A stretch of 64,000 nt of DNA from Lingula anatina (taxonomy: Eukaryota; Animalia; Brachiopoda), in assembly GCA_051362555.1 (NCBI GenBank), contig CM120645.1, positions 13,826,001 through 13,890,000 of the forward strand. Direction: 5' to 3'. Positions 1 through 64,000 of the stretch are shown piece after piece. The translations under genes and the position numbers were made by a program. The notes below the pieces were generated by a model that did not search any database, was not told the origin of the DNA, and saw nothing but the letters and a program-made list of their open reading frames with translations. The first letter of the stretch is position 1; each line of letters begins with the position of its first letter.

Positions 1-120
1 ACGAGTTCTGTATGCAGAAACACACAGAAAACCACTTGTTCATGCATAAAACAAACTATGGCCAATGAAATAATGTTTTTACTGACAAAGGATGATGAAA
101 ACTGTTCTCTCCACGCCGTC

Positions 121-306
121 TGACTCTGATTTTAGAGTCAGATTGACTCCATGAGAGCCAGGGGGTGATTGACTCCGATAAGAGAGTCTAAAGACTCTGG
201 TAGTGGGGTAATTTGACCCTTATATAGGAGTCAAATTAACTCCATGAGGGTCAAGGGGTGCTGGACTCTGACTAGAGGGTCAAATGACTCCAATTTTATT
301 CTCAGT
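121..306. repeat. Repeat remnant with recurring GACTC/GAGTC units, probably one end of a non-autonomous DNA element
   Basis: Dense short units such as gactctga, gactccatgag, gactccgata, gagtcaaat, ending in ttttattctcagtg at 306; no partner end visible in the window. Confidence 0.4.
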
Positions 307-352
307 GATTGGAACCCTTACACTGCAAAATAATGTTTCCAATATCTTCAGT

Positions 353-3300
353 TCACTCCTTTTCGTCTGTTCCATTGGCAACAGCTTCTTTAGCAAAACG
401 ATTGGAAGAATCTTCTTTTGGATTCAGTTTTGCCAAGCAGGAGAACCCAACCGTCGTCAACTGTTGAACTGAAAAAGTTGTTAAACATTTCTTGAGTAGT
501 TGAATATTACAAATGCGTTATATATACACGAGTCTGTAGATAAACCACACATAAATTCAATGTTGACATTACAATTAATTCCCTTTCATTTCGCCCAAAA
601 ACATTCAAAATTACTGAAGTATACGCATTTTATGTTTAAATAAAAAGATGATAGATGAACATCTTCCTATCCTGTTAGGTATAAGAATATTAGGACAGAT
701 GTGCACGTATAAATAATTGTCTATCTAATTAAATAAACAGATGGTCGAATTAAGTGCATTCCATTGAGGTTCCACTAGCCAGTAAGTTATATATTTTTGG
801 CTAATGGCTAATCGCAAAATAAAAGAACAAAGTTGCACACTTATATCGTGAAGCTGGGTCTTCAAAACATCTGCTGTGACGTCAGTGTCAAGACCATGTT
901 CTAGTAAACCCATAATTTCTTTGAAAGGTTGTTGAATGCTATCCTGTAAGGAGACCACAATGTGCATAAAGTTTTGAAAAAATACAGACATAACTTTCGG
1001 CATTCCTCCTCAAGATCTTCTTATTTGTTGACATTTTTGATCTGGTATAAGTGAAGCTAACGGAGGTAGCCATGCAAAAAACATTGCATTTAAGATATCA
1101 CAGAAGAGAACAGTATCCTTATTGATAAATAAGAAATCTTAAGAGACATCTTACTTGTCCATCCTATACTGTTAATCACAAGACTAAACGTTTATCATGG
1201 TACTTTAACAATTAAAACGTGACCGTGTGTATAATGTTGCTTTCTTTTCACATAGTTTTTAAACGTATATCAGAGTGCTGCCTAAAGTGACAAGCTTCAG
1301 TTGATATATTTAATATTGTGTGGATAAGAGCGTCATCAAACATCAGTTACTTTTAAAAATCTTAAACAGTATCAGTAGAATTGAAAAAAAAAGAAAATGT
1401 CAGAGAGAAATATAAATTTAGTGCATTATTGCTGCCGACAATTATAGGTTATCCCTTATTAGCTGTAATTTTCAACTTACTCTAACGAATTTCATTATCT
1501 CCGCCTTCTCCAGGATATCAACAGTGTGATCCTGCTGGTTGAGTTTTGCCACGTCTAGTGGGGTGTCGCCATCGTTGTCTGCCGCCTTGGTGTTCGCCCC
1601 TGCTTCCACCAGTAGTTTCACAATTTCTCTGTTACCTTGCATGCAGGCCAAGTGCAGCGGCGTCATTTTATACGCATCGCGGATGTCTGTCGCAGCTCCA
1701 AGCTCCAGGAGTTTCTCCACCACAGCGGGGTGTTGTTCCAGAACGGCGTGGTGGATCGGGGTAAGATCCTCGTGTGCGGAATCAGCACATTTATAGTACT
1801 TGTCATCAATTTTTTTTTCAATGTCTTCGGTGGGATTTTCTCCCCATCCTGAGTACAAAACCTTACCGTAATCTCCCACATCTATATTTCCTCTTTTTAT
1901 TTTTACAAAGAAGTTCGCAAGAAGTTTTCTCTTGACGTAAACATAATGCCACACGAGTCTTTCTCCATCCTTATCGCGTACTAAGTATATCATATCACCT
2001 ACGTAGAGATTACCTCGTTTGTTAACCAATCCAGGATGTGTTCTCAGAATGGCATCCAAACACTGCACTTGTCCACTGCTTGCTGCCAAGTGTGCTGGAT
2101 TTTTGCCCTCGTTGTTTAGAACAACTGGATCCGCCTTATAGTCATTTATCAAACATTTTACCACATCAACATGGCCATTTCTAGATGCTTCACACAGAGC
2201 GGTGTTCCCGTATTTGTCTTGGATATTTGGATCAACCCTACGACCGTGATTCCTTCTCAGAAGGGCATCCAAATATTGCGCTAGTCCACGACTTGCGGCA
2301 CAGTTTGCTGCATTTTGTCCATTATTATTTACGATGGTTGGATCTGCACCACCTTCATCTAACAGACATTCCACGACGTCCAGGCCGACGTTATTGAGAA
2401 CTGCGATGTGAAGAGCCGTGTTGCCGTTTTTGTTCTGAATATTTGGGTCAGCCCTAACTTCATTTATCAAATACCTAACCATATCTACATGACCATATCT
2501 AGAAGCTTCACACAGAGCGGTGTTCCCATACGAGTCTTGAATATTTGGGTCAACCCTAAGTTCGTGATTCCTTCTCAGTATGGCATCCAAATATCGCACT
2601 TGTTGACTCCTTGCTGCCACGTGTGCTGGATTTTGTCCCTCGTTATTTAGGATGGTTAGATCTGCCTCACCTTCATCTAACAGACATTCCACGACGTCCA
2701 GGCCGACATTATTGAAAACTGAAATATGTAGAGCCGTGTTTCCGAACTTATTCTGAATATTTGGGTCAGCCTTATGTTCATTTATCAAACACTTTACCGC
2801 ATCTACATGACCATTTCTAGATGCTTCAGACAGAGCTGTGTTCCCGTACTTGTTCTGATAATTGACATCGATTCCGCCCACTGCTACTATTTCTTTCACG
2901 AACTCGACGTGACCGCCCCATGCTGCACACACCAGGGTATTGCTGGTCACAGGTAAACCATGGCGCTGCAGCCTGTCGTATATGTCTCTGAAGACATCGC
3001 TGCGGCATCGAGACACGTTAAGTCTTCCATATCTGACACCATACTTTTCTTGATGTCGATGTTCGGAAGATCAGTGAGGTACTCCACCACGTCATCGTAC
3101 CCCATCCTACAGGCACGACCCAGGGCTGTTTCACCAGACTCTGTGACAGCATTCAGGTCTGCACCCATATCAAGAAGAAACTTCACACCATCTAGGAATC
3201 CTACACCGGCGGCATAGTGCAGTGGTGTAAAATTGTCTGAGTCAGTAATATTTACCAAATTATGGTTAAGAGTGCAGAGTTCTTTTAACTTATCAATGTT

Positions 3301-4950
3301 TTGACTCCTTACAACCTTGTGAATTAGCTTCATTCCACTCTCAGTTTTCCCTAACAAATCAATTCGGTCTGCCACACTCTTGCTGTGTCTCTTTACAGCT
3401 ATGTCTTTGGCAGTACAGCCTTCAAGTTCACCAGGGTGAGCGCCACTTGTGACCTGCGTTGAAAGTGTCGCCCAATCAAAATGTCGCCATATAGTGATAG
3501 CTGCAAGTTCGTTATTGTGAAACGCTGCAGCATGAAGGACATTGAACCCATTTTCATTCCTGTACTCCAGGACTTTGTTTCTGTCCACCTCGCGGGCAAT
3601 CCTATCAAGCATGTACCAAAGCTTTGGTCGTGCGATGGCGGAATACAGTCGGTGTAACGGATCAGGTATTATTGAAATGTCTTCGGTGTTTTCTGCTGAA
3701 ATGAAGGAATGTTTTTTTTTATATTAACTTTCTTTGTGCTATAAAATCAGATATTTGACACAAACAGCATTATGTCATGCTTCTTGTCTACTAAAGAAAC
3801 TAACATGTGCATAGCAGGCCTAAAGTCACTGTACGTGGTTCACTGACATTTAACTGCGCATCGCTACTAATCTAACTACGAACCTTATGGAATGGAATGT
3901 CTCTGTTAAATCAAGGATATTAAGAAGGAAGATTTTGGTTCACTCTGTGTACATTGTTTGGCTATCAACGTTACTGTGGATCAGAGAGTGTGTCATCTTT
4001 CCCCTGTTGGAAAGAGACCGAGAAGATTCCTTTATTCGTCCATGAGTGACTATCAGACATTTTGTGACAATATTCTTACCTTGCGCCGGCATAACAACCT
4101 GCAAATCATCTTCATCCCTCGTATTATCTGCCTGAAGAAACCAGTTGCTGTCTCCTATTTGGATGTTTTGACTATGGTTGATGCTAATCATCTGAATATT
4201 TGGGCTTGTTAGTTTACTTGGCACTGTAAAATAACATTAACTCAGTTTACCATGTAAAATTAAACTATGACAAGTCGTAGTGAAGTGGCCAATGTTCAGG
4301 CTTAGTCTTGGCAGTAAACAGCCTCATTAAAATGAAAATATCTTTAGCTAAATGTTAACGTTTTAGACCGTTTGTTCTTTTGTTTTATCGTACCTTCTTC
4401 CCGAGTCCATGATTCTTGTCTGTCCAGATTCAGGATCATCAGCTCTAAAACATCCCTTTTCTTAGCTATGTCAAAAAGAATTTCTTCTTTATTTATCTTA
4501 GCTCCTTCCCTGTCCAGTACAATAGAAAGCCGGTCATCTTGTCCATAACCTAACAAGGGAAAACAGATTACATTTCAAAATTTAACAGAGCATTCCCCGA
4601 TCCTTTCAACATAACAAAATCGATGGAAGTACATCTAACCTGTATGTACTGTATCCTACATTTTGTAGTCTTTAAAAGTCTTCTGTAAAACTGTGTTGGC
4701 TCGTTTTAATGCATACATACACACACGCACTTTTTATACGTATAGTCTTTTAACACGATTAATTAGCCTGGCTATTTTGTTGTTCAACAGTATTTTGTAT
4801 GCCTCAAAAGTCCAACAAGAGTACCTTGATGGAACGACTGTACTAACCTAAGAGTTGCCTAGCGTCGTGTAGCAGCGCCTCCATTGTTGTTAAGATACAT
4901 GTTTCCCTCTTCTGACGGTCACATGAGTAGATGATACAGGTGCTGCCCAT
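353..4950 (-). CDS. CIDE-N-like + RHIM-like + ankyrin-repeat protein, 6 coding exons, one frameshift at ~2999 (possible null allele, pseudogene or assembly error)
   Basis: Exons 4950-4848, 4549-4394, 4223-4080, 3695-1481, 943-841, 468-353, all GT-AG and phase-compatible (1,1,1,0,1). N-terminus MGSTCIIYSCDRQKRETCILTTMEALLHDARQLLGYGQDDRLSIVLDREGAKINKEE...LMILNLDRQESW; then ISINHSQNIQIGDSNWF; ~18 ankyrin repeats (TPLHYAA, GNTALxxA, TPLHLAC, TPLDVAK). Exon 4 switches from ORF 2947-3612 to ORF 1472-3016. About 945 aa if the frame is restored, 383 aa as read. The last two exons are less certain (gtgtgc donor at 840). Confidence 0.8.
1481..3695 (-). CDS. Large ankyrin-repeat exon (exon 4) of the CIDE-N/RHIM/ankyrin gene
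   Basis: Acceptor ttcatttcag| at 3696, donor AGA|gtaagt at 1480; ORFs 2947-3612 and 1472-3016 both carry ankyrin consensus repeats. Confidence 0.9.
4080..4223 (-). CDS. Exon 3, carrying a RHIM-like motif (IQIG core at 4153-4164)
   Basis: tttacag| acceptor, G|gtaaga donor, 144 nt, phase 1-1; QMISINHSQNIQIGDSNWFLQ fits the RHIM pattern (hydrophobic residues, then [IV]Q[IVLC]G-x-x-N-x-hydrophobic). Confidence 0.75.
4394..4950 (-). CDS. Exons 1-2, encoding a CIDE-N (CAD-type) domain-like N-terminus
   Basis: The spliced ~80 aa follows the CIDE-N layout by eye: strand + DR-x-x-R, helix (TMEALLHDARQLLG), IVLDREG-x-x-I-x-x-EE (cf. LVLEEDGTxVxxEE), then LMIL...W. Confidence 0.65.
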
Positions 4951-5621
4951 CTTTCTGAATGAAAATTATAATAAATATCTCAATCTTTGTCTTCAATCTC
5001 ATATAGCGTGCATGTGGTTGGAAGCATACCGATATTTTATTTCCTAAATATAACATGAGTACATCTGTAGACCTGTGCATGTTGTAATGTCATAATCGGT
5101 CAATGGGTGATTATCTTTCTTGTACTTTTGCACTCTTGTACTTTTACCAAGAATCGATTCTAACCATATAAACGAGTACAAATGCACTTGTTTGGTCATA
5201 AGAGTAGTCACATGAGTAGATGATACAGGTGCTCCTCATCTTTCTGAATGAAAATAATAATAAATATCTCATATTCATGTCATAAGAGAGTGGGCTGACC
5301 GCTCGGATGTTTAAAATTTCCGCTTCAGTGATTTTGTCATCAGCTGATTTTGTCATCAGCTGTTACAAAATCATGTGTTTTTCCTGATTGGTGTGAATTA
5401 ATCAGGTTCAATATATGGTGATTAATTAAGCCTATTTAAGGTAGTCACTAAATCCAGTATGACACATGACAAAAAAGTTCTGTGATGCCACGTCTGACAC
5501 TGGAAGAGCAACTCCGGGCCCTGGGGATGCTGTAGGTTAGGTTGAACCAAAGAGATTTGAACACGTGAACTTGCATTTTAATAATCATTTTTAATGATCT
5601 TTTCTGACCTTTATTTCACCC

Positions 5622-6172
5622 TCAGGCCTAACCAACTACCAGACTCGGCACCTAAGGATCCTGAATTAACCGGTATATCGGACCACACTACCCGTTTTCA
5701 AGGTGTGTGTCAGATCGCATTTCGGAGTATCAGTCAGAACACCGACAGGATGAGCCCACGCTTGGCTGTCACCTTGACTGGATAGTAAACGATTGTCGTA
5801 TTTAATCGCTATATGATTTTAAAACCAGGTGCATAAATTTGAAAGCCACCTAGATGAACCATAGACTGCCACATTAATCTAATACAGTGCAAAAAAGCTC
5901 TATCAAAAGTTGTTAAAACATTCAAACCGAATGTCGTAAAGTACCCATATACCCCCATTGAGACAATGAAATAGAGTACTCTAAAGTAAGAGTACAGTTT
6001 AAGGTTGTTCAGCCGAGCGTGGATGAGCCCGCAGTCGTCCTACAAAATTTGTTCTGGGGTATGATACTCCGAAGTGCGATCTGACACACACCTTGAAAAC
6101 GGGTAGTGTGGTCCGATATACCGGTTAATTCAGGATCCTTAGGTGCCGAGTCTGGTAGTTGGTTAGGCCTGA
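5622..6172. mobile_element. MITE-like element with ~110-bp terminal inverted repeats
   Basis: tcaggcctaaccaactaccagactcggcacctaaggatcc...ttcggagtatca (5622-~5732) is a near-perfect reverse complement of ~6062-6172; no coding capacity, no clear TSD. Confidence 0.85.
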
Positions 6173-7302
6173 CCTTGTGCGACTGAATAATAGGTCATAT
6201 TTCACACGAAAACTGTTATTTTCTTAATGTGCCAAAGGAACTTAAAATATTATTTGATAAATAAATGATGCGTTTTCATTGACTGTCAGTATATTTTTAA
6301 CGGTTATAATCAAATTCAAACTATAGGCCACTATTTTCCCACTGCCATAAAGTATTGCTAACACCTGGTAGTTGACAACAGATTGTTGTAGTTAAGGAGA
6401 AATATATGAAAAGGAGACTTTGGCTCATCTGCTATAACTATATAGATTACTATTTGTTTTGTTGGCGGTGCACCCCCCCCCCCTACCCAACTTAATATAT
6501 CCAAATCCCAGTGACTACAGAAGTTCAGTTTGGACGCATTTAAATTTTTTATATTACAATCATGAAAATAGCTGCATGAGATACGCAGTACAGCTTGTTG
6601 CATTTTTCTGTAAGCTTCACTTCAGTAAAGCCTTCTTCCTTTATGTGTGTGTGTGTGTGTGTGTGTGTGTGGTTACATGTCGATACGTCCCCGCACCGAT
6701 ACTCCCCCGCACGTGTGGGTAAGGAGCGGGACTTGATCCGCCATTTTAATTTGCGGAATATTTAAGTTTTACCCAATTATAAAATTATACATTATAAAAT
6801 GGGCGATGTAGGCCAACATGAAGGTCATGCCAATAACTTTCATTTATAAAACAACTGTATAGACCTGCTTTTTAGATTTTTTGTTGGTGATTTTGGTGCA
6901 TTTATAACTAGGACAGTAATATTACCAACAGCGTTTGTTTCAGTCTTGTGGCATGACATCTAGCAAGTTCAAACGTTCTTGTCTTTAGTGATTATGCCGT
7001 CTTGAATACCAGTGTAGTTTGTAAACAACTCAACTTCAGTCAAACATTTTTCCCGTGATAATTTTATTACATATGTATCACCCAATAACCAAACTATTGA
7101 CCCAAGATAAACCTTCTACCAGCAGTTAATTGTGAAATATTTGGAATTCCGTCCCTTAAAACACGTGTACATGTACTTCACAGGGGATCCCGCTGAGTGT
7201 GCTGCAATAAGTTAAGTAAAACCAATTTCAATTTCCAAGAAAATAAAATGCTACCCCAGTACTTACTTTTTTAAAAAATCTTCTCAACCTCTATTTCAAT
7301 TC

Positions 7303-9298
7303 AACATGGCGTTCTCAAATGATCATGGGACCGGATCTGTATTTTGTATATATTTACACAAGTTAACAGGTAATTTATATTGTACAAGGTAGGTCATCGC
7401 AGGCAAACACCAGATGATAAGAAGAAATCGTCGTGCGTGCCGTTTTGATTTATAAATCTAGGTGAAGGATGGATATACTCCAGTATGTATTATAAAAAGG
7501 AGTTTCAATTTTCTGTCAATTGTGAAATTGTTAAACAGGTTCATCTAAATAAGTCTTTATTTTTCTGGGACAATAAGCAACGGTATGAATCATTAGATTA
7601 CCAGGTCCCCGTAACTCGAAAGCATCGCACAAGCGTCTCGATTCCATAACTCGCCCATACTCGGCCCATATAATACAATGTAGCCTCTATGTGATATCGT
7701 TATTCGCTGAAAGCACTACGGCTCCGTTTGCAATTGGGGGTGGGGGTGGGGGGTTGGGGGTGGGGGGTGGGGTGGAGTTGAGCAAACTGTCCTTTAAGCC
7801 ATGAAAAGTCCACACGGAATTAAATATTGATCTAGGTTTCATGTCAATTCTCAACTAAGGATGTCTTAATGTTCACTTTTCTTTGAAAAAATTCAAATTA
7901 CTGGCCGCTGGACTGACAGGCCTAATACGATGACTTTGTTGAACGAGAAGCCATAAATTTGCCAAGCACTGTCAACTTGCATCGTGCGAGGGCAGGTGGA
8001 CATGTATAAGAAAGCATATTTCAAGACACGATCACCTCAGTTCCCGAGGAAGGACTGCAGTTTTCCCTTCGACACGATTATGATGGCATGCAAGTGCATA
8101 ACGATGCATTAGTGACACTGTTCGTTTAAGGTCGAATTCAGAACGGTGGACTAACTACAGCTAGGCCACGGGTCAAATATGACGACCCACTAAAAAGCAT
8201 GCCGTCTAATCCGCCAATAGACACTGAATAGATACTTCGTGGGGATGTATTCAAGTTGGTCGGCCATATTTGACCCTCAGACAAGCTAGCCCACTGTTTT
8301 GAATGCGGTCTACTTCACATTGGATATCATTGGTTACACATTGTCCACACTGCAGTAATCTGACTCGTTCCATTTTTCAAAAAAAAAAGGAATATTATAC
8401 TTACTATTTCGTGTAAATAATCTCAGCGTCTATTTCGTGACTTTCAATTGAGCATGGTGTCCTCAACTGATCAAAGGACGGGAGCGGTGTCACCGATATA
8501 TTGACTCAGGTTGACAGATAATCACTGGGCCAACGAAAGTAAACGCCAGGCGACAGGAAGGAATCCTAACGTTTTGATTGATAAATTACTGATGGAGGAC
8601 GGATACATGTGTGAGGAGTACCCCCTGTATACGGGTAATCGTTTTTGTTTGTCCTTGTGTTGTGAATGTATTAAACAAGTTATTCTAAACAAGAGTGTCC
8701 CCGTTTATATCTCCGAAACTTTTTAAAAGCAAACAATGAAGCAGTATTGTAAATCGTTAAAATTAATCTTAGCAGTCTAAGTTATGTTAATCACTAAATA
8801 AATATATACCACTTGCAAACATCCATGTATTGCTAATTTTAATCACATTGTTAAAAGCAAACAAACATAGATATTAGTGAATATACTATATAGTAAACGA
8901 TACAGCAAAGTGCTATAATAGTATATATACGAGACGTGCTGGATATGAAAAATAAAATGACTTCTTTTTTTATTAATTTTCTTTTCAAATCTGATGTAAT
9001 TCATCTCCACGTAAGGAGAAAATTAAAAACATCCTGTGACAGGCATGCAATATGACCGAAAGCACTACAGTTCTGGATGCGAGGGGGAGTGGGCGGTTGA
9101 ACGAACCACCTTTTAAGCCTGAAAAGGCCCACACGGAAAAAAAATTTGATAAAGGTTTTATGAAATTTCACAACTAAGGAGGTCAAAATGTGCACTTTTC
9201 TTAAGTATTCTCCCAAAATTACTGCAAGTTCACAAGCCTGATACTGCTATGACCTAGAGGCCATAACGGTGATAAACTGTGTCAACTTGCATCGTGCC
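7303..9298. repeat. Two diverged direct copies of a ~700-850 bp non-coding block (~7303-7987 and ~8454-9298)
   Basis: Collinear shared motifs: catggcgttctcaaatgatca / catggtgtcctcaactgatca; tttaagcc..gaaaag..ccacacggaa; caactaagga; tgtcaacttgcatcgtgc. Confidence 0.55.
8129..8311. repeat. Short imperfect inverted repeat (old MITE?)
   Basis: gggtcaaatatgacgacc pairs with ggtcggccatatttgaccc; outer arms attcagaacggtgg / ccactgttttgaat. Confidence 0.45.
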
Positions 9299-10289
9299 TT
9301 GACATTGGGTTGATGAAACAAAGTTGAAGACCATATTAACTTCATGAGGAACGACTGATGATTTATAATGATTATTAAGCACCTATTTCAAAGTCGCTGC
9401 ACCTAGGGAATGGAGTTTACACCCATTTATACTACGTAGGAATGACTCCCCAGCAACTTTTTAAAAGGAAACTCAAGACTTTAAAAGGTATTTATATAAT
9501 TTTTACAAACAACTTTTTAAAGTGAATTATGAGGTAACATTTTTTAAATTAAAATTTCTAAATTATCTGTTTCAATAAATTTTTAAATTTGGATTTTAGA
9601 CTCAACTAAATATTTTTATTATTATCTAGACATGTTGCGTTTCAATATTAAATGGAAGTTTGCCATTTTTCTAGTTGTTATAAACGTTTATCGTATATGG
9701 TAATTATTCAAACAATTTCAACACAAGTCGACTATTTTCCACAAAAAAAAAAAATGTTTCTCTAGTTTTCTTAGGTTAATTGAGTAGAAATTTACTGTGT
9801 TTGAAAAACAATTACTATCATACCACCTTTACATTTTATTGGGCCAATTGCAAGTGCAATGCATAATTTCATCATGAGAATCTCTTCTTTAAATGAGAAG
9901 TTTTCTCCGTTAATTTAGTAAATAAGAAGAAGAACAAGTTCACAGCTGATGTTAAAGAATAGGAAAACAATGCACTCTCCAGTACTTTGTACACAGAATA
10001 GATCTTTATAACAATTTGAAAATCCAAATTAATATAATTTAACACTAAAAAATTTGCTATGAAATAATTATGGTACTATAACAGTGAGAACATGTATTGC
10101 ACAGATGTTTCTTCCGATTCAGAATCTATATTATACAACGTCCAGTAAGACAAACATTGATCCTATAAACACTGTCATTAAGAAAGATAAGCAGTGACAC
10201 TCTCTGCCAACACTTTTTCGTGTCCAAGTCTAAAAATAATACTGATCAACAGAAACAAAATACGCTGCTCATTTAGTGTACAAACTGTG

Positions 10290-10490
10290 GTCATGTTTCT
10301 TCATGTTTCAGAGACAGACAACCTGTCAGAATACTTGACACCACATATTTTACAGCCAAACGGCTCTCTCCTGTGTGAACGTGCATGTGCTCTTTGGGAT
10401 AGTGAAGGCGAGAAAACATCTTTGGACAAAATGTACACTAGAAAGGCCTTTCCCCTGTTTTTTTTCTGCTGTTTATTTAAGTCACCTATA
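10290..10490 (-). pseudogene. Degenerate duplicate of zinc-finger exon 11326-11544, just downstream of the stop codon
   Basis: Collinear nucleotide match, e.g. ccacatattttacagccaaa and tctttggacaaaatgtacac in both; 1-nt indels (ggctctctcc vs ggcttctctcc; gagacagac vs gagcagac) break the frame. Confidence 0.85.
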
Positions 10491-10513
10491 ACAAAGAAAA
10501 AACACTCCATGGC

Positions 10514-12362
10514 TCAATTTGTGTACAAATCCTCAGAGGACAAAGTCACCATGGTAGCCGGTTCAGGAATCTCATGACCTGGATCTGGTCCTGTCATGGC
10601 TGACATCAGCGCCCCTGTGTGGCCAATGGTATCAACAGCGCTGTTCACATATTCCTCTGTGTGTGGTGTGGCAGATGTAGTCACTGTTTGTATAACATCA
10701 ACTGGATTCCGTGTTTGAAGCATGGAGATGAACTGCTGGTGATTGGTGGAGGATGCTTAAATGTAGAATAATGTTATTTTTCACAACTATTTGAAAATGG
10801 CGAAAAATTTGGATTTACAGAAAACAGATCCCAAAAACTGACTGAATGTTTGATTATGTGTTGCAAAACCAGTGTTTTACAATTTTTTTTCATTCAGTTA
10901 AAAAAATAACATTAAGGTTGATTCTGAAACTAAATAATTTTTATGCAACTGTACACATGAACATTGAGAAACAAAAATAAATACATTGCAATTTCACATA
11001 TTCTTTTTTATCTGTCACTTTTAAAATGTTCTCTGAATTTGTTACTTCCTGTGTATAAAGGACTTCATTTACCCATTTCATCCTTAATAACAAAAGTCAC
11101 TGATGGCTGTGGACTGTCTTGGGCCTGACCTAGAGTGCCCCCTGTTGGGAATTGTGACAATAAAAGGCAGCGGAGACCTAAAAAATAAAGGTCATACATG
11201 TAACAGTCACTTCACTTCAATAATAGTATGTTACTTACAAAGAAAATCTGTAACACACAATGTATTTTAAATTTCCTTCAATACTTTATGTTATTATAAA
11301 ACCACAAAATTAATATTAAACTCACTCTGTTGAGGTTCTCTGTTGTCATGCTTTTTCTCATGTTTCAGAGCAGACGACCTGTCAGAAAACTTGGCGCCAC
11401 ATATTTTACAGCCAAATGGCTTCTCTCCAGTGTGAATGTGCATGTGCTCTTTGAGATAATGAAGGCGAGTAAACGTCTTTGGACAAAATGTACACAAGAA
11501 AGGCCTTTCCCCTGTATGTTTTTTCTGGTGTCTATTTAAGTCACCTGCAACAAGGAAAAAGTCAATGAAGCTGTAACATGCCCATAAAAATTAACATCAA
11601 ATTCCATACTTAAAAAAATAACAATAATCGTAACAGTGTTTCTCGACGTACAATCCTTAAATTTGAAGTTTAGGGTGTGGCTACCATCACTAACAATACA
11701 ATAAATCATAACAATACAATGTCCCATATTAAACAAAATTAAATATCTGACATGAGAAGCACCTTTAAGTTACCTTTATTAACAAACTTCATAGGACACT
11801 CCTCACACTTGTAATTGCGTATATTTTTATGGCGACGCACGTGCGCCTGCAGGTGTGTTTTCTGTGCAAAGGCTTTCCCACACCAGTCACAAAGGTGATT
11901 CTTCTGGTTAACATGGGTGGCAAGGTGACTCTTTAGGCTGCCTGACTGTATAAATGCCTTGCCACATAGTGTGCATCTGATAATTAAATAAAATTTATTA
12001 ATGATTAAAAATAAATTAATTTCAGCTGCATTTGTTTATTATAGCAGACAATGTCGCAATTTTAAGTTTGAAATATTTAAGGCAACCTTGCAGCTTTATT
12101 TGTAAAAATACCCTTCATCTTTTAATAGGGGCAAATTGTTTTACTTTCAGAGTGTCTATATATACAAGCTTTATGATTTTTAACACCAAAAAATGATACT
12201 CAGAACTAGAACCCATGAGACACTTTTCAAAATTTCACTGTAAGATATGCCATTATAACTTTTATTATGAAACACGTTTCATGGTTCACCTTAAAAACCA
12301 ATATAAGTGTCAGAGTAGTCATACTGCTGATTACATATTGCATATTGGGGCGAATTTGTTCA

Positions 12363-12398
<36 letters not shown>

Positions 12399-12626
12399 CA
12401 CACAAAAGGCCTATCTCCTGTGTGTTTCCTCATGTGTATCTTCAAACTGCCATTCTCTGTGAAGCACTGATGGCACTCCGGGCATTCGTATGGCTTGCTA
12501 CCAGTGTGGGTCCTCTCATGACGGAGCATGTTGGACTTGATACTGAAGTCTTTGTTACATACTGAACATCGAAATGGTCTCTCACCAGTGTGTTGTCTCA
12601 TGTGCACTACAAGACAAAATATTCAT

Positions 12627-12664
<38 letters not shown>

Positions 12665-15600
12665 AGCATAAATTTATACATTTTAAGGCCAAATTTTCAT
12701 TGTTGAACATTGCATTCAAAGGCCAATTTCTTGCTTTCCTCATCCCCAAATGCCTTGAAATGATCACTTAAGAACAAATCAGAACACACAACACCCATAT
12801 TTTGACAGTGAATGATGGTATTGCAAACTGGGCGTTTTTGAAATTATATTATTCTGTCGCAGTGTGTAAATGACATTCAATATTCCCAAATACAATACAC
12901 TTTTCAATAATTGTCTTATTTATAAATAGATTTAATAACATTAACTGTGACTGCATATGGGATTTGAAGAGTCTTAACAATGACCTTACAAAGCAACTAT
13001 AATCTCACCACTAAAAGGGCTAAAAGTGTAACAAATTAACTAAAAGTGTAACAAATGAATTAAAAACACACTCACAATACAGTGACCCTGTCCCTGAGAA
13101 AACCTTGCCACATTCTTTGCACTGAATGGAAGTGCTCCGCTTCACTCTTGGCATGTTAGGTGCTTTATTCATCTTTTCTTCTTTCTCTCTTTCCTGCTCC
13201 TTGTTTGCTTCTTCCTCGCCCATGCACTGCCTGCGGTGTTTGCACATGTTGCTACGAACAAGGAAGCTCCTGTAGCAGCCTACGCACTTGTGAGATTTGA
13301 TGCCAGCATGGGACTTCATGTGCACTATGGAGATATAATAATTATTACACACTGTTGTAGAATTAATCAAATGTAATCAATGACAAAAATAAAAAATTAA
13401 ATACTTACAAGTGTACCGAATAAACTGTAGTACCGTCAGTAATATAGAATATTTTTAGGTGGATTTATCGAAGAATGTTATGCACCTCATGGCCAGAAAA
13501 AGGAGTGAACCATTGTTCTTGAGGAATTTGGACTTGAGCATGAATTATTGAGCAAGATCAAAGAAAGAAAGGTTATTTTTCTGGGCCACCAACCACGACT
13601 AAAAATATCAGAGTTGTTAACATCAACATTTCAAAGCATGCCGATAAAGGGAAAATGTGGCAGGCAGATGGAAGACCAACATACATGTCTGCATCTAAAC
13701 AAACAAAGAAGAGATTTTTTGCCCCCTTATCCCTCTCAAGTTTGTTCCCTTAACAAGTTAGCTTCCAACAGGCACTGTGAGAGGGGATGAGCATTTACTA
13801 GCATTCTTTGACACTCACCACTGAGAGCTGACCTATGTGACAGGTATTTTCCACACAGGTGACATTTGGGTTTCCCCTGGGCCTCGGCTGCTTGGGCATC
13901 TGGATTGAAAAGTGTTCAAAATATCATATCTAGTCATTTATCGATGTACATCAGGCCCATAACCAGGGGGGATGGGGGGTTTAAAAAACCCACCTTTTTT
14001 TCTGGGAAAGGTCTACTCTGGTTACCCTAGGTTCTAGATTCCGGTATTGCCAGCTCGATCTTGATTTCATATATAACCCATATTAGCAATACCAGGCTCT
14101 AGCGAACAGCGGCAATCAACTCGGGGACGTTCTTCTTCAAAATTCTGCCTGGGGCGCTTCCATATTTGGAAGTCACACGTCACAGCTGTGTCTGCTTGGA
14201 TCCATATTTGGAAGTCAAAAGTCTCGTACGTCACAGGTTTGGCCGCCTGGAGCTGCCTTTCCCGCCTTGCGCTGAAGTTATCTCGAGCACACGAGACAAG
14301 AAGCAATTAAAGTGCCTGACGCGGAGTTAGAAGTTTGAATTGAAAATATCTTGCAGTCGAAGGTCAGTGCCACAATACAAGCAACATTCTGCTGTAAAAA
14401 CTGATTTTTGTGTAGCCCTTATAGTGGTATCAGGCATACAGTGTAGCTGTCAAATTTGGCACATGGCAAGCACGTGTATTGTGCACGTGTATATCTCAGG
14501 ACTAAATGTTCTTTGATAAGCAAAAAATACAAAAACATTGGATATATCTTTTCTTTTCGAAGAATATTATTCATTTTTTCATTTATTCTTTAAATACAGT
14601 AAATAAAATTAAATAAAGCAGAATTAAATTTGTTTTAAGTTTCATTTTGGTCTAATGACATTCAACTGCAGTTTCACTGCGGAGCAGTTCTATTTGACTG
14701 ACGGAAGCCTAACATGGCCGCTGGTCTTCAGAGCTAGTAACAAGGCAGCAAAGCTGTCGAATGTACAGACAAAGAACAGAAAATAAAGATGCAAATAAGT
14801 GAAAAATTAAATTTTCACAAAAAACTGTTAAATTGCCAGAAAAATTTACCAAACAGACTGTGTTGCCAATTGAAGCTGTATGTTAGACCCATGTTTCTTT
14901 CCTGTAAGTTTGAGAACAGTAAGTGACATGATTTCCCTTAAATGGTCATCATAGGAGCAGTGCCCAAAATAGGGGTTTCTTCAAATTTTGATGCAACATT
15001 ACATAATGTTTAACAGCATAATGACAATCAAATGTTATTAATAAAATATTAGTAACATGGACATTCAGAAAATGTGACAAGCAAAAGTCTTCAAGATCAT
15101 GGAACTTTAAAGTCACACCTTGAAAATGCCAATATGTGAAAAACTAAATTTTCACAAAAAACTGTTAAACTGCCAAAAAAATAAATAAATAAATAAATAA
15201 AAATACCAAACAGACTGCATTGCCTACTGAAGCTGTATTTTAGTCCCATGTTTCTTTCCTGTAAGTTTGAGAACAGTAAGTGACATGATTTTCCTTAAAT
15301 GGTCATCATGGAAGCAGTGCCCAAAATAGGGGTTTCTTCAAATTTTGATGCAATATTACATAATGTTTAACAGCTTAATGACCATCAATTTTTAATTATA
15401 AAATATTAGTATCACAGATATTCAGAAAATGTGACTAGCAAAGGTCTTCAGGCCCATGGAACTTCAAAGTCACGCCTTGAAAATGCCAAAATGTAAACAA
15501 GACAGCACTGTTCTGAAATGGGTTTATTTCCATTTTTAACACTTTTTTAACATAAAACAAAATAAACATTTTACTGCCATTTTATATGACCAACTAAGAA

Positions 15601-18600
15601 AATTGATGAGATGGGAAAAGTATCAATAGAACAGTGTTAAATGTCCAATTTCCTCCATTCTGAGATTCTGAACATAGTAGATGATTGAATCTGACAAACT
15701 GCAATGATATAAGTTTATTTCCATTTTTGACACTTTGTTACACAATACATGATAACAAGTTTACCATGTTTTTTACATAATCAACTAACAATGTTGTAAA
15801 GATGCAGGAAATATCAAACAAACACTTTTAGGCATCTTATTAGTTAAATAATGAGACTGTTAACATGCCTAATAATTGAATCTGAGGAAATGTGAAAAAC
15901 AGTATAACTTCTAAAATAATGGCCCGATTATGCTTATTTTCTAACTCAACCTGCGTTTTAGTAAGATTGACCACTCCTGTGAGTATAATTACAATTGGCC
16001 AATCCGTTTTTCTTATATTGTGTTATCAGTGTTGTATTTATATTGAAAATAGTGAAAAAACAGCATAAATTCCCTAAAAATGGCCTAATCATGCTGATTT
16101 TCGAACTTGACCTGCGTATTATGAATATTCATCAGTTCTGTAAGTTTCAAGTCAAAAGGTAAAATGGTTTTCCACTTATCGTGTTATCGGTGCTGCATAT
16201 ATGCTGAAAAAAGTGAAAAAACAGCATAAATTCCCTAAAAGTGACCCGATCATGCTGATTTTCGAACTTGACCTGTGTATTATGAATATTCATCAGTTCT
16301 GTAAGTTTCAAGTCAAAAGGTAAAATGGTTTTCCACTTATCGTGTTATCGGTGCTGCATATATGCTGAAAAAAGTGAAAAAACAGCATAAATTCCCTAAA
16401 AGTGACCCGATCATGCTGATTTTCGAACTTGACCTGCGTATTATGAATATTCATCAGTTCTGCAAGTTTCAAGTCAAAAGGTAAAATGGTTTTCCACTTA
16501 TCGTGTTATCGGTAAAAGTGCACGGCGACGACGACGGCGACGACGACAGACGCAGATGATGGCTATATGTACAGACACATCTGTGTCTGTACATAAAAAT
16601 GACTCCAAGGTATATTTAATATTTACAAGCTAATTTTTTACGTTGCTCTGACACTCAGGGTAACTCTGGTACAAAAGGCTTTCATGGTTAAAAGTCCACT
16701 TTTTCAGAAAAGGAATCCCCTTTTTGAATTGCTGTCTACAAGCCTGTAAATGACATTTTAGTCCTATTACTGGTTTACATTTCAGTCTTGTTAATGTTGT
16801 TGCATCCTTCCATTTGAGACTTCCACTGAGAATACAGGTGGAAACTAATTATGAGCCTTAACAAAGAGGGTGCTTGTGGCTCCATCTATCCAGGACATAA
16901 TACAGAGTGATCCAACATCTACTGCACAGAAAATGTAACAAGTTTAAGAATATTTTCACCTGTATTCTCAGTAGACCAGCCAAAATGTTCAAATCCGAAA
17001 CTTAATGTTGGATTGTAAAAAAACCTCGGATGGTGAAAAAATTTAAAATAAAAATTATGCTTACTCCTGCAGGCTTTTATGTGGCTAGAAAGATGGGATT
17101 TGAAATGAAAACTTTGGCCACACAGGTCACAGGTTAAGGCTGGGTCTCCATTATGAACCTTCATGTGATCTGGGGAAAGACAAGTTAATTCTGAAATACA
17201 TGAACATCACATAATAAACTACAGGTTAACAGTTTATATCACTAGTGGGCTGGATTTGGTCTTAAAGTGCAATTTAAGTTCACAAATGATCTTACACAAT
17301 CTTAATCATTACAGCAGTAGTCTTAAAATGGACTGAATCTGCTTTTAAGATCAAAAATGATCTAACATCTACTTAAGTGGTCAAGCAGTTCCCTCCCCTC
17401 ACAATGGGGGACACCTCCCCTCACAATAGAGGACACCTTTGCTCACAATAGGAGAATGTGTAAGGGGAGACAACTTAATTGACTGTCAGACTGGAAATGG
17501 TCTTACTCATGTTTTAAGATCATGTAAGACTATTTGTGTTCTTAAATTGTATTTTAAGACCATATCAAGCCCACTAGTGTATGTACATTAGAAGGAAAAA
17601 CTACTAAATCAACAAAAATGATAATCTTTATCTATCGATCTGCATGTAACATTATCATAAACACAATTAAATCCCTCATGCATGTCCTCCTTGAATTATT
17701 CACACTCTTTAAAATGTGTAAAAAAGCTGCCAGACTCTAAGAGATATTCATTTACAAATTATTATCAACCTGATACCTACAAAGATTAAAAACCTACCAC
17801 TCAAGGCAGTCTGACTCTTCAAAACTGTGCTACAAACTGGGCAGGTCTTGTCGGGTCCAAGATCATCTTCTACTTGTGCAGCGCCATCTACACTTTCTTC
17901 ACAATTTTCATCTTTGCTCGAGAAGCTTGAAGCTGGAGAGTCTGGAAATTATAGTTTGTTTATCTGGATTTTAATATACTGTACATTATCAATGGAAAGA
18001 AAAAATATTTTACATGATCACTTCACTTTAGCATTATCTACCAATAGATTTTTTTGAACAATTTGAAAATCCAAATCAATTTTCATGTTAGGCAATATGT
18101 ACAGTAGTACCTGGTATATTCATTTTGTTGATGTACATGCATGTATATATAACTATCAAATCCTCCAATAAAAAAATGATTACACCAGGCAAACACTGTC
18201 CAAGAAAAAAGTCAAAAAATAAACTGAAGAGATCAAATATCGCAACTCACTTTGAAATTAATCAGTTTCCTGTGAAAGATCTTAGATTAAGATTGCGGCA
18301 TTGGATTCATCTTAACTATTAAGCAGCATTTTTATCCACTTATATTCATTATTCACTTTTGTTTGATGACTAAAACATTCATTTGTATGTTAAAAAATAG
18401 GTTATAAAAACATTTATAACTATACAGAACATACCACCTCTGTCCCCGCCTGCCAGTTTCATCCTGCACTTGCTGACGTGACGCTTCCAGTTACTCTTCA
18501 CAGCCCAGCACTTGCTGCACTTGGGACATTTGTACGGTTTATACTCTGAGTGAACACGCATGTGAACTGAAATATAATGTATAGGAACTGTTACATATTA

Positions 18601-21048
18601 ATGTGTGGCTAAGACCCACTCAACTGTTAAAACATGGGTCCTTTTCACACTGAGCGATATACTTTGTGATAAGTCTGTGCAAGTTGGTTAATTGTGTTAT
18701 GGGAGGTCCTGTATAACCCTTTTGGTCTCTGGAGATTTTACTCAGGCTGTGTTCAGAATAAAAGTTAATCAATCTTTCTCAGCTGGAGTTCTACAATTGC
18801 AAATTTTCCGCAACATCAGAATCTGCTGGTTTAACACGTTTGGAAGCAAGGTTGTCCCAGGTATTGCTTTAAGCTTCCTTACTGGGTGACAAATAAGAGG
18901 GGATAATAAATATTAATGCATTCTGGTTTTAATTTCAGAAAGGTCAATTTTAAATAAGTGAGGTAGTAGAGGTTTTACAATAAATTCAATTATTACAGAA
19001 TGAAAAAACTGTGGAGCACCTACTGTTTAATGAAGATGTATTGCAGAGAATCTTCCCACATTCTTTACATGTTTTCTTCTTGGAACTTGCATTACATGCT
19101 CCTTCTAAACCTTCAGACATATTTACAAGTTGTTGATCTTTATCCATTGTAAAAACTTTCAAATTGTCAGGATTCTTATTTTCAGCCTTAAATTCACCAA
19201 ATTCTTTTATTTTATCGGTTCTTTCTTTGGAAAATATTCCGAAGCTTTCTTGGATATGTTCCCCCATAGTACAGCCATCTACAAGTTCACAACTTTTGGT
19301 TGGCTGCTTGTCAAGACCCAAAATCTCTTTTTCTACTACTGTTGGTTGTTCAGTACTGTGACTGTTTATTTGAGTAAATTTTCTAAATGCATGTCTGGTC
19401 TGATATCTTGTTCTCCCCAATGTGCTGCTATCACTCTCTTTAGCACTATGACTCTCATCTGAGTGAGCAGCTGTGATACTGTGAATGCCAGCGTTCTCAG
19501 ACTCAGTCAGGTGATCCCAGACTGGTGAAACTGTGGTACATACAAGGTCGGTCTTTTTCTGACTTATACATTTTAAACAAGTCGCCGAAGAAGTACTAGT
19601 ACCAGAATTATTTGCCATTCCATGTGAACTTATCTCAGATTCCACCTCCATTCTTTCTGTTCTTGCTTTGGAAGTTCTGTATAGTTCATTTTGTGGCCCA
19701 ATCATCGCATCTTCTTTACATACACCTTGTAAGAGATTCAGAATTTTTTCTGTAAAGGCCTTCCACAACAACCATGCTTCTTTCCCTTTCTCCTGTGGCA
19801 AAGTCTTCACAATTGAAATGGCATGTTCTAACTGAAAAGAAGCAAAATATCTTCAGGATTAAATTTGAAGCATACTAGTAAAATAAAATACTATAAAAAA
19901 GCAAGTTCATAAAACATTTTATAACTCTGAGGCTGTGGAGTCACTTGAGTGTCAAACAGTGCAACATACTGTATATGCCACCTCGGCCCATTTCTGGCAA
20001 CTATTAGTATTTGCAAGGACCTGTTTTGTCTTACTTAATTCCTCTTAATTCCAAACAGATATCTCTTCCTAGATTGCTACTGCATTTAGATGCAGAGAGA
20101 GAGAGAGAGAGGGAGAGATTGAGAGAGAGAGAGAGAGAGAGTGGCATCCGTTTCATAAGTTGAAAAATTATAATCCTTCACCTACTGTAAAAAAAGTAAC
20201 ACCAATTACTTTATATGACAAATCATTAAACCAGTGTTACTTAATTGATACATTAAGGCTTCGTTCACATGCAATGCCTATTTTCTAAATTCTGTTTTCT
20301 ATTTGCGGCATGTCTTATGATCACGGTCTGTGCACTGAATATCCCGCCGCGTAATTACTGGCAGCGCGAGCCAGTTACTATAAGTTACTATAAGTAACTG
20401 GCTCGCGCTGCCAGTTACGCGGCGGGATATTCAGTGGACAGACCGTGATCATAAGATAGTGCGAATAGAAAATAGAATTTAGAAAATAGACATTGCATGC
20501 GAACGAAGCCTAACTTAGACCACAGCCTAAAGTACAGGTTATGTATGTTTACTGATAGTTCAAAATTATTCTAGTAAGGTGCAGGATTAATATGGGACTA
20601 TAACTGTCCTGTTGGATGATACATACACTCAAATAATTGATGACAGCAAAAATAATTACTGAAAAGTGTTGACAAATTTAAACACATGAAAAAATAAATA
20701 AACAAAGAAACGAGATATACTGTACTAGTACAGCTGTATTTCTATACCAAAACAAACAGGTTTTTTTTTTCTAATACTGGGTACTTAGGTTTCTGAGGAA
20801 GTAAATATATACTTTCGTCAATGTGGTTCAAGGTACATTCCCCTTGAAACCCCAACTGATGCGTCAAACTCAGACTGCAATAGGATTGATACAGGTGACA
20901 GGCCTCCGAATCGGACTTGTCTTCATGCAACCACCCCTCCCCACCCCCTCTCTCAAGACTATAGGTCCAGGCTCACCGTCTCTATGAGTACAGCAAGGTC
21001 TCCCTTTCGGTACTCCCATTCCAGCGAAGATTCTGCAATTTGATTCAT
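10514..21048 (-). CDS. Multi-zinc-finger protein, 14 fingers: three C2H2+C2HC pairs then eight tandem C2H2 fingers
   Basis: Phase-compatible GT-AG exons: 21048-20977 (start tentative), 19831-19024, 18566-18435, 17941-17798, 17169-17065, 13899-13819, 13324-13076, 12606-12402, 11976-11774, 11544-11326, ~11177-11073 (acceptor ambiguous), 10755-10514. Canonical HTGE(R/K)PF linkers in the C-terminal array. Confidence 0.85.
14739..16599. mobile_element. Helentron-associated non-autonomous element (HINE/DINE-1-like) with internal tandem repeats
   Basis: Begins aacaagg; atgtacagaca at 14761 matches an arm of the palindrome tatgtacagacac-atct-gtgtctgtacata (16566-16595); internal ~340-bp dimer (14799-15489) and 161-bp repeats; (GAC)n-like microsatellite at 16523-16553; ends in an A run. 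Confidence 0.75.
15890..16512. repeat. 161-bp tandem repeat array, three near-identical copies plus one diverged copy
   Basis: cagcataaattccctaaaa recurs at 16061, 16222 and 16383. Confidence 0.9.
16825..16972. repeat. Short element with a 16-bp perfect inverted repeat
   Basis: actgagaatacaggtg (16825-16840) and cacctgtattctcagt (16957-16972). Confidence 0.5.
17240..17579. mobile_element. CACTA-like MITE
   Basis: Termini cactagtgggct...agcccactagtg, ~70-bp imperfect TIRs, flanked by tat on both sides (3-bp TSD). Confidence 0.7.
20257..20510. mobile_element. PIF/Harbinger (Tourist-like) palindromic MITE
   Basis: ggcttcgttcacatgcaatg...cattgcatgcgaacgaagcc, self-complementary over nearly its whole length, TAA on both flanks. 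Confidence 0.85.
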
Positions 21049-21569
21049 GTGCTGAGCAATAAATCCTAATAGTTCCTAATGCATTTTAGTAGACAATGTG
21101 TACGGACACAAAGTGGTGCAGTGGTAAATGGTAAATGTAAAGCCCACTTTTATCCGGAGTCTTAGTTTCGCTCTAGGACAACCTGCCTGAAGATGGCGCT
21201 TCGTTTTTTTTTTTTTTTTTTCGCCCTGATGCAAAGCCCGAGTTGCAAGTTGTTGCATGTTGATTTTTAACAGGTCCATTGGTTTGTTCCTGGTCATTAT
21301 GACAACGCCACACTTTTGAGTGTTCTTGTCACCGCCGATGAGATCAGATCAAGCCTTTCATGCACCCACCACAGTAGTTTTTGAGCTGGTGGAAAAAAAA
21401 AAAAACGTGCATAGCAAGCAGAGAGTAGGCCTACTGTAGGCCAGGCATCTTTTTATACCCACCTTTGATTTTCGGTATTAAGTTATTAGCCTACATTTAT
21501 TTGTATGGTGACTTGAGCAATGTCTCATCCATTCAAATCAATTAGTTTGGCAATTCATTAACTAACCTA

Positions 21570-21621
<52 letters not shown>

Positions 21622-22064
21622 TGAAATTACCTACCATCAAATCGAACAATTGATGGGATGATAAAGGAATGTAGGGCCTACTGTAATCTCATTGGTTAAA
21701 TAGCTTGAAAATATTATGAAAAATACAGAATAATAATTAGTTTATTTCTAAGCTTATTCATTTGAATACTCGAGACAATATTGATCGAAGTCACCACATT
21801 ATTTAATTTTGATTAAACAAATAAGAAAGCTACAGGCTGGGGGGTGGGGGGATAGGCCCTGCTGCAAAAGTAACGAACATGGGCGGTGACTATACCGCAT
21901 ACCTCGTCGGTCTTGTTAGATTTAGAGTTTCCTCAATCCTACTGCAAATTGACCTTCTTTTCTTCCGTCATCCGTTACCTCTTTTGAAAGAGATGAGGTT
22001 GATTCTTTGCCAATGGATCACAATCTTATCACTTTTTTTCCTGAAAATTTCACGCATAACGTTA

Positions 22065-22244
22065 CAGGCCCCGTAGCCGGGGGGGGGGGGGGGGGGAGGG
22101 GGGGGGGGAAGAACCCCTCTTTTTGCCGGGTAAAAATCCCCTCAGGGAAAAATTTAATCTAGGTACACGAAGGTTTCATGGTGAAAGGTCCACTTTTTCA
22201 TAAAAACAAAGAACCCCCTTTTGAAATTACTGGCTACGGGCCTG
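22065..22244. mobile_element. MITE with caggccc(c)gtagcc...ggctacgggcctg termini
   Basis: Terminal inverted repeats, poly-G after the left end; same family as the split copy at 13952-16746. Confidence 0.7.
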
Positions 22245-22884
22245 CATGATTAGGCTCCTACTACACGGCACTAGTTTACTTAATAAGAAGCGCTGGAAAA
22301 TGAATAAGGGTAATAGCAGTGAGACTGACTCGTTGCAAAAATAAAAAAAATAAAAAAAATAATAAAAATAATACTAAAATGAAAAATAAAAAGTAATTAT
22401 ATAAGCCACTTAAATTGTGATAAGTTCAAAAAAGGAAATTGCGGCTGTTCGCAATCTTTGAATGCGGTCTCAATTAACGGTGCTTTCGCACATACTAGTC
22501 CAATATAGACATTTGCCCAGAAAATATTGTTAATGCTGGTCAGTTTGACATGATTTAGTGGACATGTTATGGATGGAAAATATTTCTCTTTATTTCCCCC
22601 TCAAATAGACCTATTTTTAAATAATTTAAAATTTTAGATTCTAATAAGTTCTTTCGCTAATTAGTTTCTAATTATAAAATGCGATACAGTTGTAGGCAAT
22701 CATCATTAACTTTGAATTATATATGGACTCTATCTTATCATTTAATCTTGTACGATATGCACAGTGTATAACTTAATTGAGATATCCTAAGCAGTTGATG
22801 TTGCGATGACAGCGGATACAACAACAACTTGATAATATTCCCTATGGACCGCCCACATTTCTTCCTCTCACTTCCCCCTTCTCA

Positions 22885-22930
<46 letters not shown>

Positions 22931-23734
22931 AAGTAATCAAACAACTTTTGAACGGAAGAGAGGTTTTAAATAATAAATGGCTGGTGCTAACAAGGCCGTT
23001 TATCGGATGTAACCATCGATTGCGCCACAGTTTACTCTCCCTTATGCAATGTGACAAACCCAGGCCGATTAAAATTCATCGATTGTGTACGGTTATGATT
23101 CCCACAGGTATAAAAAAATAGAAAACGGGTCGCACGCAAATGCGCATGTATTCCCATTGCAATTAATGTCGATTGCATAAGTTCAATGTTTAATGGTCTT
23201 TTGTGTTATAAGCCGATCTCACTTATGTTCTAAAATGCAGTTGACGCAAATTGACTCTCTCGCTCTCTCTTCAGTCAATATTTTTATTTGATTCATTTTA
23301 TCAACCTTTTACAAAATTTTAATCACAATTTTCTCAATTATATATAATATTTATAATCAACGTGTCTTTGCGATATTCTGTATAAAATATAGGCCTGCAA
23401 TAGAATGCTTTGAACTGAGGCCTAACTTGACTGCCATCTGAAGCAAACCACCCAGTATAGTCTGATGTTGTTTTTGCATGTTGTTATTTACTGGTTAAAC
23501 CTTCTGGGGACTCTATCCCTAGATGGCATGATGAAGGGTTTTAGACATCGGCGCCTAGTGCTCAGATCAACGGTACTACCCCGTGGATTATCACGACTGT
23601 CTCGCTTCCACCTTCCTGTCCTACTGGAAGGAATACTCTGATATCAGTTTTGGTCATAGAGAGAATTATCGCCATTGTTGTGGTTATTTCGTAAACACAA
23701 CGCAGACGTCTGTCGGTTAAAAGTCTCTCTCTCT

Positions 23735-23771
<37 letters not shown>

Positions 23772-25142
23772 GCACGCACACGCACGCACGCACAAAAATC
23801 GTGACTCAACCTGACTTCCATTTATTTAAATTGACAACCTTTAATGAACATTCCTTATTTAGACAGCATATAAATTAAAATTTTCAAATTAAAACATCGT
23901 ATCTTAATTGTCTTGGGGTCTTTATTAAAAACAAACATACAAACAAACAAAAAGGAATTCTGTAATCCATAACATCAGGATCACGTAATTTGTTTAAACA
24001 AGGATGGCAGATATTATATAGGCAGAATTTCCAAAAATCAGAGACAGCAAAATGACCGTCTATGTATCCATTTATCTATCAGACATTTGTTAATATCTAG
24101 TGAAAAATCAATCTGTGGCCCTGGTAGAGGGTGGAAGTGATCATACAGTCGGCAATATGTCTTTGCTTTTGTTCATTTTATCCAGCATTTAACGTTTATA
24201 AAATAACGACAGTCATTTCGTTACACGGTTACTGTAAAGATACCAGTAAGGCAAATGCCATTGTGTTAATCCTTAACCAGGTCCCATAAAAAGAAATAAA
24301 AAACACGCATGGATCTGGTACGTATTAAGTCCATTATCTTGGGATAAAGCGGGCGGATTAGTTATAATCGCTCGTGCCCCTCCCCCGTCGAAGCACGCGT
24401 AAGTTAAGAATGATTTTTTATGACCCGCCCTTAGCTGGTGAGAATGACTTCTTTAAAATCCGCCCGGAGAAGAGCGATTTCACAACAGATAAAAAGATTG
24501 ATACCTATTTTAAGAAAAAAATCTTCTTAACGGTCTTCACTGCACTCCTAGGCACGTGTTCTTTTATACATTTTAAACTGCATTTCAAGTTTCTCTGCAT
24601 TCAATGTATTTCTTCCAGGAATATTTCACATAATGACGCATCATTTTGGAATCCTCTTGATAAGGAGCAAGAATGAATGACACTGCGATAAAAGCAACAT
24701 CCAATTTGGAGCAACACCCTAAACACTTCTTACCAAAGTAAGAAATTTGATTTCCGGATTAAAATTTGATCTTAATTTACAGGTAGCACGTGTACGACGG
24801 CACACTGCCCCTGAAAATAACTAATCAAGTCGCCCATGTAGCCTACTCTGCCTATGTCGTGAGGCTATGTCAAGTTCGTTTAATTACGAAAAATAATCTA
24901 TTTCGAGTGAAAAATCATAACAAAAATAATATTTTAAGACTTTAAGTGTTTACACTGTAATCTGTTATTTGTCTTATTTCCATTCGGGTAACCGATTCCA
25001 GCGAATGTCGTCACGAAAACGACCGAAACAACAATGCATCTGAGCTATCAATAGAATCTAGGTTATGTACAGTGCGACCACTGAAGCGTGTTAACTGAGG
25101 GTGTTAACTTCACTGCTAACTGGAGAGAGAGAGAGAGAGAGA

Positions 25143-25503
25143 AGCCGTGAGGAGGGACGTCACTCTTAAACGCGTTCAAGGTGTTTTCTTTCTGGACTGA
25201 ATAGTCACGGTATAGAGTAGTGTGAAACAACTGGCTGAGCGCTACGCGTAGTACGTGTTAATACGACCACGCCTTTAGTGACCAGGTAAACAGAAAGTAA
25301 ACGACCTTCGATCAAAGAACTGACTAGGTCACGGGCAGCCTTCTTATCAATTTCATCAAGGAAGGACCTGGCTACCACTAAGTTCATGATATGACTCCCG
25401 CCACAAGTCGAACATGAAGGTATTTTAGTTGTTGATCGGCACGAAGTGGACATATTTAGTGTGAAACAGCCAGGCGCCACCCAACGAACGTTAATAGTTT
25501 AAG
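25143..25503 (+). other. Possible non-coding first exon of the GT31 gene
   Basis: CpG-richer stretch after a (GA)n tract ending in the consensus donor AAG|gtaagt (25504); an acceptor tctgtctttcag| lies at 35329, upstream of the GT31 ATG. Pairing the two is inference only. Confidence 0.3.
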
Positions 25504-26665
25504 GTAAGTTCGTAGTTCAAATTCCAAAGCTCGGGGAAGCATTTCAATCGGGTCAATGATTCATGATTGAGAACAACCTTTTATAACGTAGATAAGCAGC
25601 TGGGCGACCAATGTGCCCATGTTTTGGCCTGAAAAAGGCAACATGATCGCTACACGCAAGTTTCAGTCTGATAGACGGCCCCGCCAACCCGCGCAGCATG
25701 TGTCCATGAAGGGTGGCGAATAATGATTATGTTATACATTGTATTTGGGCAGACCTAGTTAGGACTCCCTGTAGCTGGGGTAGATTTATACTTTACAGTT
25801 TTATAAATATCATACCCAGCACTTGTTTGGCTCAAATAATAATCTTAATTGTCAGATAGGAATGTGTCTAGATCTGTTTATTTCCAAACTGAATCCTAGA
25901 CGTAGGCATAGAAGAGGGAAACAGCAAGAGGGCAACTTAATACAACACGGTCTATCGATAAAGAAACTGGGTCCACCTGTTCAACACCGCTAGATGTTGC
26001 GTAACTCACTTCACGTTAGATAAATCTCTTACCTATCAGAAACGGGCAGGTAGGTGGGCAAGTCTTAATATGACATTGGATGGAATGCGGACCTTTCTAT
26101 GTTGATCAGCAGTCGGCTGAGTGGTGTTGTATCTAGATTACTTCTTAGGCATTTAATTAAGGTACTAGCTTTCGACTAGGTACCCAGTGTACTGGTAGTG
26201 GTACACACTTCTCAGTAGGGTCACAAACAATACACCTGTACACAGTGGGGTAATTTTCACCTCAGCTGAAAATGGCCGACAGCGACAAGACCCATGAAAA
26301 ATAGAGGGAGATACACGCGAATGAAGGTGCTGCGCACTGAGCGACAAAGCAGGCTAATGAACGTGTAAGTAAAGCCCCCACCCCCAATACACCATCAACG
26401 TGAGACTAGACGGCGTATACAGTCACTATGCCCCGGAGAATAATTTTTAAAACATATCCACTCGATCATATCGATCATTAATAGTATATACAGGCTATAA
26501 TTAGTAGGTGGTGCTATTGTATTAACATACTGTGTACGAAGGGGCAGACATGTGAAATGTGAGTGAACGTTCGGATCGATTGACATATAATTTTTTCTTT
26601 GGCTTGTATTGACACAATAGGGCACTAGTGTTAACCAAATGGATGTAGATTTAATCTGATCTACG

Positions 26666-26727
<62 letters not shown>

Positions 26728-28013
26728 ACAAGAGAGTGATGGACTTATTTCAAACGGGGTTGGGTGGGGGGTTCAATTTATTCTTATTAGCTTTACAAGT
26801 ACATGTTCAAATCAAATACGCCTTTAGTTACAGAGCGACTGCTACGTTAAATACGATGGTCAGTATACAAATTGAGAAATTATAGTAGTTGGAGAGAAAA
26901 GCAAATATATATATATAGCTTATTATTTCTGTGGGCATGGCGCCTACCCAGTGTCTCCAAAAGCGACGATTACTTTACATATAGAACAACGTGCCTGGAA
27001 TAACTCTATTGTCTCCAATAAACCAAAGGAGTCTGACTATTAATGATTTCAGTACACATGCATACTAAGCGCATTGATCTAGGGCCGATATAATGCTTTA
27101 CCAACTACTTACCGGCGGTGTTTGGATAGTACTGGATTGGGGACGTGACCAGGTTGATTTCTCGATGCCTAGGCTAGTTTACACTCAGGCTATTGGATCG
27201 GATGGCAAACCAAAATTGGTCGCATCAATGAAAACGGTTTATGAAAGAAGTTGCATTTGCTTACCTATGTTTGTCTGTTAATAATTCTTACTCAGAAAGT
27301 TATTGTCGGATTTTGATAAAAATTTCAGGATAGGTAAGAAATGGACTAGCTACGATCGACATACAATCAGTTAGGTATTGGTGGCTATAAATTAATTAAT
27401 CACCAATAAGTAGGAGGAAGTTAGGATTCTCTAGGTGCTTTTCTAGTTGTGCAGAAAAATTGTTTCAGCGTATAAACAGAATCATTGGTATGTATTCTCG
27501 TGCCCATTGTTACCAACGAACAGTGTCAGATACATAATATCTCGGATTTATCACGCTTTTCATTTATTTACACCAAGACATATTCTGCGTGAACGCATTA
27601 CAGACTAGCAATCAAAACACTTCCCGTATTATAACCTGTAAAACCGATGTTCCCAATGCGAATATTTCGATAAAGCAACCACGCTAATGTAAATGAAAAT
27701 GAAAATCAGCATGCAGTATGCGTCTTAAGTTGCTTTATTTCATCGGGTGGGATGACAGTGGCAACGCTGGAGCAGAGAGATGAGGAGTAGCTGGTCCTCC
27801 AGCCTGACGCTATACAGTTGGACTGCAGTTATGGCCGTTTTATTTTTATTGATCATAAAGGTACTTTACAAACACCAACGGCTGAGATTGTAAACAATGA
27901 TTTTTCGTTTTAACTATCACATGATAATTGAAGATCACCTTGAAACATAAATCGAAACTGAAATATTTGCGTAGCGTAAACGAATAAAAACAAAGCGAAA
28001 AGGGAAGAAAAGA

Positions 28014-28087
28014 AGGCCCTACTGGGATTCGAACCCAGGATCTCCTGTTTACTAGACAGGCGCTTTAACCAACTAAGCCATAGAGCC
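28014..28087 (-). tRNA. tRNA-Thr(AGT): tRNA-Thr (anticodon AGT)
   Basis: GGCTCTATGGCTTAGTTGGTTAAAGCGCCTGTCT-AGT-AAACAGGAGATCCTGGGTTCGAATCCCAGTAGGGCCT: full cloverleaf, intact A and B boxes, followed by T runs (Pol III terminator). Confidence 0.97.
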
Positions 28088-28370
28088 GCTGTTGCAGACT
28101 GGTGTGACAATTCGTGTGCCCTGGCCCCTGTCCCGAATGTTGTCCTCCCGATATTATCGGGTTTATCTGATGTCACACAGCTTTTGTGTGGCCTGCTACT
28201 GATATGAATAAAACATGACAAAGATAAGGACTGAATAAGGCTCATATAGGCCAATAATAAATAAATGGCAACAAAGTCATCTCGGCTGAGGCGAGAATAT
28301 AATCTGTATTCGTTCACTAGACTTGAAAATGTTCTAAGAATATGTATTTTCTCACAACAGCATAGGAAGT

Positions 28371-28401
<31 letters not shown>

Positions 28402-29345
28402 GGGGGGCGAAAGCAGATGCTGACATCTGTGCCTAGATTAAAGTTATACTACAGTGATGTCCTCTCCTATATATTGTGCGTTCCTCGTCGTAAAGTATTT
28501 TCTGAAAATAATTGTCCGATTGCGTTGATCCGAACATGGACAAAATTACTGATTGTTTTACCGAAAAGCCTACACAGTAAGCCTAAATCAAATTACTTAT
28601 TCATCTACTTGCTGTACAAATGTTTGTCGTACTAAAAGTACACATAATGACAGGTAGGTCTACTAAGCAGTGATATTTACTCCAGAGAAAAAGAAGCACG
28701 GGCACACACGTCTAAGGTTTTTGTATTGATGTGGTTGTTAGTGTGTGTGTGTGTGTGTGTGTGTGCGTGTGTGTGTCTGCGTGTGTATGCCTGTGTGTGT
28801 GCGTCTGTGAGTGTGTGTATGAGAGAGAGAGAGAGAGAGCAGTGTCCCACCTATTTATACCGCTGTATTGGTCTACCTACCCCCCCCCCCCCTCCCCTGA
28901 GACCACTGCCCATGCGACCCTTCGGTTAATCCAAAAATTGATAGGCCTTTTTTTATAACAACTTTAATGGGATCTGTGATTTTCCATTATTGCTGTTTTA
29001 TGAAAACGCAATATCTCGATCATAATCACTCTATGCATCACCTTAGGCAATTAATAAGCATATTTGATACAGGTCTTTGTTTTGCCTTTCTTCGACTAAA
29101 AAGGAAACGCCTAGAGAAAGTCACCACGCACTGTGTCTGCGAAAGGTCATATGCAGTCAGATCAAATCAATAACCACAAACTAGGAGAAATGTTTTATAT
29201 TATTACCAGTAAGTGAGGTCCTAACAGTGATATTTAAAAAAAAGTGATACAAAGGAAAACAGGGTCTAAAACAGATGAGCCTGTACATACATATATTGCA
29301 TGAATCGGATGCATGCCAGCAACTCGGCAATGAGAATTTTTAGTA

Positions 29346-29388
<43 letters not shown>

Positions 29389-30440
29389 GGCGGTGTGGTG
29401 TATATGAAGCATAGAGTATTTATTTATTAATGTCACATTAATAAATGCTTTATGGTCCTATTTAGCTGGAGTGGTACTAGTATGCACGTACTTCAGCTGT
29501 ACAGATGATTGACGTCTAGATAGCCGTAAGAGAGGGAAAGCGAGTAAAAACCCCTGTGGCTTAATTACTTGTTATTACCTCAAAATGTACCGATACAGCT
29601 GTATCATTTTAGTATATGTCTGTTAATGTTGCTTGTGGTTTGACCTTAAGGGTGTCTTGCACGTGTGTTTCATGTGATGATTGGCATGCTAATGATGAGA
29701 ATTTCTGTTGATCAAAGCTTTTTTTTTTAAATTTCACTTCGAATGTTGTCATCAGCTGGTAAGAGGAAGTAACATCAGTATACCTAACAGACCAAAGGCA
29801 TACCGTCACCAGTATTGAAGATCAAGTAACAGCGGTCGCAAAGATAAAAATTGCCCATGAAATGTTTTTAAAAACTGCTTTCTCTCTCTCTCTTTCTCTC
29901 TCTCTCTCAAGTTATTCAAAGGTTATTCAAGTTAATTAACCCATAACAGCTTCAGTAGGCGTGCCAGACACCAAACCTGCTTAAACTGAAAGCTATTTGG
30001 CAAGAAACCCCTCGGCGATGGGTCGATCCTGCTAGAGCGATCTAGGTATGGAAACGGGGTCTTTGTATCAACACATGTTGCACGCATTCGATTGATTATA
30101 GACGTCGAAAGACCGACACCTCATGTGACCAACTGTATTGCAAAGGGTGCATTGCACGTTAGCTTCCAGCTAGGCAGAATCGTCGAGCGTTTGATCGTGT
30201 TTGATTTTAGGACAGTCAGAATATCGTGGTCTTATTTGTTGAAGTGAAGTGAATACCTGTAGGTCTACGTAATCAATAAAGACGTCTCACCAGAGTGCCA
30301 GTAGATGTCGTACAGGAAGGTCAAAGTACGTGGGTGACATAGATGACATTGGGACATTTTGTCTCTTCGCAGTTTCAAGACGAGGCAGTCGGAATCCGGA
30401 TGAGGTACGGTAATCGAATGCATATGTAGTGATCGAACAC

Positions 30441-30484
<44 letters not shown>

Positions 30485-30899
30485 CTGAGTGAGGTATTTA
30501 GACAGTCAATTGTGGTCATAATACTTGTTTTGTTTAACAAGCTTCTGGGATTTATCAGTGATGTAGCGTACAGCGTGCTTGCTGCATTCCATGTGCCTTT
30601 GGTCATTCACTATAATCATGTTTGAAAGGAGGTGGGCCATAAAAGAAAAAAAATAGGGTGGTAGAAGTTGAATGTCTTCATTGGTGCTTTATAGGTATAA
30701 TAGAAAAGGTAAGCTAGAGACAAAAATGCTGGTAATAAAGAATCGTAGACTAAATTGTGTCGTAAAAGTTTGATAACTGTAGAGATTGTGTATTGTTATG
30801 ACGGTGGCAGTCAAAACTTGGAGTAAAAGCCTGGACTTTGTGTCATACATATTGTCTTATTTTATCTTCGACTGCCTTCTACTAGACCAGAGGCTAGGC

Positions 30900-30944
<45 letters not shown>

Positions 30945-31021
30945 TTTATGCACTGCCCGAGGGCCCCCATAATACCATGTAATACAGCAATACATTATTT
31001 GTCATACATAAAAATGGTAAT

Positions 31022-31397
31022 CGTACCTTCCCCAACAAAAAACCCGTAATTTTGAAACGAGTACGGCGATATCACCGCCGTCTTTAGGAGTTAAAACAGC
31101 CACACCGCATATAATCTGGTTTATCTACATCTATAGACTGCTATCATTTCTTTCTTATTTAAACAATATAAAGTAGTTGAGGCAATGCGGCGGCGAAGAC
31201 TGGGGGTCGAAGGGCATAATTTGTCAAACATACAAAGGGAATTCGTAACCTTTCCCACCCAAAACCCGTAATTTTAAAAAGAATACGTCGATATCACCGC
31301 CGTCTCTAGGAGTGATAAACTGTATCAGCCCCACCGTATGTATCCTATCTACATCTATAGACTACAATCATTTCTTTCTTTTTTAAACAATATAAAG
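31022..31397. repeat. Two direct copies of a ~150-bp block (31022-31173 and 31243-31397)
   Basis: Shared aaaacccgtaatttt, cgatatcaccgccgtct, tatctacatctatagact, atcatttctttctt, tttaaacaatataaag. Confidence 0.8.
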
Positions 31398-32480
31398 CAG
31401 GTGACGTTTTTCTTCCTGCATAACACGCAGCTAACAACGTACGTGTCGTAGCTGAATTCAGTGACCAAGCGAATTAACGATAGAAAAATACGTGAATTTT
31501 TAAAAGTCTAATGGGATGTTCGAGCTATCTTTAGGGGCAATCGAATCACACCAGATCACGATGGAAGTTAATCTTATCATCCCCAATGGCAGGTCGGTAT
31601 AGGTGACTTAACCTCAATATGAAGCTTTCCGTTTATCTGACACGAACATATCAGATACAAGGAAAGCGGACGTGTAAACTTCAGCGGCCCCTCTGCATAT
31701 AAAGGCTGTATACGTTCAGAGGTGATTGGGTTTATTTATTGGATAGGACACGCCGACAGAATACAGTGAAGAAGGCCTACCATGTATGATTGTTTTCTGG
31801 CAGGTTTTTGAGGATACTGGTAAGCGCTTGTTGCAAAGAGGATAATGCCATCTGTTGAAACAGTAACCTCTGTAATAGCTGTCCTTGTATAGGGAAATTT
31901 TTAGTTATTGCCAGTCTAGATTTAAGTTATATTAGCACATCAATGTGCAGCTTTTGCCAACTAAATACAAAAGGTGAAAATTGAAATGATGCCTGCAATG
32001 CAAAGATAGGGAACAACTATTAAGATATTGGAAGGAATGTCAACATGACACTAAGCGACAAGTACAGGTGTATACGTTCAACGTGTTTGTGACAAAGCGA
32101 TGACCTGCTAAATGGAAGGGAATCGATGCGCAGAAATCAATTAATATTATTGGGGCTCACGTGCAAATAGGGCTCGACTTTGACGTAATGTTTGCTGTAG
32201 TTTCGTCTTTACATGGTAGGTACTCACCGCAGGTACGGTAGCAGGTAAAGCTGGAATCTGACGCCAATCGAAGCTTGTTAATCTGTCAATCTGATTACAT
32301 TCAGCGAGAGTCTCCACGGAGTTGGATTGATCTTAGCAGACCGATACTTTAATTGGGAATGAGCCCTTAGGAAGCAAAACCAGAGTAAGGCGCAAACCAT
32401 GATCAATTGTTACCTTTGTACAGACTTTAATTTTGCATGATATAAAAACAACCACAAAAAATATCCGTGGATAGATCAAT

Positions 32481-33434
32481 AGAGTCTTTTCCACGGTCAC
32501 GTGACTTCCGCTAAATTATCCGTGGGAACGCGAGATTTTGCGGGATTTGAAGTTTCAGGGGGAAAGTGTGGAGTGTACACGACGGACGCCATATCGAGGA
32601 GTGCTCATTTCAATCTGAATTTTCAAAGTTTCGTAACATGTTAACACCTGATTTTTTTCGAAAACATATTCATGGGAGCAGTTGGAATAGAAATTTAGCA
32701 GAAGTACCTGATGACTTTTCAATGAAAGAACTAAAAACGTACCTCATCGACAGCAAAGATAGGACATTCGGTACTTTTGTAGTATACCCCCCCCCCCCAC
32801 CCTGTAACTTCCTGAAACTTTCATTTTTCAAACATTTTTTTACAGTGTCTTTTGCACCTATGTCAAAGCTGTTGAAATAAAATGTTTTTGTAATTACCTG
32901 TGGTCTTTTTTATTAGTTTTAATCACGTTTAATCCACCCCATTGAAATACAATGTGAAAATTTACAATGTAACCGCAGCTTGCTGCGTTTTCGTTGGCTA
33001 ACTCTACCTTATTTTATGTGAACATAGGATTGATACATTGTATACTTGGATTTCCTCTGTGAAATTATTATGAGCTACTTGTTCACATAAAATTACCTTA
33101 GGGTTAGCCAACGAAAATGCGGCAAGTTATTGACTGCGAGTGTAAATTGAAGATTCTAACTTTGTATTTCAATGGGCTGGATTAAACGTGATTAACACTA
33201 ATAAAAAGTCCACAGGTAATTACAAAAGCATTTTATTTCAACAGCTTTGACATAGATAAACAATAAAATGTAAAAAACTGTTTGAAAAGTGAAAGTTACA
33301 GAAAGTTACAGGGTGGGGGGGGGGGGGTATACTACAAAAGTACCGAAGGCCCCTTCTACTCTTTCCCCCTGAGAAACAGTCCCGCACAAAATGGCGCGAA
33401 CTGCGCATGCTCACGATTTCGTGGAAAAGACTCT
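32481..33434. mobile_element. Deleted DNA transposon (ISL2EU-like termini) containing a nested ~580-bp palindromic element
   Basis: TIRs agagtcttttccacg / cgtggaaaagactct with AT on both flanks; short ORF remnant WNRNLAEVPDDFSMKELKTYLIDSKDRTF; inner inverted repeat 32767-33347 (ttcggtacttttgtagtatacccc...ggggtatactacaaaagtaccgaa). Superfamily assignment is tentative. Confidence 0.7.
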
Positions 33435-34015
33435 ATTCTGTCAGCTCTTATTCCTTGTCATTACTTCTGTCCCAACTCTCCTGCAAAACTCGCAAAATCC
33501 CGCTTCATTTTAGGCTAAGTCGCGAGACTTTGAGCCATCTAGGTTGATTGCATATTCTCCTTGAAAGTTCGACAATATAACAGCACTTGGATTTGCGCAC
33601 ATCTATTGTTTATGAGCATACAATGGAAACATGTCAGAGCGTCAAGAATCAATTCTTAAACACGCTGAATACACTTTGATGCAAATAGCTGACAACTGTG
33701 ACGATGTTCACCAGGAAAGAAAATGCATTTTACTGGTATGTAATATAGTATGTAATAACCAAGAATTGCGTACGGTAATTGGTGACGTGATTCCCTAGTT
33801 TAACGTGAAGCAAGAGGTAGGAACATGTACGGTAGAGTACAGACAGGCACTCAATCTCAAAGTCACACATGCAGGTGCGAATAGTAATCAACACCTTGTT
33901 AATGCTCAATTCATTATTAATGCATAGCTGGGGTTGATTAAAGAACAAGAGGACTGAGAAGGTTACAATGCCTATTTATTTTCTATTTATTTTATTTTGC
34001 AATAACTGCCATTAG

Positions 34016-34075
34016 TTTTTGATTCTGGGGATCGATTTTTGATTCTCGGGACCGCTTTTTGATTCTCGGAATCGA
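34016..34075. repeat. ~20-bp tandem repeat, three copies
   Basis: tttttgattct(g/c)gg unit repeated three times. Confidence 0.7.
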
Positions 34076-35520
34076 GTATAATTTTAGAGTATAGATAGAT
34101 TTTGCCGTTAATAATTTAACGGGCTGGGATAGAAAAGTTCTTCTTGGTGACAGTGTTTATTTAAACATGTACGACTCTGTTCTTGGCTGCAGGAAGTAGA
34201 AGTTGCAAGTGAAAATGTGACGTTATTGTCTCGCATTATCTTAGAGATATCGTATAATTCATTTTACTTGATGTCACAGATTTTTCCGTTGAATAATTCG
34301 GTACTAGGTTAAGTTTTCATTTTCAGTTATTTTATATCATTACAGGGCATACAAATGCTTACAGTGGTCAGGGTTTCGTAATCTTGGGATGTCTGAATTT
34401 GCAGCTCTAGTTGTTACATGTATGATGTACCGTGAAGGTTGCAACATAGCGGGCACCTTTGTTGTACACTGACAAAAATACGTTGAGATTAGTTTTAGCT
34501 CTGCATAATTTACATCCGTTCTCATCTCGCATTTTAAGTATAAGATACATTAGTTGTATAAATCCTTTGTATTAGTTGGAATAGTTTTTGATTTGGTACA
34601 AAATTATATGCTTAGGCCTACTGATTGTACATGTCTATGATGAAGACCCCAGTTGGTGCTTTTAACCGCAGGGGTTGTCATTGTTGTCAATGAAATAGGT
34701 GCCTACAAGTTGGATGCTACTTTGGTTTGCATATTTTAAACATGGGAAGTTATCTCTTTTCTTGGAAAACTCATATTCCACTCATGCAATCATTATTTCA
34801 TTTATGTCATTTTATTTATATATTTATTTATTCAATTTTGTTATTTGTGCATCGATTTTGCAAATGCTTGCCTTTGCATCCCCTCTACTGAAATAGTTGT
34901 TCGAAAAACATGTTCTAATTACCGCATTTCATTAGGATTTAATGGAATCTCCAGAGGCTTTACTCAGCACGTTATTTGACTTGACGTCACTGTGATAATG
35001 CCACAGACAACCTTGAATTCCAAACTGTACAATCACACATGCAAAGATCTAAATTGCTTGAGACACATTCGTTGGCGTTGGATTTATTTTACAGTTGCGC
35101 ATTGATATTCTTAATAAATCATTAACTGCCAGCAATGTCAACTGATTCATCATTATAATTACTGTGTTAGTTTAGTGACAAGTTGGCTCACTACCCGTTC
35201 TTAGGGTATCAAATAAGAGTAGGCCCCTATTCTTCGACGACAAGCATTTGTCGCCCCCCTCCCCCGTCTTTAAAGACAACTGGCTTTTAGTAGACATAGA
35301 TAACATTTTTATTTATTTCTGTCTTTCAGATGAAAATACAGTGGCGACAAGATGTTCCGGTTTAAAAATTCTTATCATCTTTGGTGGAAAAGCACACATA
35401 AGAGGCATCCATTGAGAGAATCCACTAAAACGGCGCGATTTTAGCAGCAAGTGACGAGAGCATTCTCATTCAAAAGAAGAAAAATACGTACAATATACTG
35501 AGATAAAATAAACCAACAAT

Positions 35521-36813
35521 ATGTTTCCTCGGAAATCTGTTTTGACGCAAAGGACGGTAAATGTCATAGTGATATTGTTGTTACTCTTCAATATTTATTC
35601 ATGGCGTCAGACGCAGCAGCAACTGGCGTCGCACACGGAAGATGTAGAACGACAAGGCTTGGAACGTATTGGGCGATCTTCAGGGCTTGAAGAGCAAGAA
35701 AGTTATCGAGCGTTCGTCCAAGTGATGCGGCCACAATCTAATCGTACTGTAAATAAAACAGGTAAACCTTCGAACTCACTCATCAATGTCGTTAAATTCA
35801 GACCCCGGAATAAAACAAACGAGGCACCACCAGGGGTCTCTGGTGACACGGGAGGCAAGACAGGCCGCACCGGGCAAAGTGGGGACACGGGCCAACCAGT
35901 GCGCTCGGTTCACAATTTTTACGGAAAAGTTTCTGCCGAGCAGTTTAAAGAGGCACTGAAGGTCAATTATTCAAATCCACACGATTTTAAATACATTATT
36001 AACCCTGGCGAGAAAACGTGTGGGCAGTCGCCTGTGTTTATTTTGACTTACGTGCATTCTAGCCCTGAACATTACAAACGTCGATCAACAATCCGCGAAA
36101 CTTGGGGCAATACAAAACTTTTCCCAGACTTGCAAATGCGTATGGTGTTTCTTATAGGGAAATCCCCATCGAAAACCGTCCAAGATTCTCTATTAATGGA
36201 GAGCGATAGATTTAACGACATAATCCAAGAGGACTATTTGGATAGTTATAAAAACCTAACATATAAAGGGATTCAAGGTCTTAAATGGATGACAACGTAT
36301 TGCCGCCAGGCGGAATTCGTACTCAAATCGGATGACGATATATTTATTAACATATTCTCTTTAGTTAAACATTTGAAAACTTTAAAACATTACGGGATAG
36401 CGAAAAGAGCTATACTTTGTCATTTATGGACCCGCATGAAGGTCATGCGCGACGTAAAAAGCAAATGGTATATAAGTCCGGAAGAGTACAAAGATGATTT
36501 TTATCCCAAATATTGTTCGGGCTCCGCGTTCCTCTTTTCGGGAGATATAGTGCCAGAGATGTACGAGATCTCTAAAGTGACCCCCTTCTTTTGGGTGGAC
36601 GATTTCTACATAACCGGGCTCCTACCTTCTCGACTGGAGAACGTAAAACACGAGCCTTTGAACAAAGCTTATTACTTTCAAGCGGATCTGGTGGAGAAAT
36701 TCACCGGGCCCCATTATTACCTGTACATGTTTGCGCATTTACACGGACTCGATAAATTTTATTATATGTGGAATATTATTTTTGAAAAGGAGCGAGGAAA
36801 AAAACCCTCCTGA
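35521..36813 (+). CDS. Beta-1,3-galactosyltransferase-family protein (GT31, Galactosyl_T), type II membrane, single coding exon, 430 aa
   Basis: Signal anchor VIVILLLLFNIY; stem; GT31 motifs RRSTIRETWG, ESDRFNDIIQEDYLDSYKNLTYK, FVLKSDDDIFIN (DxD), YPKYCSGSAF, VDDFYITG. Confidence 0.95.
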   Translation: MFPRKSVLTQRTVNVIVILLLLFNIYSWRQTQQQLASHTEDVERQGLERIGRSSGLEEQESYRAFVQVMRPQSNRTVNKTGKPSNSLINVVKFRPRNKTNEAPPGVSGDTGGKTGRTGQSGDTGQPVRSVHNFYGKVSAEQFKEALKVNYSNPHDFKYIINPGEKTCGQSPVFILTYVHSSPEHYKRRSTIRETWGNTKLFPDLQMRMVFLIGKSPSKTVQDSLLMESDRFNDIIQEDYLDSYKNLTYKGIQGLKWMTTYCRQAEFVLKSDDDIFINIFSLVKHLKTLKHYGIAKRAILCHLWTRMKVMRDVKSKWYISPEEYKDDFYPKYCSGSAFLFSGDIVPEMYEISKVTPFFWVDDFYITGLLPSRLENVKHEPLNKAYYFQADLVEKFTGPHYYLYMFAHLHGLDKFYYMWNIIFEKERGKKPS

Positions 36814-38801
36814 CATAATAATGCACAATGATCTCATATATGTCAAGCACTCAAAATACAGTAATTTTTTACAGATTTGAATAAATTAGGGTTGCTCTGT
36901 CGTGGCAACTAAAAGAAATTGAACATGTCTTAAATTTTTTTTTTTGCATTTTAGTATCGGCGAAGAGAAACCATGGGAACTTGCCCCCCCCCCCCCCCCC
37001 CCAAAGATAAAGTGGCTGACTGATCCATCCCCCCTTTCAGAAATGGAAGAAAATACACCTTGCGCCTAATGAAACATCCATCGGCTCATGTCTGTGAAAA
37101 GCAAAAAAGAATAATTGGGAGGGGCAGGCGAGACGGACAAAATATTGGGGTTGTGTTTTCGGGAAAATGGCAAAAAAATTGGTTGCTCTTCTCATGCTTT
37201 TTGACAAACAGTTTACTGGATTTGCCATGGCTGAATATTTGAATGACATTGCTTTGTCTGAGTTTATGATATAGAACCATTTTACTGGGTACCAAGTACA
37301 CGTCCTTGTAGAACTTTTTTCCAGCGAATTCGAGATCAATAAAGATGCAAAAGGAGGCCCTTGAGCTTGTAAACGAGCAGTGCGGCGTCCTCTGTGCAGT
37401 ATTTCCCTTCTCGTAAATGCTAATTATAACGAATTGACATATACGCAGCTGCTAACACTCCCATCTCTCGATTTGTGGACATGTTTTCCAATCTCCCGAG
37501 AAAAAAAATCTCCCAACTTATCAGATTTTTTTTCTTTATCCTGTCGTTAGAACATGCGGCCACTTCATTCACGGAAAGGTGCCGTCACAAGAGTTGTTAG
37601 TTTCATGCATGCAGGGTAGTGATTGCAGTTAACAATGAGGAGGAAATGCCAAAAACAAAACGACTATGTATGTTTATATTGTCATGGGACGAAACTTGGC
37701 CCGAGATACCAATCATTTAAACCGCAGACATTGTTTGTAATAATTTCTGTTTCAAGTAAACTTCCTCAGTGAACGTAAAAATGAACATAAACTGGCCCAA
37801 CCTTTTCCTAACCCCCTGGCTACGTGGCTGCTTATCCACAATACATTCGATATTTTACAGCTGTTGCCAAGCTTTGGTTACTGCGTGAACATCAAAACAA
37901 TAGATTCGCGTTGTATTGTGGTTTCTTAACTCTAAATGGCTTTGCGAAGCGGGCAGCCTGAGGCCGGTAAAAGTTGTTAAAGAAGTTTTAAAACGTCAAA
38001 AGATAAAATACAGTGCATATGCAAGTTTCAAATAAGTTTGTAGTGTGGTTTGAGCGATAGGCTATAGCTGAATTTTAAAGAATAGAAAGTTTGTAAGTTG
38101 CAGGGTGTATCATCGTTCGCGGGAAAAAGGGAAACATTACGATAAAAGCATCTCTGGAAATCAACAGGCAAAGCGTCAACGCTACGAAAGGAAACAAAAT
38201 TAAAATTAGTTTTAAATGGGGTATAAAGTGCCGACAGAATCAACTTGGACTCAAAGTTTGCTATTTTTAATCTATGCACAAAGTGTCTGAAATGAATTTT
38301 CATATCAAGTATGGTTGCTGACTTGCACGAAATATTGCAGTCTTGCTTTGTGTCTTCGTTTATGCACTAGGGCCTGTTTGCGCGACCATCCAGCATATAT
38401 GTCAGACAACATTAACCAGGTGTGCTAATGAATGGACTGTCGTGCTTATTTCTTATTTTGAATGAGCTTTCGTGCTTATTTCTTATTTCATTATTTATGA
38501 AGTGAGATAATTGGGACGGCCGACACTAAAATATCGGCGTGCAAAAATTAACTTATTTTTATTATTGATTAAAACAGGCTGTTATTGTGACTAATTTGTA
38601 AAACAGCTGATAGAATTATTGAAGTAATGAAATACTTAAATTGAAATTTAATAATTTACTCAATTGCCGATTTCATTTTTCTAAATTTTTTTCTGTAGCC
38701 AATGTATTTGATTACAGTAAACTTCTGACAGATTTATAAAGAAAAAAACGAGGCGTTGCATCCCACTTCCCAAAGTATTAAAAACAGAGGAACAGTGTTT
38801 T

Positions 38802-38840
<39 letters not shown>

Positions 38841-39955
38841 GGGGGGGGGGGGGGGGGGGGAGAGAGAGAGACGTAGGGCGCGCGAGGGAATCTCCATCTC
38901 TGGCAAATGTCAATATTGACAGGTATGCATATATAATATCCTAATATATATCATACAAAGTCCCTTTGAATCATTCAGTTATTTATATTGCAATTACAAT
39001 CATTTGTGGTATAAAACCGATTGATGTACTCTTTTTAACTTATTAGTTTAACGAGAAATTGCTGCATGACCTAATCCACCGTGCAGTAAAATATAATCAC
39101 CATAATCGACATTAGTAGAAGGGTTTTAATGAGTGAAATACTTGTTTTCCGAAATTTCTGTGTGGAAGCAAATGCCATAAGGTTCTTACACCGCTACTGG
39201 TAAGCGGTAATTTGCCATATAAACCCGAGACAGGAATTACCATTGCGGCGATCGCCTCACTTAACGTCTCACCAACCACAATTTTCAAAATAAAGATTTT
39301 GAGGTGAAAGTTGCAAAATCGGTTTCTCAAATTTCTTTACTTTATTTTTGTCCTCACAATTGTGATTTCGCAAAATCGGTTTCTCAGATATCTTCTTTTA
39401 CCGGAGCAACCACGAACACCGTTTCAACGCCTATTTAATGACGCTATTGAGGAGTTAAATTCCTGCCACCGATTTCTCCTAAAAGCCAAAGGTCTGATTT
39501 TATCGCTGAAAAGGCAAAATAATGCCTTTGTGTAATGAATCATTGAAATAAAGGGCTCATACTCCATGAAAAATTATATAAACGAAATTGAGGGCACGAG
39601 ATTAAAGCTCACGCACTTGCCGTCTTCTATGCCAATTTTGTGATAAGGTCTTGTTCGGGGATGAAATAACGCCCCATGCCGATAGCTGTTAAAAAATGAC
39701 GTAAACGCTCCTCCAAGGTGTCTATGCTTATGCTAAGCTACGCTGATGTTTTATATTTTCGATGGGATTTTATTGGTTCTAATCAGCAATAATTGAATAA
39801 TTAGAAACTAAAATAAATTTGAATAAAATCTTAAATTAAATCTCGTCTTCAGTATTTTGATGAAAAGTTTTCTTAATGATACTACACGTATCATTTGTTT
39901 TTTCGCGCATAAGTCTCAGTTTTTATGTCAGATGTCCATTTCAACAAATCCCGCT

Positions 39956-42900
39956 TTAATTGCCGGATATTAGTTGACTCTGTGTTCCACCGGCAAGTTC
40001 ATACACCACTCGACCTCGTACAGGTAGTGCTACGTCATACATAGGCTCTTCTTCTTCCTCCTCTCCCTCTTCCTCTTCTTTTTCTTCTTCTTCTAGAGCA
40101 GGGTTACTTATACCCTCTCCATAATGACTCTCTGTAGTGTGCGACATAGAGTTAACAAGTGAAGTTGTTGATACCGATCTCTCCGATTGGCGATAAACTT
40201 GGACCTTAGCCCCCTCTGTGACGTCACGTGACTTCACGGTGGCCGAAGTCTCGTCTGGTGTCCAGGAAACTCGCGATATGAGGTGGACGAAAGTGAGCAG
40301 GCGGTGTGCTAACATTGCCAAGAACTGAATTACTAATAGCACGGAAAACAGTCCCAGGAAAAGCAAACCTGAAAATCAAAACGCGGTTCTATTTACAAAT
40401 TGCTAAAGTCTGCTGGATTTCAAATAAAACTGTGGACATGCAGATGTGCATTCCAATATAGCAGTATGCCTACTGTATATTGGCGCAATAGCTTTTTAAG
40501 TTTAGTTGCAATAGGGAATTGGCATACAGCCCTGTACAAGATATTAAAAAAGATGAGGGGGGATACCCCCACCACCCCGTGTTAGAAGAAATATTTGGCA
40601 ATTACGGTACAATTGTGACATTAATATTTTTCGATAATTCCAACACCACCCAGCCCTCAGTTCAAATCCAAGGTCTTTTGGACTCTGGTAACCAACAGTG
40701 TGTTCAAAACTAAAAAAATAATTAGAGTTAAAAGAACTTACCGATTGGATTTGTGCCGAACAAGCTCAAGTCGCTTCTTTCGTCGTCCAGGCTTAAGTTT
40801 CCAAGTGTTAGAAATATAACCAACCAAAGCAGATTACAGATGGCGAAGGCCACTAATGCTGAATTGCGGAGCTCTATTAATTCATCTGAAACGTACAATT
40901 GTTATATAAGACAAGCTTTAAAAAGCGGCTATTCTAGAACGACTATTTGGAATTGTTTAAACTCTCCACAGGTTTTAACCGATAAAGATGTACATGCGGA
41001 TAGCGTGAGTTGTGATGCTGTATGATGCTCAGCAACACCGGCATTACCTAAAAAACATGAAATAAAACCATTTATTTAAAAATAAATATCACCAGTGTTT
41101 CAAAAGCAGCTTAACTTAAGGCAAGTCAGAGGCAAGCTTTCCCCTTCAGCCGCAAGGAACATTAGGCCACACTTTTTTATTTTTATGGATGACATCCTCT
41201 GGGGACCCCAAAGTCGGTGCGAGCGGGCGAAAAAAAAAAAAACGGTCCAAAAAAAAAAAAATGCTTAAGAAATGTTATGTTTTCAGTACACAGCTGGAAA
41301 CACTAAATTACCACAGAAACACGTATCAAACTAACAACATGTCTTTATCCATGCTCTCAAAATATTAAAGCATTGTGAATAGGGCCTACTTCGTAGAAAG
41401 GTAAAAAGTCATGAATATATATGCTGCATATTACCAAATCTATTTAAGGTTATTTCATGCATTCTGTTGGTATAGCAATCAATAAAACAAATATCAAATA
41501 AACAGCTTGTCTTTATTTGTAGGCCTACTCTCAGAAAATTAAAGCAGTGTAAACACTTCACAGAACTATTAAAAAAATGAAGCAAAGATAGGCCTATGCT
41601 TCCTACTACCAAAGCTAAAAAAGTAATTTCGGTCGATGCCATTTTGTCTACTTCGACTCACACGTAGCAACCAACTATCGGGCGGCCTGTCCGACCTTCA
41701 GTCCACCAAATACCACGACGCTCTTGTCGACCCTTTTTTCGCTACAAAAAAAACTGGTAGCCTATGTGCTGCTTTGGACAGAATGTCAGTGAAATTTTCC
41801 GGGCGCGGCCAGCCTTTCGTATAATTGTAAAAGGGTGATATCTTCATGTCCAACATCAATGGCAAACCAATCCAAAACGACGGCCCCCGTTCTCTTTATG
41901 ACTTTAATTGTCGTGTATTTTGAAATTAATGCTAGAGATGAATTTGCCATATTTCCACGTGGTGATAATACGCATGCGCAGAAAGCTCATTTTCCGCACT
42001 CGGAACTACTCGGATGTCTCCGCAGTCGACAATGACAGTATGGAGCTTGCGGAATTAGCCGAGGATTGCCGATTGCATTTTCCGGCAAATTCAATAACGA
42101 CGTTTGCGACAACCGACTTCCTTGGGGGGGGGGGGGGGGGGGATTTTTTTTTTTTTTTTTTTTTGGGGAACGGACTAAAATCGGTGCGCGCGCAGGATGT
42201 CATCCATAAAAATAAAAAAGTGTGGCCTTACGTGCTATCCAGGATGCACTATCTGCATCATTCCATCAACAAAAGTATCACTAATTCCACAGAGATGCAA
42301 TGAGGCCATTTTTTCCTACTTCTACCTTTTATCGTATTGCAGACATGCTTTCAACGTCGTCTTAAGACTTTAGGGTATCAATGCTTCCATGCAGGCATTT
42401 ACCTTCCAGCGCCATCTTGGATTCCTTGAAGACGGTCTGTGGTTTAAGTTTCTCTTCCACCACCTGCGACCAAAACTGATCCTCTTCCGAAGGTGCAGGT
42501 GACGTCACAGCCATGTTGATTGCCCTGCGCGTCGTCATAATATTCAGTTCCTCTGGAAATAGGGATAGTGGTGTTTAGAAATGCTACTATTTATTCTATT
42601 AATCATGTAACCTTTTAATTCACCTTTTGGTTCCTTTTTGGTTGTTCTATTGAGAGCGATTCACATTTTATCATTGTGACGCGTTAACCTGTGATGTCAT
42701 TTGTGATAATAATTTCACTCCAGATGACCATGAAGAACGTTTACAGCTTCAGTAGATTCACAACAACATTTTATCATTGTGACGCGTTAACCTGTGATGT
42801 CATTGCTGATAATAATTTCACTCCAGATGACCATGAAGAGCGTTTACAGCTTCAGTAACTCCCGAAGACCGACTGCAGAAAGTATAATCAGTATAACCTT

Positions 42901-45900
42901 AGAATAACCTTAGAAGTATTATCGAAGCACAGTTTTCTTCAACAGCTTGTCCTACGATCGCATAAACTAAACACGGGTTAGGTACACTCCAGATGACCAT
43001 GAAGAGCGTTTACAGCTTCAGTAACTCCCGAAGACCGACTGCAGAAAGTATAATCAGTATAACCTTAGAATAACCTTAGAAGTATTATCGAAGCACAGTT
43101 TTCTTCAACAGCTTGTCCTACGATCGCATAAACTAAAAAAGAAAATCCGTTTAGCAAACCCAACGAAATGGTCATTTTTTTTCATCCTATTGGAACCCAC
43201 TCGATTTGAAAATAATTGATTTAGGCAAAAAAGTAGTATGTTACCTGTAGTTGGTTCCCGAAGCAACTGGATCACGTTGTACAGTCGTTTGAGGTGACCT
43301 GTAACATATGTCATGATGACGTCATTCTTTGCTGACGTCATCCTTATGATTGTGACGTTAGCTGTCAGTGCATTTGTCAGAAGGCCAAATAAACATTCCA
43401 TTCTTAGAAAAACTTTTTGAGGCCAATAATTCAGTAACCCGATATTAATTTTTCATTGTGTTCCACTGACTACATTTGCAAACAGAGTTCATAATGAACT
43501 GTGGGCGCTTGTGCTTCTCGTGTGCCAGGGCACCTAAATAAAAATGCTTAAACCCTTGCTGGCCGCATTTTACTGTATAGGCTATGTAGTTACTAGCAGT
43601 AAAGAATATTAGATTATTAGATAAAGATTTAAAGACGTCGTAATACTACATCTATATACTTCATATCACATTAACTATTTCACCTGGTTTGTACACGCTG
43701 AACTTTACTCTGAGTTTACTAAGCTCCGTTGTTTTAGGGAGTTCTTCAAACTTGGGGAGCATGGTATCTTCATACCCCTCCAAACCGACACTTAGAATCC
43801 ACGCTCTACGCTCGCTCTAAAAAGAAAAGGTTACTTTCAAGAGGGCTGGGTTATATATATAAATCTGTACCTTACAATTATTTAAATAACAAAAAAAAAA
43901 AAAAAAATCCATCGGACAGAATAACTTTATTCTATGTACCCAGTGATGAAAAAAAAATCATATTTGTCCATTTAAAAAATAAAAATTAAAAATAAACATT
44001 CGAAAGATGCACTAAAAACCAAGATTTTTTTTTACTTTTGACGACCTTGGAAAGTAAAAACCGACAGGCTGTTCCTTCGATTAAATTGTTTGAATATAAA
44101 CTATAAAATGAAAGGTATCCATATTGCGGTACCTCAGTAGCGGGCCAGTAGGGGTCTATGGTGAAGGCAGGAAGACCGGCGGCCGCAGCGTGGACCGCAG
44201 CGAGATGATCTGGCTTAGTGATGCCCACAGACCGAATTTCCTTGTAAGTAATACAGAATAGTATACAAAAAGGCTGCATTCACATCGAGTTAGTCCGCGG
44301 TTCCACTTGAAAGCGTACTGCGGATCAAATGGTTGTGAACGCCGCATTTAAATGTGACAAGTACAGAGCTGTGCAGAGCTGAAACGCTCGGTAAATGTAA
44401 CAGTAGCGGCAGTATCGAATCAAACTGATTATGTTAGTACGCTAGCCTATTTTTCAAGGTTAAATATATTTGTCTTTTGTGATGCGCCATTTTCTTACGA
44501 TTTCTTAACACATTTGAATACAAAACATACAGCTCTCAGTCTGTGCCTAAGGCATGACAACAATTGATTTTGGTCGGCCACGCTTTTCCAAACGTAACTA
44601 CTACTTCACTACTACTACTATATGTGATACAATTTCATCCACTACTGGAGTAGACAAAACATCTGGGTTTTAGGACTAAGATCTATTTTCTGCCTAACAC
44701 TCATTTTTTACACCAGGTTTCGAGGATAAATTTACCTCTTTAGTCATCCCTGCGATAAAACTGGTATCCCCGTAGCCCAGGGTTTTGAACCAGGGGGCGC
44801 ACTGCTTGATTTCCTCCTGGAAGAAATTAGCCTCCAACCAGTCTTCCACGCGCAAACAATCCTCCGTGGTCTCTTTCTTATCGTAATATGCCGTGATTTT
44901 AGACCTCCTAACGGACGATTGTCTTCGTAGTTGGACATTTGAAGGGCGCTCCTTATTGTCTTTTTCTAATATAGCAATTTAGTCATTCTTAAAGTATTAT
45001 TCTTAAAAAAGGTGTTACAAAAAGGACTTCTGGTTTTTCTGGTATTTATTAGGGATCAAGAGTTCGGAAAATCAGAAAGTGTACAATATCATTTATTTTG
45101 GATCGAGTTAAGTTGTATTTTACCTTCCGGCGTATTCTGCGACACACTGGCTTTCCGATGAGGCACGTTGCTGATGATAATCGGCTGAGGCGTTGTTTTC
45201 GTGTTCCGCCAAGCACAACTGGAGTGGAGTGAAAGACAATATGGTCTTAATTTCAGAATGATAATGGCATAGATAACGATGGAGCACACGTATAAGTTAG
45301 GGATTTAAACGGTTGCTATTAATCGAGGGCTTAAAGATAAATATTACGCTGGGTTCTCGTGCACTGAAATACGCATATGTAGAGCCAAATTCACTTCCAT
45401 TTAATTACACCGTTTTATTATACGCGAAGAAAACTATGAAGGTGACCTGCTTTCTAATGCAGTTTTGTAGGAACAGAATGATATTTTAAAATTGATATTT
45501 ATTAAAAAACAATATTCTTAATTTTATTTAACTTCATAACGTATTTAAATGTAAATATTGTTTTAGTGAAGTATGATCGGTACAAACCATACTGCTTGGA
45601 AAGCTTTCACCACAGTTGTCAAAATGTCATCATCAGCGCCACCAATAGTTTTCGCCTCCCTCGTCCCTGTAAAGGAAATTATACAATAAAACAAAGTGAC
45701 ATCACTCTATTATAATGCATCACTGTACAAAATATAGCATATCAATTAGAATAACATCAAAAATATCCCGCCAGAACTGAAATGTCATCTTCCATACATA
45801 TAATGTGATTTTGTCGCAGCATATCAACAATGGTGCGAAAAAAAGCCTTACACCAGCACCTCCGGGCTTTTGTGACATTAGAGATACTTGCTTTTCCCTC

Positions 45901-48900
45901 AGTGATAATCCTAGCCGCCAGCGATTGAATTTCTGGAAATCCGCAACTGGGCACATAACAGCAATATACCAATTTCAACGGTGATGACAATGATGCTAAC
46001 AGTGATGATGATGTACGGTATTTACTCACAATATTCGAATGTAAAATAAAACGTCCACCTCACCCCACGACTGGTCTGTAATGTTGCACAGACTGTAGAT
46101 GGTCAGGAATAGGTACCCAGCAGGCAGGAAGAACAGGTAGGTAAGACCTGAAGGTAAGAGAACACATGAAGTGACAGTTATCTCCAACTATTTCATGAAT
46201 GGCACGTGCATAAAAAAAATACGTCAAAATATTACAATCGTTTTGAATGACAATTGATATAAAGGAGTTTTTTTTAAAAAAAAGCTCTCCAAGTTATTTA
46301 TCAAACTTTTTTATATTTATGTTTAATGTTTCAACAAAATTATCGGTGATGCTTTTTTTAAATTAAACATTATATAACCACCGACATTTTTATCATACAG
46401 ATTAACTTATTTTTTACTCGTGGTATGCTGTGCGTATTGTCCTACCCGTGATAGGCACGTACCGTGAAAAATACAAGTGAATTCCGTCGGATGGACGACT
46501 GAAGCAATGAGGAACATGACAATAATAGTCGTAAAGTAGATCGAACTAGTGGGTATTGGCATCTCCCAGATCTCTGAAATATGGCAAAGGTTTTCTTTGA
46601 AGTGTGAACTTTGTCATTTTTATATGAAAACAAAATGCATTTGCAGATTATATACACTGTAATGTTATTGAGTTTATAGAAAGTGGATGATTTTGCTCAA
46701 TGTGTATATACTAGTGGTTATAACAACCGTAGAAAAGCACCAAAGTTAACTGTTTTTTTTATGTCTGACAGGTGCGCGTGCAAATAAAATATAAAATATG
46801 TATATCATATGCAGAAAGAGAGAGATTACCGTAATTGTATTTGTTTGCCAGTATGTCTGGAAGAGCGGAGTATTCACTGACCAACTGACGGATCGTTCCA
46901 ATGAATGATGCTGACGTAATCAAAGCAAACACGGCACTCAGCAATATGGCAATCTGAAAGACGGACATGCAGGCACATACTTGAAAACTACATCATCAGA
47001 GTTGAGAACTCAAACCCAGAAATCCATTTAAACACACGTTTTGATTCATAATACTTTTTTTTGCAAATTTTGACAAAGCACCCAAGACAATGGTAAAGTA
47101 ATTTAATAACGCATGCATAACCATCACTATTTTCTTTTTTAACAAATTGCTATATATAAAATTTAACAAAATCACACTTTCCTCTAAAGAAATATTATAG
47201 CTCTTATTGCCCCAGTTTTTGTGTACTTCATATGTTTTGAAAACAGACTCCCCATAACCGTCCGTGCCGAAACTTCAACAAAAGGGGACGATCTGCAGCA
47301 ATCCCATGCCATTTAAAAGCACTTACATTCATTTGTGTGTCTCCAGATGTCTTTAGACAGATGTACAAAAAGACGCCAGACAAAATGGTCAGTATAATTG
47401 CCACCGGGAGGTTGGGTATATTGAAAGCAAAGTCCAGTCCACCTGAAAAAGGCAGTTGTAAACCACAGAACAGTCACACTAGTTTATTAAAAAAACTATT
47501 TTCTGTAAAGAGTACGAATTTCTTTTATCACCATTTGATATACCACCGATATCCTGTAGCTATAAAGGCTATTCTCGGCACTTCCACCACTTTTACGCAT
47601 ATTTATGTTGTATACATGCAGTCAGCATTACATTATATTACTGTATGAGTTATCATTAACATACATTTTATTGCTGCAAGGCCTTAACTTCACATTCTTT
47701 CAAAACGTCCTTGCTATTCTATTCTCTGACACGAATTCCTAACAAACAACTATGGACGCCGCTCTACCTGCTATGACTAATATCACGGTGGCTGGGCCCA
47801 CGAATGAAGACACTAGAAGAGCTGTCTGGTAGATCATGAACAGCGTGGACACGTGTGGATTCTTGGTGATGATTTCTTTGAAATTTCCGATCAGAAGGAA
47901 CATATTGGCGATGGTTGAAACGACCCAACGCCGGCGTTGCTTGAAGAACTCTTCGAAACCCTCTGGACAGAAGGTTTTGTTCTCGGCGGCGCCTGTGTAT
48001 GCTAAGTGGTAGCTGGCTGTTATCTTAGGAAGCAAGAATATAAGTCGATAAAATATATGTGTAAAGGTATACAAACTCAATCGTCAATAATTAAAATGAA
48101 TTTTACAGATTTATTTTACAGACGAGACCAAAGACGCCGTGTCCTTTACTGGGAAAAACACAAGGCAGTTTAGAAGCGCTGGTGAATATCGATATGTTGC
48201 AAGTCACATGATTTCAGGCCCTACCAAACATGCACTGAATATCTGAAAATATGGCTCTATTCTACCATATTGATACACGCGTATTCACATTACTGAAGAC
48301 TGTTATTATTTACAAATCAGTTTTATGTTACCATTAGTGAACACAGCCACCGGTCCTCCCCCATGTCTTTGTACAGGAACTCGAAGGCGCTGTTGGTAGT
48401 GCTGCCGTATATACTGGTCACTTTCCTCAGTACATTACAGCGGTACAGACTAAAGCAACCCGGGGCACACAGTACACTGCCCAGCATATGGTTTGACACC
48501 TACACAATACATGACATTCCATTTTCTAAACAGTTCCTGCTTACAATATGGAAAAAGAATCTGATGCCGCTTGCCTAAATTCTCTAAAATACAGGCAGAG
48601 TTACTCAGTGTGACATGGTTTTGAAATGTCCCCTTACTTGTATCTCACATTTGAATAACTTACATCCTAAAAAAAGATTTGTTGAGACATACCTTACAAC
48701 CCCTTTCATAATCACCTTACCTTATTTGCATACAATATATATTACAAAGATCTTAGATTTTTCAAAAAGAATACCTTTTGAAACCAATGTCCAACAGCAT
48801 AGTCAAAAACCTGGTATGATACTACGGGTTGCACCTGTGAACCCAAAGGGTGCGTCCTACCGCACACCGCCCCTATCCTAAGCGAGTCGTCCCTAAGATA

Positions 48901-51900
48901 GATTTCTAACAACGCCTCCACAGAAGGCAATGTAAATTTGACGTCTGCGTCGGTGGCGAGAATGTAACTGTTCTGGAGTCCTGTGAATTGTATATCGTGA
49001 CTAAAAATAGCAAATCTGAGAGGGAGACAATAGACGTACCCCTCAATACGGTTGAGAATATTTTTTTCAAACAGATAGACTAAGAGGAAGATTAGTGTAT
49101 ATTACACCCACACATTCATAACAATATGATTTTTTTTTTTAAACAACGTTTATTCAAAAGAATGAAGTGGAGGCAAGGCGCTGGAAGCATTATATGCTCT
49201 CCACAAAATTAAATTAAATAAGTAAATAAATAAATAAAACAAATGGATAGGTATATACATATATACAACAGAGTAAATGTAAAACTTCATATATATCAGG
49301 AGCACAAGTTAAGTACAGAAAGAAAGAAGAGGAAAAGAGATAATACCTATTAAGTGATAACAAAGTTTACGAGAAGAAAATTTGCAACAGTGTCGAAGAT
49401 AATTTCATTTTGGGTGGGTGATAAGGATTTATGACCGTAGAGAAATAACGACAGCTTTTCTTTTTGTGTTTTGAAAGAGGTCTTGCTTGCATGTAGAGTT
49501 TCATTTATTTTTTGGTAAAGGGGAGGGTACTTTGAATCAATTCAAATAACAATATGATAAGAAGAAGAAAAAAAATTACATCCTAATTATCTCCCTTTTA
49601 CCATGCAGTTGAAGATGTTTGCATACATTTATCAATTGAAACAATTGCGATACGTGAGATATTAACTAACCAAATGAGATTAAAACAATTTAAATATAGA
49701 ATTGGGGCACATTTCTGTGTGTCCATATACGATCTGTAAGACGTGAAACATTTAGACATGCAGTTTATTTTCCTTACTTTGCTCCCATTGTTTCAGTTCC
49801 TCCGCAGTGGCTCCCTCTCTCGGCTTCTGGTTAAGGTAGTCAAGCACTAAGGACAAATACATGATCTGACTCCATCTTTTCTTATTCTTCACCTGAAACA
49901 AAACAAGGACATATGTGTGTTATTATATATAGGCCCTAGTTTCAGGGCACGTCGTCGTATTTAATATTCTCAAGATAGCCATATGTACAACTTTACTAGA
50001 CTTTCAGGACTTACAAATTGCCCTAGGCATTTCAGCTATACATGGGAATACAAATTATTCATAATATTGATTAAATGAGAAAATATCTCCTTTTGGAGGC
50101 GTAAGCCGAGGCAGCTGGGCAAAACTCTTAGTCTGATCTTACAACACATACCGGTAACACTGTATTGGTGTTTAATGTCAAGTAAAACAAAGCATTTAGT
50201 GCAGTATTTATAACGTGTAATATAAGGTGCATAAATGACTAAAAGACTGAGAATAAGCACGTTTATATGTGTACCTTTCTGTTGTCCTTAAGATGAAGAT
50301 TAAGACTCATGGTGTACCTTTCGGGGTCCTCCAGGGCCTCCGTACTATTCAGCGGGAATTTCCACGTCAGACGCATGCCATATTTGGTCCTCACCTTCTC
50401 GAAGCCTTTATCTCCGGGCGCGAAGCTAACATCTGGATTGTACACATGTATATATATGTAATACTGGACATGCGTCCGTGAACACAGGGATAATTTGAAA
50501 TGGAAACCGATCAATCTTGCGATAGCAACCGATCAAATGATAGACCACCCTCTTTATATCGTCTGGTTGCGAATAACGAAAAAATGGTCGGTTTTCTGTC
50601 TAAGGTATACGTAATGTGTGAACACAGCCTATAGTTAATTACATATCTGTTTTGTGAGGGGTCTTGGATTGCACCCCCTCCTATATTAAAAGCATGAAAA
50701 TAATTTGTTAACTCTGTAATATTATTAAAAAGATAAAGCCAAAGTTTTTCTAGCTCATCTCCCTTTGCACTTTTAACGAAAGCATCGCCCGCCTTTTTGA
50801 CATAATTTTGAGAATTATATAGTCAAAATACGATGATACATCTGTCTACAATAATGGTTCCGCATGTTCATTTAATTAAGAAGTTGTGCAGCGCACATAA
50901 AATAGTTAAAATGATTTACGATTGTAAAGTGTCACCACTACAGTTATCGGCACAAGACAAGATACCGTGCTGTAAGTAGAAAACCTACCAAAAATATCTT
51001 GCAGCAACGACAACAGTCTCAGAGTATTCGTGTTAAAAACATCTCCTTTCTTTTTAGTATCGAAAGCACCATCAAGCCAGATGTGGGAATAATAGGCGGG
51101 GGAGTTGGCATGTCGGTCATCGCGCACGCGCCGTAGGGACTGTAGGAGTTGACCCATTTCTTCAGCAGACTGGAATTGAAATAGTATCCATATTTTGACG
51201 TAAGTTCACAGAGTTTATTATAATGAATTATTAATAAATAATATTAAAATAAGAATATAATTATAAAATTATACACATCATGTCTTTCGCTTACCAAAAA
51301 TCTGAATTTTCTATATAAAAGTGGACCTTCAACTGCCGTCTCGATAACAATAATGAACAACAGTGGGGAATTTCTAGGCCTATATGGTGCGTGTTGATTC
51401 AATATCTATCTGGGGATACTAAAATCAAGCAAGGAACACTATACCTCATTATACATGGTTGTGTTAATGTATATAGTGGCTTCCTTTCTGAGATGATCTG
51501 GGTTACGTTTGGTTGTGTCTGTGCGGTATGTCTTCCTATTCAACCACAGCCATTGTTCTAACATCACTCCGTTATAACTTGACAACCAAAACAACTGCAA
51601 TTGGACAAGATATAAAATGACGCGGTGCCTGTAACAACAGGTCAAGATTGTTTACCATGGTAAAGACCCCCACACTCACCGGGTTTTGATGCTTTCTAAC
51701 CCATGGGATCCACGTGGTTTGTTCAAAAGCTATATAAGGAAGCATTGTCATAGATACTCACCTTCCCTTGTGTTTTGTTTAACTGTTCTGTCCCGCGTCC
51801 CGTATCAATCCCGTTCCACCGTTATACTTATGTGATAGAACGCGCCTAGTAATGACAGTGGACTGCATTATGTAAAATTAAATTTTATATCTACTCATAT

Positions 51901-53823
51901 ACTATTGTATTGAACCAAAAAGACTTAGTTTGGTATTTTGCTGAAAGAGTGATTGGCGATATTCTTGCAAACTTTACCTGTGATTCTTTCGCCAGTACCA
52001 GTGTTTTGTTATTCAGAATGAAGCGGCCAATGGAGAAAAAATTCACAATGAACAATATCACTATTGCTAAGACGCCAATAGCGGCCTGGTGGCCAGTTAG
52101 AGAGTCACAGTGGAAATGAGGCAGAAGAGAGCACGTGTTGACTTCCCCAACGACGAACGCGGCAATAGGTGTGGCAAGACTTAACGGGATGAAGAAAAGC
52201 GACAGATAAGTCTTGATATTGAACCTCCCAGCCACCGTTTTCTTAATGTCAAACCCAGCGTTGATGGAGTCTGCAAACCAAGTGAAGATGTAGCCCCCGA
52301 AGCTTGTCAAAATATTGAGAAGGAAGTATCCAAATGCCGGATGCGTTAGGAGGCGAAGATGGACGTACCACACGGGTCTCGTAAGGAACGTGAAATAAGA
52401 ATAGTTACCATATCTCACATAGCTAAAAAGCATAGGGAGGGTGAAGGTCAGTACCAGTTTCCAAAAGTTAGAAAGAATTCCCGCTTTCCATCTGACTAAC
52501 TTGTCTGGTTTCTGATGTCCAAATCTGTCACTCTCTCCGTTTCCCCCATGCACCCCAGACTTTATCAACTGTCTCTTTAGCATCCACGGCCACCATGCAA
52601 AAGTCAACAAAAAGCAAACAATGGGTAGAAGCCACGCGTCGGATGCCCTGTAGTGCGCTTCCATATCAATTTGTTGAAACACCGCTAACAGACACAGTCC
52701 CAAAATGTTGAGGACGACAAACACCATGTTGACGACCGTTTCCGCCTTGCTGCTGCATCCGACCCCGAATGCTGCGTCACTGCTACCAGAATCCTCCATC
52801 TTGTCGATTTTATCGTAGCGGAAACAGGAAAGTCTGAGGAGGAATGGTTCCACCGTTGCCCATATGTTTGGCCAGATGAACACTGTTGTTGACACGGCTA
52901 GGGCCGTGAAGGCTGACATCCAAGGAAAGAGAAGTAGCACAACCAGCCAAAGCCCAGTAACCTCAAAGACACTTGACACAAACCCCTGCAGAATGATAAA
53001 TAAGCGTTAGTGAAAATTAAGGCTTGATGTTTGCTTTTCAATCATATTATAAACAATAATTTGTAAATACAAAATATAGTAAAAGCGGCACCTACATTCA
53101 CTTTATTTCCTTAAGATATTGAACGCACGATTTAACTTTAGCTACGGGTGCGCAGTGAAATTAATGCTAAATACCTTAGTCGAGACATCAAAGTGCACTT
53201 GCCATCCATTGCATCTTTTATCAGTATGGATATGACATAAACTGCAAGCATCAAATACAAGAAAGAAGCAAGTAATAAATATATTAGTGTAAAGCAACAA
53301 AAAATCTCACCACAAGTATTGCTCCAACAGATGGCCAAGGTTTGCTTGAGTTCTTATCGCAGCCACAACTGAATCCTCCGACCCAGATACATCTAGCCAA
53401 AGAGAAGACGTACGGAATTCCCAAAAGTAACACCAGCATGAAAATCGTCACTTGTTGATACTCTGGCAGTTCCCCTGCCCCTGCTGTGTGGTTAGATGTA
53501 TCTCCAGCGTAAGGTTTGTAGAAAAACGTCAGTGGCGTTGCCACTTCGTCAACGTCGAGGAACGTGCCATTGACGTGGTCTCCTAGCGACTGTGCCACCG
53601 CAATGGCGGATATTTTGCTAGCGACGACGCAGAAAAGTACCGCTATCACCGTTAGGAAGGAGACAACTATCTTTGTGATGCGGTAGCATTTCTGTTCAGA
53701 ACCTTCTTCCCGTTGGATGCTGTCTCCATCTTCTGCAAATACGGCAGCTGCTTCCTCTGGTCTCTCGCTTACTGTAAGATTAAACCGTTTTCCAGGAAAA
53801 TTCCAAACTTGCTCGTAGGCCAT
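39956..53823 (-). CDS. CHS: Chitin synthase (GT2), 22 coding exons, ~1531 aa, tandem SAM-like domains in the C-terminal half, no myosin motor domain seen
   Basis: Exons 53823-53311, 52985-51978, 51594-51445, 51169-50989, 50432-50275, 49892-49778, 48980-48775, 48499-48332, 48023-47768, 47442-47327, 46953-46830, 46573-46463, 46147-46064, 45666-45588, 45218-45124, 44965-44736, 44240-44133, 43816-43684, 43298-43245, 42552-42403, 40885-40742, 40368-39956; sum 4596 nt, open frame. Motifs TTMYNE, KNKKRWSQIMY, ILATDADV, QVFDYAVGHW, CAPGCFSLYR, DMGEDRWLC, QRRRW, SWGTRE, EEDQFW, LRN, NPIG. Confidence 0.95.
41165..42227. mobile_element. Non-autonomous PIF/Harbinger-like element in a chitin synthase intron
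   Basis: ~33-bp TIRs ggccacacttttttatttttatggatgacatcct / aggatgtcatccataaaaataaaaaagtgtggcc; tta on both flanks. Confidence 0.8.
42664..43137. repeat. Overlapping intronic tandem duplications (periods ~103 bp and ~165 bp)
   Basis: cattttatcattgtgacgcgttaacctgtg at 42664 and 42767; cactccagatgaccatgaaga three times; ~150-bp identical block at ~42820-42971 and ~42985-43137. Confidence 0.9.
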
Positions 53824-54295
53824 TTCAACTCAACACGGAAAATCAGACGTGCAGAGAATATTTCCGAGTGGCAGTATAATACTCACTATGAAGTGTATGA
53901 TTTGATTTCGATGAACCACTCACAGGTAGATGATCTGTAGGTTATCTGTTGGTATTTAATATCATTCTTGTCTCGTGCATGTTCCATGATACCGATATCC
54001 TCCCTTCCCTTATCATCCCCAAACAGATAGAATTAACATTCAACGATAACGACCACAAACCATTCCAGTGTAGAAGTGATATAAAACAAATGCAAGGGGG
54101 GAGGGGGGTCTTTTGATTTGCACAGAGAAGGGAAAAGTAACAATACCTCGTATTGCGTATCTGCCTCAAATTATGAATAATATATAAACCTGCCTATAGA
54201 TTGTTTTCCATATGGACACTTGTATTAACTTTTGCTCAGATTTGATTGTGAATATGGAAAGTACATATTTCTCTTTTTATTATAAATTATCTCTA

Positions 54296-55681
54296 CACAC
54301 ACTGGACAAAAGAAGTGTCACCCCTACTGAGTCAATACTATGGGGGAGATAAATGACTGTGGAATGATATGCTCCTGGTATCATTTTATTAACATCAAAT
54401 TTCACAAAAAATCACAAAATGAGAACAAAATATACATTCTACCAAAATATGTAGTTTCAAGTCCAAAATTAGTACTTAGTGGCATAGCCACGTGACCTAA
54501 TAATAGGTGCCAGTCTACGAAGCAAGGATTCATTTAATTGTCTGATGCGTTCAGGGCTTATGCTGGCCCAAGCATGAAACACTGAATATAACAGAGTTTC
54601 TCTGCTGGTTAGACGGGCATTTGTAAAAAGTTTTGACATATCATTCCACACATTTTCTATTATGTTTGTATCCGGACTCTGGGCAGGCCACATCACCCTG
54701 CGAATGTCCTGTTGGTCAAACCAATCATCAACTGCTCTGGGCCTCTGACAAGGAGCATTGTCATCCTGGTGAACAGATGGATAATTCCTTTCACCAAACA
54801 TGTTAGTAATAGATGGTAGCAAGTCTGACTCCAAAACATCGATATATTTCTAGTGATTCATGTTTCCATTAACCACTATCAATTCGCCCAAGCCATAGAT
54901 GCTGATGCAGCCCCACACCATGATGAATATGCTGCTCCGTGTTCGAAAATTCAGTGCATGATGTTCAAATGCTTTACCAGCAGTTTGCCAGCATAGTACC
55001 CGTCTGTCATCAGAGGTCAGACCAAAGCGACACTCATCAGAAAAAATATATAGGACCAATTGTCATGAACTGTCCAGTTCCAGATCCTGTTGACCCTAGT
55101 TTACTCTACGTTGCCTGTTTTGTAACGATATAAGAGGTTTCAGTCTTGCTACCCTGCTGTACACTCTCTGAGCATGTAACCGACGCCTAGCAATTTTCAC
55201 AGACACATTCTTATGTGTGAAATTGTTCCACTGTGTTGTCAACTGACAAGCAGTGTCGAACTTTGACAACCTGGACATCAAAATCAGTCGTCGGTCTTCA
55301 CGGCCAGTATTTTTTCTTGGACGACCCATCAGAGGCAATTTGTCTCTTGATCCAGTGTTTCTATACCGAGACCAGACCCTCTGCACGGTTCTGACTGAAC
55401 AATTCAATTGTATCGATATTCTGACATTGCTTATATTCCGCCTCTTCGGGTTAATAACTTGCACCTATAACCGTTAGATAATTACCTGTATCTTGCCATA
55501 CTGGAGGAAGACAGGAATGACATTTGCTGTACATGCACAAGACCAACAATACAATTCCATGGTATAGCGGTTTTACACTCATTAGTCACATTATAAGTAG
55601 ACCAGGCATTATAAGTACCCAAGATCTGCCTACTTTCATTACTGTGAGTTAGGGGGTGACACTTCTTTTGTCCAGTGTGTG
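54296..55681 (-). mobile_element. Tc1/mariner transposon (DD34E), full length, transposase inactivated
   Basis: TIRs cacacactggacaaaagaagtgtcaccccct / agggggtgacacttcttttgtccagtgtgtg with TA on both flanks; 1386 bp. Confidence 0.95.
54469..55499 (-). pseudogene. Tc1 transposase pseudogene
   Basis: Fragments with HTH and GRPRK, IFSDECRF, MVWGCIS, QDDNAPC and WPAQSPDTNIIENVW (34 residues between D and E); premature stops at 55096 and 54850 plus frameshifts. Confidence 0.92.
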
Positions 55682-56289
55682 TATGTGAAATGTAAATAAT
55701 ACGGTTTAAATCTTCAACACAACTGAGATTTTTTATGGGCTCACAATGATAAAAGGCAGGCCAACCTCAGTGTGGCACTACATTCGGAATTATCTTATCA
55801 TCGATTTAGTAAATGGAAATGGAAACTGAAAGGCGCTGATAACATAAAATTACATTACGTAAAATTTTCTCTTAATTTTTTCTCAAAAGTGTTAAAAGAA
55901 AGCAATCAAACAAAATAGGGACAGGCACAAATAATTTTTAAGAATTAATATTAAAGCACACGATAGGGGAAAATGAAAACATCAAATTAGCCACCCAACT
56001 AATCTGTTCCCAGTCTTATCTGATCTACTCAGTGCTTCTCAGCAATATCATACAGATAAACTATTAAGATAACAGCGAGTGAGTTGCATTTAACTAATCC
56101 AAAGGCCTGAAACGGTGGGAACAATGGAAGGGCAAGCCCTTTTTATCTTGTCGTCATAGCTGTACCAAAATCTCTCCCCGATAACAATATTGAATTTCAC
56201 AGCTCAAATGGTTGACGAGAACGACGCGCTTTCAGCACATCTTTTAAAGGGGAAGCAGTTGTTAGAGGCCCTCCTGTAATGTAAGCGGC

Positions 56290-59200
56290 ATGGCTGCATC
56301 TCAAGGCTATAATCGTTTTGATCTAACTGTATCTGAAGGACTTTACCAGGATAATGGCGATAGTAAGACCAACCCGTCTCGAGGCGCTTTTGCTACCTGT
56401 GTCAGCATCACAAAATACATTGTGTCAATAATCGTGATGCTTTGCATCCTTTTCTGTCTTGTAAGTAGCAAAATAGCGGTCATCGCCATTGCGCAGAATT
56501 TCAACCCGAGCAGACCTGACACTATGAACCTTTCAGATCTTGCCGGCTCCGATAATTTCAACCTCACATCTCACAGTGCTCTGAGCGCAGAAAAACAGAT
56601 TTCGCTGTTAATGTTACTGATCATATTCATCGTACCTTACGGATTTTCTTTGCTCAGATGCTTTTGGGTTGGTGGGTTCAGCTGCACAATAGCCGGTAGC
56701 GGCAAGAAACCATGGCCATCGGGAACAGGAGTTTTACTGGTAAGCAAGCGGAATTTAAATGGTGCCAAAATAGTCATTTGGGCTTGACAAAGCACATAAA
56801 CGATACTGCAGAGATGGTTATATTGTACGTCCGAGTTAATACGGAATAATGAAGCGAAAAAATGTCTTTATGGTCAGTGTTGGACCTGTGATAAACAATA
56901 TTCTATACTTGTGTTTTTAGAAAAAAAAAATGATTCTCTTTTCCTTATAATGTCAGTATTTATCTTATTGTTCGAAAACGATCAACAACATATCTAAGCA
57001 TAGTAAGACATTTCTATGTTGATGAGACCCTATTCGTGTTTTAGGGCTTCCTGTCTAGTGCATTTGAAGTGACGGGCTTGTGGCTGTCATGCCTGATTCT
57101 GTTCCCGTACATAAACGGGTTTCTCTGCGTCCTAATATCAACAGGCGTGTTTGTGTGGCCCAACATATGGAACGCAATAGAACCGCTTTTAGCCAAGTGC
57201 CTCAAATCCAGGCAGATGCAAGAATACACACAGCGACTCCACTTGGACGACGACAATGACGGCACGGGAAGTATTGGGTTCACCATCTACAACATTGTGG
57301 TCGCCTTGGTGAGCGTTGTGGGCCTTATTCTTCTCAGCGTTGCTGATATTGCTGGCGAACTGGGAAGCAAAACCTGGGCTATTCCCATTTCAGTACTGCT
57401 GCTGTCTTTTGCCTGGTGGCCAACGCTACTGAAGCACCAGTTGCTGAGATCGGACCAGTACCAGGAGGACCCCGAGGACGCCCTAGGCCGCACCCGAGAC
57501 CGTTATGGACATAAAAAGCCGTACAAGCTTGTACGCTGGAAGTCTGGCATTCTGACCAGCTTGTGGAAGCTTGGGCTGACGCCTTTTATTTTGTGGGTCA
57601 CTGGGCGTGCTTACCTCAACACGGACGACTTCATTAAGCTGATGTGGGGGCAGAATGCCAAGGACACTGCTTTGCTCTTCAGAAACCACCCTTGCTTCCC
57701 GTATTTCCTTGTCAACGTGATAACAAGCTTCGCAGGGTATCTTTTCACGTGGTTTGCGGACGCCATTGACGCTGGATTCGACATCAAGCGTAAACTTTTT
57801 AGTGCCATCACGCTGGAGACGTATCTTTCCCTCTTCTTCATCCCTCTGGCACTGGCGACACCTATAGCTGCTCTTGTGGTGGGGGAGTACAGCATTTGTA
57901 GCGCACTTCTTGCTGACTTTGAATGCAGATCTCTCACGCCAGGGGAGTTAGGTTACGGCATCCCTGTTATCATTCTACTGTTTACTGTGAATTTGTTCTC
58001 TGTTGGCAGGTACATTTTTACCAACAAAACGCTTGTCCTGTCTAAAGAGTCGCAGGTGAGTCTTGTAAATGCATTTGTATAACAAGTAAAACATGCATAT
58101 GGTCTGAGACTATTCCTTCCATTTGTATAGTATAGGAAAAATCCTGAAATATATTCAGTATATTCACGTCAAACACACCATTGGTGCGTCTTTGGTCTTA
58201 CACATCGTTACCCACTTTAAATGTGTTTCATTTAAGTATAAACAGGTATAGTTCAGTGCTTCAACTACCTGGGTCACTCTTTGGCATTAATTCACAGTGG
58301 TAGTTGATAGATTAAATCTGATTTAGATCAACACAGCAATTTATTTTCTTCAGTTGTTTTGGATCCCATGCTACAATGGCGTGCTTTTGGAGCAGTGGCT
58401 GTGGCTGAACAGAAAGACATATAAAACTGACCCAGACACTGAAACTCCTGACAAGGCAAAACAAAGATGCACGGTTTACATGAATACTACCATGTACAAT
58501 GAGGTAGAGTACCGATTAGTGTTAAAACACGTCATATTGGGGTAAAGTAAGGAATCCATGAGATATGTAATTGACGTCATTTCGGCTCACAGTACCTATA
58601 ATTACTCAAAGAATAATAACTTTTACTGTTTGGAAAATGCACAGGAACGCATACTGTTTCATGAATATCTTATCAGGACCATGTCCTATAAATTCAGCTA
58701 TTTAATATACAAATGCTAAACTAGCACATCTTTGATTACCTCTGTGTACTTTTAGAAAACATTAGCTTTCATCAAATGATGGCTGCAAAGATAAGAAAAA
58801 AGATATTTATATGAAAATAATCGTCAGTATTCTATATTAAACTTTAAACTAGAGCGCGGAGGAAATGAGCCAACTTCTCGGGTCCATAAAAAACGTGCGA
58901 GACAACCGGAGCGAAACTTCTCCAAAGTTCCACTCGCACATATGGCTTGACGGTGCGTTCGACACCAAGAGAAAGGGAGACAACCTGGGCAGCAACGCGC
59001 TACGTCTTATTACTTTGCTGAAGGCAGTGTTTGGTGAGTTATTCGATACCTATTAGCTGTCATTTATTTTAGCTTATATATACTTACAATTAACGGATAT
59101 TCAGTTTAAAGTCAAAATGCACATTTAACAAAAAAGATCAAGATTATATAAGCAGGCCTCACACTTACTGATCCCCAGCTATTTCCCCAAGTACAAGTAA

Positions 59201-62132
59201 ACATCTGTTATTAGATTTACCAAAAGGTTATTTATTTTGCATCAGATATTGAACTTCGACACGAGTCGTACGAATTCCGCAAATCAAGAACCAGCTACGG
59301 GATGAGACTGTCTTGGCAGTTTCCCCTGTCGCCAGGCAAACAACAAAAGGTCAGGGAGTTGAAAAATGAAGACCCCAAGGACTACGTCATGAGCTTCACC
59401 GTTCACCTGAAAGATAACCGAAAGGTAGAATGAAAAAGGCTTGTACAGTCTGTATATATCATTAACGTGCTTGTCAGCATGTATATATTGTTGAAGTACA
59501 TGCCACCATGTTAAATGTACATATGCCCACTGTCCATGATTTACCCCCAACTAGAAAACATTCGGGAAACGTAATAGTAATTTAAAAAATCAAATAATTT
59601 CTTAAAGGCAAGTCCTATTTTTACAAATTTCTTTCTTGAGTTGGCATGTCTATCTTTTCCAGAGGGCATTATTCAACTTGTAAAAATTCTATGTAATTAT
59701 TAAAGTCCATGTACATGTATGTTTCCCCCTTCAGTGCGTACCCAAGTTGGCGTTTTCTGTATTCAAAAATTAGGTGAAGAACAAGAAACGGTGGAGTCAG
59801 ATCATGTACCTGTCTATGATCGTGGACTATCTGACTGGGAAGCCCAGACCAGGATCAAATAGCCCTGACGCCATGAAGAAATGGACACAAAGTAAGTAAC
59901 GGTAACGCACCTGCGCATACGATATCAAAAAGCAGTGTTAGTTAGAAATGTACCCATATTTTGAAAATCAATTTTGCATATTTCAAAAAAATGTTAATAA
60001 ACAATTCAACTACAGAACTTTTTGGTACTCCGACAACTTTCTTGATTCTACTTTATCTAGATAAAAGCTTCATGAAATGCTCTCTAAAATCTATCTATTT
60101 AATCGGTTATGATAAAAAAGTAAACAGATGAGTACAATAAAGGCGGGTAAATTAGAAGGAAATAACAGGTATCTTAAGCTTAAAAACGTGTATAAAACGT
60201 ATATAGTATAGAAGAGAACATAAGCGCCTCACTGTTACAAGGATGGAAGACATTGATTATTATATTTCCAGCCCTACAGGACACATTCATCTTGGCTACC
60301 GATGCTGACGTCAAATTCAACTGTGACTCAGTGGAGGCCCTGCTTGACGTCATGATTCGCGACGACAGCAAGCACGTGAGTGCAGTCTGTGGCAGAACAC
60401 AGCCACTGGGATCCAAAGTCCAACCTATCGTTTCTTATCAGGTCTTTGACTATGCCATTGGCCATTGGCTTCAGAAGGTAAGTATCATGGACGTAGTGTA
60501 CAAGTATATGCTCGATTTATATTGAGATACGCACAAAAGGGACACAATCTACACATGATTATTGTTTTTTTTTCCAAAAATTCTCGAGTACTATACCAAC
60601 TCTCTACGTTGGTATTCACTGTATAGACTCTACCGTATCGACCACTTCTTTCGAACCTTACTGCATAAACGTTCTTGGCATTTCTTTCTATCTATATATT
60701 TCAAAAACGCCTTTGTTGCAATATCATGACATATCATATAAGGTACGTAGTATACAATATCCCAAATTCAAAACATTCAAGTGTATATATATATATAATA
60801 GATCTTAACTGAATATGTCATCAGTGTGCCAACCACATGCTGGGCAGTGTACTGTGTGCCCCAGGGTGCTTCAGTCTGTACCGTACCTCGGTGCTCAGGA
60901 AAGTTGTAGCAGAATATGGAAGCAATACGAACGGTGGCTTTGAGTTTCTGTGCAAGGACATGGGAGAGGACAGATGGCTGTGCACACTTATGGTGGGTGT
61001 TTGAAAATTATTGCTAATATTTGTCATCCTAACCTCCCGTTGTAGAAATGAATGAATTTTGAGAAAGAGCAATTTAAGAAATATTTTGAAATATAATTTT
61101 TAAAATCTGCCTACAAAGATGTTGTCAATTTGATACCGTTGTATCAAGTAAATCCAAACTACGAGATGAAAAACCCTTCTATGAATGAATGTATAGGTCA
61201 AACAGGGCAACCATCTTGAATACACCGGCGCTGCCGAGGACAAAACTTTCTGCCCAGAAACATTCGAAGAGTTCTTCAAACAGAGGCGCCGCTGGATTGT
61301 CTCTACTATAGCCAACATGTGGTTGCTGCTCAGTGACTATGGCAGCATCTGCGCCAAGAATGAGAGGATATCTCGACCATTTATTCTGTACCAGGCGTTC
61401 CTAATGGTCTCCACTCTGATTGGGCCCGCTACTGTGATCCTGGTGGTGGCTGGTACGTTTTGGCTAAGTGAATTTTTCTGCTTATTTGTTTTTTTTTGTT
61501 TGTTTGTTTATTTTGTATCGTGATATTTATGCTGCATTCGATTGTTTTTTTGTATGTTTCAAAATCGTACAGAACAGCACACAAAAATACACCAATAGCT
61601 TATAACTGCTTATTTATTTATCTATTTGATTAACTGTTTATTTCTTCAATTTTAAAATTCAGTTAAAAATCATTACTAAAAATCGTAAAAATAACTCCTC
61701 AAAGGTTGGCCATTGAGTCAGAACAACTGTGAGCATATGTGTATCAAAGACACCTTTACGCTTCAGATTAATATATAACCAACCTACAGGCCCGATAAGC
61801 AAATCTCTCCCGAAAAAATTTTCTAAAATGTTCCACAATTATTCAAATGTTCTTCAACAATCCAGGCGGTTTGCAGTATAGTTATGGCGTCAACGACATA
61901 GCGCTGGCAATGGTCTTCGTAGCCATCTCTGTTTTCTACTTGGTGGTGTGTTTGTTTACTAAACACGATACTCAGATAATGGTAGGTTATGCTTTATATT
62001 GTTCTGCAACGTTAGCCCACGAGCTTTAGTTTCGATGGGTGTCGGCTTTTTCAGTTTCAACTCTGTATGTTGTGCACGTAAATATGGCAATAAGATTATA
62101 TATATATATTATATATATATAATCTTATTGCC

Positions 62133-62175
<43 letters not shown>

Positions 62176-63730
62176 CAAAAGTGGATATTTGGATATGACT
62201 GAGGTAGCCAGCCTCGGGTTTGAAACGTTTTAAGTTTTGTGACGTACGTACATGTTGCTGACGGCCGTGGGGATTTAGGTATAAATTGTATTGAGATATT
62301 TAATGTAGTATATTAGTTTGGGCTTGTCATGACGTGCGCCATCTAGTGAGCATGTAAGACAGAAGCACATGGTTCAGTAATAAAGTCAGTTGTGAAGATA
62401 TTACATTCACTTTACTCAAATACATAGAAAGATCATTTATTATTATTAGTAGTAGTAGTAGTAGTACTGTGTTTGTTATTTCGCTCCGCTTTGAAGCACG
62501 ATATTCGAGCGTGACAGTAACAGTTTGTCTGTCAATTAAAGTTTTGTCACTTTCAGTCACACCTGGTGCAATTATTGGTTTTATGCAAGAAAATGTTTAT
62601 TTTACGAGCATTCTTGTAACCATTTTCATCCTCGTGACATTTGCAGCTAGCCATAGTCCTCAGCGCGGCTTTTGCCCTGGTAATGGCAGCAGCCTTTATA
62701 GGCACCATACGCCAGCTGGTCAGCGAGTACGGCGACCTGGGCACCATCCTGGCCACGGAGACTGATAGTAAGTGGTCAGAGGCATTGACCAGGGCTTTAA
62801 GTGTAACGTTAGGGGGATAAATTAGTGCACAATATTTCTAGGAAACTAGATTCTAATATCTTCAAATTATGAAGAATAAATATAAAGCATAAGAGTAACA
62901 AAAAAAAAGTCGTTTAGATACTATGTGATCTGATTTCCATTGGTGCACTAGTCTGTTTTCTTATGTATTCTTTAATAAAAAATACTATTGTATATTTAAA
63001 GGGGCGCCATACGGGCAGTTATAATGTATATACATTTTCAAATATTTCACATGTACAAAAACGATTGTGGCGTCATTGTTTTAATGTTGTTCGGAATGAA
63101 GTCAGTAGCGACAGGCAAAGTTTGTCTTTTTCAGATCCCTGGGAGCTTCCCATACCTGTAAGCTCACTGTACATCACTGCAATCACCGGAATGTTTATTA
63201 TTACCGCCGCCCTCCACCCGACGGAATTCTTCGACGTAGTTCACGGTACGTCAAACCTGCAATGCCCATACGTTTACTTGGATTATAGACCACGCCTCAT
63301 TTGCCATATGGCAAATAATGTACATGAACGCGTTGCATATCAAAAGCATTTCGTAGGTATTATTGTTTATGATTCATTAAAGATGCATTTGAATAATAGC
63401 TAAAATATTGTAAAAAATAAATTAGTAATGCAAAAGGTGATTTAACAGACGAAAGTGCAGAGCGATATGAATTAATGCTGAATAATCATTGCATTTCAGG
63501 TTTAACATATTTGTTTTTCCTACCCGCTGGATATCTTTTCCTTACAATATACAGTATATGTAATATAACGGACCAGTCTTGGGGTGAGTAGTACATTAAG
63601 GGCATATTTTACAAATTAATAATGACGAAAAGGGTTCGAAGTACTTTATATTGAACACCGTTTACGTACTCCGATTTATTTTCCAAATATTCAATTTTTG
63701 TTATACTTAGTTTTCCAATCCACCTTCCTC

Positions 63731-63779
<49 letters not shown>

Positions 63780-63886
63780 AGTTTAATCCCTTCTTTATCT
63801 CTCCCAGGCACACGTGAGGGTAAAAAAGCGGGACCTGGTGGGGGGTCCACTTGGGAAAGCATCATGGCGTTCTTCAAATCTTGCTG
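56290..63886 (+). CDS. CHS: Second chitin synthase paralogue; first 14 coding exons, continues past the window end
   Basis: Exons 56290-56739, 57045-58055, 58354-58503, 58853-59033, 59246-59424, 59774-59891, 60272-60477, 60825-60992, 61197-61452, 61866-61981, 62647-62767, 63135-63245, 63500-63583, 63808-63886. Motifs KNKKRWSQIMY, ILATDADV, DMGEDRWLCTL, QRRRW, SWGTRE; intron phases identical to the minus-strand copy. Confidence 0.95.
62082..62136. repeat. 55-bp AT-rich palindrome
   Basis: atatggcaataagattata...(TA)n...tataatcttattgccatat. Confidence 0.8.
63731..63778. repeat. (TAT)n microsatellite; other (GT)n, (GA)n or poly-G/T tracts lie near 6644, 12367, 12629, 21572, 22887, 23724, 26668, 28741, 29348, 30443 and 38806
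   Basis: Direct reading of simple repeats. Confidence 0.95.
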
Positions 63887-64000
63887 GTGAGTCAACTTGG
63901 CATTTGGGATATTTTTCTTACACGGTTAAGTTGTATGTTATATGGTTTAAAGTATCTTTGTTGGGCCAAACAGATTTCACCTACTATTGAAAAGTGGGGA

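What the first reader, a model, noticed from the sequence alone, without database searches (positions are those of the whole stretch)
353..4950. Candidate cell-death/innate-immune protein joining CIDE-N, RHIM and an ankyrin array
Seen: the short ORFs upstream of the ankyrin ORFs splice cleanly (GT-AG, all phase 1) into one frame giving a CIDE-N-like N-terminus, then ISINHSQNIQIGDSNWF, then ~18 ankyrin repeats. The ORF track hides this because exon 1 is under 60 codons. Established: CIDE-N domains (CAD/DFF40, ICAD/DFF45, CIDE, Drosophila DREP) interact homotypically and some form helical filaments; RHIMs (RIPK1 IQIG, RIPK3 VQVG, ZBP1, TRIF) form signalling amyloids. Inference: a protein with two polymerising modules and a repeat region could couple RHIM amyloid signalling to the CAD/ICAD DNA-fragmentation machinery. 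I do not know this architecture from any characterised protein, but could not search for it.
Basis: partly seen in the sequence, partly recalled or inferred. Interest (0 to 1): 0.85.

Follow-up and report, generated by a model that had tools for sequence, protein, structure and literature searches.

The report
Brachiopod CIDE-N, RHIM, ankyrin protein family
A gene family whose closest relatives are from the lamp shell Lingula joins a CIDE-N cell-death domain, a likely amyloid-forming RHIM motif and about 18 ankyrin repeats holding an unnamed domain shared with intracellular bacteria, and likely works as an innate-immune sensor scaffold, although the copy in this window is broken by a frameshift.

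Summary
The architecture is real at family level. Four Lingula anatina RefSeq 'ankyrin-like' proteins carry the same N-terminus and ankyrin array. The N-terminus is a divergent CIDE-N (Pfam cut-off reached in two paralogs; PDB profile E 8e-7; predicted fold TM 0.72-0.77). The RHIM has a canonical tetrad but scores under Pfam's cut-off; an unnamed 129-aa CIDE-N protein outside the family has the same motif in the same place (44 of 20,000 shuffles). RNA reads, mostly from paralogs, show four of five introns spliced; the RHIM-to-ankyrin joint was not seen. The CIDE-N charge patches are recoded, which argues against simple docking on CAD/ICAD. Best reading: an expanded, enzyme-free immune sensor scaffold with two polymerising modules; function untested. 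Eight paper searches found no description. New variant of a known kind; interest 0.62.

The parts
4848..4950 (-). coding exon 1 (34 codons + 1 base): first two strands and first helix of CIDE-N; preceded by a splice acceptor, so a further 5' exon is expected
   Evidence: matches P0001/P0002 N-termini; RNA loose ends at 4952-4957
4394..4549 (-). coding exon 2: rest of CIDE-N (terminal Trp at about 4409-4407)
   Evidence: joints 4848/4549 and 4394/4223 in RNA
4080..4223 (-). coding exon 3: linker with the RHIM-like motif
4144..4200 (-). RHIM-like motif, residues 95-113; tetrad IQIG at 4164-4153
   Evidence: Pfam RHIM E 0.048, 13.7 bits < 20; tetrads IQIG, IQIG, IQVG, FQIG, FQIG in P0001-P0004, P0009; shared with P0012
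1481..3695 (-). coding exon 4: capping region, 15 ankyrin-like repeats, insert domain, 3 ankyrin repeats
   Evidence: Pfam Ank_2 E 1e-27 and 1e-89 on the two ORFs
2992..2995 (-). frameshift: window is 4 bases shorter than public contigs here; premature stop at 2949-2947
   Evidence: +2 behind 2993 and +2 behind 2994 in X1 and X2 contigs, +2 in 4 of 4 X14 reads
2103..2849 (-). internal tandem duplication of a 318-base, three-repeat unit (82% identical copies); repeat number differs between paralogs
   Evidence: self-BLAST; 127, 238, 309 and 344 residues between fixed landmarks in P0001, P0003, window, P0002
1790..2020 (-). unnamed ~70-residue alpha/beta domain inserted in the ankyrin array; also in Anaplasmataceae, other bacteria and animal-like ankyrin genes
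   Evidence: no family or fold match
   Evidence: matches P0001/P0002 tails; RNA joints 945/1483 (6 reads) and 461/841 (6 reads)
353..468 (-). coding exon 6 with the stop codon at 355-353
   Evidence: matches paralog C-termini
5207..5271 (-). partial duplicate (95% over 65 bases) of the exon 1 acceptor and start, inside a high-copy repeat that begins at about 5083
   Evidence: contig depth 6,000-10,000 over 5083-5600 against about 100-250 in the gene's 5' part

Best explanation
This is one copy, frameshifted in this window, of an expanded Lingula-type gene family that encodes a CIDE-N domain, a RHIM-like motif and a variable ankyrin array with an inserted domain, and the intact proteins likely act as enzyme-free intracellular immune sensor scaffolds. 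Inferred steps: (1) the ankyrin array, whose repeat number differs between paralogs, would bind a pathogen- or damage-derived ligand, with the inserted domain as an extra binding surface; (2) binding would cluster the N-termini; (3) the CIDE-N domains would polymerise head to tail with their own kind or with short CIDE-N+RHIM proteins such as P0009, using a recoded charge pattern rather than the CAD/ICAD code; (4) clustering would nucleate the RHIM into an amyloid that recruits other RHIM proteins (Lingula has a RIPK1-like protein with a RHIM, PMC12119088), giving NF-kB or cell-death output. Shown: domain content, family expansion, splicing and expression of the family, the break in this copy. 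Not shown: ligand, polymerisation, partners, output.
For: CIDE-N: Pfam 23.5 bits = cut-off for P0002, 20.1, 16.3 and 17.9 for P0001, P0003, P0004; 28.8 for P0009; A1 profile hits FSP27 CIDE-N E 8e-7 and DREP2 E 1e-4; Atlas model of P0002 1-90 has CIDE-N proteins in rows 1-4 of 10, TM 0.72-0.77; the window's spliced residues 1-134 score 40.8 bits on a profile of 5 ordinary CIDE-N, best shuffle 12.5 (1,746 of 2,000 reported). RHIM: the only Pfam family on exon 3; fits the (V/I)-Q-(V/I/L/C)-G consensus of PMC9444067; P0012, 26% identical to P0009, has CIDE-N (52 bits) and the same motif just behind it, similarity reached by 44 of 20,000 shuffles, while 0 of 12 other CIDE-N proteins have a tetrad. 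Expression: RNA depth lies on exons and is zero in the bins wholly inside introns in 3 of 3 runs. No catalytic domain above cut-off in 6 of 6 paralogs. Constant N-terminal polymerising unit plus variable ankyrin C-terminus in lineage-specific expansions is the pattern described for marine invertebrate immune proteins, brachiopods included (PMC8195603).
Against: RHIM is under Pfam's cut-off in the window (13.7 < 20) and in P0012 (14.3), and was not listed at all for P0001-P0004 or P0009. Its column identity among 5 paralogs (0.74-0.78) is no higher than that of the ankyrin region (0.77); two paralogs have F at tetrad position 1. Exon 3 found no RHIM structure in the PDB. The RHIM-to-ankyrin joint was not seen in 5 RNA runs; it rests on the reading frame and on RefSeq models. 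Two RefSeq paralogs (P0005, P0006) and P0007 lack the N-terminal modules as annotated. My own AF2 model of the N-terminus was poor (pLDDT 40; Foldseek best E 0.45). Runs X8 and X11 show no exon-specific signal. Reads 95% or more alike are few (9 of 215, 9 of 201, 11 of 160), so this locus itself is at most weakly expressed. Neighbouring genes are not immune genes. No functional data.
Confidence: 0.45

Rival explanations
1. One reading: the CIDE-N docks on CAD or ICAD, so RHIM amyloid signalling drives DNA fragmentation directly.
For: The domain is a true CIDE-N by profile and predicted fold; CIDE-N heterodimers form between DFF40 and DFF45 (PMC7156525, section 9); part of the basic patch (the R55 position) is kept.
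Against: Window keeps charge at 2 of 6 FSP27 interface positions and reverses 2 (K56 to E, E87 to R). The 15-residue acidic segment holds 3-6 D/E and 1-3 K/R in 6 Lingula sequences against 6-8 D/E and 0 K/R in 5 ordinary CIDE-N. Lingula CAD/ICAD were not available to test.
Confidence: 0.15
2. The proteins are inhibitors: they cap RHIM amyloids or CIDE filaments of other proteins (like Drosophila Pirk/Rudra or viral RHIM decoys) rather than start signalling.
For: No catalytic domain; one-sided or recoded CIDE-N charge patches could cap a filament; RHIM-bearing inhibitors are known (PMC4262963, PMC9444067).
Against: Expansion with changing ankyrin copy number fits ligand recognition better than a fixed inhibitor; this is inference only.
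Confidence: 0.17
3. The RHIM-like stretch is an inert N/Q/I-rich linker; the protein is a CIDE-N-polymerised ankyrin scaffold with some non-immune job.
For: Sub-threshold RHIM scores; conservation not above the ankyrin region; paralogs are young, so shared sequence is weak evidence; the bare tetrad occurs 4 times in the window's six frames.
Against: Same motif at the same place in the distant P0012 (p about 0.002); more conserved than the linker behind it (0.57) and than CIDE-N (0.58); reads of an expressed paralog match across 4144-4183 and diverge on both sides.
Confidence: 0.18
4. On this locus only: the frameshift is an assembly error and the copy is intact, rather than a real null allele or young pseudogene.
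For: No public contig or read spans 2993-2994 without extra bases (X1 2 contigs, X2 1 contig, X14 4 reads, X16 2 reads); the rest of the frame has no stop over 576 codons; near-identical contigs of the locus exist in X1 and X2.
Against: The spanning X2 contig is only about 91% alike, so it may be a paralog; a 4-base loss outside a homopolymer looks like a real mutation; the insert has the longest branch of the 8 Lingula rows (0.46); the 5' exon seen in paralog reads has no match upstream and a high-copy repeat sits there.
Confidence: 0.3

Closest known systems
CIDE/DFF family (CAD/DFF40, ICAD/DFF45, CIDE-A/B/C, Drosophila DREP1-4)
   Same: N-terminal CIDE-N domain: best PDB matches FSP27 and DREP2, Atlas fold rows CIDEC, DFFA, DFFB.
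   Different: No DFF40 nuclease, DFF-C or CIDE-C region; followed by a RHIM-like motif and ankyrin repeats; interface charges recoded.
Metazoan RHIM proteins (RIPK1, RIPK3, ZBP1, TRIF; Branchiostoma RHIM proteins; Drosophila IMD/PGRP/Pirk)
   Same: Short motif with the tetrad consensus in a linker between folded parts; in Branchiostoma RHIMs sit where death-fold domains usually are (PMC4262963).
   Different: No kinase, death, TIR, Zalpha or NACHT domain; partner is CIDE-N, a pairing not found in the searches; motif under Pfam cut-off.
Lineage-expanded Death-like/TRADD-N + ankyrin proteins of sessile marine invertebrates (PMC8195603)
   Same: Constant N-terminal interaction unit plus variable ankyrin C-terminus, expanded in one lineage, brachiopods included.
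   Different: N-terminal unit is CIDE-N + RHIM instead of DED/Death + TRADD-N; array holds an unnamed bacteria-shared domain.
Fungal amyloid-motif NLRs with ANK repeats (NWD2/HET-s type)
   Same: N-terminal amyloid motif and C-terminal repeat sensor.
   Different: No NACHT/NB-ARC; a CIDE-N domain would supply the clustering instead (inference).
Ankyrin-1/2/3 (the RefSeq names of the paralogs)
   Same: Ankyrin repeats only.
   Different: No ZU5, UPA or death domain in 6 of 6 paralogs; the names are by repeat similarity.

Membership tests
CIDE-N domain (PF02017) | Profile match at or above the curated cut-off | tested here: met
   P0002 23.5 = cut-off 23.5, P0009 28.8; P0001, P0003, P0004 below (20.1, 16.3, 17.9). 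The window's spliced N-terminus was not scanned against Pfam; 40.8 bits on a local profile, whose members were found with the family profile, so partly circular.
CIDE-N domain (PF02017) | Alpha/beta-roll (ubiquitin-like) fold | tested here: met
   Atlas model of P0002 1-90: TM 0.72-0.77 to CIDE-N clusters in rows 1-4; PB1 rows score 0.71-0.73, so the fold alone does not separate them. Own AF2 model had the strand-strand-helix-strand-strand-helix-strand order but pLDDT 40.
CIDE-N domain (PF02017) | Opposed basic and acidic patches with the canonical interface residues | tested here: inconclusive
   2 of 6 FSP27 interface charges kept, 2 lost, 2 reversed in the window (numbering from PMC7156525); acidic segment weakened. 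Could be a compensated swap or a loss.
CIDE-N domain (PF02017) | Head-to-tail dimer or filament formation | not testable with these tools
   Needs biochemistry; no complex prediction was run on this domain.
CAD/ICAD/CIDE proteins | DFF40 nuclease, DFF-C or CIDE-C region behind CIDE-N | tested here: not met
   No such Pfam family in the window ORFs or in 6 of 6 paralogs.
RHIM (PF12721) | Core tetrad (V/I)-Q-(V/I/L/C)-G | tested here: met
   IQIG in window, P0001, P0002; IQVG in P0003; VQIG in P0012; FQIG (off consensus) in P0004, P0009 (consensus from PMC9444067).
RHIM (PF12721) | Profile match over the ~20-residue motif at the curated cut-off | tested here: not met
   13.7 bits (E 0.048, model positions 2-18 of 22) against cut-off 20; P0012 14.3 bits.
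RHIM (PF12721) | Lies in an unstructured linker | tested here: inconclusive
   pLDDT about 30 over residues 76-126, but the whole model is weak.
RHIM (PF12721) | Tetrad-dependent amyloid and binding of RHIM partners | not testable with these tools
   Needs fibril and binding assays.
NLR/STAND receptors | NACHT or NB-ARC NTPase | tested here: not met
   None.
RIP kinases | N-terminal kinase domain | tested here: not met
   None.
Ankyrin-1/2/3 | ZU5, UPA and death domains after the repeats | tested here: not met
   None in 6 of 6 paralogs.

The most novel reading that the evidence does not exclude
An NLR-free animal immune receptor with an integrated bait: the domain inside the ankyrin array, shared with a conserved protein of intracellular Rickettsiales (72% identical over 65 residues between paralog P0002 and Ca. 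Xenohaliotis), captures that bacterial protein or its target, and the receptor then converts RHIM amyloid assembly into CIDE-N filaments that engage the CAD DNA-fragmentation machinery; short CIDE-N+RHIM proteins (P0009, P0012) are the adaptors of a wider invertebrate pathway.
Probability: 0.1. Interest if true: 0.92.

Novelty: new variant of a known kind. Interest (0 to 1): 0.62.

Why it matters
CIDE-N filaments and RHIM amyloids are two separate polymer systems of animal cell-death signalling. A natural fusion of both, found in a brachiopod family and in a short protein from an unnamed source, suggests that some invertebrates wire them together and gives small, expressible constructs to test it. 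The recoded CIDE-N charges are a natural experiment on CIDE-N specificity. The unnamed insert links an animal ankyrin protein to an uncharacterised conserved protein of Wolbachia, Ehrlichia and Anaplasma, so solving either side would inform the other.

Tried and rejected
No own genome was held, so CAD/ICAD and other RHIM proteins of this genome could not be searched. Pfam on single exons gave no CIDE-N hit. AF2 on the 4-sequence N-terminal alignment was low confidence and its Foldseek rows (FSP27 first, E 0.45) are not counted. Complex prediction of four copies of the RHIM peptide gave no verdict (score 0.01); it is no evidence either way. No RNA holder was listed by the index; same-species raw runs were laid instead. 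Exon 3 against PDB sequences gave only chance hits. The A4 profile found no further CIDE-N+RHIM proteins of 63-226 aa (2 of 21 candidates, both inputs; weak search). Of 11 hits, two (P0010 TPR, P0014 ankyrin) were dropped as spurious. The insert matched nothing in Pfam, NCBIfam, PHROGs, PDB sequences, Foldseek or VIA-align (best Z 3.5) and no viral contig (0 of 51 candidates); the Atlas feature search on it only returned ankyrins. The tree of the insert (93 rows, 77 columns, quick method, 55 of 90 forks open) cannot give the direction of any gene transfer. No CIDE-N or RHIM match was found in the 92 fetched loci, including the 2-3 kb upstream of the animal-like ankyrin genes. The 5' exon of paralog transcripts was not found in the window. 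A small intron at 2993 was rejected: other contigs have more bases there, not fewer. A recalled survey of Lingula immune genes (Gerdol et al. 2018, Dev Comp Immunol) is not held.
Full report
Gene model. The window is animal DNA; no genome was held. On the minus strand, exons 4950-4848, 4549-4394, 4223-4080 and an acceptor at 3695 are GT-AG, phase 1, and read in frame. The frame from exon 4 stops at 2949-2947 after 383 residues, while the ankyrin array goes on in another frame (ORF 3070-1472). With an X at the break the model is 945 residues and about 72% identical to RefSeq protein P0002 along the 873 residues compared (where the tail was mis-spliced).

The break. At 2993-2994, contigs of runs X1 and X2 carry +2 and +2 bases, which together restore the frame; 4 of 4 X14 reads and 2 X16 reads show at least the first +2; no listed record spans the place without extra bases. 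The spanning X2 contig is about 91% alike and may be a paralog. So the window holds either a private null allele (my preference, about 0.7) or an assembly error.

Family. A search with the start of exon 4 gave 6 proteins of 184 candidates, all Lingula anatina 'ankyrin-like' (accessions); P0007 and P0009 were added. P0001 and P0002 carry the full N-terminus; P0003 and P0004 start at the second Met; P0005-P0007 lack it as annotated. Ankyrin copy number varies through a 318-base unit. The window is therefore most likely from Lingula or a close relative.

Expression. No RNA holder was indexed; raw runs with the same species label were laid. At 80% likeness, X14, X15 and X16 cover exons and not introns, with joints 4394/4223 (3, 3, 1 reads), 4848/4549 (0, 0, 4; plus 2 X15 reads with differing flanks), about 1481/943 (0, 6, 0) and 841/468 (1, 5, 0). 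The joint 4080/3695 was not listed here or (listing needs 3 reads; depth there is about 1-2). Most reads are under 95% alike, so they report on the family, not this copy; some come from unrelated ankyrin genes. X8 and X11 gave no exon-specific signal.

CIDE-N. Pfam PF02017 scores: P0002 23.5 (= cut-off), P0001 20.1, P0004 17.9, P0003 16.3, P0009 28.8. The family profile A1 finds FSP27 CIDE-N (E 8e-7), DREP2 (1e-4), CIDE-B and CIDE-A as 5 of 6 PDB hits. Among 1.84 billion representatives it has 11 hits: 2 Lingula family members, 7 other CIDE-N proteins, 2 spurious. The Atlas model of P0002 1-90 is nearest to CIDEC, DFFA and DFFB clusters. The window's own spliced N-terminus scores 40.8 bits on a profile of 5 ordinary CIDE-N; shuffles reach 12.5. 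My AF2 model was too weak to count. CIDE domains polymerise through opposed charged faces; in FSP27 these are R46, R55, K56 and E87, D88, E93 (PMC7156525, section 9 read). Read off, the window has I, R, E and R, E, N there. P0001 has the same two reversals; P0009 has E at 56 with K at 88; P0002 keeps K at 56 and E at 93 but has K at 88. This suggests a private interaction code (inference; 4 sequences).

RHIM. Exon 3 has IQIG, fitting the consensus given in PMC9444067 (passages read). RHIM is its only Pfam hit, at 13.7 bits, under the cut-off of 20. Paralogs keep Q and G. Column identity is 0.74-0.78 against 0.57 in the next linker, 0.58 in CIDE-N and 0.77 in ankyrins. The best independent support is P0012, an unnamed ENA protein of 129 aa: clear CIDE-N (52 bits) followed by the same motif; 44 of 20,000 shuffles match as well, and 0 of 12 other CIDE-N proteins have a tetrad. 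Its organism is unknown. Lingula species have a RIPK1-like protein with a conserved RHIM (PMC12119088, passages read), so a partner can exist. I put the motif at about 0.7 to be a working RHIM.

Insert domain. Between repeats 15 and 16 lies a ~70-residue domain kept in all 7 paralogs that reach it. It has relatives in 51 prokaryote genome loci, mostly Anaplasmataceae, and 41 metagenome loci, among them animal-like ankyrin genes with the insert in the same setting. AF2 folds it well (pLDDT 81; two strands, helix, strand, helix) but no family or fold match was found. P0002's copy is 72% identical over 65 residues to the Ca. Xenohaliotis copy and 67% over 73 to Rickettsiales Sesoko1; the window's best bacterial matches are 54-55%. 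The tree groups the 8 Lingula rows (support 93) in an open fork with Rickettsiales and the animal-like rows; direction of any transfer is unresolved.

Mechanism. See Best explanation: variable ankyrin sensor, CIDE-N clustering, RHIM nucleation, output through RHIM partners (0.45). Rivals: inhibitor (0.17), inert motif (0.18), direct CAD/ICAD coupling (0.15). The design matches the expansions described for sessile marine invertebrates (PMC8195603, passages and section 13 read; no CIDE-N fusion in the passages found). An earlier scan note on a fungal ankyrin gene with a RHIM-like tail (e1-7556318) is a loose analogy, not checked here; sequence and place look-ups found nothing.

Novelty. Searches of the held library: CIDE-N + RHIM 0 papers; CIDE + RHIM 3 unrelated listings; RHIM + Lingula 9, one relevant; CIDE/RHIM/amyloid/ankyrin 73, the 25 listed show none with both CIDE and RHIM; RHIM surveys 30, 20 listed; CIDE-N + ankyrin + invertebrate 2, one checked and irrelevant (PMC7642931, passages), the other seen as listing only; Lingula + DNA fragmentation factor 0; Lingula immunity 4 (listings only). 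Kajava et al. (PMC4262963; first quarter and legends read, figure not seen) has no word CIDE or ankyrin. Subscription papers, supplements, InterPro architectures and a recalled Lingula immune survey (not seen) could hold a prior mention. The proteins are in RefSeq under misleading ankyrin names. Verdict: real, apparently undescribed architecture within a known kind of system; this copy broken; function untested. Interest 0.62.

Noticed in passing
P0012/P0019 (ENA, unnamed source) and P0009 (L. anatina LOC106151926): Short proteins made only of CIDE-N plus a RHIM-like motif (129 and 115 aa): candidate minimal adaptors. P0009 lies on a scaffold of the same length as P0005, which lacks the N-terminus, so the two may be one split gene model.
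   Followed up: partly
L001-L051, match at about 3001-3201: Unnamed ~68-residue domain ends a hypothetical 150-250-aa protein found in many Anaplasmataceae genomes (gene divergent from a miaA-like gene in 6 of the 8 Rickettsiales loci inspected; miaA label from recall) and stands alone as 80-110-aa proteins in Verrucomicrobia, Planctomycetes and metagenome contigs. All named records say 'hypothetical protein'. Candidate new domain family.
   Followed up: partly
L068, L069, L070, L072, L073: Intron-like, animal-like contigs encode ankyrin proteins with the same insert and a related atypical first repeat (0-1 of 2,000 shuffles), but no CIDE-N or RHIM in the DNA held: the ankyrin-plus-insert chassis is older than the CIDE-N/RHIM fusion.
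   Followed up: partly
L061, L062, L067, L087: The insert domain also ends a different, non-ankyrin protein on contigs whose ORFs begin like spliced exons.
   Followed up: no
window 39959-63400: Two long chitin-synthase-like genes in head-to-head inverted arrangement (minus strand about 39.9-53.8 kb, plus strand from about 56.2 kb; Chitin_synth_2 E 2e-5 on one exon) with a broken Tc1/mariner transposase between them (54472-55464).
   Followed up: partly
window 10250-19850, minus strand: C2H2 zinc-finger gene upstream, with a degenerate duplicate of one finger exon at about 10290-10480.
   Followed up: no
window 35512-36810 + and 28014-28087 -: Single-exon galactosyltransferase (PF01762, E 1e-47) and a tRNA-Thr(AGT).
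   Followed up: no
window 3651-4903: RNA run X8 has low, intron-spanning coverage from one orientation only, opposite in pattern to the spliced reads: possible antisense or unspliced transcript.
   Followed up: no
window 5622-5732 and 6062-6172: 111-base inverted repeat pair (99% identical) upstream of the gene, probably ends of a mobile element.
   Followed up: no
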